A DNA stretch of 64,000 nt. Source: Anaerolineae bacterium (GTDB lineage Bacteria; Chloroflexota; Anaerolineae; B4-G1; DUEL01). Made by a program: the position numbers and the translations under genes. The stretch lies in NCBI GenBank assembly GCA_050049355.1, contig JASFWK010000002.1:3412-67411 (forward strand), given 5' to 3'. Under the pieces are notes generated by a model. It ran no database searches. It was given only the letters and a program-made list of their open reading frames with translations, and was not told the DNA's origin. Positions 1 to 64,000 of this stretch are shown here, piece by piece (positions within the stretch are counted from its first letter, which is position 1; every line of letters starts with the position of its first letter).

Positions 1-1
1 A

Positions 2-139
2 CCCATTGAGGAAGTGGTGGGAAGGCTCCTTTCGCACTACGACATCGCGGATATCAACGTGGACAACCCGCCGATGGAGGAGATCATTGCACGCATCTAC
101 GAAGCAGAGGCACAGCCAGAAGGCAGGCAGATCGCATGA
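2..139 (+). CDS. C-terminal fragment of a probable ABC transporter ATP-binding protein (5' end outside window)
   Basis: Frame is open from the window edge (...IEEVVGRLLSHYDIADINVDNPPMEEIIARIYEAEAQPEGRQIA*). Its TGA overlaps the ATG of the next gene (ATGA junction). Two ABC-2 type permease genes follow. Assignment rests mostly on context. Confidence 0.4.
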   Translation, partial: PIEEVVGRLLSHYDIADINVDNPPMEEIIARIYEAEAQPEGRQIA

Positions 140-924
140 TGCGCTACGCCTTCGTTCTCCGGACCGCTGCCCAGCGGCAGTTGACGTACCGAGCCGAGTT
201 CGCCATGCGTGCCATCTCGATGGTCCTCTTCATGGGGGTCTTCATCGCCCTGTGGACAGCCGCATTTGGGGTCAGCGGCCGAGCGGAGCTCGCCGGGTAT
301 TCGCTGGTGGAGGTAGTATGGTATCTGGCGATGACCGAGACGATCACCCTTTCCACCTCGCGGATCTTTGTCGAGATCAGTGAGGCAGTCAAGACAGGCG
401 ACCTGGCCTACACGCTGACGCGCCCTCTGAGCTACCCTCTCTTCCAGGTCGCCAACTCGCTGGGCAACTCCGCTCCACGCTTCGTTCTGAATCTGCTGAC
501 GGCGGGCGCCGTGGTGTGGTTGAGTATGGGCCAGGCAGTGAGCAGCCTGCCGGCGCTGGCTGCTTTTCTAGTAATGGCCGCTCTTGCGCTGCTGCTGGAC
601 GCGCTTATGGCCGTCCTCATTGGCTTGCTGGCTTTCTGGATCGAGGAGGTCACGCCGGTCTTCTGGATCTATCAGAAGCTCCTCTTCACGGTTGGGGGGA
701 TGTTCCTCCCACTGGAGATGTTTCCCGACTGGCTGCGGCGGGCGGTCATGTGGCTGCCTTTCCAGTTCATCACGTACGCCCCAGCGCGCACCTTCGTCGC
801 CTTCGAGCCCCAGTCCGCCCTGCGGGCGGCGATCGGACAGGTCGGTTATGTCGCTGGGCTAGCAGTGCTGATGGCACTCGTCTGGCGGCGGGCTCAACGG
901 CGGCTCGTGGTGCACGGAGGGTAG
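136..924 (+). CDS. ABC-2 family transporter permease
   Basis: 262-aa ORF with about 6 hydrophobic segments and an N-terminus (RYAFVLRTAAQRQLTYRAEFAMR) typical of ABC-2/DUF990-like permeases. Translationally coupled to its neighbours. Confidence 0.7.
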   Translation: MMRYAFVLRTAAQRQLTYRAEFAMRAISMVLFMGVFIALWTAAFGVSGRAELAGYSLVEVVWYLAMTETITLSTSRIFVEISEAVKTGDLAYTLTRPLSYPLFQVANSLGNSAPRFVLNLLTAGAVVWLSMGQAVSSLPALAAFLVMAALALLLDALMAVLIGLLAFWIEEVTPVFWIYQKLLFTVGGMFLPLEMFPDWLRRAVMWLPFQFITYAPARTFVAFEPQSALRAAIGQVGYVAGLAVLMALVWRRAQRRLVVHGG

Positions 925-927
925 GCA

Positions 928-1710
928 GTGAAGACGGCACGACTGGTGTTGGGCTACCTGCGGCACAACTTGATGTCCGCTATGGCCTACCGAGGCGCTT
1001 TCCTGATGCAGGTGGCTGGCATGATCCTCAATAACACGATGCTTCTCTTCTTCTGGTGGGTCCTCTTCAACCGGCTGCCCAACCTGCAGGGATGGGATCT
1101 GCGGGGCGTCATGATTCTCTATGCGATTGTGGCCTTCGGCTTTGGTGCAGCCAATGTGGTCTGCGGCAACGCCTTCAGGGTCGCTCAAGTCATCACCTCC
1201 GGCGATCTGGACTACTACCTTGCGCTCCCAGCCGATCCGCTGGTCCACCTGTTGGTCTCGCGGATGTCAATCTCCGCCTGGGGAGACATCCTCTTCGGTC
1301 TGGCGGTCTTCCTGACCGCCGCGTCGGACCGCTGGCAGGGCCTGCCAATGTTTCTGCTGGTGGGTCTGATCGCCGGTCTTATCCTGGTAGCCTTCAGCTC
1401 GCTGGTGGGATCGCTGGCCTTCTGGGTGGGCAACGCCGACAACCTGGCGACCCAGGCGATCAACGCGCTTATCACCTTCGGCCTATACCCAGTGGAGATC
1501 TTCCCCGGCCTGGTGCGAGTGCTGCTGTACACCCTGATCCCGGCCGCCTTCATTGGCTCCCTTCCGGCAGAGCTGCTGCGCGATTTCGACTGGAGAAGAT
1601 TGGCAATGCTGACAGCTTTCGCTCTGGGTATGGTCGCGGCAGCGCGAGCGGTCTTCCATTGGGGGCTGCGTCGCTACGAATCCGGAAACCTAGTGAGAGT
1701 GCGAGGGTAA
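928..1710 (+). CDS. ABC-2 family transporter permease (second subunit)
   Basis: 260-aa multi-pass membrane ORF starting 4 nt after the previous stop, paralogous in layout to 136-924. Confidence 0.7.
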   Translation: MKTARLVLGYLRHNLMSAMAYRGAFLMQVAGMILNNTMLLFFWWVLFNRLPNLQGWDLRGVMILYAIVAFGFGAANVVCGNAFRVAQVITSGDLDYYLALPADPLVHLLVSRMSISAWGDILFGLAVFLTAASDRWQGLPMFLLVGLIAGLILVAFSSLVGSLAFWVGNADNLATQAINALITFGLYPVEIFPGLVRVLLYTLIPAAFIGSLPAELLRDFDWRRLAMLTAFALGMVAAARAVFHWGLRRYESGNLVRVRG

Positions 1711-1737
1711 GGATGCGCCCGCGTAAGGAGAGGAATC

Positions 1738-2403
1738 TTGAGCGTTGCTCTAATGCGTCTCCTTGAATCCGCCCCAGCCCGGTACGATGTCGGCATTCGT
1801 CTGCTGACGCTAGGGGAGGTGGAGCGAGGCTACGATCGGCTGGCCAGCCGGATCGAGCCAGGCTGGCGGATACTGGACCTGGGGACGGGTACCGGTGCGC
1901 TCGCGCTACGCGCGGCGGCGCGAGAGGCCGAGGTGATTGCACTGGACGTGAACCCCGACATGCTGGAGCTGGCCCACCGCAAGGCCGAGGACGCTGGCCT
2001 GAGCGAGCGCATCACGTGGCGAGAGATGGGCGTGGCAGAGCTGGATGCCTTTGCTGATACTGCGTTCGACGCGATATGCTCCGGTCTATGCTTTTCGGAG
2101 CTGACCCCCGACGAGCGCCGCTATGCCCTGGGTCAGGCCCGACGGCTGCTCAGGCCTGGTGGATTGCTTCTGCTGGCCGATGAGGTCCGTCCGCCCCGGC
2201 TTGTGCCTCGTCTGGTGTACACAGCTTTGCGGGTTCCCTTGGCCGCCCTCACGTGGCTCCTCACCCAGACTACGAGCCACGCTGTGGACGACCTGCGCGG
2301 ATTGATCGAGTCGGCGGGGTTTGAGGTCGAACGGGTGCGGACGGCTCTGCTGGGCTCCTGGGCGGAGATTGTGGCGCGGCGGCCAGAAGAAGCTTTGGGT
2401 TAG
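1738..2403 (+). CDS. class I SAM-dependent methyltransferase
   Basis: 221-aa ORF with SAM-binding motif I (ILDLGTGTGALAL), an acidic loop (IALDVNPDM) and a post-I region (LLRPGGLLLLAD). TTG start as given in the ORF track. Confidence 0.8.
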   Translation: MSVALMRLLESAPARYDVGIRLLTLGEVERGYDRLASRIEPGWRILDLGTGTGALALRAAAREAEVIALDVNPDMLELAHRKAEDAGLSERITWREMGVAELDAFADTAFDAICSGLCFSELTPDERRYALGQARRLLRPGGLLLLADEVRPPRLVPRLVYTALRVPLAALTWLLTQTTSHAVDDLRGLIESAGFEVERVRTALLGSWAEIVARRPEEALG

Positions 2404-2430
2404 GAGGTCGTCTGGCAGTGTAGGGCCTGC

Positions 2431-2458
2431 TTGTAAGAACGAGAATCTGTGGTAGAAT
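2431..2458 (+). promoter_or_regulatory. candidate sigma-70-type promoter for tRNA-Phe (TTGTAA-N16-TAGAAT)
   Basis: TTGTAA at 2431-2436, 16-nt spacer ending in TGTGG, TAGAAT at 2453-2458, about 30 nt upstream of the tRNA. The same architecture occurs upstream of spoVS (43481-43508). Confidence 0.45.
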
Positions 2459-2490
2459 AGGCGTCAGAGAGTGGGAAATCCCACCTCCCG

Positions 2491-2564
2491 GCCGAGGTAG
2501 CTCAGCCTGGTAGAGCACCTGACTGAAAATCAGGGTGTCCCCAGTTCAAATCTGGGCCTCGGCA
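2491..2564 (+). tRNA. tRNA-Phe (anticodon GAA)
   Basis: Folds by hand into a 74-nt cloverleaf. Acceptor GCCGAGG/CCTCGGC, D arm GCTC/GAGC, anticodon stem CCTGA/TCAGG with loop CTGAAAA. T arm CCCAG-TTCAAAT-CTGGG, discriminator A. CCA is not encoded. Confidence 0.95.
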
Positions 2565-2575
2565 CTCTGACCACT

Positions 2576-2597
2576 GACCCGCCTTTTTGGGCGGGTC
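2576..2597 (+). terminator. stem-loop downstream of tRNA-Phe (possible intrinsic or bidirectional terminator)
   Basis: GACCCGCC-tttttg-GGCGGGTC perfect 8-bp GC-rich stem followed by a weak CCTTTCAT tract. It also lies at the 3' end of the long minus-strand gene array. Confidence 0.5.
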
Positions 2598-2768
2598 CCT
2601 TTCATCTGTGGCCCCAGACGTCTGCCTCCTACCCGGAGTGAGACAACTCCAGCGGTGCTGACGAACTCAGGGTAGATCATGCACGCGCTGGAGGGCGTGA
2701 TCGGCTCACCGTGGATCCTATCGAACGAGCGCAAGGGGCGGTGGGGAGGCGCGAGGAGAGCTACGGGG

Positions 2769-3077
2769 CTAATCCACGAGGCTACCCCCGGCTATCATGG
2801 CCATCAGGAGCACGTCGTCGCCCTCGTTCAGCGGTGTATCAAGCCGGTCATGGGGGACCCATTCCTCCCCGTTGACCAGTACCTGGACCACTGGGTCCAG
2901 CCCACCCTCCTCATCGAGGAGCGCTTGTCTGGCCTTGCGGCCATACCGTGCGATCAGATGCTCAATCAGATCACTGACCGTTTCTCCCGCGAACTCCACC
3001 TCCAGCTCTCGGCGGCCTATGGCCTGAGGCAGCACCGGCAGAAGGATCTTCAGATTCACCTTCATCTGGCTTCCCAC
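2769..3077 (-). CDS. MoaD/ThiS-family ubiquitin-like small protein
   Basis: About 100 aa with beta-grasp-like sequence (MKVNLKILLP...VLVNGEEW...GDDVLLMAMIAGG then SLVD). The GG lies near the C-terminus. An alternative ATG at 3065 gives MKVNLK. MoaD-like genes are known companions of bacterial AOR operons. Confidence 0.7.
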   Translation of the reverse strand: MGSQMKVNLKILLPVLPQAIGRRELEVEFAGETVSDLIEHLIARYGRKARQALLDEEGGLDPVVQVLVNGEEWVPHDRLDTPLNEGDDVLLMAMIAGGSLVD

Positions 3078-3084
3078 ATGGTGT

Positions 3085-3564
3085 CTACTGAACCGCCTTC
3101 CGTCGACTTCCCACCGCCAGTCCCTTCACCCTCCGTCCAACGCGATACTGCCGGCACCGAGGGCAGAGCGTCAGGAGTTCCTGGCTGGCTTCCCCGAGTG
3201 TCCGCTTCAGGTACTCTACAGCGTACGAGGGGCAGATATGCGCACTGCAGCCGCGGCAGAACGAGCCGTACTTCGCGCGTCCTGTTTCGACGGAGAGTCG
3301 GCGCGCCGCTCTGATGAAGTCACGAAACCGTACGCCGGCCGGGCACAGGTTGGTGCATAGATCGCAGGTCAGGCAGAGCCAGATCCCCGCGTGGCCCACC
3401 ATCTCCAAGCCCAGCAAGGCTCGCCTGACTACCCCGCGCGCCGAATGCTCAGACGAGAAGCCATCCAGGATCTCTCTCATCGGGCAGGCGGCGACACACT
3501 TGCCGCACTCCACGCAAAGTGAGAGTCCATATCGGTCTACGAGTCGCTGTGTGGAATCCAACAT
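3085..3564 (-). CDS. 4Fe-4S dicluster protein (HdrC/succinate-dehydrogenase-C-like) with C-terminal Cys-rich tail
   Basis: Two ferredoxin motifs CVECGKCVAACP and CLTCDLCTNLCP, plus extra CRGC...CPRC pairs near the C-terminus. Confidence 0.7.
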   Translation of the reverse strand: MLDSTQRLVDRYGLSLCVECGKCVAACPMREILDGFSSEHSARGVVRRALLGLEMVGHAGIWLCLTCDLCTNLCPAGVRFRDFIRAARRLSVETGRAKYGSFCRGCSAHICPSYAVEYLKRTLGEASQELLTLCPRCRQYRVGRRVKGLAVGSRRKAVQ

Positions 3565-3616
3565 CTGACGGTGCAGTCCTCTCTCAACTCACAGCGGCGT
3601 ATTCAAGCAAGCACTC

Positions 3617-4237
3617 CTACGCGAAGAACGCCCGTGCGCCATCAATGATGAACTTGCCACTGAAGTATAGAAGAAGAACTCCGCATGCTGCAAAGACAAC
3701 CTGCTGGAATCTCTTGCCGAAGAATCGCCCACCCCTGAAAGACAGGGCTGACAGAAAGTAGCCCCATAGGAAATCGCACAGCCAGTGAAGCAGCGCAAAG
3801 GCCAAGAAGCCCAACGCGCCAAAGCTGACAGAACGCAGAATCAGCGTGGCCCCCACAGTCGCCCACCAAACGATGAAGTATGGATTTGCCAGGCTCAGGA
3901 CCATCCCAGCTACCAGCGGAGAACGGGCATACTTCCTTGAACTGACGTCAGCTTGCTTGATGTTGCGGAACATGTCAATGCTCATGAACAGTAGAAACAG
4001 TCCGCCTACACAAGCAATCGCTGCCTTCACGTGCAACTGGTCGAGCAAGTACCCCACCCCATAGAAGATGGACACCATCAGCGGGAACTCGACCACTCCG
4101 TGACCTATCGCAATCCATGCCCCTGCATGGGGGGACTCGCTTCCTTTCCCCACCGTCACGGCGGTGATGGGCCCGGGGGCCATGACGCCAGAGAGTGAGA
4201 TGAGCACAGCGTCAAGAAGAAAGGCAAGAAGAGGCAT
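3617..4237 (-). CDS. LysE/RhtB-family amino-acid (or small-molecule) exporter
   Basis: 206-aa, about 6 TM segments, N-terminal signature LLDAVLISLSGVMAPGPITAV typical of the LysE family. Confidence 0.75.
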   Translation of the reverse strand: MPLLAFLLDAVLISLSGVMAPGPITAVTVGKGSESPHAGAWIAIGHGVVEFPLMVSIFYGVGYLLDQLHVKAAIACVGGLFLLFMSIDMFRNIKQADVSSRKYARSPLVAGMVLSLANPYFIVWWATVGATLILRSVSFGALGFLAFALLHWLCDFLWGYFLSALSFRGGRFFGKRFQQVVFAACGVLLLYFSGKFIIDGARAFFA

Positions 4238-4289
4238 ACCTACTCTCTGTCCCGTTCCGCCGGAACACCTGATCCCGCTTCCGCCGCCC

Positions 4290-6263
4290 TCACGCCGCCT
4301 CTCGTATCTCGTCCACTGCCTCCGGGTTCACCAGCGCACTCAGGTCACCCGGCGGCTCCCCCAGATAGGCACTCCGAATGACCCGCCGCATCACCTTGGC
4401 GTTGCGCGTCTTGGGTATATCGTGTACGAAACGCACTGCCTTGGGCGCAAGTGGCTTCCCCAGCTCCTTCGCTACCCGACTCTCCAGTTCGTCTCGCAAG
4501 CTCTCGCCGGGTTCGAAGGTGGGCTGCAGCACGACGAAGCCCACCACTGCCTGTCCCTTGATCTCGTCGGGCACACCTATCGCCGCCGCCTCCGCGACCC
4601 CCGGATGGCTCACCAACACGTTCTCCACCTCTGCCGGCCCCACCCGCTTCCCGGCTACTTTGATCGTGTCATCCGAGCGGCCCAGGATGTAGTAGAGCCC
4701 ATCCTCGTCGATCGCGGCGAAGTCGCCGTGGACCCACACGTCAGGAATTCGGCTCCAGTACGTCTCCAGATATCGCTGCGGGTCTTTCCAGAAGCCACGC
4801 GTCATGCCGATCCACGGCTGGCGCACCACCAGCTCTCCCACCTCTCCCCGCAGCGGATTGCCCTCTTCGTCCACAACATCGGCAGCCATGCCGGGAGGCG
4901 GCCCAGAGAACGCGCACGGCTTCAGCGGGCGAACCACGTTCCCCAGAACGATACCCCCGCTGATCTCGGTTCCTCCCGAATAGTTGATGATCGGCACCTG
5001 ACCATGCCCAACAGTTTCGAAGAACCACCGCCAAGGGCCCGGGTTCCACGCCTCACCTGTCGAGCCCAGGATGCGCAGTGAACTCAGATCATGGCGCAGT
5101 ACCGGCCCGTCGCCGTGGGGCATGATCGCTCGCACGAATGTGGGCGCGACTCCCAGGCAGGTCACGCTGTGCCGCTCCACCAGGGCCCACACCCGATCCA
5201 CCTCCGGGTAGTCAGGCGCGCCGTCGTAGAGAAGCATAGTGGCTCCCAGAATCAGCACACCGAAAACCTCCCACGGGCCCATCATCCACCCCATGTCCGT
5301 CATCCAGAACATGGTGTCGAACTCCTGGATGTCGAATCCATGCGCCATGTCCTGTGCGCTCTTGATGGGAAAGCCACAGTGAGTGTGAACCGCTCCCTTG
5401 GGCCGGCCGGTGGTACCGCTGGTGTAGATGATCATGATCAGGTCTTCCGCGTCGGTGCGCTCGGTGACAGCCTCCGCTGGCTGGCCAGCAACGAAATCCT
5501 TCCACCAGACGTCACGTCCAGAGGACGCATCCATCGGCACGTCGAACCCTGCATGCCGATAGACGATCACCTTCTCAACCGACGGAACCTCAGCCAGCGC
5601 CTCATCGGCAACCGGCTTCATCCGTATGGGCTTCCCCCGCCTGAACATTCCATCAGCGGTGAAGATCGCTTTGGCCTCCGCATCGGCAAGCCGAGTCGCC
5701 ACGGCACCGGGCCCATACCCAGAGAAGAGAGGCAGAATCACACCTCCGATCTTCGCAATCGCCAGCAGCGCAACCGCTATCTCCGGCACCATCGGCATAT
5801 ACAGACCGATGGCGTCCCCTTTCCCAAACCCGGCTTCTCGCAACGCCGAGGCCACCCGGTTGACCTCGCGGAAGAGGTCGCGATACGTCAGCAGCCGAAC
5901 AGCCCCCCCCTCTCCCTCCCAGCGGATCGCAACCCTGTTCTGCGTCGGGGTGTCCATCCATTTGTCGAGGCAGTTGTGGACAATATTGAGCTTGCCCCCC
6001 ACACACCAGTCGGGCCACTGGATACCACGCGATAGGTCCACAACCTGGGAATACGGTTCGTAGAACTCAATACCCAGATCCTCGAAAACTGCTTCCCAGA
6101 ACCAGGCGATATCAGTGGTGGAACGCTCCATCAACTCTTCGAACGTGGCCAGGTCGTGCCGCCCCATGAATCGTCTGAGCCGGCTCCGCTGCAGGTGCTC
6201 CTCGCTGGGTCGCCAGACAACCGGCTGGTTGAACGGAAACTGTGCCTGTGATGCCATGGTCAT
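4290..6263 (-). CDS. AMP-forming acyl-CoA synthetase of the acetate/propionate/acetoacetate-CoA ligase type
   Basis: 657 aa with AMP-binding motifs YTSGTTGRPKG, GEAW...YSGGTEISG, DGLYYILGRSDDTIKVAGKRVG and an ACS-type N-terminal extension. Its start overlaps the upstream stop (ATGA at 6260-6263). Confidence 0.85.
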   Translation of the reverse strand: MTMASQAQFPFNQPVVWRPSEEHLQRSRLRRFMGRHDLATFEELMERSTTDIAWFWEAVFEDLGIEFYEPYSQVVDLSRGIQWPDWCVGGKLNIVHNCLDKWMDTPTQNRVAIRWEGEGGAVRLLTYRDLFREVNRVASALREAGFGKGDAIGLYMPMVPEIAVALLAIAKIGGVILPLFSGYGPGAVATRLADAEAKAIFTADGMFRRGKPIRMKPVADEALAEVPSVEKVIVYRHAGFDVPMDASSGRDVWWKDFVAGQPAEAVTERTDAEDLIMIIYTSGTTGRPKGAVHTHCGFPIKSAQDMAHGFDIQEFDTMFWMTDMGWMMGPWEVFGVLILGATMLLYDGAPDYPEVDRVWALVERHSVTCLGVAPTFVRAIMPHGDGPVLRHDLSSLRILGSTGEAWNPGPWRWFFETVGHGQVPIINYSGGTEISGGIVLGNVVRPLKPCAFSGPPPGMAADVVDEEGNPLRGEVGELVVRQPWIGMTRGFWKDPQRYLETYWSRIPDVWVHGDFAAIDEDGLYYILGRSDDTIKVAGKRVGPAEVENVLVSHPGVAEAAAIGVPDEIKGQAVVGFVVLQPTFEPGESLRDELESRVAKELGKPLAPKAVRFVHDIPKTRNAKVMRRVIRSAYLGEPPGDLSALVNPEAVDEIREAA

Positions 6264-6769
6264 CCTCCTTCTTCCACGTGACCTGACTCGCGGATCTCAT
6301 CCTTCGCCCTGGCTAACCGCGATGCATACTCAATGACGCTTGCCTGCTGTGCCCGAGGGGCGATAGAACCCGGACGGCGGACACGCACCTCAGTCATCGC
6401 CTCCTCCGCCCCCCACCCCTGACTCACCAGGTAGCAGGCCAACATCGTCCCCGTACGGCCGTAGCCACCTGCGCAGTGCGCCAGCACCCCCCGCCTTTGA
6501 GCCAGCATCTCGTCCACGAATCTGACAAACTGATCGATTTGAGCCTGGCTCGGTGCGGTCTCGTCCGCGATGGGAATGTGCCGATAGGTGAAACCCCATG
6601 AGTCAATCCGGTGCAGCAGCAGCTTCTCCCGCCGCAGCGAACGCTCCGTCAGCGACACGATGGCTGCTATCCCTCGCTCCCGCAGCCAGGCCAGCTGCTG
6701 CTGGTGAATGGGGCGGCCGCTGCCCGCCAACCGTCCTTCGATCAACCAGCCGAAGTTCGCTATTCGCAC
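6260..6769 (-). CDS. dual-specificity/tyrosine protein phosphatase-like protein
   Basis: 169 aa with the CX5R P-loop HCAGGYGRTG. GTG start 1 nt after the upstream stop, and its stop overlaps the next start, so it is translationally coupled within the AOR operon. Confidence 0.75.
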   Translation of the reverse strand: MRIANFGWLIEGRLAGSGRPIHQQQLAWLRERGIAAIVSLTERSLRREKLLLHRIDSWGFTYRHIPIADETAPSQAQIDQFVRFVDEMLAQRRGVLAHCAGGYGRTGTMLACYLVSQGWGAEEAMTEVRVRRPGSIAPRAQQASVIEYASRLARAKDEIRESGHVEEGG

Positions 6770-6770
6770 G

Positions 6771-7271
6771 TCAGGTCCCCCATGACCTGGCGACGAACGA
6801 CTTCCTCATCACTTCAGAGAGCCTCTGCCCGGCATCTCGCTTCTTCACCAGGTTCACCAAGGTGGCAGCCACAAACTGGAGGGCACCGGGATCACAGAAG
6901 CGGACGCAGACCGGATCCCCGTCGCACAAGTCGCACTTGATGACCTGCCGGGTCGCGGTGTCGATCCCCATCCCGCCGAACGGACAGGCGGTCACGCACA
7001 GCTTGCAGCCGATGCATAGGTCATAGGTCAGCGCCACCCGGCCCAGGACGGGATCACGGGACAGTGCGTCCTTGGGGCAGACGGCCACACAGGGCGCGTC
7101 CTCACACTGCTGGCACAACATCGGCAGTTCGAACCCCTCCCGCGGCCACTTTATGACGTGTATGCGGGAACGGCTGGGGCTGTTGACACCCGTGTGCTTA
7201 ACCGAGCAGACCATCTCGCATAGCCGGCAGCCGGTACACCTCTCGTGGTTCACTATCAGTATCTTCTGCAC
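6771..7271 (-). CDS. polyferredoxin-like electron-transfer subunit (four [4Fe-4S] motifs; AorA/HycB/DmsB-like)
   Basis: 166 aa with Cys motifs CTGCRLCEMVC, CQQCEDAPCVAVCP, CIGCKLCVTACP and CDLCDGDPVCVRFC. Starts 9 nt downstream of the AOR gene. Confidence 0.85.
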   Translation of the reverse strand: MQKILIVNHERCTGCRLCEMVCSVKHTGVNSPSRSRIHVIKWPREGFELPMLCQQCEDAPCVAVCPKDALSRDPVLGRVALTYDLCIGCKLCVTACPFGGMGIDTATRQVIKCDLCDGDPVCVRFCDPGALQFVAATLVNLVKKRDAGQRLSEVMRKSFVARSWGT

Positions 7272-7280
7272 GCCAGTCTC

Positions 7281-9185
7281 CTACAGCATATGGGACGGCT
7301 CGCCGTCCAGCCCCAGCTCTTCCACGGTCCCAGGTCGGGGCACACCGTTCTCATCCCAACCGTGGAGCTCGTAGTACTCCGCTATCATCTGCTTGAACTT
7401 CTCGCGGTCCAGCGCCTTGTCTCTCGCAATCGGCAGGCCTAGAGGAGTCGCCTCATCGAAGTATCGGTCCACCAGCCAGTCGTCCGCCCGCGTGAGCCCT
7501 TCCCGAATGTTGAACATCCGTTCGAGAGTGTAGCCCCGGTCGGCGATCTCCCAAATCTCCTCCGGTGGTAACTCCAGGCCGGTGTTGTAGTAGATCAGTT
7601 TGGAGAGTTCCTCGAAGCCGATCAGGTTGGGACTGAGGAAGATTGTGTGGAACTTGCAGATGCCGGCGGAGTCAATCGCCTGGTACATCATCTCCTGCCA
7701 CTGGACCATGCGGGCCTTTCCCTCGTACGAGGCGTAGTCGGACGACAGCGGGCCATCGTACGGCTGGGGACCACCATATATATCGCGCAGCAGATGATCA
7801 GGCAGGTGGTAGAGGTCTATCGCCGGCCGGCTCCGCAGGTGATCGGAGCCTCGCGAGGCAGTGGCGATGCCCAATGCCAGCGACGGCGTGGGACGCTCGT
7901 CGGAATGCAGGTTGCTCAACCCCTTGACGTGAATGCAGTACTTCAGTGCGTCGTGACCGATCTTCTCGGCAGCCCGCAGCGGCCCCTCGGCCAGGACGTC
8001 GCCAAGCCCCTCGCGCTCGGCGATGCGCGTGACCATCTCGAGTACCGCCTCGTCGTTTCCCCACTCCAGCCTCAGACCATCGGTATCCGCGTCGGTCAGG
8101 ATGCCCTTCTCATAGAGCTCCATCGCCCAGGCGATCATGCTTCCGGTCTCTATTGTGTCCATCCCGTAGGTGTTAACCAGGTGATTGCCGATCAAGATGG
8201 TCTCGAAGTTGTTGCAGCCGACCTCCATGCCGAAGGCACCCTGACTGGTGTATTCGGGTCCCTCGGCGTAGGTCCCGGCATAATCCCCGTCCCTGAGCAG
8301 GTACTTGTGTCGGCAGTGGATGATGCAGCCGTAGCACCCCTCCGTGCCCAGCGCATATTCCTCAATGTGTTCACATTCGATGTTCCCGCCTACCTGTTGG
8401 TTAAGTTGAAAGTTGCGGACGCGCACCAAGCCGGTGGTATTGGTGATCCCATAGATGAACATGGTGCCCCACTTCTGCATGATCTGGGCGAACTTCGTCC
8501 CGGCGATGTGCTTGAGAAGCTCTGCATTGTACTCCAGCGCCTCCTCGGGAAAGCGAATCTCAATGCCCATCGTGCCCCGGACGGCGATGGCCTTGAGGTT
8601 CTTGGAGCCCATCACCGCTCCCATCCCTGTCCGACCGGCGGCGTTCTTCATGCCGGTCATCACGGCAGCGAATCGTACCAAGTTCTCGCCGGCCACTCCG
8701 ATGCACAGGGCCTTGATCTCGGGGTCGCCCAACTCCTCCTCGAGGAGCTCCTGCACTGTGGGGATATCCTCGCCCCAGAGGTGAGAAGCATCGCGGATCT
8801 CGATTTCGCCATCGTGGATCCAGAGGTAAACAGGACTGGCGGCCTTCCCCTTGATAACCACGTGGTCGAAGCCGGCGAAACGGAGTTCGGGACCGAAGAA
8901 GCCGCCCACGTTGGAGCTGCCGATGAAGCCAGTCAGCGGCGACCTGGCTCCCATGTGCGTCCGGGCCGCAGCCGAAGCCAGCGTGCCCACCAGCAGTCCG
9001 GCGCTGACCGTGAGGACGTTGTCCGGACCCAGCGGGTCAACGCCGGGCTCCAAGTGGTTATACAGCAGGTACGTATCCAGCCCCCGCCCACCCAAATACA
9101 GTTCCCGCATCTCGACGGGGATGGAGGCGGTCTCAACCTTGCCGCTGGAGAGGTCTACATACGCGATCCGGCGATCGAGCGCCAT
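7281..9185 (-). CDS. aor: aldehyde:ferredoxin oxidoreductase family tungsto/molybdopterin enzyme
   Basis: 634 aa. The N-terminal domain (GGRGLDTYLL...SPLTGF...GFDHVVIKGKA...IEIRDASHLWG...GENLVRFAAV...GMGAVMGSKNLKAIAV) and the cluster/pterin region (CYGCIIHC, EGPEYT, IDSAGICKF) match AOR-family hallmarks. Confidence 0.9.
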   Translation of the reverse strand: MALDRRIAYVDLSSGKVETASIPVEMRELYLGGRGLDTYLLYNHLEPGVDPLGPDNVLTVSAGLLVGTLASAAARTHMGARSPLTGFIGSSNVGGFFGPELRFAGFDHVVIKGKAASPVYLWIHDGEIEIRDASHLWGEDIPTVQELLEEELGDPEIKALCIGVAGENLVRFAAVMTGMKNAAGRTGMGAVMGSKNLKAIAVRGTMGIEIRFPEEALEYNAELLKHIAGTKFAQIMQKWGTMFIYGITNTTGLVRVRNFQLNQQVGGNIECEHIEEYALGTEGCYGCIIHCRHKYLLRDGDYAGTYAEGPEYTSQGAFGMEVGCNNFETILIGNHLVNTYGMDTIETGSMIAWAMELYEKGILTDADTDGLRLEWGNDEAVLEMVTRIAEREGLGDVLAEGPLRAAEKIGHDALKYCIHVKGLSNLHSDERPTPSLALGIATASRGSDHLRSRPAIDLYHLPDHLLRDIYGGPQPYDGPLSSDYASYEGKARMVQWQEMMYQAIDSAGICKFHTIFLSPNLIGFEELSKLIYYNTGLELPPEEIWEIADRGYTLERMFNIREGLTRADDWLVDRYFDEATPLGLPIARDKALDREKFKQMIAEYYELHGWDENGVPRPGTVEELGLDGEPSHML

Positions 9186-9196
9186 ACGTCTCCCCT

Positions 9197-9427
9197 CTAC
9201 TCCCGGGCCTGTTCGGTATCAGCCAGCATTCGCTCCCAGTTCTCCCAGACCGGCTTTCTGATCTTGGCTAGCTTGCCCACCCATGAGATGTACCACTCCC
9301 AGCCGCAGTTAGGACAGGTGGCCCTCTCCGCCTTCGGTGGGGGGCGAAAGCGGACAGAGCAGTAATGGCACCGTATCTCCCCAACACGTTTCTTCCTGTT
9401 CTTGGCAGCCTTAGTCTTCGCCGTCAT
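9197..9427 (-). CDS. small basic zinc-ribbon protein, function unknown
   Basis: 76 aa with a Lys/Arg-rich N-terminus and CHYC-x17-CPNC. Tightly packed between the thiolase and aor genes (gaps of 25 and 11 nt). Confidence 0.5.
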   Translation of the reverse strand: MTAKTKAAKNRKKRVGEIRCHYCSVRFRPPPKAERATCPNCGWEWYISWVGKLAKIRKPVWENWERMLADTEQARE

Positions 9428-9452
9428 CTTCCCCCCTCCCGCACGCCGCCTG

Positions 9453-10658
9453 TCAGACAGTGACTTTGAGGACTACCCCCGCGCCCGTATCGCCGGCGGC
9501 GCAGCCAACAAACAGGCCATGCCCTCCCCCCGTCAGGGTCAACTCTTCGATCATCTCAATGATCAGCCGGTGACCAGTGGGACCCTGTGGATGCCCCCAG
9601 ATGAGGGACGAGCCGTAGTTATTCATCGTTTCCGGCTTCACCCCCATCTCGCGGCAGAAGTAGACGTCGTTCACCGCGAAGGGGTTATGGGTCTTGATCA
9701 CCCGCACATCCCTGATGGAGATATCAGCTCGGGAAAGCGCCTGCTGCGCTGCCGGAACGATGGCCTTGGCCATGTACCCCTTCTCGGCCCGCCCTTCCCC
9801 GTAGGATAGAACCTGGATCTCGATCGCGGGATCGCGGCTCAGCTCCCGTGCCCTCTCCCGCGTGGTAACGATGATCCCACAGTTGCCATCGGCGGGGTAG
9901 GTCTGGGTGCCATAGGTAACTGTGCCCCCCTTGATGACCGGATTGAGCTTGGCCAAACCCGCATCCGTGGTGGGGAATACCCCCTCGTCGCCCTCGACAG
10001 TGGCCACGACCTTGCGTCCTCGCGCATCCTTCACCTCGATGGGCAGAGGCATGAAGCGACGCAGGAAGGCGGAGTCGTCCTTGAGCGCATCGCCATACTG
10101 CTCGTGGCGCAGAACCGTCATCTCGTCCTGCTCTTCCCTGGTGATACCTGCCTCCCTGGCAACATTCTCCGCCGTCTCGACCATGGCGTTCTTGGCAAAA
10201 GGATCGTATCCAAAGTTGTCCCAGACCCAGTCCTCCGCCTCGCCCTTGCCACCCGGCCCAAGCGGATTGGGGTAGTAGATGTGAGGGCCATTGCTGCATC
10301 GATCGGCGGTGATACTGAGCAGGACCCGATTCTCGCCGATCTCAACCTCACCTGCAGCGCTGGCGACCACCCGAGCTCCCGTCGCACAGGCCTGGCTGAT
10401 GATGGGACCGGTGGCAGCCTCTGCTCCGATGAGGCCGGCCAACCAGGGCCCTCCGTAGAAGGCGTGCTTCTGCGGGATCGTCAGTCCCAGAAGGACGGAG
10501 TCAAAGACCTGGGCGGGGATCTCCCGCTCGTCAAGGGCTCGCCTGGTGATCTCCGCCGCGAACGGGACAGCGTTGAGGTGGGCGAAACTTCCCTGCCAGC
10601 GGCAGAACGGCGTACTCCAGTACCCCCCGTATGGGATGTAGGCCTTTTCGAAGAACAT
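9453..10658 (-). CDS. thiolase-family protein (acetyl-CoA C-acyltransferase-like)
   Basis: 401 aa with an active-site Cys context (IISQACATGARV) and a C-terminal GHPQGPTG...GCAAGDTG thiolase signature. Confidence 0.85.
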   Translation of the reverse strand: MFFEKAYIPYGGYWSTPFCRWQGSFAHLNAVPFAAEITRRALDEREIPAQVFDSVLLGLTIPQKHAFYGGPWLAGLIGAEAATGPIISQACATGARVVASAAGEVEIGENRVLLSITADRCSNGPHIYYPNPLGPGGKGEAEDWVWDNFGYDPFAKNAMVETAENVAREAGITREEQDEMTVLRHEQYGDALKDDSAFLRRFMPLPIEVKDARGRKVVATVEGDEGVFPTTDAGLAKLNPVIKGGTVTYGTQTYPADGNCGIIVTTRERARELSRDPAIEIQVLSYGEGRAEKGYMAKAIVPAAQQALSRADISIRDVRVIKTHNPFAVNDVYFCREMGVKPETMNNYGSSLIWGHPQGPTGHRLIIEMIEELTLTGGGHGLFVGCAAGDTGAGVVLKVTV

Positions 10659-10828
10659 GGCATGAACCTCCTGGTCTACTCTAGTTTGCAGTCACCGGCA
10701 GCCAGACGGAGTGCCCTCTGCTCAACCCTGGCTGCAAGGGTCGGGATTGGGGCTGTCAGGGGGACACAGCGTCGACCAGCGACAAGATGGGCCACACTGC
10801 ACCGGAGATGTCTTCCAGACGCTGAGAA

Positions 10829-11476
10829 TCAAGCAGCACAGCAGACGTGGACTACCTCCTCCCCCTCAGCCTCCAACGCTGGCACCAGGACCTCCTCCTC
10901 AACGCCCTCCAGGCGAAAGACGAGATAGACGTGCTCTGGGGCCTCGCCCCGGAACACCGCTACGGAGCAGATGTTCGCTCCCAGCCCGGCGATCACTCCA
11001 GCCAGCCGGGCCAGCTCCCCTCGCACGTCAGGCACCCGCAGCGTGACGCGCAGCGAGGCCTCCTCGCCCCCCAGGACCTCTACGAACGTCTCGAAGATGT
11101 CGGTCTCTGTGATCATACCTATCAGCTTACCCTCACGCATAACGGGCAGGCAGCCGATTCTCTTCTCCACCATGCGTCGTGCTGCCTTCTCGAGGGGGGC
11201 ATCCTCAGACACCGTAATGGGCGGGCTACTCATCACCTCCTTGACATGCAAGTTGGCCAACAGGTAGCTCGCCTCGAAGACGGTGAGGGTCGTGGCCGTT
11301 GAGGGCGAAGCATGTAGCAGGTCGGTCTGCGCCACGACGCCGATCAGTCTCCCCTCCTCACTTACCACCGGCAGGTGGCGAATCCCCTTCTCGTGGATGA
11401 TACGGAAGGCCTCGGGAAAGGATGTGAAAGGAGTGACTGTCACTGGGTCAGGAGTCATACGATCTTTCACTAACAT
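10829..11476 (-). CDS. CBS-pair plus ACT-like domain protein (AcuB-like regulator or sensor)
   Basis: Two CBS repeats (MTPDPVTV...IRHLPVV and VMSSPPITV...IGCLPVM) then a C-terminal ACT-like segment. The ATG at 11476 (MLVKDRMT) has a GGAG RBS. The ORF-track start at 11527 would overlap the upstream gene. Confidence 0.75.
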   Translation of the reverse strand: MLVKDRMTPDPVTVTPFTSFPEAFRIIHEKGIRHLPVVSEEGRLIGVVAQTDLLHASPSTATTLTVFEASYLLANLHVKEVMSSPPITVSEDAPLEKAARRMVEKRIGCLPVMREGKLIGMITETDIFETFVEVLGGEEASLRVTLRVPDVRGELARLAGVIAGLGANICSVAVFRGEAPEHVYLVFRLEGVEEEVLVPALEAEGEEVVHVCCAA

Positions 11477-11498
11477 TGGAATCTCCTCTGTGCACAAA

Positions 11499-12272
11499 TC
11501 AATCAGACGCAAACAGTGCCGCTCCAAACGCCCCCATCTCCTGTGGGTGGGGCGCGGCTTCCACGTTGATTCCCGCCCGGGCGCTCAAGAGCTCCGCCAC
11601 GATGGGGTTGAACGCGACGACCCCGCCGGTCATGATCACGCGCCCAGCCAACGGGCCCATCTCCACAACTCGCTTGGCGACCGAGTCGAACAACCCCCTA
11701 AGAATGTTGTTCAGCCTCTCGCCAGCCCTAATCCGGTCCAGTACCTCAGTGGCGGTAAACACCGTGCAATAGCTCCCGATCTCGGCGGTCTCGCTAGCGG
11801 TCTGAGCCAGATCATTGAGCTCGTCGATCGGTATGTCCAACTTGTGGGCTATCTCCTCCAGGAAAGCTCCCGTGCCAGCAGCGCACTTGCGGTTCATCTT
11901 GAAACCGGTGCGTCTGCCCTGTGCATCCAGCCTGACGATCTTACTATCCTGGCCGCCTATGTCTACCACCGTGAGAGCCTGGGGAAAGTAGTGATAGCAT
12001 CCACGACTGTGGCAAGCGATCTCGGTCTTGGTGTCCTGAGCAAAGGGCACACTCTTTCGCCCATAGCCCGTCGCCACGATGGTTTGGACGGCGCCTTGAG
12101 TGATCTCTGCCTGCTCCAGTGCTCCTTCAAATGCCGTCGTCGCCGCCAGGGCCAAGTCTGCACCAGAGCGCCGGACGAAACTCCCAAGTATCCTCCCGTC
12201 GCCATCGATGATCACAGCTTTGGTCGCCGTCGTCCCTACATCAATGCCGGCGAAGGCGGTTCTCCCAGTCAT
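11499..12272 (-). CDS. BadF/BadG/BcrA/BcrD-type ATPase: HgdC-like activator of 2-hydroxyacyl-CoA-dehydratase-type enzymes
   Basis: 257 aa with ASKHA motifs GIDVGTTATKAV, DIGGQDSK, NRKCAAGTG (cluster-bridging Cys), SYCTVF and MTGGVA. Its size matches single-subunit activases. Confidence 0.85.
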   Translation of the reverse strand: MTGRTAFAGIDVGTTATKAVIIDGDGRILGSFVRRSGADLALAATTAFEGALEQAEITQGAVQTIVATGYGRKSVPFAQDTKTEIACHSRGCYHYFPQALTVVDIGGQDSKIVRLDAQGRRTGFKMNRKCAAGTGAFLEEIAHKLDIPIDELNDLAQTASETAEIGSYCTVFTATEVLDRIRAGERLNNILRGLFDSVAKRVVEMGPLAGRVIMTGGVVAFNPIVAELLSARAGINVEAAPHPQEMGAFGAALFASD

Positions 12273-12319
12273 TCGCGATTGGTCACCTGTCAGCAGCTAG
12301 ATCCCTGACTGTCGCCAGC

Positions 12320-12412
12320 ACTTGATCACTGAGATTCTGATTTGTTGAAAGCTGCTCCCTACGCCTGCCTGCCAGGAGTTCGCATATCAGAATCCGTATG
12401 ATCAAGTACTAG
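12320..12412. repeat. 93-bp A/T-richer palindromic intergenic element, copy 1
   Basis: Identical to copy 2 (24387-24479) at about 86 of 93 positions by manual alignment. Terminal inverted repeats ACTTGATCA / TGATCAAGT and sub-terminal ATTCTGAT / ATCAGAAT. The right end supplies the TAG stop of the upstream minus-strand gene. Confidence 0.85.
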
Positions 12413-13362
12413 TGTTCCTCTGGTGCTCCCGACTCCATCTCCAGGCCCTTGACGAGTGCCGTGATGGCGAAGTTACACGGGGTCTGGACACCGAGGGCGC
12501 GGCCCCGCTCAACGATCTTGCCGTTGAGCCAGTCAATCTCGGTCGGGAGCTTCCGCAGAATGTCTTGATGCATGGAGGTCCTGTGGTATCCGGCCTTCTT
12601 CAGATACTGGATACCGTGCTCAAAGAACCCCTCATTCAGCGTCACTCCGTCGGCTTCAGCCACCGCGATCCCTTCTCGCATCAGCTCCTCAGCCAACATC
12701 TCCGTTTGCCCGAAGTCCATCATGTCCTTCATTGGCTTGCGCGTGAGAGCACACATTGCGCTAAGAGCAGCGTTGAGAATGACCTTCTCCCACTCGAACT
12801 TCTTGACGTTGGCGGCGAACTCAGTATCGAGTCCAGCGCCCGTCATGATCTGTGCCATTGTGCGGGCTAGCGGCTCGCTCTTGGGTGTCACAGGCCCGAT
12901 GTAGTTGGGCGGGTTGAAGAACGACATCGCGACGTGCCCGTCTCCCATCTGACTGCCCGCAAAGTTCACCACGATGCGCAGAACACTGTCCGACCCGAAC
13001 GTCTCGGCAAGGAACTCCTCGTTGTCGAGCCCGTTCTGGCAACTGATGAACTTGGTGCCAGGTCGTGTCACGCTCGCGAGCTCTGGGATGATCTGGGGCA
13101 GGACGGATGCCTTGGTGGAGATGATGATCGTGTCTACCTCGGGGAAGCCGGAAAGCTCAGAGATACCATACGCCACACGATCACACTCGGCGGTCATCTC
13201 CAAGACGCCCGTGATCGCAAGCCCCCTCTCCTTGATCGCGTCCAGATGGGGCTTTTGGATATCGCATAGTACCACATAGTGCCCGGCCTTGGCCAGATGT
13301 GCGCCCAGGATTCCACCGACCGGACCTACCCCGACAACAGCCATCTTGGGCTTCTTTGCCAT
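12409..13362 (-). CDS. 2-dehydropantoate 2-reductase (ApbA/PanE) family 2-oxoacid reductase
   Basis: 317 aa with an N-terminal Rossmann fold (MAVVGVGPVGGILGAHLAKAG) and a C-terminal KPR-family segment (TSMHQDI...EIDWLNG). Confidence 0.8.
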   Translation of the reverse strand: MAKKPKMAVVGVGPVGGILGAHLAKAGHYVVLCDIQKPHLDAIKERGLAITGVLEMTAECDRVAYGISELSGFPEVDTIIISTKASVLPQIIPELASVTRPGTKFISCQNGLDNEEFLAETFGSDSVLRIVVNFAGSQMGDGHVAMSFFNPPNYIGPVTPKSEPLARTMAQIMTGAGLDTEFAANVKKFEWEKVILNAALSAMCALTRKPMKDMMDFGQTEMLAEELMREGIAVAEADGVTLNEGFFEHGIQYLKKAGYHRTSMHQDILRKLPTEIDWLNGKIVERGRALGVQTPCNFAITALVKGLEMESGAPEEH

Positions 13363-13428
13363 ACTCTCAGCCCCCTTTCTCCAGTCGCCAGTCGTCAGTT
13401 GCGGTGGTCTCGGGCCACGGGCCCCCGA

Positions 13429-14997
13429 CTACCGGCCACCGGCCAATGTACCACCGTAGCGCTCACGCAGCGCCCGGTGCAAGACCTTTCCCGACCCCGT
13501 CCTCGGCATCTCCTCGTGGGACGTGAAGTGGACCGCCTTGGGCACCTTGTAGGAAGCCACCTTGCCTTTGCAGAAGGCGGTGATTTCATTCTCCCCGGGG
13601 GGACAGGCAGGGTCCTCGGGGACAACGACTGCTGTCACCGCCTCGCCCCACTTCGCGTGAGGCAAGCCAACGATCGCCACTTCCAAGACGCCAGGGTGGG
13701 AACCAATCACTTTCTCCACTTCGCTGGGATAGACGTGCTCGCCGCCAGTGATGATCAGGTTGTCTTTCCGATCCACAATCTCATAGAAGCCGTCCTCATC
13801 GCGCCTGGCCATGTCGCCGGCGCTGAACCACTCTCCCCTGAACGAGCTGGCGGTCTTCTCGGGCAGCTTGTAGTACTCGTCAAAGAGCATGGGCCCGCGG
13901 GAGTACAGCTCACCTACCTCCCCCACGCCCACCTCGTTCCCCTCCTCGTCCAGAACCTTGACGAAGTCTGTGCCCAGTGACTCGAAACCGATGGAGCCCA
14001 GCTTCCTCATCTGGTCCTCGGGCTTGAGCACAGTAACAATCCCTGCCTCCGTCGAGCCGTACGCCTCGTACAGCTCGACGCCTGGGAAGAAGTCCATTAT
14101 CGCCAACTTCATGTCCTTCCTCGCCGGGGCTGAGGAGCAGAGCAGCTTCCTCACGGAGCCCACATCGCGCTTTCTCGCCTCTTCCGACACGTTCAAGATG
14201 AGGCTGTAGTGGGTCGGGATGAGCGAGATGAATGTGATCTTCTCCCTCTCTATGATCTCCAGGATCTCATCGGCGTCGAAGGATCGTGCTGGATGGATAT
14301 AGGCACTTCCCCCGATGTACGTGAAGGTGAAGGTGAAGAAGGTGGAGTTGATGTGACACAGCGGCATGATGTTCAGACATACATCATGCTCGTTGAAGCC
14401 GAAGTCGACTGCGTTGATGAGATAGAAGGCAATGTGTGACTCGTGGGAGCGCACGACTCCCTTGGGCTTACCGGTGGTCCCCGACGTGTAGATCAGAATC
14501 CAGGTGTCCTCCGGCTCTACCTTCACCTCCGGCTCGCTCTCTGGAGCGCCGCGTATGAACTCTTCGTACGCCCTGTATCCCTCCGTCTCTTCACCTACGA
14601 CGATGTAGTTGTCCGGCCCTATGTTTGTCAGCTTCGACCTTATGGCATCCACGGCTGGCGCAAACTCGTCGTGTACGATCAGTACCTCGGCATCTGAATT
14701 GCCAACTATGTACTCTACCTCTGAGCCGACCAAGCGGAAGTTGATGGGCACGATGACGAGTCCCGTTTTCGCCGTAGCCAGGTAGACCTCCACGATCTCG
14801 ATGCTGTTCTCAAGGAGAACTGCGACCTTGTCTCCCTTGCTCAAGCCCAGCGAGAGAAGGCGGTGAGCCAGCCTGTTGACTCGGCTGTTCAGCTCTGGAT
14901 ACGTGAAACTCCTCGCGCTGTCTCTCAGCGCTGTCGTGTTCGGGAACTTCTTCGCATTTACCTTGAGTGCTTGGCCAAGATTCATCCAGTGGGCCAT
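13429..14997 (-). CDS. AMP-dependent acyl/aryl-CoA ligase (ANL superfamily)
   Basis: 522 aa with motifs YTSGTTGKPKGV, YGSTEAG, GDMARRDEDGFYEIVDRKDNLIITGGEHVYP and GSGKVL. The substrate (benzoate, other aryl acid or fatty acid) cannot be read from sequence by eye. Confidence 0.85.
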   Translation of the reverse strand: MAHWMNLGQALKVNAKKFPNTTALRDSARSFTYPELNSRVNRLAHRLLSLGLSKGDKVAVLLENSIEIVEVYLATAKTGLVIVPINFRLVGSEVEYIVGNSDAEVLIVHDEFAPAVDAIRSKLTNIGPDNYIVVGEETEGYRAYEEFIRGAPESEPEVKVEPEDTWILIYTSGTTGKPKGVVRSHESHIAFYLINAVDFGFNEHDVCLNIMPLCHINSTFFTFTFTYIGGSAYIHPARSFDADEILEIIEREKITFISLIPTHYSLILNVSEEARKRDVGSVRKLLCSSAPARKDMKLAIMDFFPGVELYEAYGSTEAGIVTVLKPEDQMRKLGSIGFESLGTDFVKVLDEEGNEVGVGEVGELYSRGPMLFDEYYKLPEKTASSFRGEWFSAGDMARRDEDGFYEIVDRKDNLIITGGEHVYPSEVEKVIGSHPGVLEVAIVGLPHAKWGEAVTAVVVPEDPACPPGENEITAFCKGKVASYKVPKAVHFTSHEEMPRTGSGKVLHRALRERYGGTLAGGR

Positions 14998-15010
14998 GGC
15001 TACCTCCCCA

Positions 15011-17089
15011 CTATATGCCTATCCGAGCGTCCACAACAAGAGCCTGATCCGCATATGCGATGACGGGATTCAAATCCATTTCTTGAATCACAGGCAGGTC
15101 AGTGACAAGCTGAGAGATGCGCTGGATGATATCTATGATCGCTCCCTCGTCCACTCCCTTCCGTCCCCGCACCCCCTTCAGCAAGGGAGCTGCCTTGATG
15201 GAGGCAAGCATCTCCTGCGCCTCGACCGCTGTGATCGGCGAGAGCTTGAAGACGACATCTTCCAGGATCTCGACGGAGATGCCACCGATTCCAAACATGA
15301 TCAGGTGTCCAAGGCCCTCCTTCGCTTTCGCCCCTACGATAACCTCCACACCATCGGGGAGGTACTTCTGGACGAAGAACCTCGGGGCGTCGGCTGCCAA
15401 CCTCTCTCCCATCTCTTCCACCACAGAACGGACAGCATCACCGTCCTTCACGTCGACTGCTACGCCGCCGACATCGGTCTTGTGCACAATTGTCTCAGCG
15501 TCGGCCTTGATCACTACAGGAAAACCAATCTCGGCAGCGGCCTCTTCGGCCTCCTGGGCGTTGTTCGCTATCCTCCATTCGGCAGTGGGGATGCCGTAGG
15601 CAGCCAGAATCTGGTAAACCTCGGTGGCGGAGAGACTCTCCCGGCCGGTCTCTCCTGCTTCCAGCAAGATACCCTCCGCCTTACCCTTGTCCACATCGTC
15701 AAACCGCCTCACCTCACCGACCTCGTGGGAACGGATCTTGTGATACCGAGTCAAAGCAGCAAGCGCCCTTGCTGCCCTCCCCGGTAAGCTGTAGCACGGG
15801 ACACCCCCGTCCCGCAGAGTCCTCAAGGTCTCCGCCCACTGGTGCTTGTCCGTCATCAAGTTACAGATGATGGGCTTCCTTCCCTCCTCGTTCACCTGAG
15901 CAATCTCTCTGGCAATGCTGTCCGTATCCACGAAGAACGGCGTGACGAAGTTGATGTAGAGGCTGTCGATGTGCGCCTCATCCATCATCACGTCCAACGC
16001 AGCCCGGAAATGTTCAGCTCCAGCAGTGGCGAGTACGTCTACAGGATTGCCGACTGCCGCTTCCGGGAATAACCTCCCTCGCAGAATCTCCTTCGCTCTG
16101 TCAGAGAGGGGAGGGATCTCCAATCCGGCGCCTACGAGGACATCTGTCGCAATGACTGCGGGACCTCCCGTGTTCGTTATCATACCCACGCGGTTGCCCC
16201 GGGCAACGGGCTGAGAGGCAAAGGCCGTAGCCGCTTGACAGAGCTCTCCTTCATCTCTGAACAAGAGTATCCCTGCCTTCTCGAAGATGACGTCGGTAGC
16301 GATATCCACTTTGGCGAGACCGCCTGTGTGGGAAGCCGCTGCCTTCGCTCCCTCCTCCGTGCGGCCTGCTTTCATGGCAAGTACAGGCTTCTTGGCCGTC
16401 ACTTCCTTGGCAACCTGCAGGAACGTCGCTGGATCCCTAAGAGCTTCGACGTACAGCACGATCACCCGCGTCCCGTCATCATCGCCATAGTATTCCAGGA
16501 TCTCCGGAATCGTGACATCGCAGGCATTCCCGTTGGAGGCATACATCCGTGTTCCGACACCCGCCTCGGAGAAGGCCTGATGGATTACCTCGGCTACGCC
16601 GCCGCTCAGAGCGACGATCGAGATGGATCCCGGCTCTGGTCTTGTGAATGTGAAGTTGCAGTACGCGCGCACCTCAGGATCTGTGTTGATGATCCCCTGG
16701 CAATTTGGGCCGAATACTCTGATGCCGGCCTCCTCAGCCCTGGCCAGGCAATCCTCCTCTATGGCCGCACCCTCGGGACCGACCTCGGCGAAGCCCCCAC
16801 CATTGAGGATGACGAACTTGACCCCCTTCTTTCCGCAGTCTTCAATCGCCTGAGGCACGAACCTGGCAGGGATGACAATGTGGACAACGTCGACATCGGT
16901 CGGAACCTCCAGGATCGATGGATACGCCTTGATGCCCTGAATCTCGTCCGCCTTGGGATTCACCGGGTAGATTGGCCCTTTGAACCCGAACTCCAGAAGG
17001 TTCTTGACAATCCTATTGCCTATCGAGAGTTCCTTCGTGGATGCACCGATGACTGCCACCGACCTAGGGTTGAACAGTGCGTCCAGCAT
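15011..17089 (-). CDS. ADP-forming (NDP-forming) acyl-CoA synthetase, fused alpha-beta type
   Basis: CoA-binding N-terminus (LFNPRSVAVIGAS...IYPVNPK), succinyl-CoA-ligase-like middle and a C-terminal ATP-grasp. The ATG at 17089 lies 1 nt after the upstream stop. The track start at 17107 is a TTG. Confidence 0.85.
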   Translation of the reverse strand: MLDALFNPRSVAVIGASTKELSIGNRIVKNLLEFGFKGPIYPVNPKADEIQGIKAYPSILEVPTDVDVVHIVIPARFVPQAIEDCGKKGVKFVILNGGGFAEVGPEGAAIEEDCLARAEEAGIRVFGPNCQGIINTDPEVRAYCNFTFTRPEPGSISIVALSGGVAEVIHQAFSEAGVGTRMYASNGNACDVTIPEILEYYGDDDGTRVIVLYVEALRDPATFLQVAKEVTAKKPVLAMKAGRTEEGAKAAASHTGGLAKVDIATDVIFEKAGILLFRDEGELCQAATAFASQPVARGNRVGMITNTGGPAVIATDVLVGAGLEIPPLSDRAKEILRGRLFPEAAVGNPVDVLATAGAEHFRAALDVMMDEAHIDSLYINFVTPFFVDTDSIAREIAQVNEEGRKPIICNLMTDKHQWAETLRTLRDGGVPCYSLPGRAARALAALTRYHKIRSHEVGEVRRFDDVDKGKAEGILLEAGETGRESLSATEVYQILAAYGIPTAEWRIANNAQEAEEAAAEIGFPVVIKADAETIVHKTDVGGVAVDVKDGDAVRSVVEEMGERLAADAPRFFVQKYLPDGVEVIVGAKAKEGLGHLIMFGIGGISVEILEDVVFKLSPITAVEAQEMLASIKAAPLLKGVRGRKGVDEGAIIDIIQRISQLVTDLPVIQEMDLNPVIAYADQALVVDARIGI

Positions 17090-17090
17090 T

Positions 17091-18338
17091 TTATCTGCGC
17101 TCCTCAAGCTGCTCCATGAAGGCCTCTATATTCGTCTCGGTCCGCTCATCAGAGAGACACCTCAGATCGTTCAGATCCCCGTCTATGATCAGACTGGGTA
17201 TACCGGTCTCCTTCTCGAGCCGCTGCGGCATACCGTAGTTGCTGTTCGAGTTATTCGGACAGGTCCGGGCATTGTGGTAGATGATGCCGTCAACCTTGAA
17301 GTAGTCCACCATCTCCTTTATGTATCTCTGCTTGGCCTCATCTGACCGCACGATAAACAACTCCGTGTAGGCCCTTGCCATGCTGGTGAACGGATCCGCA
17401 GCGTCAAAAGCAGAGAATATCCAGCTGTTGCAGTAGGTGGATGCCAGGACACACGCTTTGAGTCTGGCAAACAACACGGAGTGCACCCTCAGTCTGCCCC
17501 AGATCGGCATGCCCTCCCAATAGATCCTGAAGCGCTCGTTATCCACGGCCCCGACCTGGTTCTCAACTCTCTCCTCCAGCTCTGCAAGCAGTGTCCTGTA
17601 ATAGTCCACTGCCCCCTGGGTTCCTCTGCCCACCACTGCGGGCCCCATAAGCGTCGTGCCATCGAAGAAGGTCAAGGGAGACGGAACTGCGGCCGCCGTA
17701 TCCAGCACTTTCTTCCATAGATCAGAGCACTCCCGGGAGAGCGCCACCACTCTCTTGAGTTCTTCCATCTCAAACTGGTTAGCCGATATCTCCTCCAGAG
17801 GCTCAATCATCTGCTCCATCTGCCTGGCTACGGAGGAAACGTGGCTCTCGGTAACCTGCCCAATCCCTCTATGGGTATGAATGCCGATCAGTGGAGCCTC
17901 AAACTCCCTCGCATACCACGCAAACCAGTCCTGAATATCCCGACACTGGTTGGTGTTGAAGACCAACACATCCGGCCTGGGTATGCCTTCGATCCCCTCG
18001 TAGGCTCTTGCAAGCGGTGTCACCCCTTGGACGTAGGCGCCGATGTCGGCCGTCAGGTATGAACAGATCTCCGGTGAATAGCCAAGGGCATTGGCGTGGG
18101 GTATGAGGTCTGTGGCCATGCGGGTGGCACCCAACATCGCCGAGTGAGTCTCAGGGAAATAGACCAGAAAGCCCATAGCCCTCAGTATCTCGGCCGGGCC
18201 CACGCTTGAGCACCACGCCACCTTCCGGTCACCTGTCCTTGATGCGTGGTCAAGTTCATAGTAGTAGTCAGCCATGAACTTCTTCATCTCGCCAGCTGCC
18301 CTGATCTTCTTTCTCCTGCCCTTCCGCTCTTCAGACAT
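17091..18338 (-). CDS. 2-hydroxyacyl-CoA dehydratase / BcrB-BcrC (HgdA/HgdB) family protein, single subunit
   Basis: About 415 aa from the ATG at 18338 (GGGGGAG RBS). Family-typical features are VAWCSSVGPAEILRAMG, a conserved Cys context (TNQCRD) and C-terminal YHNARTCPNNS...IDGDLNDLR. No second dehydratase subunit gene is adjacent. Confidence 0.8.
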   Translation of the reverse strand: MSEERKGRRKKIRAAGEMKKFMADYYYELDHASRTGDRKVAWCSSVGPAEILRAMGFLVYFPETHSAMLGATRMATDLIPHANALGYSPEICSYLTADIGAYVQGVTPLARAYEGIEGIPRPDVLVFNTNQCRDIQDWFAWYAREFEAPLIGIHTHRGIGQVTESHVSSVARQMEQMIEPLEEISANQFEMEELKRVVALSRECSDLWKKVLDTAAAVPSPLTFFDGTTLMGPAVVGRGTQGAVDYYRTLLAELEERVENQVGAVDNERFRIYWEGMPIWGRLRVHSVLFARLKACVLASTYCNSWIFSAFDAADPFTSMARAYTELFIVRSDEAKQRYIKEMVDYFKVDGIIYHNARTCPNNSNSNYGMPQRLEKETGIPSLIIDGDLNDLRCLSDERTETNIEAFMEQLEERR

Positions 18339-18407
18339 AGCTCCCCCTACCTGTGAGCACGCAGCGTCCCCTCGCCTGACTACCAACGACTGGCCACCGA
18401 CCTCAGT

Positions 18408-20285
18408 CTACTCTCCCTTGAACTCCGGCTTCCTTCGCTCCAGGAATGCCGTCATTCCTTCCTTCTGATCCTCAGTGCCAAAGGTCGAAACCACAGCCTC
18501 CAATTCGAAGGCCAGACCGTCATCCAGGCCTCTCTGCAGCGCCTGATTGATGGCTTTCTTGGCTTTCGCCACGGCGACCGGTCCCTGCCTGGCGATGCGT
18601 TCCGCCAGTCGCAGCGCCTCCGTCATCAGCTGCTGGGGCGACACCACTCGGTTGACCAGCCCGATGTTCTCCGCTTCGCCAGCGCTGATCTGACCGCCGG
18701 TGAAGATCAACTCACACGCTCGGCCCTTGCCGATCAACCGCGTCGCCCGCTGCGTTCCACCGAGGCCGGGGAAGATCCCCAGACCCACCTCCGGGAAGCC
18801 CAACCGTGCCTCGGTCGAAGCCAGGCGAATATCGCAGGCCAATGCCAGCTCCAGCCCCCCACCCAACGCGAAGCCGTTAATGGCAGCAATGACTGGTTTC
18901 TCCAGCCTCTCAATATCGTTCATCACCCCCTGCCCAAAGATAGTGAACTGCCGAATTTGGTCCCGATCTTTGGCCAGCATTGCCCGGATGTCCGCCCCAG
19001 CGACAAAGGCTGGTCCCACCCCAGTGATAACCACCGCCCGCACCGTCGGATCGTCTCGCACCCCCGCGATGGCCTCCTTGAGCTCTCGCAGCACTTTCTC
19101 GTTCAGAGCGTTCATCGCCTGCGGTCTGCTCATGGTGATGGTGGCAATGCCGTCTTCCACGTCCAGTTTCACGTCCCGCAGCACCCAAGACGCGCCCGCT
19201 TTGACCTGCTTGGCCATGAGCTCCGGAACGGTGAACGCTTCGTACCGTGCAGCCAACTGCTCCACCAGTTCCAGCGCCCGGTCCAGACCGAGATCGTTCA
19301 TCATCCCAAAGGGTCCCCGCGCCCAGCGCAGCCCAACCAGCGCTCCCCGGTCGGTGTCCTCGACGCTGGTCACACCCTCCTCCACCAGCTGCGCAGCTAC
19401 GCCGAAGACAACGCCCAGCAATCGCCCGCCGACCTCCTCCTTGGCTGCCTCGTCGACCTCCCCCTCCAGTTCCCACTCCCGCCCGGCTTCAAACTGAGCA
19501 GCCAGGGCGGCAGCAGGAGCGTAGAACTCACCCAGCTCCTGGGCCAACGAGCTGGCCGAGTGGTAGGCGATGGGGATACCGGTGGCATTCATCAGCGCAA
19601 ACGGCCCCATACCGATGCGGAAGGTCTCGCGGGCGGCCTCGTCGATCGTGGGGATGTTTGCCAAGCCCTCATCCAACATTCGCGCCGCCTCATTCAGCCA
19701 AGGGACAAAGAAGCGGTTGACAGCAAAGCCCGGCGCATCCCCGACCACGATAGGAACCTTGCCCGTGGCACGCCCAAAGACCAGCAGTGTCTCCAACACC
19801 TCGGCGGCGGTCTCCTCAGCTTCGACGATCTCGAGCAGCTGGTTGATGACGGGAGGATAGAAGTAGTGAAGTCCAGCGACTCTCTCCGGCCGGCCCGTAG
19901 CAGCCGCCATCTCAGCGATGGAAAGGGACGAAGTGTTACTCGCGAAGATCGTATCCGCGTGACAGAGGCGATCCAGGCTTCCAAACAACTCCTGCTTGGC
20001 CTGCAGATCCTCGAAGATGGCCTCGATCACCAGATCGCAGTCGGCCAAATCAGCCAGATCGGTCGTGCCGCTGATGCACGCCCAGGTCGCGTCTCGCCTG
20101 GCCTGAGTCAGCTTGTTCTTCGCCACTCCCTTGTCCAGGAAAGCGCTGATGCGACCCAGCCCCTTCTCCAGCAGCTCCTCGTCTAATTCGCGCACGATGG
20201 TGTCGTAGCCTGCCTGGGCCGCGACCTGGGCAATGCCTGCCCCCATCAGGCCGCACCCGATTACTCCCACTTTCTTGATGGCCAT
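18408..20285 (-). CDS. bifunctional 3-hydroxyacyl-CoA dehydrogenase / enoyl-CoA hydratase
   Basis: 625 aa. The N-terminal NAD-binding HAD domain has VGVIGCGLMGAGIA. The C-terminal crotonase domain has NALN...VVITGVGPAFVAGADI...INGFALGGGLELALACD. Confidence 0.9.
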   Translation of the reverse strand: MAIKKVGVIGCGLMGAGIAQVAAQAGYDTIVRELDEELLEKGLGRISAFLDKGVAKNKLTQARRDATWACISGTTDLADLADCDLVIEAIFEDLQAKQELFGSLDRLCHADTIFASNTSSLSIAEMAAATGRPERVAGLHYFYPPVINQLLEIVEAEETAAEVLETLLVFGRATGKVPIVVGDAPGFAVNRFFVPWLNEAARMLDEGLANIPTIDEAARETFRIGMGPFALMNATGIPIAYHSASSLAQELGEFYAPAAALAAQFEAGREWELEGEVDEAAKEEVGGRLLGVVFGVAAQLVEEGVTSVEDTDRGALVGLRWARGPFGMMNDLGLDRALELVEQLAARYEAFTVPELMAKQVKAGASWVLRDVKLDVEDGIATITMSRPQAMNALNEKVLRELKEAIAGVRDDPTVRAVVITGVGPAFVAGADIRAMLAKDRDQIRQFTIFGQGVMNDIERLEKPVIAAINGFALGGGLELALACDIRLASTEARLGFPEVGLGIFPGLGGTQRATRLIGKGRACELIFTGGQISAGEAENIGLVNRVVSPQQLMTEALRLAERIARQGPVAVAKAKKAINQALQRGLDDGLAFELEAVVSTFGTEDQKEGMTAFLERRKPEFKGE

Positions 20286-20336
20286 TATCGCTCCTCCCCT
20301 GACGACAGTCAGCTGGCTAAGCTCTCCATCTACCGT

Positions 20337-21170
20337 CTACTGAGCACTCTCTAACCCCAGAATTCGTGCCGCGGTGCCCCCCAGGATCTGCTCCTTTGCC
20401 TCCTCCTTGAGCGGCAACCCACGTATAATCTCGATGTTGCGACCGATGTGCGGCATCCCCGGCCAGTCGGAGCCGAAGACAACCTTGTCCGCCACTCGCT
20501 CCAGCTCCGGAAAGTAGTCCATCAGCTTCTGCGGCGGCAAGCCCGAGATCTCCATGTAGACATTGGCGTGCAGCTTGGCCAGGAAGTAGGCCCGGTCGTA
20601 CCAGAAACCCCGCCCGCTGTGTACCATCAGCAGCGTCAGGTCAGGGAAATCCACCGCCACGTCGTCGATGTACAGGGGATCACCGTACTTGAGGCGCGCC
20701 CCACGGAAGACGGAGGATCCTGTGTGGATCATCACCGGCACCCCGAGTTCCTGAGCCTTGGCGTAGAGCGGGTAGAGCCGACTGTCGTTGGCGTAGAAGT
20801 GCTGGTACGTGGGATAGAGCTTCATACCCCGGAACCCCATCTCCGTCACATAATACTCCAGCTCTTCGGCAAGGTCAGCCACCAGAAAGGGGTTGATGTT
20901 GCAGAAAGGGATGAGACAGTCTATGTCTCGACAGAGCTCAGCCACCCCCTCGTTGCTCATCGTTCCCGTGGTGATGGGACTGAGTTCAGCCAGCGCCACG
21001 GCGTAGTCCACACCGTTCTCGCGGAGGTAGGGCACGATCCCGTCCGGCGTCAGCACGCTCTTGACGAATGCCTCCGGGTCCGCGATCTGCGTCTTCATCC
21101 ACTCGATGACCCAGGGATGCAGTTCGTGGTACAGACCGGCGTGGATGTGAAAGTCTACCACCAATCCCAC
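20337..21170 (-). CDS. amidohydrolase-2 family metal-dependent hydrolase or decarboxylase (TIM barrel)
   Basis: 277 aa with N-terminal DFHIH, internal MIHTG, MVHSG and GSDWP motifs typical of the PF04909-type amidohydrolase_2 family. Confidence 0.75.
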   Translation of the reverse strand: MGLVVDFHIHAGLYHELHPWVIEWMKTQIADPEAFVKSVLTPDGIVPYLRENGVDYAVALAELSPITTGTMSNEGVAELCRDIDCLIPFCNINPFLVADLAEELEYYVTEMGFRGMKLYPTYQHFYANDSRLYPLYAKAQELGVPVMIHTGSSVFRGARLKYGDPLYIDDVAVDFPDLTLLMVHSGRGFWYDRAYFLAKLHANVYMEISGLPPQKLMDYFPELERVADKVVFGSDWPGMPHIGRNIEIIRGLPLKEEAKEQILGGTAARILGLESAQ

Positions 21171-21300
21171 GTCTGACGGTCCTTCCTCTCTAGGTCCTAA
21201 GTACAGCGCTCACGCTCACCAACTCGTCCGAGGAGCCACACGGGACCTCGCGCCCAACCAGCGATCCTGCGTTCGCCCTCCGCCAACAAGAGCTCACAGA

Positions 21301-22413
21301 CTATCCAAAGTCCGGCGTCAGGACAACGCGCCGTGTGAGCTTGCCAGCGTGTGCTTCCTCAAAGACCTCTTGGATCTCGCTCATCGGTCGGGTCTCTACG
21401 AAGGGCTCGATCTCGATGTGCCCACCCAGCACCAACTCCAGGGCGGCCGGATAGTGCTTGGGCAAGCAGCCCCAGGTCCCGATGATCTCGGCGTCAAAAG
21501 CCATAAGCCGCGAGAGGCAATACTCATTGACGTCGGTAGAGAACCCAATCCAGACCAGCTTGCCGACGAAGGACAACAAGCCAAGGGAGATCTCCTGACC
21601 CGCCTTAGCCCCAGTTACCTCAAAGATCGTCCAGCCGAATCTGTGTGGCAGTCCTTGCCCCTTGCATAAGGCACGGAACTCATTCCGCACCTCCTTGGCA
21701 CTCTTGCCAGCCGAGTTGATAACATAGTCAGCGCCGTACTCCAGCATTCGTTCCAGCTTCTCCTGGCTGATGTCGACGCCGATCACCGTCCCAGCCCCAA
21801 ATGCCTTGGCCATCTGGACGACGTACGTACCGACGCCGCCGGCCGCTCCGACGACGACCACCCGATCACCCGGCTGCAGGTCGGCGCGGATGGCCGCCTG
21901 ATACGGAGTCGTGATGGCGTCGGCCACAACCGCCAGCCGCTCCAAAGGCATGTCGCCTCGGCCTTCGACGACGCACAGGTCTGCTGCGGGCACGGGGATG
22001 TGACTTGAGAAGCCGCCGTAGGTACCAAGACTGTTGCCCGGCATCTTCTGCGCCAGACAGCGGTTGCCCCGGCCAGCCGCACAGATGGGACAATCGTTGC
22101 AGGGCATCACCGCCGGGACGATGACCTCCTTGCCGACCCAGCTCTCCTCCCCAGCCACAACGCGGCCGCTGATCTCATGTCCCAGGGTCAGAGGGGGATC
22201 GCTCACCGTGGGCACCCCGTGGTAGAAGTAGCTCAGGTCGGTATGACATACGCCACAGCCAGCGATCTCGATCAGCACCTCGCCGGGCCGCAGTTCTGGC
22301 ACCGGAACCGTCGCGCGCGCTAACTTCCCAGGCGTCTTCTCGCCCGTCTCCCTATCCCTCGTCCAGGGCTGCACCATCTGCCACGTCTGAATTGCGTCAG
22401 GTCTGCCTGCCAT
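21301..22413 (-). CDS. had: Zn-dependent MDR alcohol dehydrogenase, probable 6-hydroxycyclohex-1-ene-1-carbonyl-CoA dehydrogenase
   Basis: 370 aa with GCGVCHTDL zinc motif, structural-Zn cysteines (CNDCPICAAGRGNRC) and GAAGGVG Rossmann fold. Lies immediately downstream of oah, as in benzoyl-CoA pathway clusters. The specific function is inferred from context. Confidence 0.7.
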   Translation of the reverse strand: MAGRPDAIQTWQMVQPWTRDRETGEKTPGKLARATVPVPELRPGEVLIEIAGCGVCHTDLSYFYHGVPTVSDPPLTLGHEISGRVVAGEESWVGKEVIVPAVMPCNDCPICAAGRGNRCLAQKMPGNSLGTYGGFSSHIPVPAADLCVVEGRGDMPLERLAVVADAITTPYQAAIRADLQPGDRVVVVGAAGGVGTYVVQMAKAFGAGTVIGVDISQEKLERMLEYGADYVINSAGKSAKEVRNEFRALCKGQGLPHRFGWTIFEVTGAKAGQEISLGLLSFVGKLVWIGFSTDVNEYCLSRLMAFDAEIIGTWGCLPKHYPAALELVLGGHIEIEPFVETRPMSEIQEVFEEAHAGKLTRRVVLTPDFG

Positions 22414-22446
22414 CTTCTGGCCTCCCCTCTCGTCTACCCTGTGCGC

Positions 22447-23577
22447 CTACTCCTTCGGCTCGGCCAACACCTCGGCGAAGAAGTCTTCGTCCACCGTGCG
22501 CCCTTCGGCGATCAGCTGACGGTACTTGATGAAGTCAATAGTGTCCTGACCAGTGATCTTCCTGGTGTTGAAGGCATGGAACCCCAGGAACGCCTCGTTC
22601 GACATGTTGGCCATCAGCCAGTGACGGTAGTAATCCTTACCCATGTCCCAGAAGAGTCTCTTCTTCGCCCTGATGGAATCTATGGACATCTGCAGGCAGT
22701 GAGGGAAGAGATTAGTGAAGGTCCACAGCATCTCGTCTATGGCCTTGTCCACCAGTTCGAAGTCAATCGTCGCCTCCTTGACAAACTGGCGTGCCTGCTG
22801 GTACGCCTCCCCGGTCTTGTACTCGCCGTAGACAATCTCGCCATTGCTGACGTAGTCCTCGGTGATCACCATGGGGTTCCGAACCCACTCGCCGTCGTGC
22901 TTGATCACCGGGATCACCTTGCTGACGTATCCCTTGCGGAGCATCTTGTAGGCACTCCACAGCTCACAGGAAATGCAGTTCCACATTGCGTCCTCAATCG
23001 TCAGGAACCAGGGCAAGAAATCAGTGGAGCCGCCCACGGGCGCCGAACCGTGTCGCGGTCCGGCCTGACCGAAGACAGCCAGATCTGAGGCGATGGCCAA
23101 GTCACAGGCGCCGCCAATCTCCTGACCGCCGGCCACGCGCATTCCGTTCACCCTGCAGATGACGGGCTTCTTGGCACCCAGGATACTGTCCACCATGGCG
23201 TTGAAGAGATCCATGTAAAGAGCGTACTCGGTGGGCCGCGCACTGTAGTACTCGGCGTACTCCTTCGTATTGCCGCCCGTGCAGAAAGCCCGGTCGCCCA
23301 CTCCGGTGAAGACGATCGCCACGACACTGCGGTCCATTGAGGCCCGCTTCATGCCGGCGATGACCCCCTTCACCATCTCGGTCGTATAGGAGTTGTATTG
23401 TCGAGGGTTGTTCAGCCACACCCAGGCCGAGTACAGCCCCTCAACAGGATCGCCCTCTGGATCGACGATGGGCTTCTTCTCATATGTCACGCAGGGGGGT
23501 TCGGTCCCGAGAAACTCGCCTCCTCCCACATCGTGATCCTTCAGTTCATCATCTCTTGGCAGCCATTCGAGACCCAT
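22447..23577 (-). CDS. oah: 6-oxocyclohex-1-ene-1-carbonyl-CoA hydrolase (ring-cleaving crotonase; Oah/BamA/BzdY type)
   Basis: 376 aa, unusually long for a crotonase. Contains blocks I recognise from BamA/Oah proteins: NNPRQYNSYTT, FTGVGDRAFCTGGNTKEYAEYY, RVNGMRVAGGQEIG, FGQAGPRHGSAPVGGSTDFLP and EAFLGFHAFN. Confidence 0.85.
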   Translation of the reverse strand: MGLEWLPRDDELKDHDVGGGEFLGTEPPCVTYEKKPIVDPEGDPVEGLYSAWVWLNNPRQYNSYTTEMVKGVIAGMKRASMDRSVVAIVFTGVGDRAFCTGGNTKEYAEYYSARPTEYALYMDLFNAMVDSILGAKKPVICRVNGMRVAGGQEIGGACDLAIASDLAVFGQAGPRHGSAPVGGSTDFLPWFLTIEDAMWNCISCELWSAYKMLRKGYVSKVIPVIKHDGEWVRNPMVITEDYVSNGEIVYGEYKTGEAYQQARQFVKEATIDFELVDKAIDEMLWTFTNLFPHCLQMSIDSIRAKKRLFWDMGKDYYRHWLMANMSNEAFLGFHAFNTRKITGQDTIDFIKYRQLIAEGRTVDEDFFAEVLAEPKE

Positions 23578-23636
23578 TCTCCTTCTCCTTTCGTTGACAT
23601 CTACTAGTAGTTGTCGACCAAATCCTTGCCAGCTCC

Positions 23637-24080
23637 TCAGGCACTGCCCTCCGTTGGTGGATTGGACTCGAACCTGGCGACTGCCTCTCGCAGCTCGTCG
23701 GGCACGCGGACGGGTCGCTCCGTCTCGGTGTCCACCGCCACGGCGACGATCTCGCCCGTCGCAATCAATTCCTCCGATGGCTGCCTGTAGATGGCGAACT
23801 CGAAAGTGAAGCTGGTGTTGCCGATGCTGCCGATACGGGTATGCACGTGCAGCAAGTCATCGAAGTGTGCCCGCCCTCTATACTGACAGCTCGCCTTGGC
23901 GTAGAACATGTCCACACCGGAGGCCACCATCTCCGGATAGGGATACCCGATGGCCCGCGTGTACTCAATCAATCCGACGTCGAAGTAGGTCAGGTAATGG
24001 CTGAAGAAGACGTGCCCCTGGGCATCCACCTCAACGTACCGTACGCGGAGTGGATAGTAGAAGTCATACCTCTGGCTCAC
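23637..24080 (-). CDS. hotdog-fold acyl-CoA thioesterase (4HBT/YbgC type)
   Basis: Core YPLRVRYVEVDAQGHVFFSHYLTYFD matches the 4HBT family. A GTG at 24080 with a GGGGA RBS lies 4 nt after the upstream stop and gives about 147 aa. The longer track ORF (to 24149) would overlap the upstream gene. Confidence 0.75.
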   Translation of the reverse strand: MSQRYDFYYPLRVRYVEVDAQGHVFFSHYLTYFDVGLIEYTRAIGYPYPEMVASGVDMFYAKASCQYRGRAHFDDLLHVHTRIGSIGNTSFTFEFAIYRQPSEELIATGEIVAVAVDTETERPVRVPDELREAVARFESNPPTEGSA

Positions 24081-24084
24081 GCTC

Positions 24085-24318
24085 TTATCCCCTGGGTCTG
24101 GTGTAGATGACCACGTACCTATCGCAGGCCGCCAGGAGGCAAGCAGCACACTCCTCGGCTATTGTCGGTCCGGGCATCACAGACTCCACTCGCACCTCGT
24201 CGCCCAACGACTCGTACAGTTCAACATACTCGTCCGCCCGCTCGGCCTCAATGGTAAACTGGCGAGTCCAACCCTGAGCCTCTAGCTCCTGTGCAAGATC
24301 CGTTCGCCCTTCATCCAT
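24085..24318 (-). CDS. small hypothetical protein (77 aa) with CAAC-x4-C motif
   Basis: The ATG at 24318 is preceded by GGGAG. Tight 4-nt spacing to the thioesterase gene. No family recognised. Confidence 0.45.
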   Translation of the reverse strand: MDEGRTDLAQELEAQGWTRQFTIEAERADEYVELYESLGDEVRVESVMPGPTIAEECAACLLAACDRYVVIYTRPRG

Positions 24319-24386
24319 GCGTTCTCCCGCCGTCAACCGATTGGTTGACCGTTCGGCCCAGCCAACTGGCCGGCGAGCCAGCTAGT

Positions 24387-24479
24387 ACTTGATCACTGAG
24401 ATTCTGATTTGTTGAAAGCTGCTCTTTACGCCTGCCTGTGAGAAATTCGCATATCAGAATCCGTATGATCAAGTGCTAG
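24387..24479. repeat. 93-bp A/T-richer palindromic intergenic element, copy 2
   Basis: Same length and orientation as copy 1. The extended inverted ends CTAGTACTTGATCA...TGATCAAGTGCTAG again contain the TAG stop (24476-24478) of the upstream minus-strand gene. Confidence 0.85.
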
Positions 24480-24982
24480 TCCAGCCGAAGCTCCAAGCTC
24501 ACCACCTTGGCTGGCGCAAAGCCGACTCTCTCGAAGAAGCGCAGCAAGTCCCAATCATTCCATCCGACCCGCGTGGTGATGGATTGGACGCCGATCTTGC
24601 GCAAGTGCGAGGCGAACTCCTGAAACAACGTGGCACCGACGCCCTGTCCCTGGTAGGCCGGGTCCACCCCAATCGTGTCAATCGTCGCCGTGGTCTCCGG
24701 CACGCCGAACTCACCCAGATAGACCTCGCCCATGATGAACCCGACCACTCTCCCTTCCACCTCGATGACCAGTGACGCAACCAACTGGCGGGTCTCATCC
24801 AGAGCCAGAGCCAGCTTTCGCTCGTAGTACTCAGGGCGTCGCCGGCCAAAGACCTGGGCGTCGATGTCCACCACAGCCTCGAGATCCCCTGGCCGCATCA
24901 CGCGAATCTGCGGTTCCCGCGGTATCACCTTTTCCGACACTGTAGACCTCCTCACCTTCGCCGTCTGCCGGCTACCGACCAC
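24476..24982 (-). CDS. GNAT-family N-acetyltransferase
   Basis: 168 aa with acetyl-CoA-binding motif A (IGVDPAYQGQGVGATLF) and a C-terminal GF..A segment. The true start may be internal. Confidence 0.8.
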   Translation of the reverse strand: MVGSRQTAKVRRSTVSEKVIPREPQIRVMRPGDLEAVVDIDAQVFGRRRPEYYERKLALALDETRQLVASLVIEVEGRVVGFIMGEVYLGEFGVPETTATIDTIGVDPAYQGQGVGATLFQEFASHLRKIGVQSITTRVGWNDWDLLRFFERVGFAPAKVVSLELRLD

Positions 24983-24991
24983 TATCCCCTG

Positions 24992-27520
24992 CTAGAACAG
25001 ATCGTCATCATAGAGGTCATCCAACTCGTCGCCCGCGCCAGGGAGATGGCCGTACTGTTGGAGAAACTGCTGAATCAGCTCACTCTCCCGCTTGGTGTAC
25101 ATTGGGTCCGCTTCCCAGGTGAAGAAGCAAGCGTCCTCGTTGGCAAGATGACCTTCCAGGTCTCCCCGCAGATTCATCGTGCCGGCGATATGGAAGACCT
25201 CCTTGGCCGCGTTCAGAAGCTGGTAGACCCCCTCAACCGCAGGCACCCGCGCTGCGTGCTCGGCGTCGAGCGGCAGCCAGTCTTCCGGCGGATGGGGATT
25301 GGCACCAAGTTGCAGCCGCAGATCACATTGGAGACAGCGCTCGGCTTCGGCCATGGCTGCTTCCTCAGTAAGTCCAAGCTCGACGAGGTTGAAGCCACTC
25401 CGCTCGGTCAGGGGCAGCGCGGGCATCGCCGCCCGGGGCAGCTCACCGAACCCTTCGATACGACCCAGGCGCGATGCTGGCGTCTCCAGTGTGACCAGCG
25501 ACCGCACCAGATCGCCATCGCCGCCCAGGTGCCGATCCACTGCTTCGGCCGCCCGTCGCCCCGAAGCGACCGCGTGCACAACAGACAGATCCCCACCCGC
25601 CACGTCCCCTGCCGCGAAGATCCCCGGAAGCGCCGTCACGCCTGTCTCGGGATCAGGCTCCAATCGCCTGCCATTGAGGAAGCCGAGGTCCGCCGCCTGT
25701 CCGATGGCGAAGATGGCAGTATCAGCCTCCAGCACGGTCGTGGCCGACTCGTCGAAGGTCGGGCTGAAGCGGCCTGCGGCATCGAAGACCGATAGGCAGC
25801 GCACCAGTTCGATCCCACCCACTTGGCCATCGCCGAGGATGCGTTGGGGTCCCCACAAGGGATGAACCGCCACACCCTCCTCAACTGCCATGGCGATCTC
25901 TCGCTCGTAGGCGGGCATCTCGTGGCGAGCTTCCAGGCAGACAAGCTGCACATCCGTCGCTCCCAGTCGCCGCGCTGTCAGAGCCACGTCCATCGCCACC
26001 CCTCCGCCGCCGACGACGGCGATGCGCTGGCCGATGGCCGGTGGGCGGCCAGTGTTGACTGCCCGCAGAAACTCCAACCCCCACAGCACACCGTCGAGCT
26101 CCGCACCCGGCACCTCAAGCTTGCTGCTCAACTGCAACCCAACCGCTACCACCACGGCATCGCAGTCGGCGCGCAACTCCTCGAAGGCTATGTCCCTGCC
26201 CACGCGAGTGTCGGTCCGCAGCTCGATGCCGTGGCCCAGGATGTCGCTCACCTCCTGCCGTAGTACGTCCCGGGGCAGACGGAAAGCGGGAATGCCGTAG
26301 CGCAGCATGCCCCCTGGCTCCTCCTCCGCCTCGAAGAGAGTGACTGCGTGTCCCTTGAGGGCCAGGCAGAAGGCCGCTGTCAGCCCCGCGGGCCCGGCGC
26401 CGACGACGCCGACTCGCCTCCCAGTGGGCGGATCGGCCTGCAATCGTTCGTGCCAGAGGCCATCATCCCGCTCGCCAGCACACCGCTTGATGGCCGCGAT
26501 GGAGACAGCGGTATTCACTTCTCCCCGACGGCAGACATCCTCGCACGGGTGGAAGCAGACGTGGCCCAGCACGGCCGGAAAGGGTGCACGCTCGCGCACC
26601 ACCGCGGCCGCCTCGGCGTACCGGCCTTGGCCCACCAATCGCACATAGCGGGGCACGTCCGTAGCAGCCGGGCAGGCCGCCCGACAGGGTACCAACGCTG
26701 CGTCCCGCTCGCCCTGCTTGTAGCTGCCGACGGTTCCGTCTGGACGCCTGTCCATCAGCGCCCCAGTAGGGCAGACCTCCACGCAGGCGGTGCAGAACCG
26801 ACACGCCGCCTGGCTGAGGGAGGGAGCCACCGTACCGACGACGATTTCACCATCAGGGGCATACACGAAGCTCAGCGCGTCCACGCCCCGCAGCTCTCCG
26901 CACGCCCTCACGCACCTCAGGCAGCCGATGCACAGATCGTAGTCGCGGACGAACAAGGGCTCCTCGTCCAGCAGCGGGTAGCCGGCGGGTACATACCGGG
27001 GGATGTCCTCTCGGACGCCCACGTACTCAGCGACCCTCTGCAGCTCACAGTTACCCAACAAGGGACAACACCGCTCGGGCTCCGGCACATTGGCTGAACA
27101 CTGGGTGCGGCTGCACCCCTCCCGCTGAGCGCAGGTAAGACAGGCATGCGGGTGATGGACCAAGAAAGGCACGAGGTTGTCTCGCCGCTGCGCCTGCAGT
27201 TCCGACGTATTGGTGTAGACAGCCATCCCCTGCTCAACAGGCGTGTCGCAGGCCCTGGCAAACTCTGACCAACCCTCGATCTCCACGATGCACAGTTGGC
27301 AGCCCTCGAACTCCTGGTCACGGCCATCACTGTCGAAGCGCTGCTCTCCCCGATAGACCGTATCAGCCGGCCGCAGTCCGGCTGCCGTTGGCAGGTCGGG
27401 GTGATAGCAGAGGCGGGGAATGTAGATGCCCGCAGCCTGCGCCGCTTCCAGGAGAGTGGTTCCTGCTTCGATCCGAATCTCCCGGTCGTCTATGGTCAGG
27501 CTAACAGTATCATCAGACAT
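24992..27520 (-). CDS. multidomain ferredoxin-reducing flavo-iron-sulfur oxidoreductase (domains: 2Fe-2S, NuoG-type 4Fe-4S, 2x[4Fe-4S], GltD-like NAD(P)H/FAD, unusual C-terminal domain)
   Basis: 842 aa with the following regions. (1) N-terminal NuoG/FdhA-like 2Fe-2S (RLCYH...GCQLCIVEIEG...ACDTPV). (2) HPHACLTC...GNCELQ. (3) CIGCLRCVRAC and CRFCTACVEVCP. (4) GltD-type CRAACPA...CFHPCEDVC and VGVVGAGPAGLTAA...GGM, VVGGGGVAMD, FAAGD. It sits directly downstream of the BCR ferredoxin, where Azoarcus-type clusters carry ferredoxin-regenerating genes. Confidence 0.8.
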   Translation of the reverse strand: MSDDTVSLTIDDREIRIEAGTTLLEAAQAAGIYIPRLCYHPDLPTAAGLRPADTVYRGEQRFDSDGRDQEFEGCQLCIVEIEGWSEFARACDTPVEQGMAVYTNTSELQAQRRDNLVPFLVHHPHACLTCAQREGCSRTQCSANVPEPERCCPLLGNCELQRVAEYVGVREDIPRYVPAGYPLLDEEPLFVRDYDLCIGCLRCVRACGELRGVDALSFVYAPDGEIVVGTVAPSLSQAACRFCTACVEVCPTGALMDRRPDGTVGSYKQGERDAALVPCRAACPAATDVPRYVRLVGQGRYAEAAAVVRERAPFPAVLGHVCFHPCEDVCRRGEVNTAVSIAAIKRCAGERDDGLWHERLQADPPTGRRVGVVGAGPAGLTAAFCLALKGHAVTLFEAEEEPGGMLRYGIPAFRLPRDVLRQEVSDILGHGIELRTDTRVGRDIAFEELRADCDAVVVAVGLQLSSKLEVPGAELDGVLWGLEFLRAVNTGRPPAIGQRIAVVGGGGVAMDVALTARRLGATDVQLVCLEARHEMPAYEREIAMAVEEGVAVHPLWGPQRILGDGQVGGIELVRCLSVFDAAGRFSPTFDESATTVLEADTAIFAIGQAADLGFLNGRRLEPDPETGVTALPGIFAAGDVAGGDLSVVHAVASGRRAAEAVDRHLGGDGDLVRSLVTLETPASRLGRIEGFGELPRAAMPALPLTERSGFNLVELGLTEEAAMAEAERCLQCDLRLQLGANPHPPEDWLPLDAEHAARVPAVEGVYQLLNAAKEVFHIAGTMNLRGDLEGHLANEDACFFTWEADPMYTKRESELIQQFLQQYGHLPGAGDELDDLYDDDLF

Positions 27521-27545
27521 CGGGTGTCAGTAACGCGTCACCTAC

Positions 27546-27839
27546 CTACCATGAATGCGTAATCGCCTGCGGTTCGCAGGCGACCACGCAGGGCAGAGGC
27601 GGCCGATCAGCCACTGGCTTGCACGGCCCGCAGTCGTACTTGATGCTCTTTCGGTGCTCGCTCTTCACCCCAACCGTCAGTTCCTCAGACAGGGGGTCGA
27701 ACTCGTCCTCCACCAGCTCGAACAGGCCGGCCGGGCAGGCCTCAACGCAATCCCCACAGCCGGTACATAACTCCGTGTCTATCCGGATGTACCAATCGCC
27801 CGACCCATCGGTGTAGCCGTAGTTGGCCAGATAGCCCAT
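27546..27839 (-). CDS. 2x[4Fe-4S]-type ferredoxin (BzdM/Fdx-like electron donor position)
   Basis: 97 aa with a canonical CTGCGDCVEACP plus a second atypical set CGPC...CVVACEP. Starts 3 nt after the last BCR ATPase gene. Confidence 0.8.
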   Translation of the reverse strand: MGYLANYGYTDGSGDWYIRIDTELCTGCGDCVEACPAGLFELVEDEFDPLSEELTVGVKSEHRKSIKYDCGPCKPVADRPPLPCVVACEPQAITHSW

Positions 27840-27842
27840 ATT

Positions 27843-28724
27843 TCACTTCCCACGCCGCTGTTTCAGTAAGAGCGCCCGAGCGAAGAGTGCAGCGCCGATG
27901 CCACCCGCGATCTGGGGATCGTACTCCGTCGCCAGCGGCTCGACACCCAGCTCCCGCTTGAGCCGAGTGACAATGCCCGTGTTCTTAGAGATACCGCCGG
28001 TGATGGCGAAGTCCTCCTCCATGCCGATGCGCTCCAGCAGATTGACTACCCGGTGGGCCATCGCTGCGTGATAGGCAGCCAACACCTTCGCCTTGGGCCA
28101 ACCCTCCCTCAGCAGTCCAACGGCCTCCGACTTGGCGAACACGACGCAGGTGCTGCTGACCATCGGCGGCTCCTCCTCGACGTCGAGCGACATCTCCCCC
28201 ATCTCTCCGATAGGCACCGAAAGTAGGTCGGCGAAGACCTCCATGCCCCGCCCGGTGCCAGCAGCACACTTGTCGTTCATCAGGAAGGCAGTTACCTTGC
28301 CTCGCTCATCGCAGTGGATCGCCTTGCAGTCCTGGCCACCCATGTCGAGCACTGTGCGCACCGTCGGGCCGTAGATGAAATTCGCCCCTCGGGCGTGGCA
28401 GGCGATCTCGGTGATCGCCCGTTGAGCGAAGGGCACGTTGACCCGCCCGTAGCCGGTGCCAACGCAGTACTGGATGTCATCCAACGTCAGCTCTGTGTCC
28501 TCCAGCGCCCAGTCCATCGCGTTGCGTGCGCTGTCTGGGCTATCCGATCCGGTGCGCATACTGGCGTAGGCGTACAGTTTACCATCGCCCATAATGACTG
28601 CCTGCGTGCTGACCGAACCTACGTCCACGCCGGCCGTGATGGTGTCAGCATCCTTGGGATCAATCTCTTGATCTCGCCAGTTGTACTCCGTCCAGCGCCA
28701 GAACTCCTTCTTTTCGTCCGCCAT
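27843..28724 (-). CDS. bzdQ: benzoyl-CoA reductase (class I, Bzd-type) ATPase subunit, BcrA/BcrD-BadF/BadG family
   Basis: 293 aa with ASKHA motifs GVDVGSVSTQAV, DMGGQDCK, NDKCAAGTG, STCVVF and ITGGIS. Fourth gene of an N-O-P-Q ordered set. The alpha versus delta assignment cannot be made by eye. Confidence 0.75.
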   Translation of the reverse strand: MADEKKEFWRWTEYNWRDQEIDPKDADTITAGVDVGSVSTQAVIMGDGKLYAYASMRTGSDSPDSARNAMDWALEDTELTLDDIQYCVGTGYGRVNVPFAQRAITEIACHARGANFIYGPTVRTVLDMGGQDCKAIHCDERGKVTAFLMNDKCAAGTGRGMEVFADLLSVPIGEMGEMSLDVEEEPPMVSSTCVVFAKSEAVGLLREGWPKAKVLAAYHAAMAHRVVNLLERIGMEEDFAITGGISKNTGIVTRLKRELGVEPLATEYDPQIAGGIGAALFARALLLKQRRGK

Positions 28725-28735
28725 TCTTGCTCCTT

Positions 28736-29533
28736 TCAGTCACCGGCCGCGACCAGTGCCGCTCCTACCGCGCTCACGTATTCCGGATCCTCAAGAACGA
28801 CGATCTCTGTCTCCAGATTCCGCCTGAGGGCCTCGACGAAGCCGATATTGCGGGCGACACCGCCGATGAGGACCACATCGGCCCCAATCCCCACCCGCCG
28901 CACCATCGAGCCAATGCGGCTGGCAATGGCATCGTGAACTGCACGCACGATGTCCTCTTTGGGTGTCTTGGCATGGATGAGTGAGACCACCTCCGATTCA
29001 GCGAACACGGCACACTGGGCGTTCATGGGCACCGCATTCTGCGATTCCAGCGACAGGGCTCCCATCTCCTCAAGTGGGACCTCGAGAGCGCGGGACATGG
29101 CCTCGGTGAAGGCCCCGGCTCCTGCGGCGCACTTCTCATTTACAGCGAAATCTATGACCACTCCTTGCTCGCCACAGCGGATACCACGGCCCTCCTCCGC
29201 CCCCACGTCAATGACCGTCCGCGCGGTGGGCAAGAAGAACCTGGCACCCACGGCTGCGGCTTTCACGTCGGAGATATCGTAGTCTGCAAGGGCGATAGCC
29301 TTGGCCCCTGCCCCGGTTGTCACAGCGCGTTCAACGGCCTCCTGCTCCAGCCGGGCCGCCGCCAACGCCTCGGCAAGAGCACGCTCGGCCGCCTCCTGCT
29401 GATCGAATCCGGTCAGCACCTGACTGCTGCGGCCCAGAATCCGACCGTTGTCCATGATGACGGCCTTGGTCGTCTTGGCCCCTACGTCAATGCCTGCGGT
29501 AATCACGGTTCTGGCTCTCCTTTCACAATCCAT
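28736..29533 (-). CDS. bzdP: benzoyl-CoA reductase (class I, Bzd-type) ATPase subunit, BcrA/BcrD-BadF/BadG family
   Basis: 265 aa with motifs GIDVGAKTTKAV, DVGAEEGR, NEKCAAGAG, AQCAVF and LIGGVA. Both ATPase subunits are small (about 30 kDa), as in Azoarcus/Bzd-type rather than Thauera-type enzymes. Confidence 0.75.
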   Translation of the reverse strand: MDCERRARTVITAGIDVGAKTTKAVIMDNGRILGRSSQVLTGFDQQEAAERALAEALAAARLEQEAVERAVTTGAGAKAIALADYDISDVKAAAVGARFFLPTARTVIDVGAEEGRGIRCGEQGVVIDFAVNEKCAAGAGAFTEAMSRALEVPLEEMGALSLESQNAVPMNAQCAVFAESEVVSLIHAKTPKEDIVRAVHDAIASRIGSMVRRVGIGADVVLIGGVARNIGFVEALRRNLETEIVVLEDPEYVSAVGAALVAAGD

Positions 29534-29577
29534 AGCCTGGCAGGATGGTCAATGGGCTCACTGCGTCAATCTGCCAG

Positions 29578-30888
29578 CTATTCACCTACCAGGTTGTCCA
29601 GCCCCAGCCGCTCCATGAAAGCGTCAATGCGGGTGATTGTGCGTGCCTCATCAAACTCACGGGCGTCCCCCATGTTGCCCTCAAAGGTCATCACCGGGAT
29701 CCCCCGTTCGATGAGTCCCAGCCGGTTCTCGGCGATGTGCACGCTCAGCCCCTCGCAGCCCCGGTTGTAGTGCAGCAAGACCCCATCTAGTTTCCAGGCA
29801 TCATAGATGTGGGCCATCATCTGCGTCTTGAGCTGCGGGTCATAGAAGTGCTGCCACTCCGGCCGTTTCAGATTGTACTCCGCCAGAGCGCGCAGCGCCT
29901 CATCCCGGGTGTGAATCTCGATGCCCTGCTGCTTGAGCGTCTTGGCCGGCTTCCACCTACCGTCCTCCCAATCCCAAATGCCGAACAGACCGAAGGTGTA
30001 CAACGAGCCCACGGAGACGACGCCGAACCTTTCCATATATCGGAAGACATTGAGGAAAGCCCAGGGCGGTTGAGTGTCGGTGATGATGCGAGCTTGCTCG
30101 TTGTCTACGGCGGCGATGCCGCGATCCACGCGATCCTGCACCTCGTCCCGCAGCTCCTCGTAGAAGTCGGCCACCTCTCTCGCGTGTCGCTGGAGCGTGC
30201 CGAAGACGTAGAGTGAATACATCGTCTTCTCATCCAGCGGTGCCGGAACTGCCTGGTTCAGCATGCAAATTTCGGCCCAGGTTGAGCAGGCACGCTGCTC
30301 GTTGTGTACTGCCTCGATCAACAGCTCATCGTTGTATTCCCGACCGGTCACATCCTCCAACCACTCGATGGCCTCGTGCATCTGCGCCACCACGTAGTTC
30401 AACCGATTCTCGTTCAGCTCGCTGTATGGACCGACACTCACGTCCATACAAAAATAGGGGACGTCCTCATGCTCCGCAACCACCTGATACCACTTGCCGT
30501 GAGAGCAGCAGATGTGATCCTGGAACGCGAAGTCGGGCTCGGGGTACTCACCCCCGAAGGCATATTCGTTCAAATACATCGAGCCCCAGTAACAACGCAT
30601 GTAGGAACATAGATCCCGCGCCCAGCCCTGAGCCTCGGCCTCCTCCATGCACCGGATGGCGAAGTCTCTATCCCAGGCGATGCTGGCCGCGTACGGCTCA
30701 CCAGTGATCGGGTACACATCCTGGCCCAGCCCGGCCGGGATCGCGCCAAAGGACCAGGCTCCGCCAGTCCAACGCAGGCCTCCGCGCTCGTGAGCCTTGG
30801 CGTAGTCCTCATAGTACTTGCGCCGCATCTCCTTGGCTTTGGTCCAAGTCTTCAGTGGCTCGGTAGGATACTCATTAGCGTTTCCCAT
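29578..30888 (-). CDS. bzdO: benzoyl-CoA reductase (class I) substrate-reduction module subunit, BcrB/BadE/BzdO-like
   Basis: 436 aa HgdA/B-family protein. Its size and second position match BcrB/BzdO. Followed by two activase-type ATPases and a ferredoxin. Confidence 0.75.
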
Positions 30889-30929
30889 GTCGCAGCCTCC
30901 AATTCGAGCTTCTAGCTTCCGGCCAGTTT

Positions 30930-32093
30930 CTAGAACAAGTCCTCGTCAAACAGGTCTTCTTCACGGATCATCTCAAGGAACGCCTCGACTCGGGTCTGGA
31001 ACTGCCCGACTGGCACTGTAACATCAAACTCAAGAAACAACGTCTTGAGGCCCTTCTCCTCGAAGGCAGAGGCCAGTGGCGGGATGTCCAGTTCGTGGGG
31101 GTCGCAGAACTTCTGCTGGACGAGGATTGCCCCGTCCACCTGGTACTCCTCGGCCAGATCCAGGATGAACGGGAAGCGGTTCCGTGCAGGCCAGTCCTTG
31201 CTGGGACAGGGAGGGCGGTCCACATAGCGCGCCGCGACGGCCAGCAGTCGATCCATGTCGTAGCGATCTACCGGCTCGACCTCGTTCCAGAAGTAGCGGC
31301 TGCCCGTGCAGTGGTCGTCAATGACGAAGGTCGCCCCTAGCGACTCCACCATTCTGATGAACTCAGTGTCGTCATCCTCGCTGCCCAGGATCATTAGTCG
31401 CTCGCCCGTCTCGCGCTCGTTGGCGCGCTCGGGCAGCTTGCTCAGGACGCGCTGCACCTCAGCGCTGTGCTCCCGCTTGTCGGTCACCTGACTGGAGATG
31501 ACCATGTGCATTGCATCCAGACCGGTCAGCGGCGGGTCGTCCGCTTTCCGCATCTCGTAGACTTGGCGCATGAGCCGGCGGTTTTCATCCATGATCTCAA
31601 TGCCGCGATCGAGATCGGCGTCGGTGATCTCCTGCCCCACCCATTCCTCAACTGCCTCCTTGAAGGTCGCCAGTTCCCCGGCCAGATAGGGCTTGGCAGC
31701 CGCGGTCTGGATGTTGTTAGGCATGTAGAGATAGTAGTCAAACTCCCGAGGCAGGTGCTTGCGCCAGGCGTTGAAGCTCTGGCGGATGTGCAAGCACGAT
31801 TGGGAGATCATGATGCCATCCAGGTAGTCGTAGCGTCCCTTGAGACCCTGGCTCAGGCAGTCGCGACAGAAAGGACAGAACATGCCGAAGATGTAGGGTT
31901 CGGTCAGATCCAGAGGTTCGTGGCTGCCCAAGATGCGCACTGGCAGCACACCAGCAGCACAAAGGATCTCCTCCGGGACGTAGGTGCAGAAGTAGCCAAG
32001 TACCTTGCCGCCTGTTCGGGCCTTCCACTCCTCTGCATATTCGTGACGGTTCTCAAACCAGTTCTGGAATTGCTGAAACATAACGGTCTCCAA
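30930..32093 (-). CDS. bzdN: benzoyl-CoA reductase (class I) substrate-reduction module subunit, BcrC/BadD/BzdN-like
   Basis: 387 aa HgdA/B-family protein ([32 protein letters not shown]). Its size and first position match BcrC/BzdN. Confidence 0.75.
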
Positions 32094-32179
32094 TCGCTAG
32101 ACGGTATTGGGTGCTCTGCAAACGGTAGTCAGCGGGCAGACACCGGACTGCTCATCCGTGCCCTACTCTCTGCCGATCA

Positions 32180-32953
32180 TCAGCGGTTCTTCCACTCGGG
32201 CGTCCGTTTCTCGAGGAATGCCTCCAACCCCTCGTGGGCGTCCTCGGTTGCCATCAACGGGCCGAGGTAGAGTTCCTCGACGGCCGCCAACCCCTCCCCA
32301 AAACGCGCGGCACTGCCCACGCGCACGGCCTGCTTGGCCAAGCGCAGTACAGCACCGCTCAGGTTGGTCAGCTTGCCTACCAAGTCGTCGGCGGCTGCCC
32401 TCAGCTCCTCCCGCGGGACGATCCTGTTGGCCAATCCCAGTCGCTCTGCCTCGGCAGCCCGGATGCGGTCGCCGATCAACACCATCTCCATCGCCTTCTT
32501 CAGTCCAACCATCCCCGGCAGCGCTACTGCTGCGACGGGCGGGAACACGCCCACCTGGATCTCCGGCTGGCCGAAGCTCGCCTTCTCCGAGGCGATGACC
32601 AGGTCACAGAAGAGCGCTAGCTCGCACCCGCCGCCCAGCGCCGCGCCGTCCACCACCGCCACCGTCGGCACGTCCAGTCCGTCGAGCAGGTGGAAGATGC
32701 GGTGGAAGACCTCGATCATCTCGTCCACCTTATCGGCGGTGTGATCGGTGACGTCCACACCAGCGCAGAACGCCTTGCTCCCCTCAGCAGCCTCGAAGAC
32801 CAGCACCTTGAGCGATGGGTCGTCGTCTAGCCCCTCCAACGCGCTGTTGATCTCCCGCATCATCGCGATATCGAGTACGTTGAGTGGTGGCTTGTTCAGT
32901 GTCAGCCGCGCAGCGCCGTCACGTTTCTCGAAAGCGATATACTTGAACTCCAT
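32180..32953 (-). CDS. dch: enoyl-CoA hydratase (crotonase), probable cyclohexa-1,5-diene-1-carbonyl-CoA hydratase
   Basis: About 257 aa from the ATG at 32953 (GGAGGGGA RBS), with crotonase blocks NKPPLNVL, FCAGVDV and VDGAALGGGCELALFCD. Lies immediately upstream of the BCR genes. The longer track ORF would overlap the SDR gene. The specific function is inferred from context. Confidence 0.65.
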   Translation of the reverse strand: MEFKYIAFEKRDGAARLTLNKPPLNVLDIAMMREINSALEGLDDDPSLKVLVFEAAEGSKAFCAGVDVTDHTADKVDEMIEVFHRIFHLLDGLDVPTVAVVDGAALGGGCELALFCDLVIASEKASFGQPEIQVGVFPPVAAVALPGMVGLKKAMEMVLIGDRIRAAEAERLGLANRIVPREELRAAADDLVGKLTNLSGAVLRLAKQAVRVGSAARFGEGLAAVEELYLGPLMATEDAHEGLEAFLEKRTPEWKNR

Positions 32954-33005
32954 AGCGAAATCCCCTCCAGTTCCCATCGCGGTGGTGTTCGCCGCTCGCA
33001 GCTCG

Positions 33006-33749
33006 CTAGATGTACTGTCCCCCATCCACCTGAATAACCTGCCCGGTGATGTGCCGGGCCTTCTCGGTACAGAGGAAAGTGACAACCCAGGCCACCTCCT
33101 CCGGTGTTCCCAGCCGTCCCAACACGATCTCTGCCAGGGCCCTCTCGCGCACCTTCTCGGGCGCTGCCTGCACCATTTCCGTCTCGATCAGGCCCGGAGC
33201 GACCGCGTTGACGTTGATGTTGTACCGACCCAGTTCGCGGGCGCAGGCTTTGGTAAACCCGATGACCCCTGCCTTGGCCGCGGAGTAGTTGGTCTGACCG
33301 AACTTACCGCGCAAACCGTTGATGGAGGTAATGTTGACGATCTTGCCAGATCCCTGCTCCCGCAGAATGGGGGTGACGGCGCGCGTGTAGTTGAAAGCGC
33401 CCTTCAAGTCCACCTCGATCACCCGATCCCACTGCTCCTCAGCCATCTTCCACACCACGCCGTCCCAGTTCAGACCCGCGTTGTTGATCAGGATATCTAC
33501 CCGGCCGAACTGATCCAGCACTCTCTCCACCATCTGCTGAGCGTCATCGAAGTCAGAGACGTCAGCCTGGACAGCCAGGCTGCGACGGCCCATACCCTGG
33601 ATGATCTGGGTGAGGTCCACTGCCAGCTCGGCGCTCTTGCGATAGCTGAAGGCCACGTCGGCACCGTTGGCGGTCAGGTCGAGCGCGATCGCCCGGCCGA
33701 TACCCCGGGTGCCACCGGTGACTATGGCAACTTTGCCTTCCAGTTCCAT
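33006..33749 (-). CDS. short-chain dehydrogenase/reductase (FabG-like 3-oxo/3-hydroxyacyl reductase)
   Basis: About 247 aa from the ATG at 33749 (GGAGGTGGAG RBS), with [12 protein letters not shown] and YSAAKAG catalytic motifs. Confidence 0.85.
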
Positions 33750-33762
33750 CTCCACCTCCGAG

Positions 33763-35010
33763 TCAAGCCGGACGTTCGACGATAGTCGTACACCCCTGCC
33801 CGATGCCAACACACAGGGTCACCAGGCCGTGCTGCACACGTTCCCCTGCCGCTGCCCGCCGCCGGATCTCGTGCAGCAGCGTAACCATCAACCGGGCGCC
33901 GGTGCAGCCAAGCGGGTGGCCCAGAGCAATGGCTCCTCCGTTGACGTTCGTCTTGGCCGGATCGAGCCCCAGTTCCTTGATACAGGCCAACGCCTGGACA
34001 GCAAACGCCTCGTTCAGCTCAATCAGATCCATGTCATCAATGGTCAGCCCTGCCCGCTGCAGCGCCCTGCGGGTGGCCGGAACGGGGCCGTAGCCCATCG
34101 TGCGGGGGTTCACGCCAGCGATGGCCGAACCCACCCAGCGAGCGAGGGGCTCAATGCCCAACTCCGCTGCCTTCTCCTCCGACATCAGAATCACGGCTGC
34201 AGCGCCGTCGTTGATGCCGCTGGCGTTGCCGGCGGTCACCGTGCCGCCTGCACGAAAGGCAGGACGGAGGTTGGCCAGCTTCTCGGCGCTGGTGGTCAGG
34301 CGCACATTGCCGTCAGGGTCGATCTCAATGCGGGGATGCTCGTCAGTGTCCACCACCAACGGCGGCCCCCTGCGTTGGGGAACGGGCACCGGCACAATCT
34401 CGTCCTCGAAGCGCCCGGCCTCGATGGCCGCCGCCGCCCGACGCTGGCTCTCCAGCGCGAAGGCATCCTGCTCCTCGCGGCTGATACCGGTTTCCTCGTA
34501 GATATTCTCCGCTGTCTCACCCATGCCCTCCAGCGGGATGACCTGCTCCATCTTCGGGTTCGGGTAGCGCCAACCGATGGTCGTATCGTACATGGTGACG
34601 TCACCCCAGGGGAAAGCGCGGGTCGCCTTCGGAACCGACCACGGCGCCCGGCTCATGCTTTCCACACCACCAGCCACGAAGACGTCCCCCTCCCCACATT
34701 TGATGGCACGAGCGGCCTGGTTGATCGCCTCCAGTCCCGAGGCGCACAACCGATTCACTGTGACTCCGCCGGTGCTGAAAGGCAGCCCAGCCAGCAAGAC
34801 CACCATACGAGCCACATTGCGGTTGTCCTCCCCTGCCTGATTGGTGCAGCCCAGATAGAGGTCTTCAATCAAATCGGGCTCAATTCCCGCCCGAGCCACG
34901 ACCTCCCTGACAATCAACGCCGCCAGATCATCAGGCCGCACCGCAGCCAACGCCCCGCCATGCCGGCCCACCGGAGTTCGCAGCGCCGCAACGATAACCG
35001 CCTCTCGCAT
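33763..35010 (-). CDS. acetyl-CoA C-acetyl/acyltransferase (thiolase II type)
   Basis: 415 aa with [47 protein letters not shown] and CVGIGQG signatures. Confidence 0.9.
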
Positions 35011-35044
35011 CTTGCCTCCTTGAGCTGATCAGACACCCCGTTGG

Positions 35045-35872
35045 CTACCCAGGGGCTTTAGCCATCACCGAGTCCACAAAGGCTTCTGCTGGCTCGACCA
35101 GCAAGTCGTGGTACTGCTGGAATAGCTGAGTTGCTCTCTCACCCAGCCAATCGTCCGGAAGCAGTTCCAGCGGCAGATTCGGATCCACGTAGGGAGAGGA
35201 GCGATACTCGTGGATGAGCTTGAAACGCTGGACAAAGCACTCCTGTGGCTCCAGGCTGTCGCCAGCCATCAATCGAGCCTGATGTTCCTGAAACGGAGGA
35301 TCATAGCGGGCAATGAGATCGGCGTAGTAGTCATTGAGCCGCTCCAGATTCCAGCAGCGCGCCACGATCTCCTCGTCACTGGCAAAACCCCGGTGTTCTG
35401 CGGTGAAGAACTCCACAAAGGGACGGACGTGCAGAGCATCCACTACCTTCCCTACCTCGGCTCGCAGGTCCCGCGGAGAGATCCAGGTTGCGTGGTTCAA
35501 AGTACCAAAGCCAAGCCAGAGCAACCGCTTGCGCAGCTTGCGCCGCAAGTGACGCTTGGACTCGGGAATCGAGTAAGTGATTAGGTGCCATTGCCCGTCC
35601 CAGGGGTCACTACGGGGCTGGAAGATGCGCCGTGCACCTTCCTCCAGCAACTCGACGCATTTGGGGGTCATGGAATAGAAGCTGTAGCGGCCAGCCCTGC
35701 GGCTCTCCAGCCAGCCTTTGCGGGACATACGCGAGAGGGTAGAGCGGACAGCCTGTTCCGACAGACCAAAGAGACCCAGCAACTCAATCAAGCTGCCAGT
35801 CCAGATCTCTCCACCTCGGTGACGGATGTAGTCTCCGTACAAGGTGAAAACCATGTCTTGTGAGTGAGACAT
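35045..35872 (-). CDS. paaX: PaaX-family transcriptional regulator
   Basis: 275 aa with an N-terminal winged-helix segment (LIELLGLFGLSEQAVRSTLSRMSRKGWLESRR.GR...Y) and a C-terminal PaaX_C-like region. It is the first gene of the minus-strand array. Confidence 0.8.
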   Translation of the reverse strand: MSHSQDMVFTLYGDYIRHRGGEIWTGSLIELLGLFGLSEQAVRSTLSRMSRKGWLESRRAGRYSFYSMTPKCVELLEEGARRIFQPRSDPWDGQWHLITYSIPESKRHLRRKLRKRLLWLGFGTLNHATWISPRDLRAEVGKVVDALHVRPFVEFFTAEHRGFASDEEIVARCWNLERLNDYYADLIARYDPPFQEHQARLMAGDSLEPQECFVQRFKLIHEYRSSPYVDPNLPLELLPDDWLGERATQLFQQYHDLLVEPAEAFVDSVMAKAPG

Positions 35873-35999
35873 CGGCCCTCTTCCGAGTAGGCAAGAATGT
35901 CTTGGCGCCTAAGGACCTGCCGCAGGTTAGACCGCGTTTGAGAGCTTGTGTTTGAGCAAGAGTGCTCTACATATGTCACTATTGAGGCGATCCGACGCC

Positions 36000-36027
36000 A
36001 TTATAGCATAGTTGCTCAGGGTGTCAA
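36000..36027 (-). promoter_or_regulatory. consensus sigma-70 promoter upstream of paaX and the aromatic array (TTGACA-N16-TATAAT on the minus strand)
   Basis: The minus strand reads ATTGACAccctgagcaactatgcTATAATgg. The -35 abuts the dnaE2 stop codon. Small palindromes GAGCActctTGCTC and CAAGAcatTCTTG (minus-strand reading) lie between the promoter and the paaX start. Confidence 0.55.
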
Positions 36028-39000
36028 TTACCGCACATCGGGCTCCAGAGGAACTACCCGCCGCGCCAGCACGCTGATGGCCTCCCCTCGCCGCTGGACC
36101 CATCCCTCCACCACCACGAAAGCCGATCGCAGGGACTTCCGGCTGGCCTCGTACACCTTGGGTTTCAACACCACGTTGATCAAGCCCCCATCATCCTCCA
36201 GCGCCAGAAATGCCGTGCCGCCCGCCGTAGGCGGGCGTTGGCGGGAGACGACCACTCCCCCCACCCACACCTTTGCCCCATCCCTCACATCTGGCAGCCC
36301 CCGACTTGGCGTCACCCCTATCGCCCGCAGTTGGGATGCTACCAGCGACACTAGATGCTCGCGCGAGGAGATCCCCGTGTAGGCCACCTCGGTCCACAGC
36401 CGCCCTCGCCGGGAAAGGAATCCGAACCGGGGGCGTTCCTCTGGGATCGACAAGTCGAACGTGGACGGACCCTCACCCGCCTCCAACGCCGCCTTGAGAT
36501 CCCACAGAAGCTGCCGCCGGGGGACCCCCCAACCGTCAAACGCCCCTGCCCAGATCAGCGCCTCCACCGCCTTGCGGCCCAGGCGCGTCCTGCGGCAGAA
36601 GTCAGCCAGGGAGCGGAAGGGGGCAGAGCGACGTGTCTGCGTCACTCGCTCGCTCCCGGTCTCTCCCAGCCCAGCCACCACCGACAGGCCCAGCCGGATC
36701 GCCTCCCCCTCTACTGTCGCCCGCACCTCCGACGTCTCCACATCCACTGGTCGGATCTCCACCCCACACCGTCGCGCCTCGGAGACGATCACATGGGCCG
36801 GATAGAAGCCCATCGGCTGGTTCCTGAGCAGCGCGGCGAAGAAGGCTGCCGGGTGGTAGCGGCGCAGCCAGGCCGATTGATAAGTGAGCACGGCGAAGGC
36901 AGCCGCGTGGCTCTTGGGGAAGGAATAGCCTCCAAAGGCCAGAAGCTTGGCGAAGACTCGCTCGGCAACCTTCCGATCCACCCCACACTCCGCAGCACCG
37001 TGCAAGAAACGCTCGCGGAAGCGTTCGATCTCCTCCCCGGCGCGCTTGTGAGAGAGCGCTCGACGCAACAGCTCCGCCTCCCCCGGCGTGAACCCGGCCA
37101 GGTCGCGTGCCACCTTCAGCACCTGCTCCTGGAAGATGATCACCCCCAGCGTCTCCTCCAGCGCCGGTTGGACCAGGGGATGGAGGTAGCTAACCGGCTC
37201 CAGGCCCTGCCGACGACGCAGGTAGGGATAAACCATCTGTGCCTGGAGTGGACCGGGGCGGATGAGACTGATCTCGACCACCAAATCGGCAAAGGAACGC
37301 GGCTGGAAGTGAGGGATCAAGTTGGCCTGAGCTCTGGATTCCACCTGGAAGAGCCCAATTGTCTCTCCCCGACAGATCATATCGTAGACCTGAGGGTCGT
37401 CGTTTGGAAGGCAATCCACATCAGGCCGCTCCCCCGTCTGAGCTTTGACTATGGTCACAGCGTCCTCAATAGCGGAGAGCATGCGCAATCCCAACAGATC
37501 TACCTTGATCAGTCCCGCCCCCTCCAGCGCCTCCTTATCCCATTGAGTGACCGTCCGCCCCTCCATCGCCGCCAGCCCTTCGCCAGGTTCAGGACGCCGC
37601 TCCAGCGGCACCAACTCACACAGCGGCGGGTCGGAGAGAACCATCCCCCCGTTGTGGATTCCGGTATGCCGCGGGATACCGGCCAGCTGGGGGACGATGC
37701 GCAAGAGGTGCTGGAACGGTTTGCCTGCAGTATCGTCGCCGAAAGATTCGACCAACCCGCGCGACTCCTCGACACTCTCGGCATCCCTCACGTCCAACAC
37801 TCTCGCCAACCGCTCCACAAGCGCCGGGGAAAAGCCCAGCACCCGCGCCACATCTCGCACCGCCGAGCGGGCGCGGAAGGTGACCAGTGTACATGCCATC
37901 GCTGCGCGCTCCCTCCCGTACCGCTGGTAGACGTACTGGATGACCTCCTCTCGCCGGTCGGCGGCGAAGTCGATATCTATATCAGGCGCGTCGCGTCGCC
38001 GGGGGGAGAGAAACCGCTCGAAGACCAGATCGCAGGCCACCGGATCGATGGGAGTAATACCCAAGAGATATGCCACCAGGGAGTTAGCCGCGCTCCCTCG
38101 TCCCTGGCAGCGAATACCGGCGTCGTGGGCAAAGCGGACAATATCCCAGACGATAAGGAAGTAGTTGGCCAATCCCATCTGGGTTATGATCGCCAGTTCC
38201 TTATCCAGGAGCTCCCAGGGAGGATCGGTAGGGTAACGTTCCCGCAGCGCCCTTAGGCACCGATCGCGCAAGAAGGCATTGGCGGTGCGACCCTTGGGTA
38301 GAGGAAAGCGGGGTAGAGTCTGAGGTCCCCCGGGGAGGAAGGTATCGGCCGGGGCACAGCGCTCAGAGATGCGTAAGGTGCTCTCCAGAACAGAAGGAAC
38401 TCGGTCGAAGAGGGCAGCCATCTCCTCCGGAGAACGGAAGTGGTACTCGTCGTTGGGCCGCAGGAGCTCCCCCGCGTCCTCAAGGGTGACGTGATGGCGG
38501 ATGCAGGTGAGGACGTCGTGAACTTCCCGCTGACGGGGATGGAGATAGTGAACATTGCCAGTGGCCACCGCTGAGAGCCCCACTCGGTCGGCCAGAGTCA
38601 ACAGTCGTCCTGCCAGCCGCAGGTCGCCGGGGTGGTAGTGGCGCTGGAGTTCAATGAAGAAACGCTCCGACCCAAAGAGACGAGCGTAGCCTCGGGCCAC
38701 CTCAAGCGCCCGTTCCTTCTCTCCCGCCGCCACCAGGCGCGGGATCTCCCCCCGCCGACAGCCGGAGAGAGCAATCAGCCCGTCGGCATGGGCGGCCAGA
38801 TCGGAGCGTGCCAGCCGCGCCCTCCCCTTGGGCTGGCCCCAATGGGCCAGAGTGAGCAGACGACAGAGGTTGGCGTACCCCTGTCGCGTCTCCGCCAGGA
38901 GGGTGAGGTGGCTTTCATCACTCAGCGTCACCTCCGCCCCCAGGATGGGCTTTATGCCTGCCTCTTGAGCTGCCCGCACGAAGCGTACAGCTCCGTACAG

Positions 39001-39168
39001 CCCATCGTGATCAGTGAGAGACAAAGCCCCCATCCCGCAGGCCGCCGCCCGGGCCACCAGCTCCTCCGGGGCGGGAACTCCATCCAGGAGGCTGTGGCTG
39101 GAGTGAGCGTGGAGTTCGACGTAACCGACGGAGGGCCTCCCTATAGATACCGGCGCTCCAACCACCAT
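36028..39168 (-). CDS. dnaE2: error-prone DNA polymerase III alpha subunit DnaE2 (ImuC)
   Basis: 1046 aa with an N-terminal PHP domain (YVELHAHSSHSLLDG) and a Pol III alpha core. It overlaps the imuB-like gene upstream and lies behind a LexA box. Confidence 0.9.
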   Translation of the reverse strand: MVVGAPVSIGRPSVGYVELHAHSSHSLLDGVPAPEELVARAAACGMGALSLTDHDGLYGAVRFVRAAQEAGIKPILGAEVTLSDESHLTLLAETRQGYANLCRLLTLAHWGQPKGRARLARSDLAAHADGLIALSGCRRGEIPRLVAAGEKERALEVARGYARLFGSERFFIELQRHYHPGDLRLAGRLLTLADRVGLSAVATGNVHYLHPRQREVHDVLTCIRHHVTLEDAGELLRPNDEYHFRSPEEMAALFDRVPSVLESTLRISERCAPADTFLPGGPQTLPRFPLPKGRTANAFLRDRCLRALRERYPTDPPWELLDKELAIITQMGLANYFLIVWDIVRFAHDAGIRCQGRGSAANSLVAYLLGITPIDPVACDLVFERFLSPRRRDAPDIDIDFAADRREEVIQYVYQRYGRERAAMACTLVTFRARSAVRDVARVLGFSPALVERLARVLDVRDAESVEESRGLVESFGDDTAGKPFQHLLRIVPQLAGIPRHTGIHNGGMVLSDPPLCELVPLERRPEPGEGLAAMEGRTVTQWDKEALEGAGLIKVDLLGLRMLSAIEDAVTIVKAQTGERPDVDCLPNDDPQVYDMICRGETIGLFQVESRAQANLIPHFQPRSFADLVVEISLIRPGPLQAQMVYPYLRRRQGLEPVSYLHPLVQPALEETLGVIIFQEQVLKVARDLAGFTPGEAELLRRALSHKRAGEEIERFRERFLHGAAECGVDRKVAERVFAKLLAFGGYSFPKSHAAAFAVLTYQSAWLRRYHPAAFFAALLRNQPMGFYPAHVIVSEARRCGVEIRPVDVETSEVRATVEGEAIRLGLSVVAGLGETGSERVTQTRRSAPFRSLADFCRRTRLGRKAVEALIWAGAFDGWGVPRRQLLWDLKAALEAGEGPSTFDLSIPEERPRFGFLSRRGRLWTEVAYTGISSREHLVSLVASQLRAIGVTPSRGLPDVRDGAKVWVGGVVVSRQRPPTAGGTAFLALEDDGGLINVVLKPKVYEASRKSLRSAFVVVEGWVQRRGEAISVLARRVVPLEPDVR

Positions 39169-40559
39169 CGGTCGCTGCTCCGATCGCGGAAGACGATCCG
39201 CACCTGCCCATCAGGGGTCTCAGCGCGATAGTAATCGCGCAACACGGGCCGGGCCCACCAACGGCGTCGCTCCCGCCAGTGCTCGTAGATCCGAGGAAGA
39301 GGAAGAATGTGATCAGGGAAGATCAGGGCACGAGGAAATCCCATGGGGTCAGTAGTCACCTGTATAGGGCGAGGCGGCGGCGGGCCCAACAGCGATGCGA
39401 CGACGATGATCATCTCCCCGAACCGCTCCCGCAGGCGCCGAAGGACCTCCTGCAGGCGGGTGTGGCGGCTGTCAGCGGGTCCGCTGAAGAGGGTCAGCTG
39501 GGTGGCTCCCAGGTAGGCCGGGCGGAGAGGGTAAAGGACTACCTTCAGGTCAGCCACTGGGTGGGAGGGACTCGGCCGATCCAAGAGTGCAACCGCCTGT
39601 CGGGTGAGCCGTTCAGGGTCAGCGGTGGGCGGCTCCACCGAAGTAGCGACAGTATGGGTATCTCCCTCTTCATCCTCCACACACAGCTGTAGCCCTTCGG
39701 CCTGGTAGCCTCGTTGGGAGATGTCGGCGGCCAGCGCAGCGACGATGCGTCCCGTCCAGGCGGCGAGGGGCCCTCGGTTGACCACGGGCGGCTCAAAGAT
39801 GTGAGCTCCCTCCAACACCAGGGGCGGCGCATCGGAGTGAACCGGACGAGGATCGCGTGCCGAGGCGAGGTCGTGCAGGAAGCCCGCGTGGGAGCCAAAC
39901 TGACGAATCAAAGCCAGACGTGGCAGCTTCGCCAACGCACCCAGGGTGCGGATGCCTAACTGATGCAGCCGGTGGAGGACCTCAGGCTCGGCGGGGAGGG
40001 TGGAAAGCGGCAGCGGGGAGAGGAAGGCACACTCCTGACCAGCTGGCACTGCGCACCAACTACCGGGACTTTGCCCTGAGCCTGTCGAGGGAGGGGCGGC
40101 GCGGGCGGCCTGCTCGGCAGTGAAACGATCACCCGCCAATCCTACGCGGACGTCCAACCGGGCGGCTTGCCCGATCTCCGCCGCCATCCGGCGGGGCAGC
40201 TGGGTATCGGAGCCAGAGGATGACCCCGAGCCAGTCACATCAGCAAAGAGCAGGCCCATATCTGCCGTCTCCACCCGATCGGTAAACCGACGAAGGGCTC
40301 CCTCCAGCACCTGGTGGGCAGCGCGATAGGCAGGCTCGTCGGCGGGGAGAAAGCAGGCCTTGGGGCAGAGAACTTCGGCGCGGGAGAGGCGCATCCCGGG
40401 TTGGACGCCAGAGGTTTCAGCCTCCGGGCAGCAATCGAGGACCATACTGGGCTCCCATGGCCGTCCGCCAACGACCACGAGACGGCCATCGAGGGTTGGG
40501 TCGCGAATCTTTTCCACCTGCACCGGAACGTGGGGAGCCAGCAAGCAGACAATCCTCAT
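39141..40559 (-). CDS. imuB: ImuB-like Y-family-polymerase-fold protein (SOS mutasome subunit)
   Basis: The N-terminus MRIVCLLAPHVPVQVE... resembles Y-family/ImuB starts, and the 3' end overlaps dnaE2 by 28 nt. The track start at 40628 is an in-frame alternative that would be nearly leaderless relative to the promoter. Confidence 0.75.
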   Translation of the reverse strand: MRIVCLLAPHVPVQVEKIRDPTLDGRLVVVGGRPWEPSMVLDCCPEAETSGVQPGMRLSRAEVLCPKACFLPADEPAYRAAHQVLEGALRRFTDRVETADMGLLFADVTGSGSSSGSDTQLPRRMAAEIGQAARLDVRVGLAGDRFTAEQAARAAPPSTGSGQSPGSWCAVPAGQECAFLSPLPLSTLPAEPEVLHRLHQLGIRTLGALAKLPRLALIRQFGSHAGFLHDLASARDPRPVHSDAPPLVLEGAHIFEPPVVNRGPLAAWTGRIVAALAADISQRGYQAEGLQLCVEDEEGDTHTVATSVEPPTADPERLTRQAVALLDRPSPSHPVADLKVVLYPLRPAYLGATQLTLFSGPADSRHTRLQEVLRRLRERFGEMIIVVASLLGPPPPRPIQVTTDPMGFPRALIFPDHILPLPRIYEHWRERRRWWARPVLRDYYRAETPDGQVRIVFRDRSSDRWWLERRYL

Positions 40560-40621
40560 CGGGCGAGACTCATACCGCGCCGGGGGCGGTGCAACGAGCA
40601 GACCTTGCACGCCAGGCGCAT

Positions 40622-40635
40622 AGAACATCTGTTCT
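40622..40635. promoter_or_regulatory. LexA (SOS) box of the GAAC-N4-GTTC (Cheo-box) type
   Basis: Perfect palindrome AGAACATCTGTTCT, 6 nt downstream of the -10 hexamer of the imuB-dnaE2 promoter. Confidence 0.8.
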
Positions 40636-40641
40636 AAGGGG

Positions 40642-40669
40642 ATTATACCGGGGTGGAGCGAGATGTCAA
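40642..40669 (-). promoter_or_regulatory. consensus sigma-70 promoter of imuB-dnaE2 (TTGACA-N16-TATAAT on the minus strand)
   Basis: The minus strand reads cTTGACAtctcgctccaccccggTATAATcccct, followed by the LexA box. Confidence 0.7.
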
Positions 40670-40866
40670 GAAGCGAATCCCACTATCCGCACACCGCGCG
40701 CGCCGACCCAAAGGAGGATGCTTCGATCTGGAGGTGCCCTGCCCTATGACCTGGATCTAGGCTGCCCGCCCTCAAAAGCCTGGCTCGCCGCCGAAGCAAC
40801 CCGTTCAAGAGCGGGGCGGGACTTGGGCAGATTGACCATAGTGGAGCGAGGAGAGGCAACGCCGGC

Positions 40867-41826
40867 TCATCGCGTGATTCGTTCCGGCAGGATATAGGGA
40901 TACTTCCTGCCCAGGAGCCCGTATACCCAGCGGTCGATCTTCCTGAAAGCCAGATAGATCCTCCAGATCCAGGCATCTTCACGGTAATAGGCCTTGACCT
41001 CTTCTGACGTGAGCGGTTTGATATCCTCTTCCATCTCAGAAGCGAAAAACTGGTTGGCCGTGCGCACCAGCTGAGGCACCAAATCAGGGCGCTGCTCCTT
41101 ATAGAAGTTGGCGATTAGATCCACCACCACGTACCGAAAATCGTAGTAGCGAGTCATCACGTCCTCCAGGAAGAGCAGCCGGATAATCCAGACCAGGAAG
41201 GAGGGCGCGCTGCGCAGGAAGAGCTCGGGATCTAACTGCTCCTCACCCTGTCTTTGCAGCAGTGGCGTGCTGGTATCGAAGTAGACCAGCTCCACCTCCT
41301 CTCCCAGCCGCGGCGCCTCCGGCTCCCAATCCACGATCGCCCAATTGGAGATCTGCCCATCGAAGCCAACCGCCAGCCTGTCGCTGTTGAAGTCGAAGAC
41401 TTTCTTCGTCTGCCTCAGCGCAGCACGGACCAACCGGTGGATATCCTCGGGAACGAGGCGATGGATCGCCTTATGACCGATGGCCTGGCGAGGGAGTCTT
41501 TCCTGAACGATGTAGATGATGACCCGATCTTCCTGTACAAGTCGAACCGTTTGGCTAGGAACGACCTGTATACCCACGCGGTTTCGCAGCACGCCGACGT
41601 ATTCCGCATACAGGGCTTCATAGCGCGCCGCTTCGTCCTCGGTCTTGAACATCGGCAGCCTCTTGTGAGCCAGATGATGCGCGCCCTCGGTTTCGATCGC
41701 CAGAACCGTGCTGATTTCCCCATAACCCAGGACGCTGGCTGGTATCCTGCTCCTCTCCGGGAACCGGAGATTCAGATTCTCCTCGAACGCTTCAAGCAAC
41801 TGAAGGTCAACCCGCAGATCGGTCAT
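40867..41826 (-). CDS. protein-kinase-like-fold protein, function unknown
   Basis: 319 aa. Kinase-like landmarks read by eye are a Gly-rich loop GYGEISTV, LAHKRL (beta3 Lys), FDGQISNW (catalytic D...N) and YFDTS (DFG-like). Its ATG overlaps the aminotransferase stop (ATGA). Confidence 0.5.
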   Translation of the reverse strand: MTDLRVDLQLLEAFEENLNLRFPERSRIPASVLGYGEISTVLAIETEGAHHLAHKRLPMFKTEDEAARYEALYAEYVGVLRNRVGIQVVPSQTVRLVQEDRVIIYIVQERLPRQAIGHKAIHRLVPEDIHRLVRAALRQTKKVFDFNSDRLAVGFDGQISNWAIVDWEPEAPRLGEEVELVYFDTSTPLLQRQGEEQLDPELFLRSAPSFLVWIIRLLFLEDVMTRYYDFRYVVVDLIANFYKEQRPDLVPQLVRTANQFFASEMEEDIKPLTSEEVKAYYREDAWIWRIYLAFRKIDRWVYGLLGRKYPYILPERITR

Positions 41827-43106
41827 CGCGCACCGCCAAGTTCCAGCATGCGCCCCATAGCCTCAAGGGCCTTATCCACACGCGCTAGTATCTCGTCGGC
41901 CAGATCACGGCCGGTGATCAGCGGCGGCAACAGCTGCACTATCCGCGGATCGTTGTTGGCGTACACAGCGAGGAGACCACTCTCATAGGCAGTCCTGGAG
42001 AAGAGTGGACCGCATTGCTCGTTGACCATCTCGATCCCCATCATCAACCCCAGCTGCCTCAGCCCGACGAGGGTGTCGGGGTGCCTCTCCTTCAGCCATT
42101 CGAAGCCCTTCGAGAAGACCGAAGCGATCTCCTCGACGTGGGAGAGGAAGTCGGGGCGTGAAGTGAGCTCCAGGACCTTCAGCGCCACAGGACATCCTAC
42201 CTCGGCACCGCCAAAGGTCGAGATGTGAATAAAGGGATCCTCGTGGAAGATTGCTTCGTACATTCCCCTGAAACAGGTCGCGGTGATGGGGTAGATCCCA
42301 CCGGAGAGCCCCTTGCCGATCACCATGATGTCGGGCACGACGTCGAAGTGCTCAATTCCCCACAGTCTCCCTGTCCTACCAAGGCCTGCCTGGACCTCGT
42401 CAACGATCATCAGGATGCCCTTCCTGTCGCAGAGATCGCGTACCCGAGGAAAGAAATCGTCATCAGGGATGGGCATACCGTAAGTGGCGGGGATGGTTTC
42501 GAGCAACACCGCTGCCGTGTCTTCGTCCAGAGTCTCTTCCAGCGCCTCGACGTTGTTGAACGGAACCTGCACGAAGCCCGACGGCATTGGGCCGAAAGGA
42601 GCGCGGTACCTCTCGTCACCCGCTGCCAGGGCCAGCCCGGTGTGGCCATGGTATCCTCCCTTGGCCGAGATCACCTTAGGTCTCCCCGTGTATCCCCGAG
42701 CCACCTTGATGGCCAGATCCACTGCCTCCCCACCCCCGACGCCGAAAACGGTGTACGCCAGATCCCCCGGAGCGAGTTCGGCCAGCCGCTTGGCGAGGGT
42801 TGCTCGCTGTTCACTGACCAGGTGATGGTTGCCGATGTCAAGTTCCCGAAGACTCTGCTGCAGGACTTCAATGATCTCCGGGTTCCTGTGTCCCAGGTTG
42901 AAGACTCCGCCATTGCAGTGGCAGTCAATCAATCGGCGCTCGTCGGTCACGTCCCAGAGATAGGAGCCCTCCCGTCGTCCCAGCACAAAGTCGATGCCGG
43001 CTGACTGGAAGAACCTCACCTTCCCCGAGGAGACGTGCTGAGCGAACAGGTCTACGAGCTCGTCCTTGGTATGCATCCCACGGTACATACTTCGTGTGGT
43101 CCCCAC
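41823..43106 (-). CDS. class-III (ornithine/GABA-type) PLP-dependent aminotransferase-family enzyme
   Basis: 427 aa with GNHHLV, GGEAVDLAIK, DEVQAGLGRTG and the Schiff-base context IGKGLSGG. GTG start with a strong GGAGGGGAG RBS. Confidence 0.85.
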   Translation of the reverse strand: MGTTRSMYRGMHTKDELVDLFAQHVSSGKVRFFQSAGIDFVLGRREGSYLWDVTDERRLIDCHCNGGVFNLGHRNPEIIEVLQQSLRELDIGNHHLVSEQRATLAKRLAELAPGDLAYTVFGVGGGEAVDLAIKVARGYTGRPKVISAKGGYHGHTGLALAAGDERYRAPFGPMPSGFVQVPFNNVEALEETLDEDTAAVLLETIPATYGMPIPDDDFFPRVRDLCDRKGILMIVDEVQAGLGRTGRLWGIEHFDVVPDIMVIGKGLSGGIYPITATCFRGMYEAIFHEDPFIHISTFGGAEVGCPVALKVLELTSRPDFLSHVEEIASVFSKGFEWLKERHPDTLVGLRQLGLMMGIEMVNEQCGPLFSRTAYESGLLAVYANNDPRIVQLLPPLITGRDLADEILARVDKALEAMGRMLELGGAR

Positions 43107-43480
43107 AGGTGCTCCCCTCCAGTTTGACTACGTGGCTTGCTGCGGCATGCCGTGATCGTTGATCCCTGGTCATTCGATGATCCCTCGTCGGTACCGTCCT
43201 CCCTTCGCTTCAGGAGCCTGCAGGCTGTCGAACGCGACCACCGACCTCCACGGTCTTCGTTGGCGGGCCAGTCATCCGATGGCGACCCGCTGGTCGGGCG
43301 ATGGCAGGGAAGAGGTCAGTCGGCACGCGCGCCGGGGCCCAGATGCGGGGGGACGGGGAGCGCCAGATCGAATGGACAGCAGCTGCAACGCATGCGCCCA
43401 CCCCGTACTCGTCCAGTGCCACAACCCATTCCGTCTGCCGATGAGAGTATAGCACAGCCCAAAGAAGGCACAACACGTTC

Positions 43481-43508
43481 TTGTAATTTGATGCCTCTGT
43501 GCTAGAAT
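43481..43508 (+). promoter_or_regulatory. candidate promoter of spoVS (TTGTAA-N16-TAGAAT)
   Basis: TTGTAA at 43481-43486, a spacer ending in TGTGC, and TAGAAT at 43503-43508. The AGGAGG RBS is at about 43534-43539. Confidence 0.5.
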
Positions 43509-43545
43509 GACACCAGATCGAGCCAGACTCCCAAGGAGGCTCACA

Positions 43546-43827
43546 GTGAACGAACAAGCAAATCTCCTCAAAGTCGCGAGCAACTCCCCTTCCACGGCTG
43601 TGGCCGGCGCCATCGCCGGGATGGTTCGGGAAGGAAAAGAGCCAATCGTCCAGGCCATCGGCGCTGGGGCGGTCAACCAGGCAATTAAAGCCGTGGTCAT
43701 CGCGCGCACCTACCTGGCAGAGGATGGGATAGATATCGCGTGCGTCCCGTCCTTTGTCGAGGTGGAGATTGAGGGCCAAGAGCGGACCGCAGTGAGGCTC
43801 GAAGTCAACAGACGACAGCCGGACTGA
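43546..43827 (+). CDS. spoVS: SpoVS-family protein
   Basis: LKVASNSPSTAVAGAIAGMVREGKEPIVQAIGAGAVNQAIKAVVIARTYL...IACVPSFVEVEIEGQERTAVRL matches the SpoVS family. A GTG at 43546 lies 7 nt after AGGAGG and gives about 93 aa. The upstream in-frame ATG at 43507 overlaps the -10 hexamer and is unlikely. Confidence 0.85.
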   Translation: MNEQANLLKVASNSPSTAVAGAIAGMVREGKEPIVQAIGAGAVNQAIKAVVIARTYLAEDGIDIACVPSFVEVEIEGQERTAVRLEVNRRQPD

Positions 43828-43905
43828 GACACAAGGATTCACCAACCTGCCCAGCACGCCGCGTCCGCGGATCCAGACGGCTCAGACATCAGATGCGCGT
43901 TATAC

Positions 43906-44781
43906 TCATCTGCATCTCGCGACAGCCGCGCTCAGATGTGCCCCGAAAAGGGCAAGCCAGCTGCTCAGATAGATCCACAACATCAGGGCCACAACCGCTC
44001 CTAGCGAGCCGTACACAAGCTGGTATTGAGCCAGCTCACTGCTGAGGTACCATGTGAAGGCGCCTTTGGCGATCTCCCAAGCACAAGCGACCACTAGTGC
44101 GCCCCAGAATGCCTCTGACCATCTTGTCTGTGTGTTCGGCACCCACCGGTAGAGTCCCAGGAAGATCAGGAATGTAACCAGCCCGGGCAAGAGACTGGAA
44201 AGGATAGCCCACAGCGGCGTCCCGTAGATTGACACACCCTCCCACAGAGGCAACGACAGTCGCGGCAGCAGGGTCAGCAGGTGTGTTGACAGCAGCGAGA
44301 GGAGCAGAAGCGCCGCCAGCATCCCCACCATCCCCACTGCCACGAGACGTCTCTCTAAGAGACCACGGCGCTCCGCCCCCGTCCAGGCGCGGTTGATGTG
44401 ACGGGCCAAGACTGTGAAGACACCCGTTCCTGCCCAGAACAGGCCTGCCAATCCTACCACACCCACTGCCTCGCGCTGCTCAAGAACCTGCTGAATGTTC
44501 GATTCGATGAGCTCTTGGGAGACCGGGATGGCCTCTGTGACAGACCTAACCACCTCTCGATAGACCCACTCTCGCTGCAGAAAGAAGCTGCCGGCAGCTA
44601 CCAGAGCCAACAGCAACGGAAAGAGGGAGAAGATCGTGTAGTAGGCCATGCTGGCAGCGGCCTCCGATGCGCGAGCGTCGTTGAAGCTGCGAATGGCCTC
44701 CCTCACTACGTTGAGTGAACCGCCACTGTGATCGTTCATCCACCGATAGAGAGCTCTCAAGGATTTGGTCAGACCTACCAT
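43906..44781 (-). CDS. YihY/BrkB-family inner-membrane protein
   Basis: 291 aa, about 6 TM segments, with the family-typical N-terminus (FNDARASEAAASMAYYTIFSLFPLLL). Confidence 0.8.
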   Translation of the reverse strand: MVGLTKSLRALYRWMNDHSGGSLNVVREAIRSFNDARASEAAASMAYYTIFSLFPLLLALVAAGSFFLQREWVYREVVRSVTEAIPVSQELIESNIQQVLEQREAVGVVGLAGLFWAGTGVFTVLARHINRAWTGAERRGLLERRLVAVGMVGMLAALLLLSLLSTHLLTLLPRLSLPLWEGVSIYGTPLWAILSSLLPGLVTFLIFLGLYRWVPNTQTRWSEAFWGALVVACAWEIAKGAFTWYLSSELAQYQLVYGSLGAVVALMLWIYLSSWLALFGAHLSAAVARCR

Positions 44782-45029
44782 CTCCTACTTCCTTCCAGCG
44801 GACACAGCGCGATGGCTGCAATTACCCCACTCGGGTACGGAGACGGACCTCCGTCGCCGGCAAGTATTGCTCGGTCAAGAGCCGCCAGAGGAATCTGGAC
44901 AGGCACCTCTTCCTGCAACACCCACAGCCAAGGTTCTGCCCCCGCCCTCAGGTCATCTTTCAAATGAGGAGTGTGGATCCTCTCGTCAGAGAGGTCGAGA
45001 CCATAGTCCACTCCACACTGCTCACTCAC
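44775..45029 (-). CDS. possible small hypothetical protein (84 aa)
   Basis: A GTG at 45029 is preceded by GAGGG, 14 nt after the DUF72 stop. Its TAG overlaps the yihY ATG (ATGGTAG). It fills an otherwise empty 260-nt gap. No family recognised. Confidence 0.3.
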   Translation of the reverse strand: MSEQCGVDYGLDLSDERIHTPHLKDDLRAGAEPWLWVLQEEVPVQIPLAALDRAILAGDGGPSPYPSGVIAAIALCPLEGSRRW

Positions 45030-45042
45030 CAGAGTGCCCTCT

Positions 45043-45771
45043 TCAGAACATTGCCTGCAGTTCCAGGGCATTTTGCACCGCGTAGCCGGCCTCGTCATTG
45101 TCGAAGTAGCAGAATATCTCCCTTCCTCGCCTGATCCAGGCCGAAAACGCATCAGCCCATCCCGTCAGAGTCTCAGTGTCATACTTCCCCCGGTATGGGC
45201 CATAGGGGCCGTGGAGCCGGACATAGACGAAATCGGCTGTGATCTTCTTCGGCGATAGTCGACCCGGGAGATCGTAGATACAGAAGGCGGCTTCACGTTG
45301 CGCCAGCGCCTCGTACGCCCGAGCATTCAACCAGCTACCATCGCGAAACTCAAGAGCATACCGGTAGCCCCTGGGCAGTACCTCTAGAAAGGACACTAGC
45401 CGTTCACGATCGAAATGCCAGTTTGGCGGTAGTTGAAAGAGGATAGGGCCAAGCTTATCTCCCAGCAGATCGACCCTCCCCGTGAAGTTGGAAACCGGCT
45501 CCTGCGGATCTTTGAGCTTCTTCATATGGGTGATGTATCGACTGGCCTTGACCGAGAAGAGAAAACTCGCTGGTACGGTGTCGCGCCACCTAGCCACCGT
45601 CTCCTCGCTTGGCAGCTGATAGAACGTATTGTTGATCTCCACCGTCCTGAAATGGTCGGCGTAGTATTCGAGGAACTTCTCCTTTGGAAGCCCTTGGGGA
45701 TAGAAGGGGCCCTCCCAGTGTTCGTAGTGCCACCCGGATGTGCCGATGTGCAGGTCCTCCTTCCCGCTCAC
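45043..45771 (-). CDS. DUF72 (UPF0759) family protein
   Basis: 242 aa with IGTSGWHYEHW...FYP, YADHFRTVEINNTFY, FSVKASRYITH and YVRLHG blocks typical of DUF72. Confidence 0.85.
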   Translation of the reverse strand: MSGKEDLHIGTSGWHYEHWEGPFYPQGLPKEKFLEYYADHFRTVEINNTFYQLPSEETVARWRDTVPASFLFSVKASRYITHMKKLKDPQEPVSNFTGRVDLLGDKLGPILFQLPPNWHFDRERLVSFLEVLPRGYRYALEFRDGSWLNARAYEALAQREAAFCIYDLPGRLSPKKITADFVYVRLHGPYGPYRGKYDTETLTGWADAFSAWIRRGREIFCYFDNDEAGYAVQNALELQAMF

Positions 45772-46571
45772 TCCTCCAACCTCCGCGTCTGACAGTTGGG
45801 ACAGTGATAGGCGCTGCGCCCGCAGACCTTGACCCGTCCCAGGTCACCCCCACACTTTGGGCACTCCCCGTCGTTGCGCCGGTGGGGAATGATGTAGGAA
45901 TCCGGAAACCGGTTGGGATCCGCCTGACAATCTACGGCTGTGCGAAGCACCTCCCTCATCGCCTCGAACAGCTCCCCCAGCACCTCATCGTCCAGCTGGT
46001 TGATCTTCGCCCTGGGGTGAATGTCGACCTGGAAGAGGATCTCGTCAGCATAGATGTTGCCGATTCCAGCTACAATGTGCTGATTCATCAGCGTGGATTT
46101 CGTCATCCCTCGCCTCTCAGCGAGAGCCCTTCGAAAGGCCGCAAGGTCGAAGTCAGACGCCAAGGCATCTGGCCCCAGCCCTTTCTCCTCGATGAAGCTC
46201 TTCACATCTTCTATCAATCGGATCTTGCCCAGTTTCCTCTGGGCTTCGTAGGCCAGATGGTACCCATCGGAGAAGGTGATCAGAAGTCGATCGTAAGTGG
46301 GATCTTCCCCCATGTCGCTGAAGTACTTCAGACCTCCTGTCATCCCAAAGTGCAGCATCAACCACCTGCCGCTGTCGAGCGCCGCCAGGAGATACTTGCC
46401 GTGCCGTCGCGTCGATTCGAAGCTGCGGGCTTCGAGGCCCGCTGCAAGCTCGGCAGCAGAGATTCCTTCGAGTACCTGACAGCTGCGCACCTCGACCGTT
46501 TCGATCTCTTGACGTAGGGAGGTGGCGTCAAGATATCGCCTCAGAACCTCGACATCAGGCAGTTCCGGCAT
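45768..46571 (-). CDS. mutM: formamidopyrimidine-DNA glycosylase / Nei-family DNA glycosylase-AP lyase
   Basis: N-terminal MPELPDVE catalytic Pro-Glu, an H2TH segment (LMNQHIVAGIGNIYADEILF) and a C-terminal zinc finger CPKCGG...CPNCQ. Overlaps the DUF72 start by 4 nt. Confidence 0.85.
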   Translation of the reverse strand: MPELPDVEVLRRYLDATSLRQEIETVEVRSCQVLEGISAAELAAGLEARSFESTRRHGKYLLAALDSGRWLMLHFGMTGGLKYFSDMGEDPTYDRLLITFSDGYHLAYEAQRKLGKIRLIEDVKSFIEEKGLGPDALASDFDLAAFRRALAERRGMTKSTLMNQHIVAGIGNIYADEILFQVDIHPRAKINQLDDEVLGELFEAMREVLRTAVDCQADPNRFPDSYIIPHRRNDGECPKCGGDLGRVKVCGRSAYHCPNCQTRRLEE

Positions 46572-46669
46572 GATGCCTCCCAGTTGGCCTCCATCGTCAT
46601 CGCCATGCTTCTACGCAGGGCGCTCGCGATGCCATCTTTCCAAGATTCCGAATCTGCGTGATTCCTCAA

Positions 46670-47393
46670 CTACCGCAGAACCACGTCCATTCCGTCGTAG
46701 GCGATCTCCGCCTCGACCCCTCGCTCGCGGGCGAGGCTCTGGACCTTCGCCTCTATGATCCGCTCACCCCCCTCCACGATCTCCGCGCCGAGATGTGTGA
46801 AGATAGCTCGAGGCACGCCTGTCTTTCGGCACCAGGTGAGCTGCGTGCGCACCGGCGTGTGTCCGATCAAGCCATCGCCGATCTTGCGCACCATAGAGCG
46901 CGCGATGGTGGCACCATCCCCGACGTACAGCCTGGCTCCAAAGAGCGCTTCCTCCCGATCGTGTATCCAGACCACGTCGCGCGCGTAGAAATGACAACTT
47001 CCCCAGCCGTGATTCGGTATCCAACAGCCGGCGCGCGCGTGGAGTGATCAACCGGAAACGCCTCAAATGCGATCCCCTCGATCTCCACGGGTTGACGATT
47101 CGGCATCAACCTTCGGTCTTCGATGTGAAGGTCATCCATGCCCTCCCAGGATTCTTCAGTGGCGTAGACCGGACACGGAGCGCCGTCCCGCAGCCTCCAG
47201 GCGTGATCGGTATGGGCGTGGGTGACCACGATCGCCTGCACACTCCAACCCCCACCTCTCCCAGCCAATCCTCACCACAGTCAATGGCGACCTCCTTACC
47301 GCGGTATGAGACTGTCATTGAGCTGTGTCTGCGATGACGGACCGTTCTCGCATCGATGTTCCCCCGAGTGCCCAGGAACCTAAGCCTCAACAT
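46670..47393 (-). pseudogene. MBL-fold metallo-hydrolase disrupted by two frameshifts
   Basis: A continuous MBL-like sequence is split over three minus-strand frames. Frame 1: MLRLRFLGTRGN...AIDCGEDWLGEV. Frame 2: QAIVVTHAHTDHAW...FPVDHS...GYRITAG. Frame 3: VVWIHDREEALFG...IFTHLG. The shifts lie near 47245 (a C5/G5 run) and near 46985. Confidence 0.7.
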
Positions 47394-47744
47394 CTGTGAA
47401 CTGCTCAATAGCCTTCCGCCTCCAACTCCGGGGACGACCATCGGCGGTGCCCAAAGACACCGCTTTCACTCTGCTGAGCCGCCGCAGCTGGGCAGGGCTT
47501 CGTTGGCCCTTTAGCGCAATGGTTGGACCAGAAGAATCGGCTCCAGCCCGTTCACCACATTGCAGGGCAACCAGCAATCCAGGGAAACTGGTCAGCAACC
47601 GGCACACCGGGCGTGCGCCTCGCCGTACCTCACAAGAACGATTATAGCATGACCCATTCGCGCCGCCCACCACGGGGGACGCCGGTCGTTGGGGCTCGGT
47701 TCCTCCAGCGGCGCAGAGCAGCCAGGCGGCGTAGTAGGTGGCTC

Positions 47745-47773
47745 TTGACTCAGCCAACTACATCGCCTAAAAT
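47745..47773 (+). promoter_or_regulatory. candidate promoter of dinB (TTGACT-N17-TAAAAT)
   Basis: TTGACT at 47745-47750 and TAAAAT at 47768-47773. An AAGGAG RBS at about 47795 precedes the GTG at 47808. No GAAC-N4-GTTC box was seen here. Confidence 0.45.
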
Positions 47774-47807
47774 GCCGATGAGAGCAAACCCAGCAAGGAG
47801 CGGCAGG

Positions 47808-48872
47808 GTGTCTGAGAAAGCACGAACCATCATCCACCTGGATCTGGATGCCTTCTTCGCCGCCGTCGAGGTGTTGGAGAACCCCGACCTGAGGGGAAAG
47901 CCTCTGCTCGTCGGCGGACGGCCTGGGGAGAGGGGTGTGGTGGCCACAGCATCGTATCCGGCCCGCGAGTTCGGCGTCCGCTCGGCGATGCCGATGGCCC
48001 GAGCCTTGAAGCTCTGTCCCCAGGCCATCGTGCTGCCACCTCGCCACAACATCTACCGGAGCCACTCGCGCCGCGTGATGGAGATCCTCGACCAGACCTC
48101 AGCGCTTGTGGAACAGCTGAGCATCGACGAGGCATATCTCGACCTGACGGACCGGGTGACTGCCTGGGAGGAGGGGGGGGAGCTCGCGCGGCAGCTCCAA
48201 GGGCGAGTGAGTGACGAGGTTGGACTCTCGGCGTCGCTTGGAGTAGCAGCGAACAAGCAGGTAGCCAAGGTCGCCTCTGGCCACGACAAGCCCGGGGGGC
48301 TGACCGTAGTGCGGCCCGGAGAGGAAGCGGCTTTCCTGGCGCCATTGTCCGTGCGCGCGCTGTGGGGCGTGGGGCCGGTGACGGAGCGGAAGCTCGGCGC
48401 ACTCGGGGTGACGACGATCGGCCAACTGGCACAGCTCTCGGAGGAGGAGCTGGAGGAACACTTCGGCCAGCGCGGAGAGGATCTGGCCCGGCGGGCGCAG
48501 GGGATTGACAATCGCCCAGTGATCACGGAGCACCAACGCAAATCGGTGAGCCGAGAGAGGACCTTCAGGCGCGATCTGAGGCAGGCAAGGGCATTGCGCA
48601 GACAGCTATGGCGCCTGAGCCAGGGAGTGACCGAGCGCCTGCGCAGGGCAGACCTAGCGGCCGGCACGGTGGCGATCAAGCTGCGGTATGCGGATTTCAC
48701 CACGCTCACCCGGCAGATGACGCTAGACGTTCCGACGGATGATGAACACATGATCTACCAAGCAGCCTTGGTGTTGTTCGACCAGACATGGCAGCGCGGA
48801 CGGTCGGTGCGGCTGCTGGGGATAGCAGCGAGCCATCTCTCGCCTCCCACGGGACAGCTGCTGCTCTTCTGA
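47808..48872 (+). CDS. dinB: DNA polymerase IV (Y-family)
   Basis: IIHLDLDAFFAAVE, YPAREFGVRSAMP and SIDEAYLD are catalytic motifs of DinB. The GTG at 47808 lies 7 nt after AAGGAG. The track ORF from 47523 adds an implausible Arg/Pro-rich 95-aa extension. Confidence 0.9.
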   Translation: MSEKARTIIHLDLDAFFAAVEVLENPDLRGKPLLVGGRPGERGVVATASYPAREFGVRSAMPMARALKLCPQAIVLPPRHNIYRSHSRRVMEILDQTSALVEQLSIDEAYLDLTDRVTAWEEGGELARQLQGRVSDEVGLSASLGVAANKQVAKVASGHDKPGGLTVVRPGEEAAFLAPLSVRALWGVGPVTERKLGALGVTTIGQLAQLSEEELEEHFGQRGEDLARRAQGIDNRPVITEHQRKSVSRERTFRRDLRQARALRRQLWRLSQGVTERLRRADLAAGTVAIKLRYADFTTLTRQMTLDVPTDDEHMIYQAALVLFDQTWQRGRSVRLLGIAASHLSPPTGQLLLF

Positions 48873-48977
48873 AAAGATTGAGGGATCTGAGCAGAGAGTC
48901 ACACGCATTGCGCTTTTTGACCACATCGAGTAGGATAACCGGAGGGTGGACGAGCTGACGGAGCGGCGATAGGATAG

Positions 48978-49181
48978 ATGAAGGACGCATTGACCGAGGA
49001 CGGCGTTCGGGTTGAGGCCGGACCAAACGCCCCGGAGGTGGGGACCTGCCCCGCCTGTGGGGGGATCGTTGACCGGCGCCACCGACAGGACGGCACGGAA
49101 TCAGAGAGCGGCACCTGGTTCTACCGGCACCGGCGGGGTGAAGGCCCCAGCTGCCCGCGCCGGTCGGGACCGCGGTGGTGA
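48978..49181 (+). CDS. possible small Cys-containing protein (67 aa)
   Basis: ATG with a weak AGGA upstream and a CPACGG motif. Composition is only moderately protein-like. Confidence 0.25.
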   Translation: MKDALTEDGVRVEAGPNAPEVGTCPACGGIVDRRHRQDGTESESGTWFYRHRRGEGPSCPRRSGPRW

Positions 49182-49272
49182 CCCGCGCCTTCTCCCCGAG
49201 CACACAGCTGTCCCTCTTCCGTCCGGAGGATGACCTCTGAAGAAGATACCATCACTCAGCCTTTCCCTGCTG

Positions 49273-50643
49273 TTGGCGCTGGGCACGCTGGCAGTCCTAG
49301 GGCTGCTAGTTACACCTACGGCGGCTGGACCCCCGCCGCCCCCACCACGCGACCCGCTGGCGTCGGCCGCACTGGTCGGCCTCAATCAGGCCTGGTACCT
49401 CCAACGTGGCTATGGCGACGCAGGTTTCTCTCCAGCCCCTATCGCACGGGCCCATTTCCCCACGTCCATCTCAAGAGCCCAGATCGCCGCCAGCGACACG
49501 CTCACTCACCACGTCCATCTCCCACTGATTCGAAACGGAGGAATGAGTGAAGCCCGCGCGCTGTGGGTGACCCGTTGGGATTACAGCAGCGTCACTGATG
49601 TACGGACGCTAGCGGAAAACGCCGCCGGCGCCGGGTTCAACATGCTCCTCTTCCAGGTGCGCGGAACCGCGGACGCCTTCTATGCTCCGGGCCTGGAGCC
49701 CTGGGCGGCCCGGCTGGGTGAAGATGGGCTGGGGCAGGACCCCGGCTGGGATCCGCTACAGACTGCAGTCGAGACGGCACACGCCAACGGCCTGCAGCTG
49801 CACGCCTACGTCAACGTCTACACAGTCTGGGCAGGCACCTCGCCACCCCCTACGGACACGGTGCCCGCGCATCTCTTCTGGACGCTCTCGCACCGCTATC
49901 CCGAGGATGAATGGCGCGCCTGGACAGCCGAGGGTCCCATGACACTCACCGACGGCTATCTGTGGGCCACTCCAGCCCTCACTGACGTGGTGGACCGAGT
50001 CGTATCCGTCACGACGGACCTGGTGACCCGCTACGCCGTGGACGGCGTGCACCTCGACCTGGCACGGTATCCCGGCCGAGATTACTCCTACGATCCTTTC
50101 ACCGCAGCTGCCCTCGCAGGATCAGGTCTGTCACGCGACGAGTGGCAGCGAAGACGGGTCAACCTGCTCGTCGATCGCATCTACTCAGAGGTGATCCCCC
50201 TTCGCCCTGGTTTGCGCCTCTCCGCGGCGGTCTGGCCGGTCTACCGTGATCGCTGGGGATGGGGATACAGCGAGGGGTATGTCGACTACTATCAGGATTC
50301 CCAGAGCTGGATTCTAGATGGCTCGATCGACACCGTCATGCCAATGATCTACCCGGCGGACGTGAATGAGGATCCGAATGTGTTCACGCCCACCCAGTTC
50401 TCCCTGTTGACGTCGGACTTCCTGGCCCACGATGGCGGTCGCCACGTCTTCCCCGGGATCAGTGCGCAGTACCGCGATTTCGACGAGATTGCCCAGCGGA
50501 TTGCCATCGCTCGTGACCTGGGCGCACCGGGGCACGCGATCTTCTCGGCCCGGCTGGTGGACCAGAATGACCACTGGGACGACTTCGCCCTCGGACCCTA
50601 TGCGGCCCCGGCCGAGGTTCCGCGGCTCACCTGGCGTCCGTAG
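49273..50643 (+). CDS. secreted glycoside-hydrolase-like family 10 (GHL10/YngK-type) protein
   Basis: Hydrophobic signal-like N-terminus. The core ARALWVTRWDY...GFNMLLFQVRG..DAFY...EPW matches the GHL10 family. The true start may be a non-ATG codon a few codons upstream (the track start is a TTG). Confidence 0.75.
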   Translation: MALGTLAVLGLLVTPTAAGPPPPPPRDPLASAALVGLNQAWYLQRGYGDAGFSPAPIARAHFPTSISRAQIAASDTLTHHVHLPLIRNGGMSEARALWVTRWDYSSVTDVRTLAENAAGAGFNMLLFQVRGTADAFYAPGLEPWAARLGEDGLGQDPGWDPLQTAVETAHANGLQLHAYVNVYTVWAGTSPPPTDTVPAHLFWTLSHRYPEDEWRAWTAEGPMTLTDGYLWATPALTDVVDRVVSVTTDLVTRYAVDGVHLDLARYPGRDYSYDPFTAAALAGSGLSRDEWQRRRVNLLVDRIYSEVIPLRPGLRLSAAVWPVYRDRWGWGYSEGYVDYYQDSQSWILDGSIDTVMPMIYPADVNEDPNVFTPTQFSLLTSDFLAHDGGRHVFPGISAQYRDFDEIAQRIAIARDLGAPGHAIFSARLVDQNDHWDDFALGPYAAPAEVPRLTWRP

Positions 50644-50851
50644 CTGCCGCACTACGAATCTATCGTCCCACATCTGACGCACAGAGCCAGATTGTGTAAT
50701 GCAGCACCGCAGTTCTGGTCGCTCTCACTCTTGATCGAGCCGAGCGACAGATGCCCTCCACAGATCATTCCCCCTTACCGCTTACCCCCGCAGCGACGGC
50801 ACACCAGCTTCGGAACTCCCAAAACGATCGTGCACCCTCGGCCGAAGAGGC

Positions 50852-50903
50852 GAAAATGTTTTCCTAATTTTTCCTTGACAAAGGAAATAATTTCTGGTAT
50901 AAT
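50852..50903 (+). promoter_or_regulatory. consensus promoter P1 (TTGACA-N17-TATAAT) with two palindromic operator-like sites
   Basis: TTGACA at 50875-50880 and TATAAT at 50898-50903. The palindrome GAAATAATTTC (50884-50894) lies inside the spacer and GAAAATGTTTTC (50852-50863) lies upstream of the -35. About 27 of 31 positions are shared with P2 at 59472-59500. Confidence 0.7.
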
Positions 50904-50909
50904 CTACAG

Positions 50910-51773
50910 GCAGAGGGGTGCTGAACGCAGGAAGAGAACCTGAAAGCGTCGACCCGAGGGCGAAGCAAGCTCTTCGAGCCGCAGGCGCGGAAGGGTGATC
51001 TTTCCCCAAGACCGGGAGTAGCTTCGTTCCCCCTACCTCATCATCGACATCAGAGCCGTAGATTGATCCTGTACCCTGATGGCCAGAGACTGCCGCAGCA
51101 GAGACTGGCCGATTCACCAGTTTCCTGTCCCAGGACGAGTTCCCGGTATCGGGGGAAACTTGCTCCGCCTATGTCTCATGGAGCAATCGGCCTTTCGACC
51201 CACCCTGCCGCGTCTGGTCCTCCTCCGCCGTATGGAATCCCCAGTTTGACCGCAGTGTGGTCATTGCCCCTCTTACTAGTGGAGCACCGATTCGAACCAC
51301 GACAGCGTGGGACTGGCCAAGGGATCTGGAACCGCGAAAAGCCTTTCGGCTCAAATCACGATCCGCAGACTCGGTGGACGCCGAGATGGATTCAGCTCTT
51401 TGACAGCGGAATCTGTGAATGAAGTGACCTCCGGCCGCCTCTCGTCTTGCTCTCTGTCCTCAATAGCACTGTAGTTCCACCGGAAGTGGAAGAAGGGGGC
51501 AACTCCGGGCCGAGTTTCTGCCATCGCCGGTCGGGCGGAGGTCGCAAGCTGCCCTGACTGCTCATCTGGACTCAAGAAGTCTTATCGCTAGAGAATGGGG
51601 GCGCGTTGTCAGACCGTTGAGTGTCTTTGGCGACTTACCTCTCCTGAAAGCGCAGGCCAGGACTCTCCAACGAAATTCGCCGAAGAAAGGAGGTGACACA
51701 GCAGACAATCGACCTCGGCCGAAGAGAATGCCCATGACAAACAAGAAGGAATCCATACAGGGAGGAAAGAAGG
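50910..51773 (+). other. about 865-nt region between promoter P1 and the first ABC gene with no credible ORF: long leader or candidate structured RNA
   Basis: All six-frame ORFs here have off-frame-like composition (Pro/Arg/Ser/Gly-rich). Several local hairpins are present, for example 51081-51110 and 51142-51153. No known RNA family recognised. Confidence 0.35.
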
Positions 51774-53462
<1,689 letters not shown>

Positions 53463-53480
53463 CCGGCAACCCCGAATCGA

Positions 53481-53528
53481 GGTGGGGTAGATTGATGTAC
53501 TCAATCCGAGACGCCAATCTACCCCACC
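53481..53528 (+). other. perfect 14-bp stem-loop just after the SBP gene (intra-operon attenuator or mRNA-stabilising hairpin)
   Basis: GGTGGGGTAGATTG-(20 nt)-CAATCTACCCCACC, with no following T-tract. Confidence 0.5.
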
Positions 53529-53677
53529 CACTTTCATTCCGCTTGAGTAGAGCCCAGACGCCTCGAGAGACAGCAGTGGTATCACACGTGGTCGGCGGAG
53601 GGGTCGCCGCCAGCTGACCGAGTCTCTCCCACTTTGCTCAAACTCGAGGCTTCAGACCCACTTGGAGTATTGCGAGT

Positions 53678-54688
53678 ATGCGTGCTGTCAAGATCCTGGA
53701 ACGCACCTTAGCAGCGATCCCAATCATGTTCGCCGTGGCAATCGTGGTGTTCTTATTCATGCGCTTGATGCCCGGCGACCCCGTAGATATCATGATGGGA
53801 CAGGACGGGGCTGTGTCCGCTGGTGAGATGGAGCAGCTGCGTCATGAGTTTCATCTGGATGAGCCCCTATCCAAGCAACTATGGTTGTTCTTGAAAGGCG
53901 CCGTTCGTGGGGATCTGGGCTACTCATACGTCCAGAAACGACCGGTTACCGAACTCATCATGGAGCGTCTACCGGCGACCATGGAGCTTGCCGGGGGAGC
54001 TCTCCTCTTCGGCCTCACAGTTGCTGTGCCCATCGGCATCTTTTCCGCCGTACGACAGAACTCCTTGCTGGATCGCCTCAGTATGGCAGGAGCCTTCTTG
54101 GGCATCTCCATGCCCGCGTTCTGGTTGGGAGTCATGTTGATGTTGCTGTTCTCCGTACGCCTTGGCTGGCTCCCCGTCCGCGGCCGCCTGCCATACGGTC
54201 TGGGTCTGGAAAGGATTACCGGTCTATATGTGATTGACAGCCTACTGACGAGAAACTGGGCAGCGCTGAGAGCCAGCTTGAAACACCTGGTTCTGCCTTC
54301 GGTCAGTCTGGGAGCGTCGGTGGCAGCCATCGTGGCCCGAGTGCTTCGCTCCAGCATGGTGGAAGCCCTCCGGCAAGACTACGTCACGCTGGCGCGGGCC
54401 AAAGGACAGATAGAGTTCACGGTTGTGGTAAAACATGCCCTGCGCAACGCTCTGATCCCCACAGTGACGGTCGTAGGCCTCCAGGTCGGATCACTCCTGG
54501 GCGGCAACATGATCGTGGAAACCGTCTTCGGCTGGCCGGGGTTGGGCCGTCTGGTGGTCGCTGCGATCTTCCAGCGCGACTTCCCACTGGTGCAGGGCGC
54601 CGTGATGATCTATGCTCTTACCTACGTCACAGCCAACCTCATCGTGGATGTTCTGTATACCTACTTGAATCCAAAGATAGCACTTTAG
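53678..54688 (+). CDS. ABC transporter permease (DppB/OppB type)
   Basis: 336 aa with the N-terminal RTLAAIPIMFAVAIVVF anchor and a binding-protein-dependent transport signature region (YVTLARAKG). Confidence 0.9.
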   Translation: MRAVKILERTLAAIPIMFAVAIVVFLFMRLMPGDPVDIMMGQDGAVSAGEMEQLRHEFHLDEPLSKQLWLFLKGAVRGDLGYSYVQKRPVTELIMERLPATMELAGGALLFGLTVAVPIGIFSAVRQNSLLDRLSMAGAFLGISMPAFWLGVMLMLLFSVRLGWLPVRGRLPYGLGLERITGLYVIDSLLTRNWAALRASLKHLVLPSVSLGASVAAIVARVLRSSMVEALRQDYVTLARAKGQIEFTVVVKHALRNALIPTVTVVGLQVGSLLGGNMIVETVFGWPGLGRLVVAAIFQRDFPLVQGAVMIYALTYVTANLIVDVLYTYLNPKIAL

Positions 54689-54717
54689 GGCAGACCTGAT
54701 AGCTCTCGAGGATTGCG

Positions 54718-55653
54718 ATGAAGACATCTATCCGTGCGGAAACTCCTTGGGCGCGCTTGACTTATGCGTGGGGCATCCGTTTCCGCGTCCTGCGCCAGAA
54801 CCTCGTAGATCTCTTGCGGGAGTTATGGCTGCGCCCTCTTGTCCTGCTGGCCGGCATCATCGTCCTGGCCTACCTTCTGGCAGCCATTCTCGCTCCCCAA
54901 CTCACATCCCACGATCCCTTCCTGGGCAACCTGCGGGAACGTCTCCGCCCCCCGTCATGGGAAGAGGGTGGGACCGCGACCTATCCGCTGGGGACAGATG
55001 ACCAGGGGCGCGATCTCCTCACTCGCATCATCTTTGGTTCTCGCATCTCCCTGGGGGTGGGAGTTCTCTCGGTAGCAATCTCGGTCTTGGTGGGGACTAC
55101 TCTGGGCGCTCTGTCCGGCTACTATCGCGGCATCTTGGACCAGATCCTCTCCCGCTTCGCCGATCTGCTGCTCTCCTTCCCATTCCTCATCTTCGCCATC
55201 GGAGTTATGGCTGTCCTGGGACCTGGGTTCACGAACCTGATCATGGCACTCACCTTCAAGGGCTGGGTCGAGTTCTTCCGGCTCGTACGGGGAGAGATGA
55301 TGTCGGAGAAGACCAAGGAATACGTCGAGGCGGCCAGGATGGCGGGCCAATCTCACCCAGCCATAATCGCCAGTGAGATCTTGCCCAACATCATCCAATC
55401 TGTCTTCGTTCTGGGTACCCTCCGCATGGGCTACATGATCATCATGGAGGCCAGCTTGAGCTTCCTGGGTCTAGGAATCCAGCCCCCAGAGCCAGCATGG
55501 GGCTCCATGGTGGCCGCGGGCCGCGACTACCTGCTTGCAGCCTGGTGGGCCTCCACTCTGCCGGGGATTGCCATCTTGATCCTCGTCCTATCCATCAACA
55601 CCTTCGGCGAGGGGATTCGGGACATCCTGGACCCCCGGCTGAGGATCGAGTAG
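54718..55653 (+). CDS. ABC transporter permease (DppC/OppC type)
   Basis: 311 aa with YPLGTDDQGRDLL and YVEAARMAG motifs typical of DppC/OppC. Confidence 0.9.
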   Translation: MKTSIRAETPWARLTYAWGIRFRVLRQNLVDLLRELWLRPLVLLAGIIVLAYLLAAILAPQLTSHDPFLGNLRERLRPPSWEEGGTATYPLGTDDQGRDLLTRIIFGSRISLGVGVLSVAISVLVGTTLGALSGYYRGILDQILSRFADLLLSFPFLIFAIGVMAVLGPGFTNLIMALTFKGWVEFFRLVRGEMMSEKTKEYVEAARMAGQSHPAIIASEILPNIIQSVFVLGTLRMGYMIIMEASLSFLGLGIQPPEPAWGSMVAAGRDYLLAAWWASTLPGIAILILVLSINTFGEGIRDILDPRLRIE

Positions 55654-55661
55654 GGGGCTAA

Positions 55662-57113
55662 ATGCCAGGGTTCGATCGAAAAGGCTCTGACGGTGCGTAT
55701 CTGCGCACTCTTACCGAGGGCGAGGTGGAGCACATCCACGAAAGTGCCCTCAAGGTCCTGAGCGAGACCGGTATCGTCGTCTGGGATGATGAGGTGTTGA
55801 CCCTGTTGGCTGATGCGGGATGCCGCGTGGAACGCGAGCAGCGCCACGTCCGCCTACCGGCAGCGGTGGTAGGAGACGCGGCGGCTGAAGTCCCGCCCAC
55901 GGTCACCCTCTACAACCGTCTGGGGGAAGAGGCGATGGCGGTGGGAGCGGGGCCGCTCTACACACGCACATCGAGCGGAGCCACCGGCATTCTTGACCTG
56001 GATACCGGCCAGCGACGGGAGGCCACCTCACAGGATGCGGCCGACGCTGCACGGCTGGCCGACGCCCTGCCTCGAATTCATGGTGTGAGCACAATGGCGG
56101 TGCAGCCGGCCGATGTGCCCGTCGCCACTGTAGACTTACACACGGTGAGGCTTGCTCTGGCAAACACGATCAAGCCACTTGGATATGTCTGCCTGAATGA
56201 GGAACTCGTTGAGCCAGTTCTATCCATGTTCGCTGCGGTGGTAGGAGGAGAAGACGCCCTGCAAGAGCGTCCCATCCTCACCGCTCTGGCCGAGTCGACT
56301 TCCCCCCTGAGGTTCGTGCCCAGCCAATTGGCCGTGGTCCGCGCTTTCGCCACGAGGGGCCTGCCACTCACACTCCACGCGCATCCCATGGCAGGCCTGA
56401 CCTCACCGGTGACTTTGGCCGGGGAGCTGGTAATCACCCACGCCGAAGTCCTGGCCCTGACGACGATCGCCCAGTTGGAGCGGTCGGGCACACCGGTGAT
56501 CTATGGCATGTCGTCGTCGGTGCCGGACATGCGGAACGGTGCCAATCTATCCGGCGCCCCGGAGATCGCGTTGCTAGGGGCAGCGGTGGCCCAGCTGGCC
56601 AGGCGGGTTGGACTTCCCTCCATCATGAGCACTGGCACCGACGCCCACCGGCCAGGCCCCCAGGCCGCACTGGAGCGATTGATCACCCTCATGCTCCCGG
56701 CGCTGGCCGGCATCGATCTGGTCAACCTATCCACTCTGGAGACCAAGACGACGTTCAGCCCAGAGCAATTGGTGATCGACGATACCATCCTGAGCATTGT
56801 GGAACGATCGTTGCGAGGGATCACTGTAGATGAGGAGACTATGGCCCTCGAACTGATCCACAAGATCGGACCCGGCGGCGCTTTTGTTGCCGCGCAACAC
56901 ACGCTCCGGCACTTTCGGGACGAGCTGCTGATCCCGGAGCTGATCAGCCGTGAGCCACGGAGGTCTTGGCAGGCGTCCGGCAAGCCGGACATGCGAGCAC
57001 GAGCTCGGAAGAAGGCTCGGCGCATCCTCGCAGAGCATCATCCGCCGAGACTGACAGATGACGTTGTCAGTCAGCTCGACGAAATCGTGAGAGAGACCAA
57101 GAAACAGACGTGA
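55662..57113 (+). CDS. MttB-superfamily (trimethylamine-methyltransferase-like) protein, non-pyrrolysine type
   Basis: 483 aa. N-terminal L..GEVEHIHESALKVLSETGI, central AGLTSPVTLAG, and the C-terminal FSPEQLVIDDTIL...GPGG.F....HT region match the MttB family. There is no in-frame TAG. Confidence 0.8.
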   Translation: MPGFDRKGSDGAYLRTLTEGEVEHIHESALKVLSETGIVVWDDEVLTLLADAGCRVEREQRHVRLPAAVVGDAAAEVPPTVTLYNRLGEEAMAVGAGPLYTRTSSGATGILDLDTGQRREATSQDAADAARLADALPRIHGVSTMAVQPADVPVATVDLHTVRLALANTIKPLGYVCLNEELVEPVLSMFAAVVGGEDALQERPILTALAESTSPLRFVPSQLAVVRAFATRGLPLTLHAHPMAGLTSPVTLAGELVITHAEVLALTTIAQLERSGTPVIYGMSSSVPDMRNGANLSGAPEIALLGAAVAQLARRVGLPSIMSTGTDAHRPGPQAALERLITLMLPALAGIDLVNLSTLETKTTFSPEQLVIDDTILSIVERSLRGITVDEETMALELIHKIGPGGAFVAAQHTLRHFRDELLIPELISREPRRSWQASGKPDMRARARKKARRILAEHHPPRLTDDVVSQLDEIVRETKKQT

Positions 57114-57240
57114 GGAGAGACTCTGTCGAACAGCAGTCACTGGTGCCAGCTGACCATTCCTGAGAGAGGTCACCCGAAGTGATTTCGGTTGACCAAGGAA
57201 CTGGCGGTTGACTCGCTTGGTGCTAAGGAGGTCCTTTCTA

Positions 57241-58275
57241 GTGAAGAGACAACCCGCAGATACCACATCTCCTCCTCTGCTGGAGCTGAACGAACTGACC
57301 ACGATCTTCCCCACCCAGCGGGGCGTGGTGCGAGCAGTCGACGGCATGGACTTCACACTTCGGGAAGGCGAGAAACTGGGCATCGTGGGTGAATCTGGAT
57401 CGGGCAAGAGCGTCACTCTGCTCTCCCTCCTGCGACTGGTGCCCTACCCTGGGGAGATCGTTGGCGGCGAGGTGATCTTTCAGGGCAAGGATCTCCTGCA
57501 GCAGCCCCGCCGCGAAGTGCGCAAGATCCGAGGAAGAGAGATCGCCATGATCTTTCAGGATCCCCTGACCACGCTGAACCCGGTCTTTCGCGTCGGCGAC
57601 CAGATTCGCGAATCGCTGTGCATTCACAACATCGTCTCTCCATCGAGCGGTCGCCTTGGCCAACTCCTCCACAGAGAGAGAAGAAGCCTCGAATACGAGC
57701 GAGTTATCGAGACTATGTCCGATGTCGGCATTCCCTCAGCAGAGACACGGATCAAGAGCTATCCCCATCAGTTCTCTGGGGGAATGCAGCAGCGAGTCAT
57801 TATCGCCATTGCCTTGTCCTGCGAACCACGTCTCCTCCTGGCCGATGAGCCGACGACCGCCTTGGATGTGACGATTCAGGCCCAGATCATTGACTTGCTG
57901 AACAAGATCAACCGGGAACACGGCACCAGCATCATCCTGGTCGCGCACAACATTGGGCTGGTAGCTGAATTCTGTGAGTCCGTCGTCGTGATGTACGCCG
58001 GCTGGATGATGGAGAAGGGCAGCGTGGACCAGGTGATCGATGACCCTAGACATCCCTACACCCAAGGACTGCTCCGCTGTCTGCCCCGTATCACGGGGGA
58101 GCGCAAGAAGATCTATCCCATCCCGGGCGTCGTTCCGGACTTGGCCAAACTGCCACCTGGGTGCCCCTTCTCCCCGCGCTGCGATCAAGAGATGCCCGAA
58201 TGTCGTTCGAATAGATCCTTCCCTTTCGTCGAACTCGAAGAGGGACGCCAGGTGCGTTGTCTTCTGTACGAGTAG
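57241..58275 (+). CDS. oligopeptide/dipeptide-type ABC transporter ATP-binding protein (DppD/OppD type)
   Basis: Walker A GESGSGKS, signature FSGGMQQR, Walker [13 protein letters not shown], and the C-terminal oligo_HPY motif (HPYTQGLL...CPFSPRC). The GTG at 57241 follows AAGGAGG. Confidence 0.9.
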
Positions 58276-58303
58276 GCCACCGTCCGGATGGAGAGTGTGA
58301 GAC

Positions 58304-59383
58304 ATGATTGAGGAACGCAGTGAGGCTTGCTCCTCCCTGCCACTGGTTGAGGCCAGAGGGATAAAGAAGTACTTCCCAATTCGCCGCAGCTTCTTGACGA
58401 AGCTCCTGACCCGCCAAGGGGAGCAAACGGTCAAGGCGGTTGACGGGGTGGATCTCAAGATATATTCAGGGGAGACCCTGGGACTGGTTGGAGAGTCGGG
58501 CTGCGGGAAGACCACGCTTGGGCGTGTCCTAAGTCGCCTATGCGTACCGACCGCTGGGGAAGTACTCTTTCAGGGCAAGAGCATTCACAGTAGCAACTCG
58601 GCCCAGGAGATCGCCGCCGTGATGGCAGACGCCACACCAGAGGACGAGGAGGATTGGGATCTCGTCAGATTCTATCGCTATACTCAAATGATCTTTCAGA
58701 ATCCATACTCATCGCTGAACCCTCGCAAGACAGTGCGACAGATCGTCTCAGTGCCGCTGAAGAACCGGGGAATCAGAGGGCTCCAGAACCTGGAGAGAGA
58801 GGTCGCCTACCTGCTGCAGCGAGTGGGCATCCCCGAGCGCCGCATGGATGTCTACCCCCACCAGTTCAGCGGCGGGCAGCGGCAGCGCATCGGTATTGCT
58901 CGGGCACTCGCCATGCGGCCCAAGTTCATCGTCTGTGATGAGCCGGTCTCCGCTCTCGATGTCTCCATCCAGGCTCAGGTGATCAACCTGCTGGATGAAC
59001 TGCAAGAAGAATTCAACCTGACGTATCTCTTCATTGCCCACGATCTGAGCGTGGTCCGCTACGTGAGTGACCGTGTGGCAATCATGTACCTTGGGAAGAT
59101 CGTAGAGGAAGGGCCAACCGATGAGGTATTCGCACACCCAGTCCACCCCTATACCCAGGCGCTCATGGCCGCTGTGCCGGTCGTGGATAAGGCCGCGCGT
59201 CGCAAGCGAATCATCTTAGAGGGAACCGTACCTAGCCCTATTGACCCACCCACTGGCTGTCGTTTCCACCCCCGCTGCTTTGCCACGCGCGGAGATATCT
59301 GCCAAGAACAAGAACCAACGCTCATAACCGTGAGCGAAGGCCATCAGACTGCTTGCCACCGTGTTGGTCACAGAGCGGCGTAG
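58304..59383 (+). CDS. oligopeptide/dipeptide-type ABC transporter ATP-binding protein (DppF/OppF type)
   Basis: Walker A GESGCGKT, signature FSGGQRQR, Walker [13 protein letters not shown], and C-terminal HPYTQALM...CRFHPRC. Confidence 0.9.
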
Positions 59384-59448
59384 GCCAGAACATGCCGCCT
59401 CCACTGTCCTAGTGCCAGAGATAAATCAGCCTCTTGTTCCGATTGGGC

Positions 59449-59500
59449 GGAAAGAATTTCCCGAGACAGCCTTGACATTGGAAATAATTTCTGTTACAAT
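59449..59500 (+). promoter_or_regulatory. promoter P2 (TTGACA-N17-TACAAT) with two palindromic operator-like sites, upstream of the RpiR gene
   Basis: TTGACA at 59472-59477 and TACAAT at 59495-59500. The identical 14-mer GGAAATAATTTCTG (59480-59493) lies in the spacer, as in P1. The upstream palindrome GGAAAGAATTTCC is at 59449-59461. The two sites are about 31 bp apart centre to centre in both promoters. Confidence 0.7.
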
Positions 59501-59519
59501 AGCCGCGGAGGGGGAGACG

Positions 59520-60389
59520 GTGAATGACGATAAGGAAGTCTTGCTGGAGATCAAGAGACTACTGCCGATGCTGCCTGATCAAGAGCGCAAGGTAGGAGAG
59601 TACATCCTGAGGCACCCCCGCGAGACCATTGAGTATCCCATTACTACACTGGCCGAGGCGTGCGGGGCGAGCACCACAACGATATCGCGCTTCTGCCGTC
59701 GGTTGAGCGTCGGAGGGTATCGGGGCCTCAAGATCGAGCTGGCCAAGAGGCTGGGCTCACCAGAGACGCTCACGTACGTCGAGTTTCAGCCGGGCGATAC
59801 CCTGGCAAAGATGACGGAGAAGATCTTCACCCTCAACATTCAAGCCCTCCGCGACACACAGAAGACCCTTGATCTGGCCGCTCTCGAACAGGTCGTGGAA
59901 AGTATGCTGGGGGCCCAGCGCGTGGATATCTACGCCATAGGCGGTGCCGGCATTGCTGCCCGCGAACTCCATTTCAAATGCATGCAGCTGGGCATCACTG
60001 CCAATGCTTTCCTGGACTCACAGATGCAGGTCATGTCTGCCGCTGCTCTGACGCCCGATGATGTCGGAATCGGTATCTCCCACACCGGAATGCAGCAACA
60101 CGTCGCCAAGGCGCTGCAGCTGGCCAACGACGGCGGGGCCACCACCATTGCTATGACGAGCTACCCTGGCTCGGCCGTGGCCGAAGCAGCTGACATCGCC
60201 CTCTACACGGCCGCGCTGGCAATGGACACTTCCTACATATCGCCCAGCGTGCGCAACGCCCAGCTGGCTCTGGTTGATGTTATCTACGAAGCCCTGCTGA
60301 TTAAAGTGAGGGAACCAGCGTCCGAGAAGATGGCAAAGGTGGCAAAGGCCATCTCCGATCACGTGACTGGGTCGAATCCAATAGAGTAG
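59520..60389 (+). CDS. MurR/RpiR-family transcriptional regulator (HTH plus SIS domain)
   Basis: N-terminal HTH_6 region (ERKVGEYILRHP...TLAEACGASTTTISRFCRRLSVGGY) and a C-terminal SIS domain (VDIYAIGGAGIAA...IGISHTG). The GTG at 59520 follows GGAGGGGGAG. The upstream part of the track ORF overlaps the promoter. Confidence 0.85.
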   Translation: MNDDKEVLLEIKRLLPMLPDQERKVGEYILRHPRETIEYPITTLAEACGASTTTISRFCRRLSVGGYRGLKIELAKRLGSPETLTYVEFQPGDTLAKMTEKIFTLNIQALRDTQKTLDLAALEQVVESMLGAQRVDIYAIGGAGIAARELHFKCMQLGITANAFLDSQMQVMSAAALTPDDVGIGISHTGMQQHVAKALQLANDGGATTIAMTSYPGSAVAEAADIALYTAALAMDTSYISPSVRNAQLALVDVIYEALLIKVREPASEKMAKVAKAISDHVTGSNPIE

Positions 60390-60416
60390 GCCTTCAGACT
60401 GCCCAGGGGAGACATC

Positions 60417-61499
60417 ATGCGCAAGTACCTCACATTGACACTCAATGGCAATCATCATTCCGTCGGGCAGCAACACGGGTGGGCGGTCAAGAAACTGCGC
60501 CCCCTGATCGCCGAGGCCATCGAGACGCGTCTTGACGAACTCGAACAGGACGGACCCGACGCCCGCTTTGAGACGTTGGTGCGGGAAACCCGTGAAGCCA
60601 TGGAGGTTTACAGCCCCCCCACAATGGACCTGATCCGTGGGCAGGCCAAGGCATTGGAGTTCGATTTCGACATCTTGCTCCGCTACAACCTCGTGACCTT
60701 CCTCCGTGATGAGTTGGTGATCCGTAAGCATACAGGCGGGGGGTGCACGACCTGGGCCGCCACAGGGGCAGCCACTGCCAGCGGCCAACCCGTTCTGGCC
60801 AAGAACCGCGATTCCCGGCCGCAGCACATCTCCCTGCAGATCGTGGTTCGTACCAGGCCCGAGTCTGGGTATCGCCACGTCGATGTTGGCAGCGCTGGCA
60901 GCCCGGGCGTCTTCTCTGCCGGCATCAACGAGACCGGCCTGGCCGTCGCCGACACCCACGTCCACTCCACTGACCTGGGTCCCGGTCTGCCCACCTACGC
61001 ACTCATGATGCACATCCTGGAGGAGCACAGCGATGTCTCCTCAGCGATAGACTACCTCCGCTCGGTGCCCCGGCTGGGGCGAAACAACCTCATCCTGGCC
61101 GACGCTCACGGCCACGTGGCCGTCTTTGAGAGCGGCCACAGCCGCTATGGCCTCTTCGAGATCCACGATGGTACGCTGGTGAACGCGAATCATTTCGTCA
61201 GTAGCCAACTGCGAGATTGCTTCGTGGAGCTCAATCCCCCAGAAATGAAGGGCAATTCAGTTCAGCGCTACGAAAAAGCGACCCGGGAATTGGACGCCGC
61301 TCTCGGTCGAATTGACGTCCCCTTCGCCCAGAGGTTGATGGCTACCCACGATGGACCACTGCCCTCGATCTGTCGCCATCCAAAGGCGAATCGCAAGACC
61401 GCCACGATCTCTGCGAGTGTCTTTTCGCCCTCACAACGGACGATGCTATTCTGCCACGGGCTTCCGTGCCAAGGGCGCTACGACGCCTTCTCGGTGTAG
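60417..61499 (+). CDS. peptidase C45 / acyl-CoA:6-aminopenicillanic-acid acyltransferase-like Ntn hydrolase
   Basis: 360 aa with a putative self-processing nucleophile context (GGGCTTWAATG), and NRD, GINETGLAV, NNLILAD blocks typical of the family. Confidence 0.7.
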   Translation: MRKYLTLTLNGNHHSVGQQHGWAVKKLRPLIAEAIETRLDELEQDGPDARFETLVRETREAMEVYSPPTMDLIRGQAKALEFDFDILLRYNLVTFLRDELVIRKHTGGGCTTWAATGAATASGQPVLAKNRDSRPQHISLQIVVRTRPESGYRHVDVGSAGSPGVFSAGINETGLAVADTHVHSTDLGPGLPTYALMMHILEEHSDVSSAIDYLRSVPRLGRNNLILADAHGHVAVFESGHSRYGLFEIHDGTLVNANHFVSSQLRDCFVELNPPEMKGNSVQRYEKATRELDAALGRIDVPFAQRLMATHDGPLPSICRHPKANRKTATISASVFSPSQRTMLFCHGLPCQGRYDAFSV

Positions 61500-61508
61500 A
61501 ACTGCGGG

Positions 61509-62687
61509 ATGGACACCGTGAACGTGAGTAAGATTACGGTCTGTGGTGGAGGAAACGGTGCGCAGACCCTCGTACCCATCGCCTCTCACAACTTGCAGTG
61601 TCCGATAGACGTCTACACCCCCTTCGCCGACGAAGTCACGCGGCTGCGCGCCGGCGCTGCCCAGGGCGGGATTGAGACGGCCGGTGCCGTGCAGGTCAAG
61701 GCCCGGCCCCACAAGGTCAGCTCCGACCCCGCCGAGGTGATCCCTGGCTCCGAGGTGATCGTGCTCGTCGTGCCCGCCTTCGCCCACGAGAGCGTCCTGA
61801 GGCAGATTGTACCCTCTCTGGAAAGAAACGCGTGGGTGGGCGCCATGCCCGCCCGCGGCGGTTTTGACTACTGCGCAGCCCAAGTTCTGAGAGACGAAGG
61901 ACGAGAGGATGTAGGGATCTTTGGCCTGCAGACGCTGCCTTGGGCTTGCCGCATCCGCGAGTACGGGCGGGCAGTCCACGTCCTTGGCATCAAGAAGGTG
62001 GTAGATGCGGCCAGCCGACCAGCCGCAAAGGTCGCCGGCGTCAAGCTGATGCTGGAGCGCATGCTGGGGCTTCCCGTCAAAGCGGCAGCCAATCTCCTCT
62101 CTGTGACCCTCGCCAACACGGGACAACTCATTCACCCAGGCATCATGTATGGCCTCTTCGCCGAGTGGGATGGTACTCCATTCGGGGCGGATGAGGTCCC
62201 CCTCTTCTACCACGGTCTGGGTGAAGAAGGAGCCCGAGTGCTATCAGGCCTGAGCGACGAGGTTCAGGCCATCCGCGTGCGTCTTGAATCCAAGCTGGAC
62301 CTTTCGGCGGTGCGCCCGTTGAAGGAATGGCTGTTGCGATCATACGGTGAGGCGATCGGCGATCCGTCCAGCCTGCTGAGTGCATTTGTCACCAATCGGG
62401 CCTATACCGGGCTGAAGGCCCCTGTACGCGAGGTCTTGCCGAGCCAATTCATCCCTGATTTCCAGGCCCGGTATCTGACCGAGGATGTACCCTTTGGTCT
62501 TGCCGTCAGTCGCGCCATCGCCAGCATGGCCGACGTGGAGACGCCGGTGATGGACCAGGTAATCGGCTGGGCAAGTCACCGATTGGGCAAGCGCTACCTT
62601 GGGCAGAACTCCGATGAGGCCCGTATCCCGCAGAGGTATGGCCTGCGGAGCTTGGAGCAATTGGTCGCCTTTGCTGTCGAGGATTGA
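61509..62687 (+). CDS. NAD(P)-dependent octopine/nopaline (opine) dehydrogenase-family protein
   Basis: 392 aa with an N-terminal Rossmann fold (ITVCGGGNGAQTL), a mid-region LQTLPWACR.. and C-terminal RYLTEDVPFGL blocks characteristic of the opine dehydrogenase family. Confidence 0.75.
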   Translation: MDTVNVSKITVCGGGNGAQTLVPIASHNLQCPIDVYTPFADEVTRLRAGAAQGGIETAGAVQVKARPHKVSSDPAEVIPGSEVIVLVVPAFAHESVLRQIVPSLERNAWVGAMPARGGFDYCAAQVLRDEGREDVGIFGLQTLPWACRIREYGRAVHVLGIKKVVDAASRPAAKVAGVKLMLERMLGLPVKAAANLLSVTLANTGQLIHPGIMYGLFAEWDGTPFGADEVPLFYHGLGEEGARVLSGLSDEVQAIRVRLESKLDLSAVRPLKEWLLRSYGEAIGDPSSLLSAFVTNRAYTGLKAPVREVLPSQFIPDFQARYLTEDVPFGLAVSRAIASMADVETPVMDQVIGWASHRLGKRYLGQNSDEARIPQRYGLRSLEQLVAFAVED

Positions 62688-62762
62688 GCTGTCATACTGC
62701 ATTTGTGTCCCACCACTACCGTCGAACGTAACCACCAGAACCCTTTCGAAGGAGAGAATGTC

Positions 62763-64000
62763 GTGAGTGATGATAAGGAAACGTCAGAAGAGAAGAAACG
62801 GCGCGTGCTCGCCGGCTCCATCGGCGATTGCGTCCACTCGCTGGGCGTGGAGAGTTTCGCCGAGTGGATGGAGGACCGCGGCGAAGGCTTCGTGGCCATC
62901 AAGCTAGGACCAGCCGTGCCCATCCAGGACGTGATCAACAAGATACGCGAATCGCGTCCTGAGGTGGTCGCCATCTCCATGCGCCTGGGCGACCTGCATG
63001 TGGACAAACTCATCGGCGAGTTCATCACAAGCGCGGCGGAACACCACTTGCTCCCCCGCGAGAGCGGCATCCGCTACGCCTTTGGCGGGCTGCGTCCAGC
63101 AGCCAACCTGGTACGGGCGATGACGGGCATGCCGGTGCTGGAGGACAAGTTCTCGCCACCGGAGGATCGTCACTACGATCTGGACGATATCGTCGAGAAC
63201 TACAGCGACATCGAGGCTTTCCAAGGCTTCTTCGGCCTTGTGGTGGATGACTTCATCACCATGGAGGAATTGGAGGCATTCGCGCGGGATGAGGCTGTCG
63301 TCGATCAGGCAGAGGAGATCCACTGGAGGGATGCACTGCTGGAACGAGTCCAGCAAGTGCGAGAACTGGAGAACCGCCCCATCGTCCGCGCCCACATCGG
63401 CATCGCCGCCGACACTATTGAGCCGACGGTGGAAGCTGTCGAGATGATGGCCGACGCCGAGTGCCTGGAGATTGTCTCGCTGGCACCCGATCAGCCCTCC
63501 CAGGAGTATTTGGCCAAGTTCGTGCGGGGTGAAGAAGACCCCGACAAGTACCTCAGGGGACAGGGGGGCACGCCCATTCGCTCCAAGGAAGACCTGCGGC
63601 GCCTTAAGGAGGCCACGCAGCGGGGCAACTACCCAATGATCCGCATCTACTCCGGCACCGACGAACTGGTCGAGCTTGCCAAGCTATTCGAAGGCACTTT
63701 CAACATGCCCTTCCCGGCGGTGCCAATCTTCTTCTACAACCAGCTGGACGGACGCGGTCCCATCTCCATCCGCGACAGTTTCGACGAGCACTTTGAGGTG
63801 ATGCGCTGGTGGGCCCAACAGGGCAAAGCCGTCGAGATCAACGATCCGCACCAGTGGCAGCTGCGCAACAGCACCGATGATCTGCTGGTGGCCGATCACG
63901 TCATTGCCGGGGTGGTGGCCCTCACGATAGGCATCAAGGACTACGTGATGCAGATGATGTACGACCTACCGCCCGGCGCCTCAGGACTTAACGATCTGGC
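62763..64000 (+). CDS. B12-binding-domain-like protein fused to an uncharacterised C-terminal (probably barrel-type) domain; 3' end outside window
   Basis: My own translation of the open frame from the GTG at 62763 (GAAGGAGAG RBS) to the window edge gave no stop. The N-terminus RRVLAGSIGDCVHSLGV...VVAISMRLG...YAFGG resembles the GlmS/MetH cobalamin-binding fold. The ORF is not in the supplied track because it lacks a stop. Confidence 0.6.
   Translation, partial: MSDDKETSEEKKRRVLAGSIGDCVHSLGVESFAEWMEDRGEGFVAIKLGPAVPIQDVINKIRESRPEVVAISMRLGDLHVDKLIGEFITSAAEHHLLPRESGIRYAFGGLRPAANLVRAMTGMPVLEDKFSPPEDRHYDLDDIVENYSDIEAFQGFFGLVVDDFITMEELEAFARDEAVVDQAEEIHWRDALLERVQQVRELENRPIVRAHIGIAADTIEPTVEAVEMMADAECLEIVSLAPDQPSQEYLAKFVRGEEDPDKYLRGQGGTPIRSKEDLRRLKEATQRGNYPMIRIYSGTDELVELAKLFEGTFNMPFPAVPIFFYNQLDGRGPISIRDSFDEHFEVMRWWAQQGKAVEINDPHQWQLRNSTDDLLVADHVIAGVVALTIGIKDYVMQMMYDLPPGASGLNDL

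Follow-up and report, generated by a model that had tools for sequence, protein, structure and literature searches.

Our sequence analyses make it on balance probable that a 415-aa protein and a 257-aa ATPase encoded by an uncultured Anaerolineae bacterium together constitute an atypical member of the 2-hydroxyacyl-CoA dehydratase/benzoyl-CoA reductase radical family, which would possess only the catalytic subunit (alpha, HadB/BzdO-type), probably as a homodimer, and would act in a feeder route from phenylpyruvate or phenyllactate to benzoyl-CoA. If so, the module feeds phenylpyruvate or phenyllactate, via cinnamoyl-CoA, into the adjacent benzoyl-CoA reductase operon. The idea of such a feeder route is already anticipated at the level of annotation, and is hence not new; distinctive of the protein are its alpha-only architecture and two extra conserved cysteines. 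Coordinates are positions in the window, the 64-kb stretch of contig JASFWK010000002.1 that was analysed.

Locus and gene content

All genes named in a preliminary description of this DNA were found in place, on the minus strand. They are closely packed in one direction, with stops and starts that overlap, and the array is headed by a gene for a PaaX-family regulator (35045-35872; PaaX, PaaX_M and PaaX_C domains), a family for which the response to phenylacetyl-CoA is established. Judged from its sequence matches, the four-gene reductase set is of the genuine Bzd type, a BzdNOPQ class I benzoyl-CoA reductase: BzdN (30930-32093; PDB 8s02_B, E 5e-145), BzdO (29578-30888; TIGR03191, 657 bits, cut-off 449), a BzdP-like protein (28736-29533) and BzdQ (27843-28724; 437 bits, cut-off 380). 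The lower benzoyl-CoA pathway is represented by Oah/BamA (22447-23577; TIGR03200, 534 bits, cut-off 464) and Had (21301-22413; TIGR03201, 499 bits, cut-off 339).

The sub-cluster under study begins with a 3-hydroxyacyl-CoA dehydrogenase/enoyl-CoA hydratase (HAD/ECH) fusion (18408-20285; 3HCDH_N and ECH_1), followed by the gene of the 415-aa HGD-D protein (17091-18338), the stop of which is overlapped by 17 nt by the start of a fused alpha/beta ADP-forming acyl-CoA synthetase (15011-17107; CoA_binding, Succ_CoA_lig, ATP-grasp_5). Further along are an AMP-forming acyl-CoA ligase (13429-14997; PF00501 and PF13193), which is a candidate phenyllactate-CoA ligase, a KPR/ApbA-family NAD(P)H 2-oxoacid reductase (12409-13362; PF02558 and PF08546), the 257-aa BcrAD_BadFG ATPase (11499-12272), a CBS-CBS-ACT small-molecule-binding protein and possible regulator (10829-11527) whose gene overlaps that of the ATPase by 29 nt, and a divergent thiolase (9453-10658; Thiolase_N and Thiolase_C). 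The preliminary description had called the fusion FadB-like; its HAD-then-ECH order is the reverse of that in FadB. Benzoate-CoA ligase was rejected as identity of the AMP-forming ligase, which is not of that type. The dehydratase pathways known so far rely on a CoA-transferase (FldA/HadA); no gene of that type is present here, and neither IorAB, PaaK nor an aromatic aminotransferase is encoded within the 64-kb window.

The 415-aa protein is a catalytic-type subunit

The 415-aa protein matches PF06050 (222 bits, cut-off 28). Its length is counted from an ATG; translation from TTG 18386 could give a 431-aa form, while the orthologues and the NCBI record have 414-419 aa. It is an alpha/catalytic-type subunit, to which HadB is closest by sequence, fold and tree position. 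The best PDB match is HadB (3o3m_A, E 3.7e-49), with MbdO (2e-31) and BzdO (2e-22) behind it, the AF2 model (pLDDT 85) has a TM score of 0.88 to HadB, and the NJ tree groups the monophyletic family with HadB as its sister, with a bootstrap value of 100. The preliminary description had proposed such a phylogeny, with placement within BcrB/BcrC speaking for a spare reductase subunit; the family falls outside that clade, and a spare BzdO or BzdN subunit was rejected. A double-cubane protein was also rejected as its identity, and similarity to beta/N-type subunits was below significance in sequence comparison. HadB is the top NCBIfam match too, but its 219 bits lie far below the equivalog cut-off of 750, so that substrate specificity is not transferable from HadB.

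Cysteines C92, C132 and C360 are conserved and align with Cys95, Cys128 and Cys380 of BzdO and with the ligands of HadB. Glu63 (Glu65 in BzdO) and Trp42 (Trp46 in BzdO, where it takes the place of the distal sub-cluster that has been lost) are likewise conserved, whereas the acid/base residue His131 of BzdO is absent. The two additional family-specific cysteines, C43 (invariant and common to MbdO) and C303 (94%), stand at former double-cubane ligand positions, five of six of which retain a cysteine in the family.

The 257-aa protein, described beforehand as a third activase-type ATPase, is confirmed as an ATP-dependent activator (archerase) that is encoded by a single gene and belongs to the HgdC/HadI/BcrAD family, with 170 bits for PF01869 and 204 bits for TIGR00241 'acyl-CoA dehydratase activase' (cut-off 125). 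Its closest solved relative is the reductase subunit MbdQ (5.5e-52) rather than HgdC (3.9e-42), with HadI (1.6e-43) in between. To BzdQ and BzdP of the same window it is 40% and 36% identical, respectively.

Conserved gene neighbourhood

Orthologues of the 415-aa protein (49-84% identity) were found in 40 further loci, on which the following counts are based, from Chloroflexota, Desulfobacterota, Acidobacteriota, Planctomycetota, Thermoplasmatota and Asgard archaea. The gene arrangement is not due to chance, being repeated in dozens of loci across several phyla. An activase orthologue lies within 10 kb in 26 of the 40 loci, mostly directly adjacent, and is present in 19 of the 24 whose sequence extends at least 5 kb to either side. 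The predicted link to 2-oxo and 2-hydroxy acids gains support: a KPR gene accompanies the HGD gene in 14-15 loci, a GlcD/GlcF-type FAD/FeS 2-hydroxyacid dehydrogenase takes its place in 11 others, and natural ApbA(KPR)-HGD fusion proteins exist (P0242 and others). Some type of CoA ligase is found near the HGD gene in 23 loci; orthologues of the AMP-forming ligase (49-80% identity) occur in 18, and an ADP-forming synthetase within 10 kb, usually immediately downstream, in 11. Thiolase orthologues (49-79% identity) are present in 13 loci, Oah in 11 and Had-like proteins in 14. IorAB adjoins the HGD gene in 12 loci, with IorA of related loci above the NCBIfam equivalog cut-off (752 versus 651 bits), and PaaK-like ligases are recurrent neighbours in related loci.

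In Desulfococcus multivorans, the genes of a syntenic cluster are annotated as the alpha subunit of a phenyllactate dehydratase, an activator and a phenylpyruvate reductase (PMC5109826), the last ('putative phenylpyruvate reductase') being syntenic to the KPR gene of the window. From gene order and gene sizes, Dmul_24850 is a putative orthologue of the 415-aa protein's family. In this cluster, formation of the ligase, HAD/ECH fusion, thiolase and IorAB is reported to be specific to phenylacetate and phenylpyruvate rather than benzoate (PMC5109826), which supports the feeder route. The dehydratase, activator and reductase are not expressly included among the proteins reported as formed, and their genes are described only as converting phenyllactate, a growth substrate of the organism, to phenylpyruvate (PMC5109826). 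The induced ligase, FadD4, is the positional counterpart of the AMP-forming ligase. HAD/ECH fusions of 680 aa, of the same kind as that in the window, occur in both the cinnamate and the phenylacetate/phenylpyruvate clusters, 396-aa thiolases in the corresponding clusters, and the cluster also holds an ACT-domain protein.

Proposed pathway and its alternatives

In the proposed route, phenylpyruvate derived from phenylalanine would be reduced by the KPR-family enzyme to (R)-phenyllactate, which one of the two adjacent ligases would convert to phenyllactyl-CoA. A homodimeric HgdC-type activator would prime the 415-aa enzyme with one ATP-energised electron. The [4Fe-4S] cluster of the latter, held by three cysteines and with one open iron, would bind the thioester carbonyl, and a ketyl radical would form from which water is eliminated to give cinnamoyl-CoA. 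Hydration and oxidation by the HAD/ECH fusion could then yield benzoylacetyl-CoA, which the thiolase would cleave to acetyl-CoA and benzoyl-CoA, the latter passing on to BzdNOPQ, Dch, Had and Oah, whose genes lie immediately upstream. The aromatic feeder role put forward in the preliminary description thus gains support from IorAB, the PaaK-like ligases, Oah/Had, PaaX and the D. multivorans cluster; every step of that inference found separate backing, and no result spoke against any of them.

It is doubtful that the alpha-only dehydratase acts instead on a non-aromatic substrate, interconverting 2-hydroxyglutaryl-CoA and glutaconyl-CoA between the lower benzoyl-CoA pathway and 2-oxoglutarate, or dehydrating an aliphatic 2-hydroxyacyl-CoA, such as 2-hydroxyisocaproyl-CoA, produced during the fermentation of amino acids. 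Among solved structures the closest is indeed that of an aliphatic enzyme, 2-hydroxyisocaproyl-CoA dehydratase, Oah and Had could equally reflect a lower pathway ending in glutaryl-/glutaconyl-CoA, the GlcD-type neighbour is weakly similar to the D-2-hydroxyglutarate dehydrogenase YdiJ, the ADP-forming synthetase would permit ATP gain from a 2-hydroxyacyl-CoA, and five loci (L012-L016) contain only MBL-GlcD-GlcF-activase-HGD and no aromatic marker. Against this stand IorAB, an arylpyruvate-specific oxidoreductase family, the recurrent PaaK-like ligases, the PaaX regulator heading the array, and the specificity of the D. multivorans proteins for phenylacetate and phenylpyruvate (PMC5109826).

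An ordinary heterodimer, in which BzdN of the neighbouring operon (13 kb away) or a beta subunit elsewhere in the genome is the partner and the orphan status is an artefact of gene placement, is unlikely. All characterised dehydratases and benzoyl-CoA reductases of the family are alpha/beta heterodimers, and the DNA inspected comprised 64 kb here and ±10 kb in the other genomes. However, the absence of an adjacent partner, noted beforehand for the window, extends to the whole family: the ±10 kb around the HGD gene are free of beta-type ORFs in all of the 40 loci, which cover eight or more lineages and in which the activase is usually adjacent. A six-frame profile search of the 64-kb window recovered no HGD-D gene of either subunit type besides the 415-aa protein and BzdN/BzdO, and across the window and 43 loci the only beta-type ORFs were the window BzdN and a separate BzdN/O pair in L035. 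Moreover, the Anaerolineae sister loci L003 and L006 have the same sub-cluster without BzdNOPQ upstream, and in D. multivorans bcrABCD homologues are reported absent and only an alpha subunit and activator are tabulated (PMC5109826). A homodimer has precedent, since the DCCP members of the family are homodimeric.

A one-subunit reductase that the ATPase drives with stoichiometric use of ATP, as in benzoyl-CoA reductase or DCCP, and that acts on an aromatic, dienoyl or enoyl CoA thioester, is distinctly improbable: the MbdQ-like activase, the cysteines at double-cubane positions (C43 shared with MbdO) and the loci with Oah/Had/Dch beside the HGD gene and no reductase gene within 10 kb (L017, L020-24, L033, L035, L038) would suit it, but it conflicts with the affinity to HadB, the missing His131, the retained Trp42 and the lack of the N/beta-type electron-storage subunit that BzdNO needs to accumulate two electrons, and it leaves the association and fusion with 2-hydroxyacid dehydrogenases unexplained.

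Within the proposed aryl-lactyl-CoA dehydratase module, the HAD/ECH fusion directly upstream of the HGD gene is conserved in the Anaerolineae loci, and the CBS-ACT gene in L003 and L006. Beyond the thiolase, the window encodes a conserved 76-aa ORF without Pfam match or assigned function (9197-9427), at the position of which ORFs of 75-76 aa were called in L003 and L006. It is followed by a tungsten-type aldehyde:ferredoxin oxidoreductase (7281-9185; AFOR_N and AFOR_C) and its polyferredoxin (6771-7271; Fer4 domains), which possibly oxidize phenylacetaldehyde or another aldehyde; the oxidoreductase also occurs in five other census loci and in L044.

Identity of the 415-aa protein

The 415-aa protein encoded at 17091-18338 (minus strand) is 100% identical to a protein of an NCBI metagenome-assembled genome, and matches the HGD-D family (PF06050) with 222 bits against a cut-off of 28.4, over residues 63-427 of its 431-aa ORF form. 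Among solved structures, HadB was the best match (E 3.7e-49), followed by MbdO (2e-31), BzdO (2e-22) and DCCP (3.6e-3), and no beta/N-type chain was matched. The NCBIfam models rank as HadB (NF052455, 219 bits, cut-off 750), BcrB (TIGR02260, 139, cut-off 487), BzdO (TIGR03191, 90, cut-off 449) and double-cubane protein (NF040772, 64, cut-off 350), all scores being far under the cut-offs. Identity is 28-30% to HadB and 25% to the BzdO of the window, and similarity to the BzdN of the window is undetectable. The AF2 model (pLDDT 85.2) resembles HadB most closely (TM 0.88), then MbdO and BzdO (both 0.85), DCCP (0.73) and the beta types (0.66-0.70). In a neighbour-joining tree (100 bootstraps), for which the references are thin and comprise only sequences recoverable from PDB alignments, the family of the protein is monophyletic (bootstrap 91) and the sister of HadB (100) within the alpha/O clade, separate from the beta/N types and from MbdO/BzdO. 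From the structure matches, NCBIfam ranking, identities, fold and tree, we therefore conclude that the protein is a catalytic (alpha)-type subunit, neither a spare subunit of the benzoyl-CoA reductase (BCR) nor a DCCP. A position within BcrB/BcrC, which the preliminary description had named as an outcome that would speak against its reading, is thus not what the tree gives.

Two other assignments were rejected. A spare BzdO or BzdN subunit is ruled out by the low identity to BzdO, the lacking match to BzdN and the separate clade, and a double-cubane protein of the DCCP/YjiM type by the E-values, the NCBIfam score, the fold ranking and an incomplete cysteine motif.

All 34 full-length family members have cysteines C92, C132 and C360, at the alignment positions where HadB and BzdO (Cys95/128/380) carry their three cluster ligands. 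Glu63 and Trp42, which correspond in the alignment to Glu65 and Trp46 of BzdO, are likewise invariant. The alignment thus predicts a [4Fe-4S] site ligated by three cysteines, its fourth iron open, together with a conserved glutamate, as expected of an alpha subunit. His131 of BzdO (C-x-x-H), a catalytic acid/base residue, is replaced by isoleucine or valine in the family (C132-R-D-I in the query sequence). Two further conserved cysteines were unexpected: C43 (100% of the 34 members) and C303 (94%) are absent from HadB and BzdO, and align with two of the three ligands of the distal subcluster of the [8Fe-9S] cluster in DCCP/BzdN. Of the six double-cubane ligand positions, five are hence cysteine in the family, as against four in MbdO and three in both HadB and BzdO; the sixth is valine or asparagine, leaving the seven-cysteine motif incomplete. 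The pair occurs only in representatives at least about 40% identical to the query. In BzdO, the place of the lost distal sub-cluster is filled by Trp46 and the substrate ring. Since Trp42 is invariant, C43 and C303 most likely line the substrate pocket.

The activase, a single gene (11499-12272, minus strand) in the same array 4.8 kb downstream of the gene for the 415-aa protein, passes the model TIGR00241 'acyl-CoA dehydratase activase' with 204 bits (cut-off 125). Its best solved relatives are MbdQ, HadI and HgdC, of which MbdQ is the closest, and its sequence shares 40% identity with BzdQ and 36% with the BzdP-like protein. Cys130 and Cys169, putative cluster ligands by analogy with HgdC, lie within KCAAGTG and CTVF motifs conserved with MbdQ. 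The activators of HAD and DCCP, which are homodimeric, are also encoded by one gene.

Gene organization

From 35872 down to 3617, the minus strand encodes essentially all genes, and neighbours are narrowly spaced or overlap. According to Pfam and NCBIfam scans, the array begins with a PaaX regulator, a thiolase, an SDR and an ECH with Dch-like similarity, followed by BzdN, BzdO, a BzdP-like ATPase, BzdQ, a ferredoxin, an 842-aa BzdV-like oxidoreductase (24992-27520), a GNAT protein, a thioesterase, Oah and Had (TIGR03200 and TIGR03201, each above cut-off) and an amidohydrolase. The sub-cluster that follows comprises the HAD/ECH fusion (18408-20285), the HGD-D protein, an ADP-forming acyl-CoA synthetase (15011-17107), an AMP-forming ligase (13429-14997), the KPR/ApbA-family 2-oxoacid reductase (12409-13362), the BcrAD/HgdC-type activase, a CBS-ACT protein (10829-11527) and a thiolase (9453-10658); every gene assigned to it in the preliminary description was found in its place. 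A 76-aa ORF without a Pfam match (9197-9427) separates the thiolase from genes for AOR and a polyferredoxin, and ORFs of 75-76 aa were called at the matching position in two related Anaerolineae loci (L003 and L006). The array ends with a DSP phosphatase, an acetyl-CoA-synthetase (ACS)-like ligase and LysE. The phosphatase gene (6260-6769, minus strand), located between the polyferredoxin and ACS-like genes with junctions of 1 nt and 4 nt, is an unusual operon member.

The stop of the HGD gene overlaps the start of the ADP-forming synthetase by 17 nt, and the activase and CBS-ACT genes overlap by 29 nt. In a scan of 3000-22900, terminator-like sites were at chance level and none was intergenic, and 10 promoter-like sites were found where 5.0 +/- 2.5 were expected, including a weak and uninformative one at 20312-20284, immediately upstream of the HAD/ECH start. 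No CoA-transferase domain was detected in the 28 genes scanned between 3.6 and 40.6 kb, where two ligases are present instead. Assignment of the AMP-forming ligase as a benzoate-CoA ligase is unsupported, as its best scores are with FadD5, FadD13 and feruloyl-CoA synthetase types.

Distribution and neighbouring genes

Orthologues of the 415-aa protein (49-84% identity) were found in Anaerolineae, Thermoflexia, Desulfobacterales (including the isolate Desulfosarcina alkanivorans PL12), Syntrophales, Acidobacteriota, Planctomycetota, Thermoplasmatales and Hodarchaeota. More than 7,000 clusters (90% identity) score below E 1e-100, from Anaerolineae, Desulfobacterota, Syntrophales, Thermoplasmatota and Asgard archaea, and the module is common in sediment lineages. 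We compared 40 loci, namely six places found by exact-protein look-ups and those among 37 GTDB species genomes that yielded the gene, and counted neighbours within 10 kb of the HGD gene by tblastn and ORF clustering. The activase is present in 26 of the 40 loci, and in 19 of the 24 with at least 5 kb on each side. CoA-activating enzymes are represented by the AMP ligase (18/40), the ADP-forming synthetase (11/40) and a PaaK-like ligase (4/40). Also recurrent are IorA/IorB (12/40), a divergent thiolase (13/40), HAD/ECH or ECH (10-15/40), Oah (11/40), a Had-like protein (14/40) and AOR (5/40). KPR was found in 14-15 loci, and a GlcD-type FAD/FeS 2-hydroxyacid dehydrogenase, with GlcF/CCG separate or fused, in 11 loci that lack KPR. 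The GlcD/GlcF and IorA/IorB identities are upheld by Pfam and NCBIfam (IOR_alpha 752 bits, cut-off 651). The alternation of KPR- and GlcD-type dehydrogenases beside the same gene is hard to explain unless the substrate is a 2-hydroxyacid.

A search of 1.84 billion cluster representatives further revealed natural fusions of an N-terminal ApbA (KPR) with a C-terminal HGD-D domain. The 728-aa fusion P0242 retains all five cysteines; compared with the products of the window genes, its HGD portion shows 51% identity and its KPR portion 36%. In the fusions P0251 and P0265 the cluster ligands are gone (C92S, C132G, C360S/T), and these may therefore be degenerate, cluster-free derivatives.

Four Desulfobacterales loci (L012, L013, L015 and L016) present a second context, consisting only of metallo-beta-lactamase, GlcD, GlcF, activase and HGD genes, without a ligase, IorAB or beta-oxidation gene within 10 kb. 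The lineage may therefore serve more than one pathway. In the sister Anaerolineae loci L003 (1-3284) and L006 (1-746), the same sub-cluster, from the thioesterase through AOR, is preceded by an FlpD/MvhD-like protein, in L003 together with an HdrA-like flavoprotein of 894 aa, and BzdNOPQ is lacking, so that the BCR-type electron module beside the feeder genes seems to be exchangeable. Homologues of the BzdV-like oxidoreductase (48% identity) adjoin the HGD module on Thermoplasmatales and Hodarchaeota contigs (L008:13178-15694 and L030:8759-10681). A 76-kb archaeal contig with Ribosomal_S17e and LSM genes (GCA_975903985.1) carries activase, HGD, ADP-synthetase and AMP-ligase genes (L005:9045-14994); the HGD protein encoded there shares 79% identity with the Anaerolineae protein and falls inside the Anaerolineae clade, which suggests a recent inter-domain transfer or a chimeric assembly.

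Proposed route to benzoyl-CoA

One of the closest described counterparts is a gene cluster of Desulfococcus multivorans DSM 2059, in which, according to the annotation of Dorries et al. (2016, PMC5109826), Dmul_24850, Dmul_24860 and Dmul_24870 are predicted to encode an R-phenyllactate dehydratase alpha subunit, its activator and a phenylpyruvate reductase. Table S1 of that study lists IorA3 (602 aa), IorB3 (196 aa), an ACT-domain protein, the 'putative phenylpyruvate reductase' (319 aa), FadD4 (518 aa) and a second ligase, with Hbd5, a 680-aa HAD/ECH fusion and a 396-aa thiolase nearby. Gene order and sizes are as in four Desulfobacterales loci, L009, L034, L040 and L044 (the last a further metagenome contig outside the 40-locus set with the same arrangement, and not from D. 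multivorans itself); orthology is based on synteny, not on sequence. The shared order is IorA-IorB-(ACT)-KPR (319 aa)-activator (269 aa)-HGD (416 aa)-ligase, with the HAD/ECH fusion and 396-aa thiolase nearby. The ligase, fusion, thiolase and IorAB of D. multivorans were formed specifically on phenylacetate and phenylpyruvate, and the organism grows on phenyllactate; since it has neither PadB nor PadEFGHI, the authors called its conversion of phenylacetyl-CoA to benzoyl-CoA unclear (PMC5109826). A paralogous set for cinnamate and 3-phenylpropanoate, consisting of a ligase, an acyl-CoA dehydrogenase, a 396-aa thiolase and a 680-aa fusion (PMC5109826), supports cinnamoyl-CoA as an intermediate of the other cluster too. 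What that study offers is annotation and proteogenomic context, and it passes over the missing beta subunit.

We propose, with moderate confidence, that the 415-aa protein is an alpha-only dehydratase of the phenyllactyl-CoA type. Its subunit type and ligands, the missing partner gene throughout the lineage, the associated genes and the fusion proteins are results of this analysis; the substrate, the direction of the reaction, the homodimeric state and the roles of the ligases are inferred, as follows. The KPR family includes D-2-hydroxyacid and D-mandelate dehydrogenases, and its member here would reduce phenylpyruvate to (R)-phenyllactate, which a ligase would convert to the CoA thioester. 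The activator would spend ATP to inject one low-potential electron, the three-cysteine [4Fe-4S] cluster would take the thioester carbonyl, and the resulting ketyl radical would drive out the 2-hydroxyl group, releasing cinnamoyl-CoA and returning the electron. The HAD/ECH fusion and thiolase would then yield benzoyl-CoA and acetyl-CoA, and benzoyl-CoA would be processed by BzdNOPQ, a hydratase, Had and Oah. Conversion of phenylpyruvate to benzoyl-CoA and acetyl-CoA would be redox-neutral, with no carbon lost. The ADP-forming synthetase could provide cheaper activation of the acid, or conserve ATP from a CoA ester. The feeder route suggested in the preliminary description thus gains support from gene associations, fusions and the D. 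multivorans context, and was anticipated by the 2016 annotation. An aliphatic substrate such as 2-hydroxyglutaryl-CoA would agree with the association with Oah and Had; we regard it as unlikely, being at odds with the presence of IorAB, PaaK and PaaX and with the substrate-specific induction in D. multivorans.

A wider question is how strictly anaerobic bacteria and archaea channel phenylalanine, phenylpyruvate, phenyllactate or phenylacetate towards benzoyl-CoA. Sulfate reducers are without the Pad enzymes found in denitrifiers, and the proteogenomic study of 2016 did not settle on a route. A redox-neutral path through a phenyllactyl-CoA dehydratase, if true, would close that gap. More speculatively, and with considerable doubt, IorAB might operate in reverse in strict anaerobes and draw phenylacetate into the phenyllactyl-CoA route. 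Phenylacetyl-CoA, CO2 and reduced ferredoxin would give phenylpyruvate, which would proceed through phenyllactyl-CoA and cinnamoyl-CoA to benzoyl-CoA and acetyl-CoA with all carbon kept and ATP gained through the adjacent ADP-forming synthetase. This would explain the 'gratuitous' induction of IorAB in D. multivorans, and also the presence of beta-oxidation enzymes on phenylacetate.

Absence of a partner subunit

The preliminary description had noted no partner subunit beside the third HGD gene. This is borne out in the window and in the 40 related loci: a search with alpha- and beta-type profiles through every ORF of 60 aa or more in the six reading frames of the window and 43 loci detected no beta/N-type ORF beside the HGD gene. 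The only beta/N-type ORFs were BzdN of the window and one separate BzdN/O pair, 9 kb off, in L035. The same search, over the window and the 43 loci, speaks against a hidden partner ORF. The absence across 40 loci is therefore a trait of the lineage rather than of the window contig. A partner encoded at a distance would be consistent with the genomes having been seen in part only, but is quite improbable; it is contradicted by the 40 loci, by the sister Anaerolineae loci without BzdNOPQ upstream, and by the inventory of D. multivorans, with no beta subunit in Table S1 and a genome said to be without bcrABCD homologues (PMC5109826).

Comparison with known systems

The 415-aa protein shares the superfamily PF06050 and the catalytic-subunit lineage with the phenyllactate dehydratase FldABC and its initiator FldI of Clostridium sporogenes and with the (R)-2-hydroxyisocaproyl-CoA dehydratase HadBC/HadI of Clostridioides difficile (PDB 3o3m), as well as the three cluster cysteines, the conserved glutamate and tryptophan, the one-gene ATP-dependent activator, and the pathway logic of 2-oxoacid reduction, CoA activation and dehydration to an enoyl-CoA. 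In contrast to these systems, a gene for the FldC/HadC beta subunit is missing, ligases take the place of the family III CoA-transferase FldA/HadA, the reductase is of the KPR or GlcD type instead of the FldH/LdhA type, and the family has the extra cysteines C43 and C303, which HadB lacks. Whereas the product is reduced to phenylpropionate in the Fld system, oxidation to benzoyl-CoA is predicted here.

With the class I BCRs BzdNO/BzdPQ and MbdONQP (PDB 8s02, 9g87, 9gai), the modelled protein has the fold in common, along with the [4Fe-4S] site of three cysteines and one open iron, the glutamate and the tryptophan, and the ATPases are related. However, these BCRs have two ATPase genes, an N-type [8Fe-9S] subunit and, in BzdO, the catalytic His131, while the system described here has one ATPase gene and neither of the other two features. 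A function as a reductase rather than a dehydratase, which would agree with the extra cysteines and the MbdQ-like ATPase, is very unlikely given the HadB affinity, the absent electron-storage subunit and the dehydrogenase associations and fusions.

The preferred alpha-only dehydratase resembles DCCP/DCCP-R and YjiM/YjiL (PDB 6eno, 7yyl) in having one gene each for the catalytic component and the ATPase, and DCCP, a proven homodimer, is a precedent for a homomeric enzyme. Yet the similarity is weak, DCCP belongs to a beta/N-like lineage, and the 415-aa family has tryptophan in place of the distal sub-cluster.

A literature search for homodimeric or single-subunit 2-hydroxyacyl-CoA dehydratases and for phenyllactyl-CoA in benzoyl-CoA-degrading anaerobes retrieved no characterization, only the D. 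multivorans annotation and a 2026 paper that mentions a 'singular' FldB-like gene of the benzene degrader BzS1. Papers on Geobacter and ORM2 had no bearing on the subject. Recognition of an alpha-only enzyme across a large cross-domain family, the alternating KPR- and GlcD-type dehydrogenases with the KPR-HGD fusions, and the five-cysteine signature were not in the literature searched. A recent evolutionary scheme leads from the DCCP homodimer through BzdNO to the HAD heterodimer, and a dimer made of two catalytic subunits does not fit into it. An alpha-only enzyme, if true, would add a stage to this series, and would imply that ATP-primed ketyl-radical chemistry can do without the accessory beta/N subunit. 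It is conceivable, if doubtful, that the family represents a fourth BCR/HAD architecture, in which two catalytic [4Fe-4S]-OH2 subunits pair as a homodimer, an electron-storage subunit is lacking, and the double-cubane relics C43 and C303 are re-used in catalysis or electron entry, and that it also supplies, via reverse IorAB, the missing step from phenylacetate or phenylalanine to benzoyl-CoA in strict anaerobes without PadBCD/PadEFGHI.

Flanking regions

Directly upstream of the PaaX regulator lies an ImuB-like/DnaE2 error-prone polymerase cassette (36028-40628, minus strand), and a separate Y-family polymerase is encoded at 47523-48872 (plus strand). IorAB, PaaK and CoA-transferase genes were not found at 40-64 kb or 1-3.6 kb of the window, where unrelated genes are located. 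An MttB-family methyltransferase gene (55662-57113) lies inside an operon for a peptide/opine-type ABC transporter (51774-59383, plus strand), followed by genes for an RpiR regulator, an AAT-family acyltransferase and an octopine-dehydrogenase-like protein.
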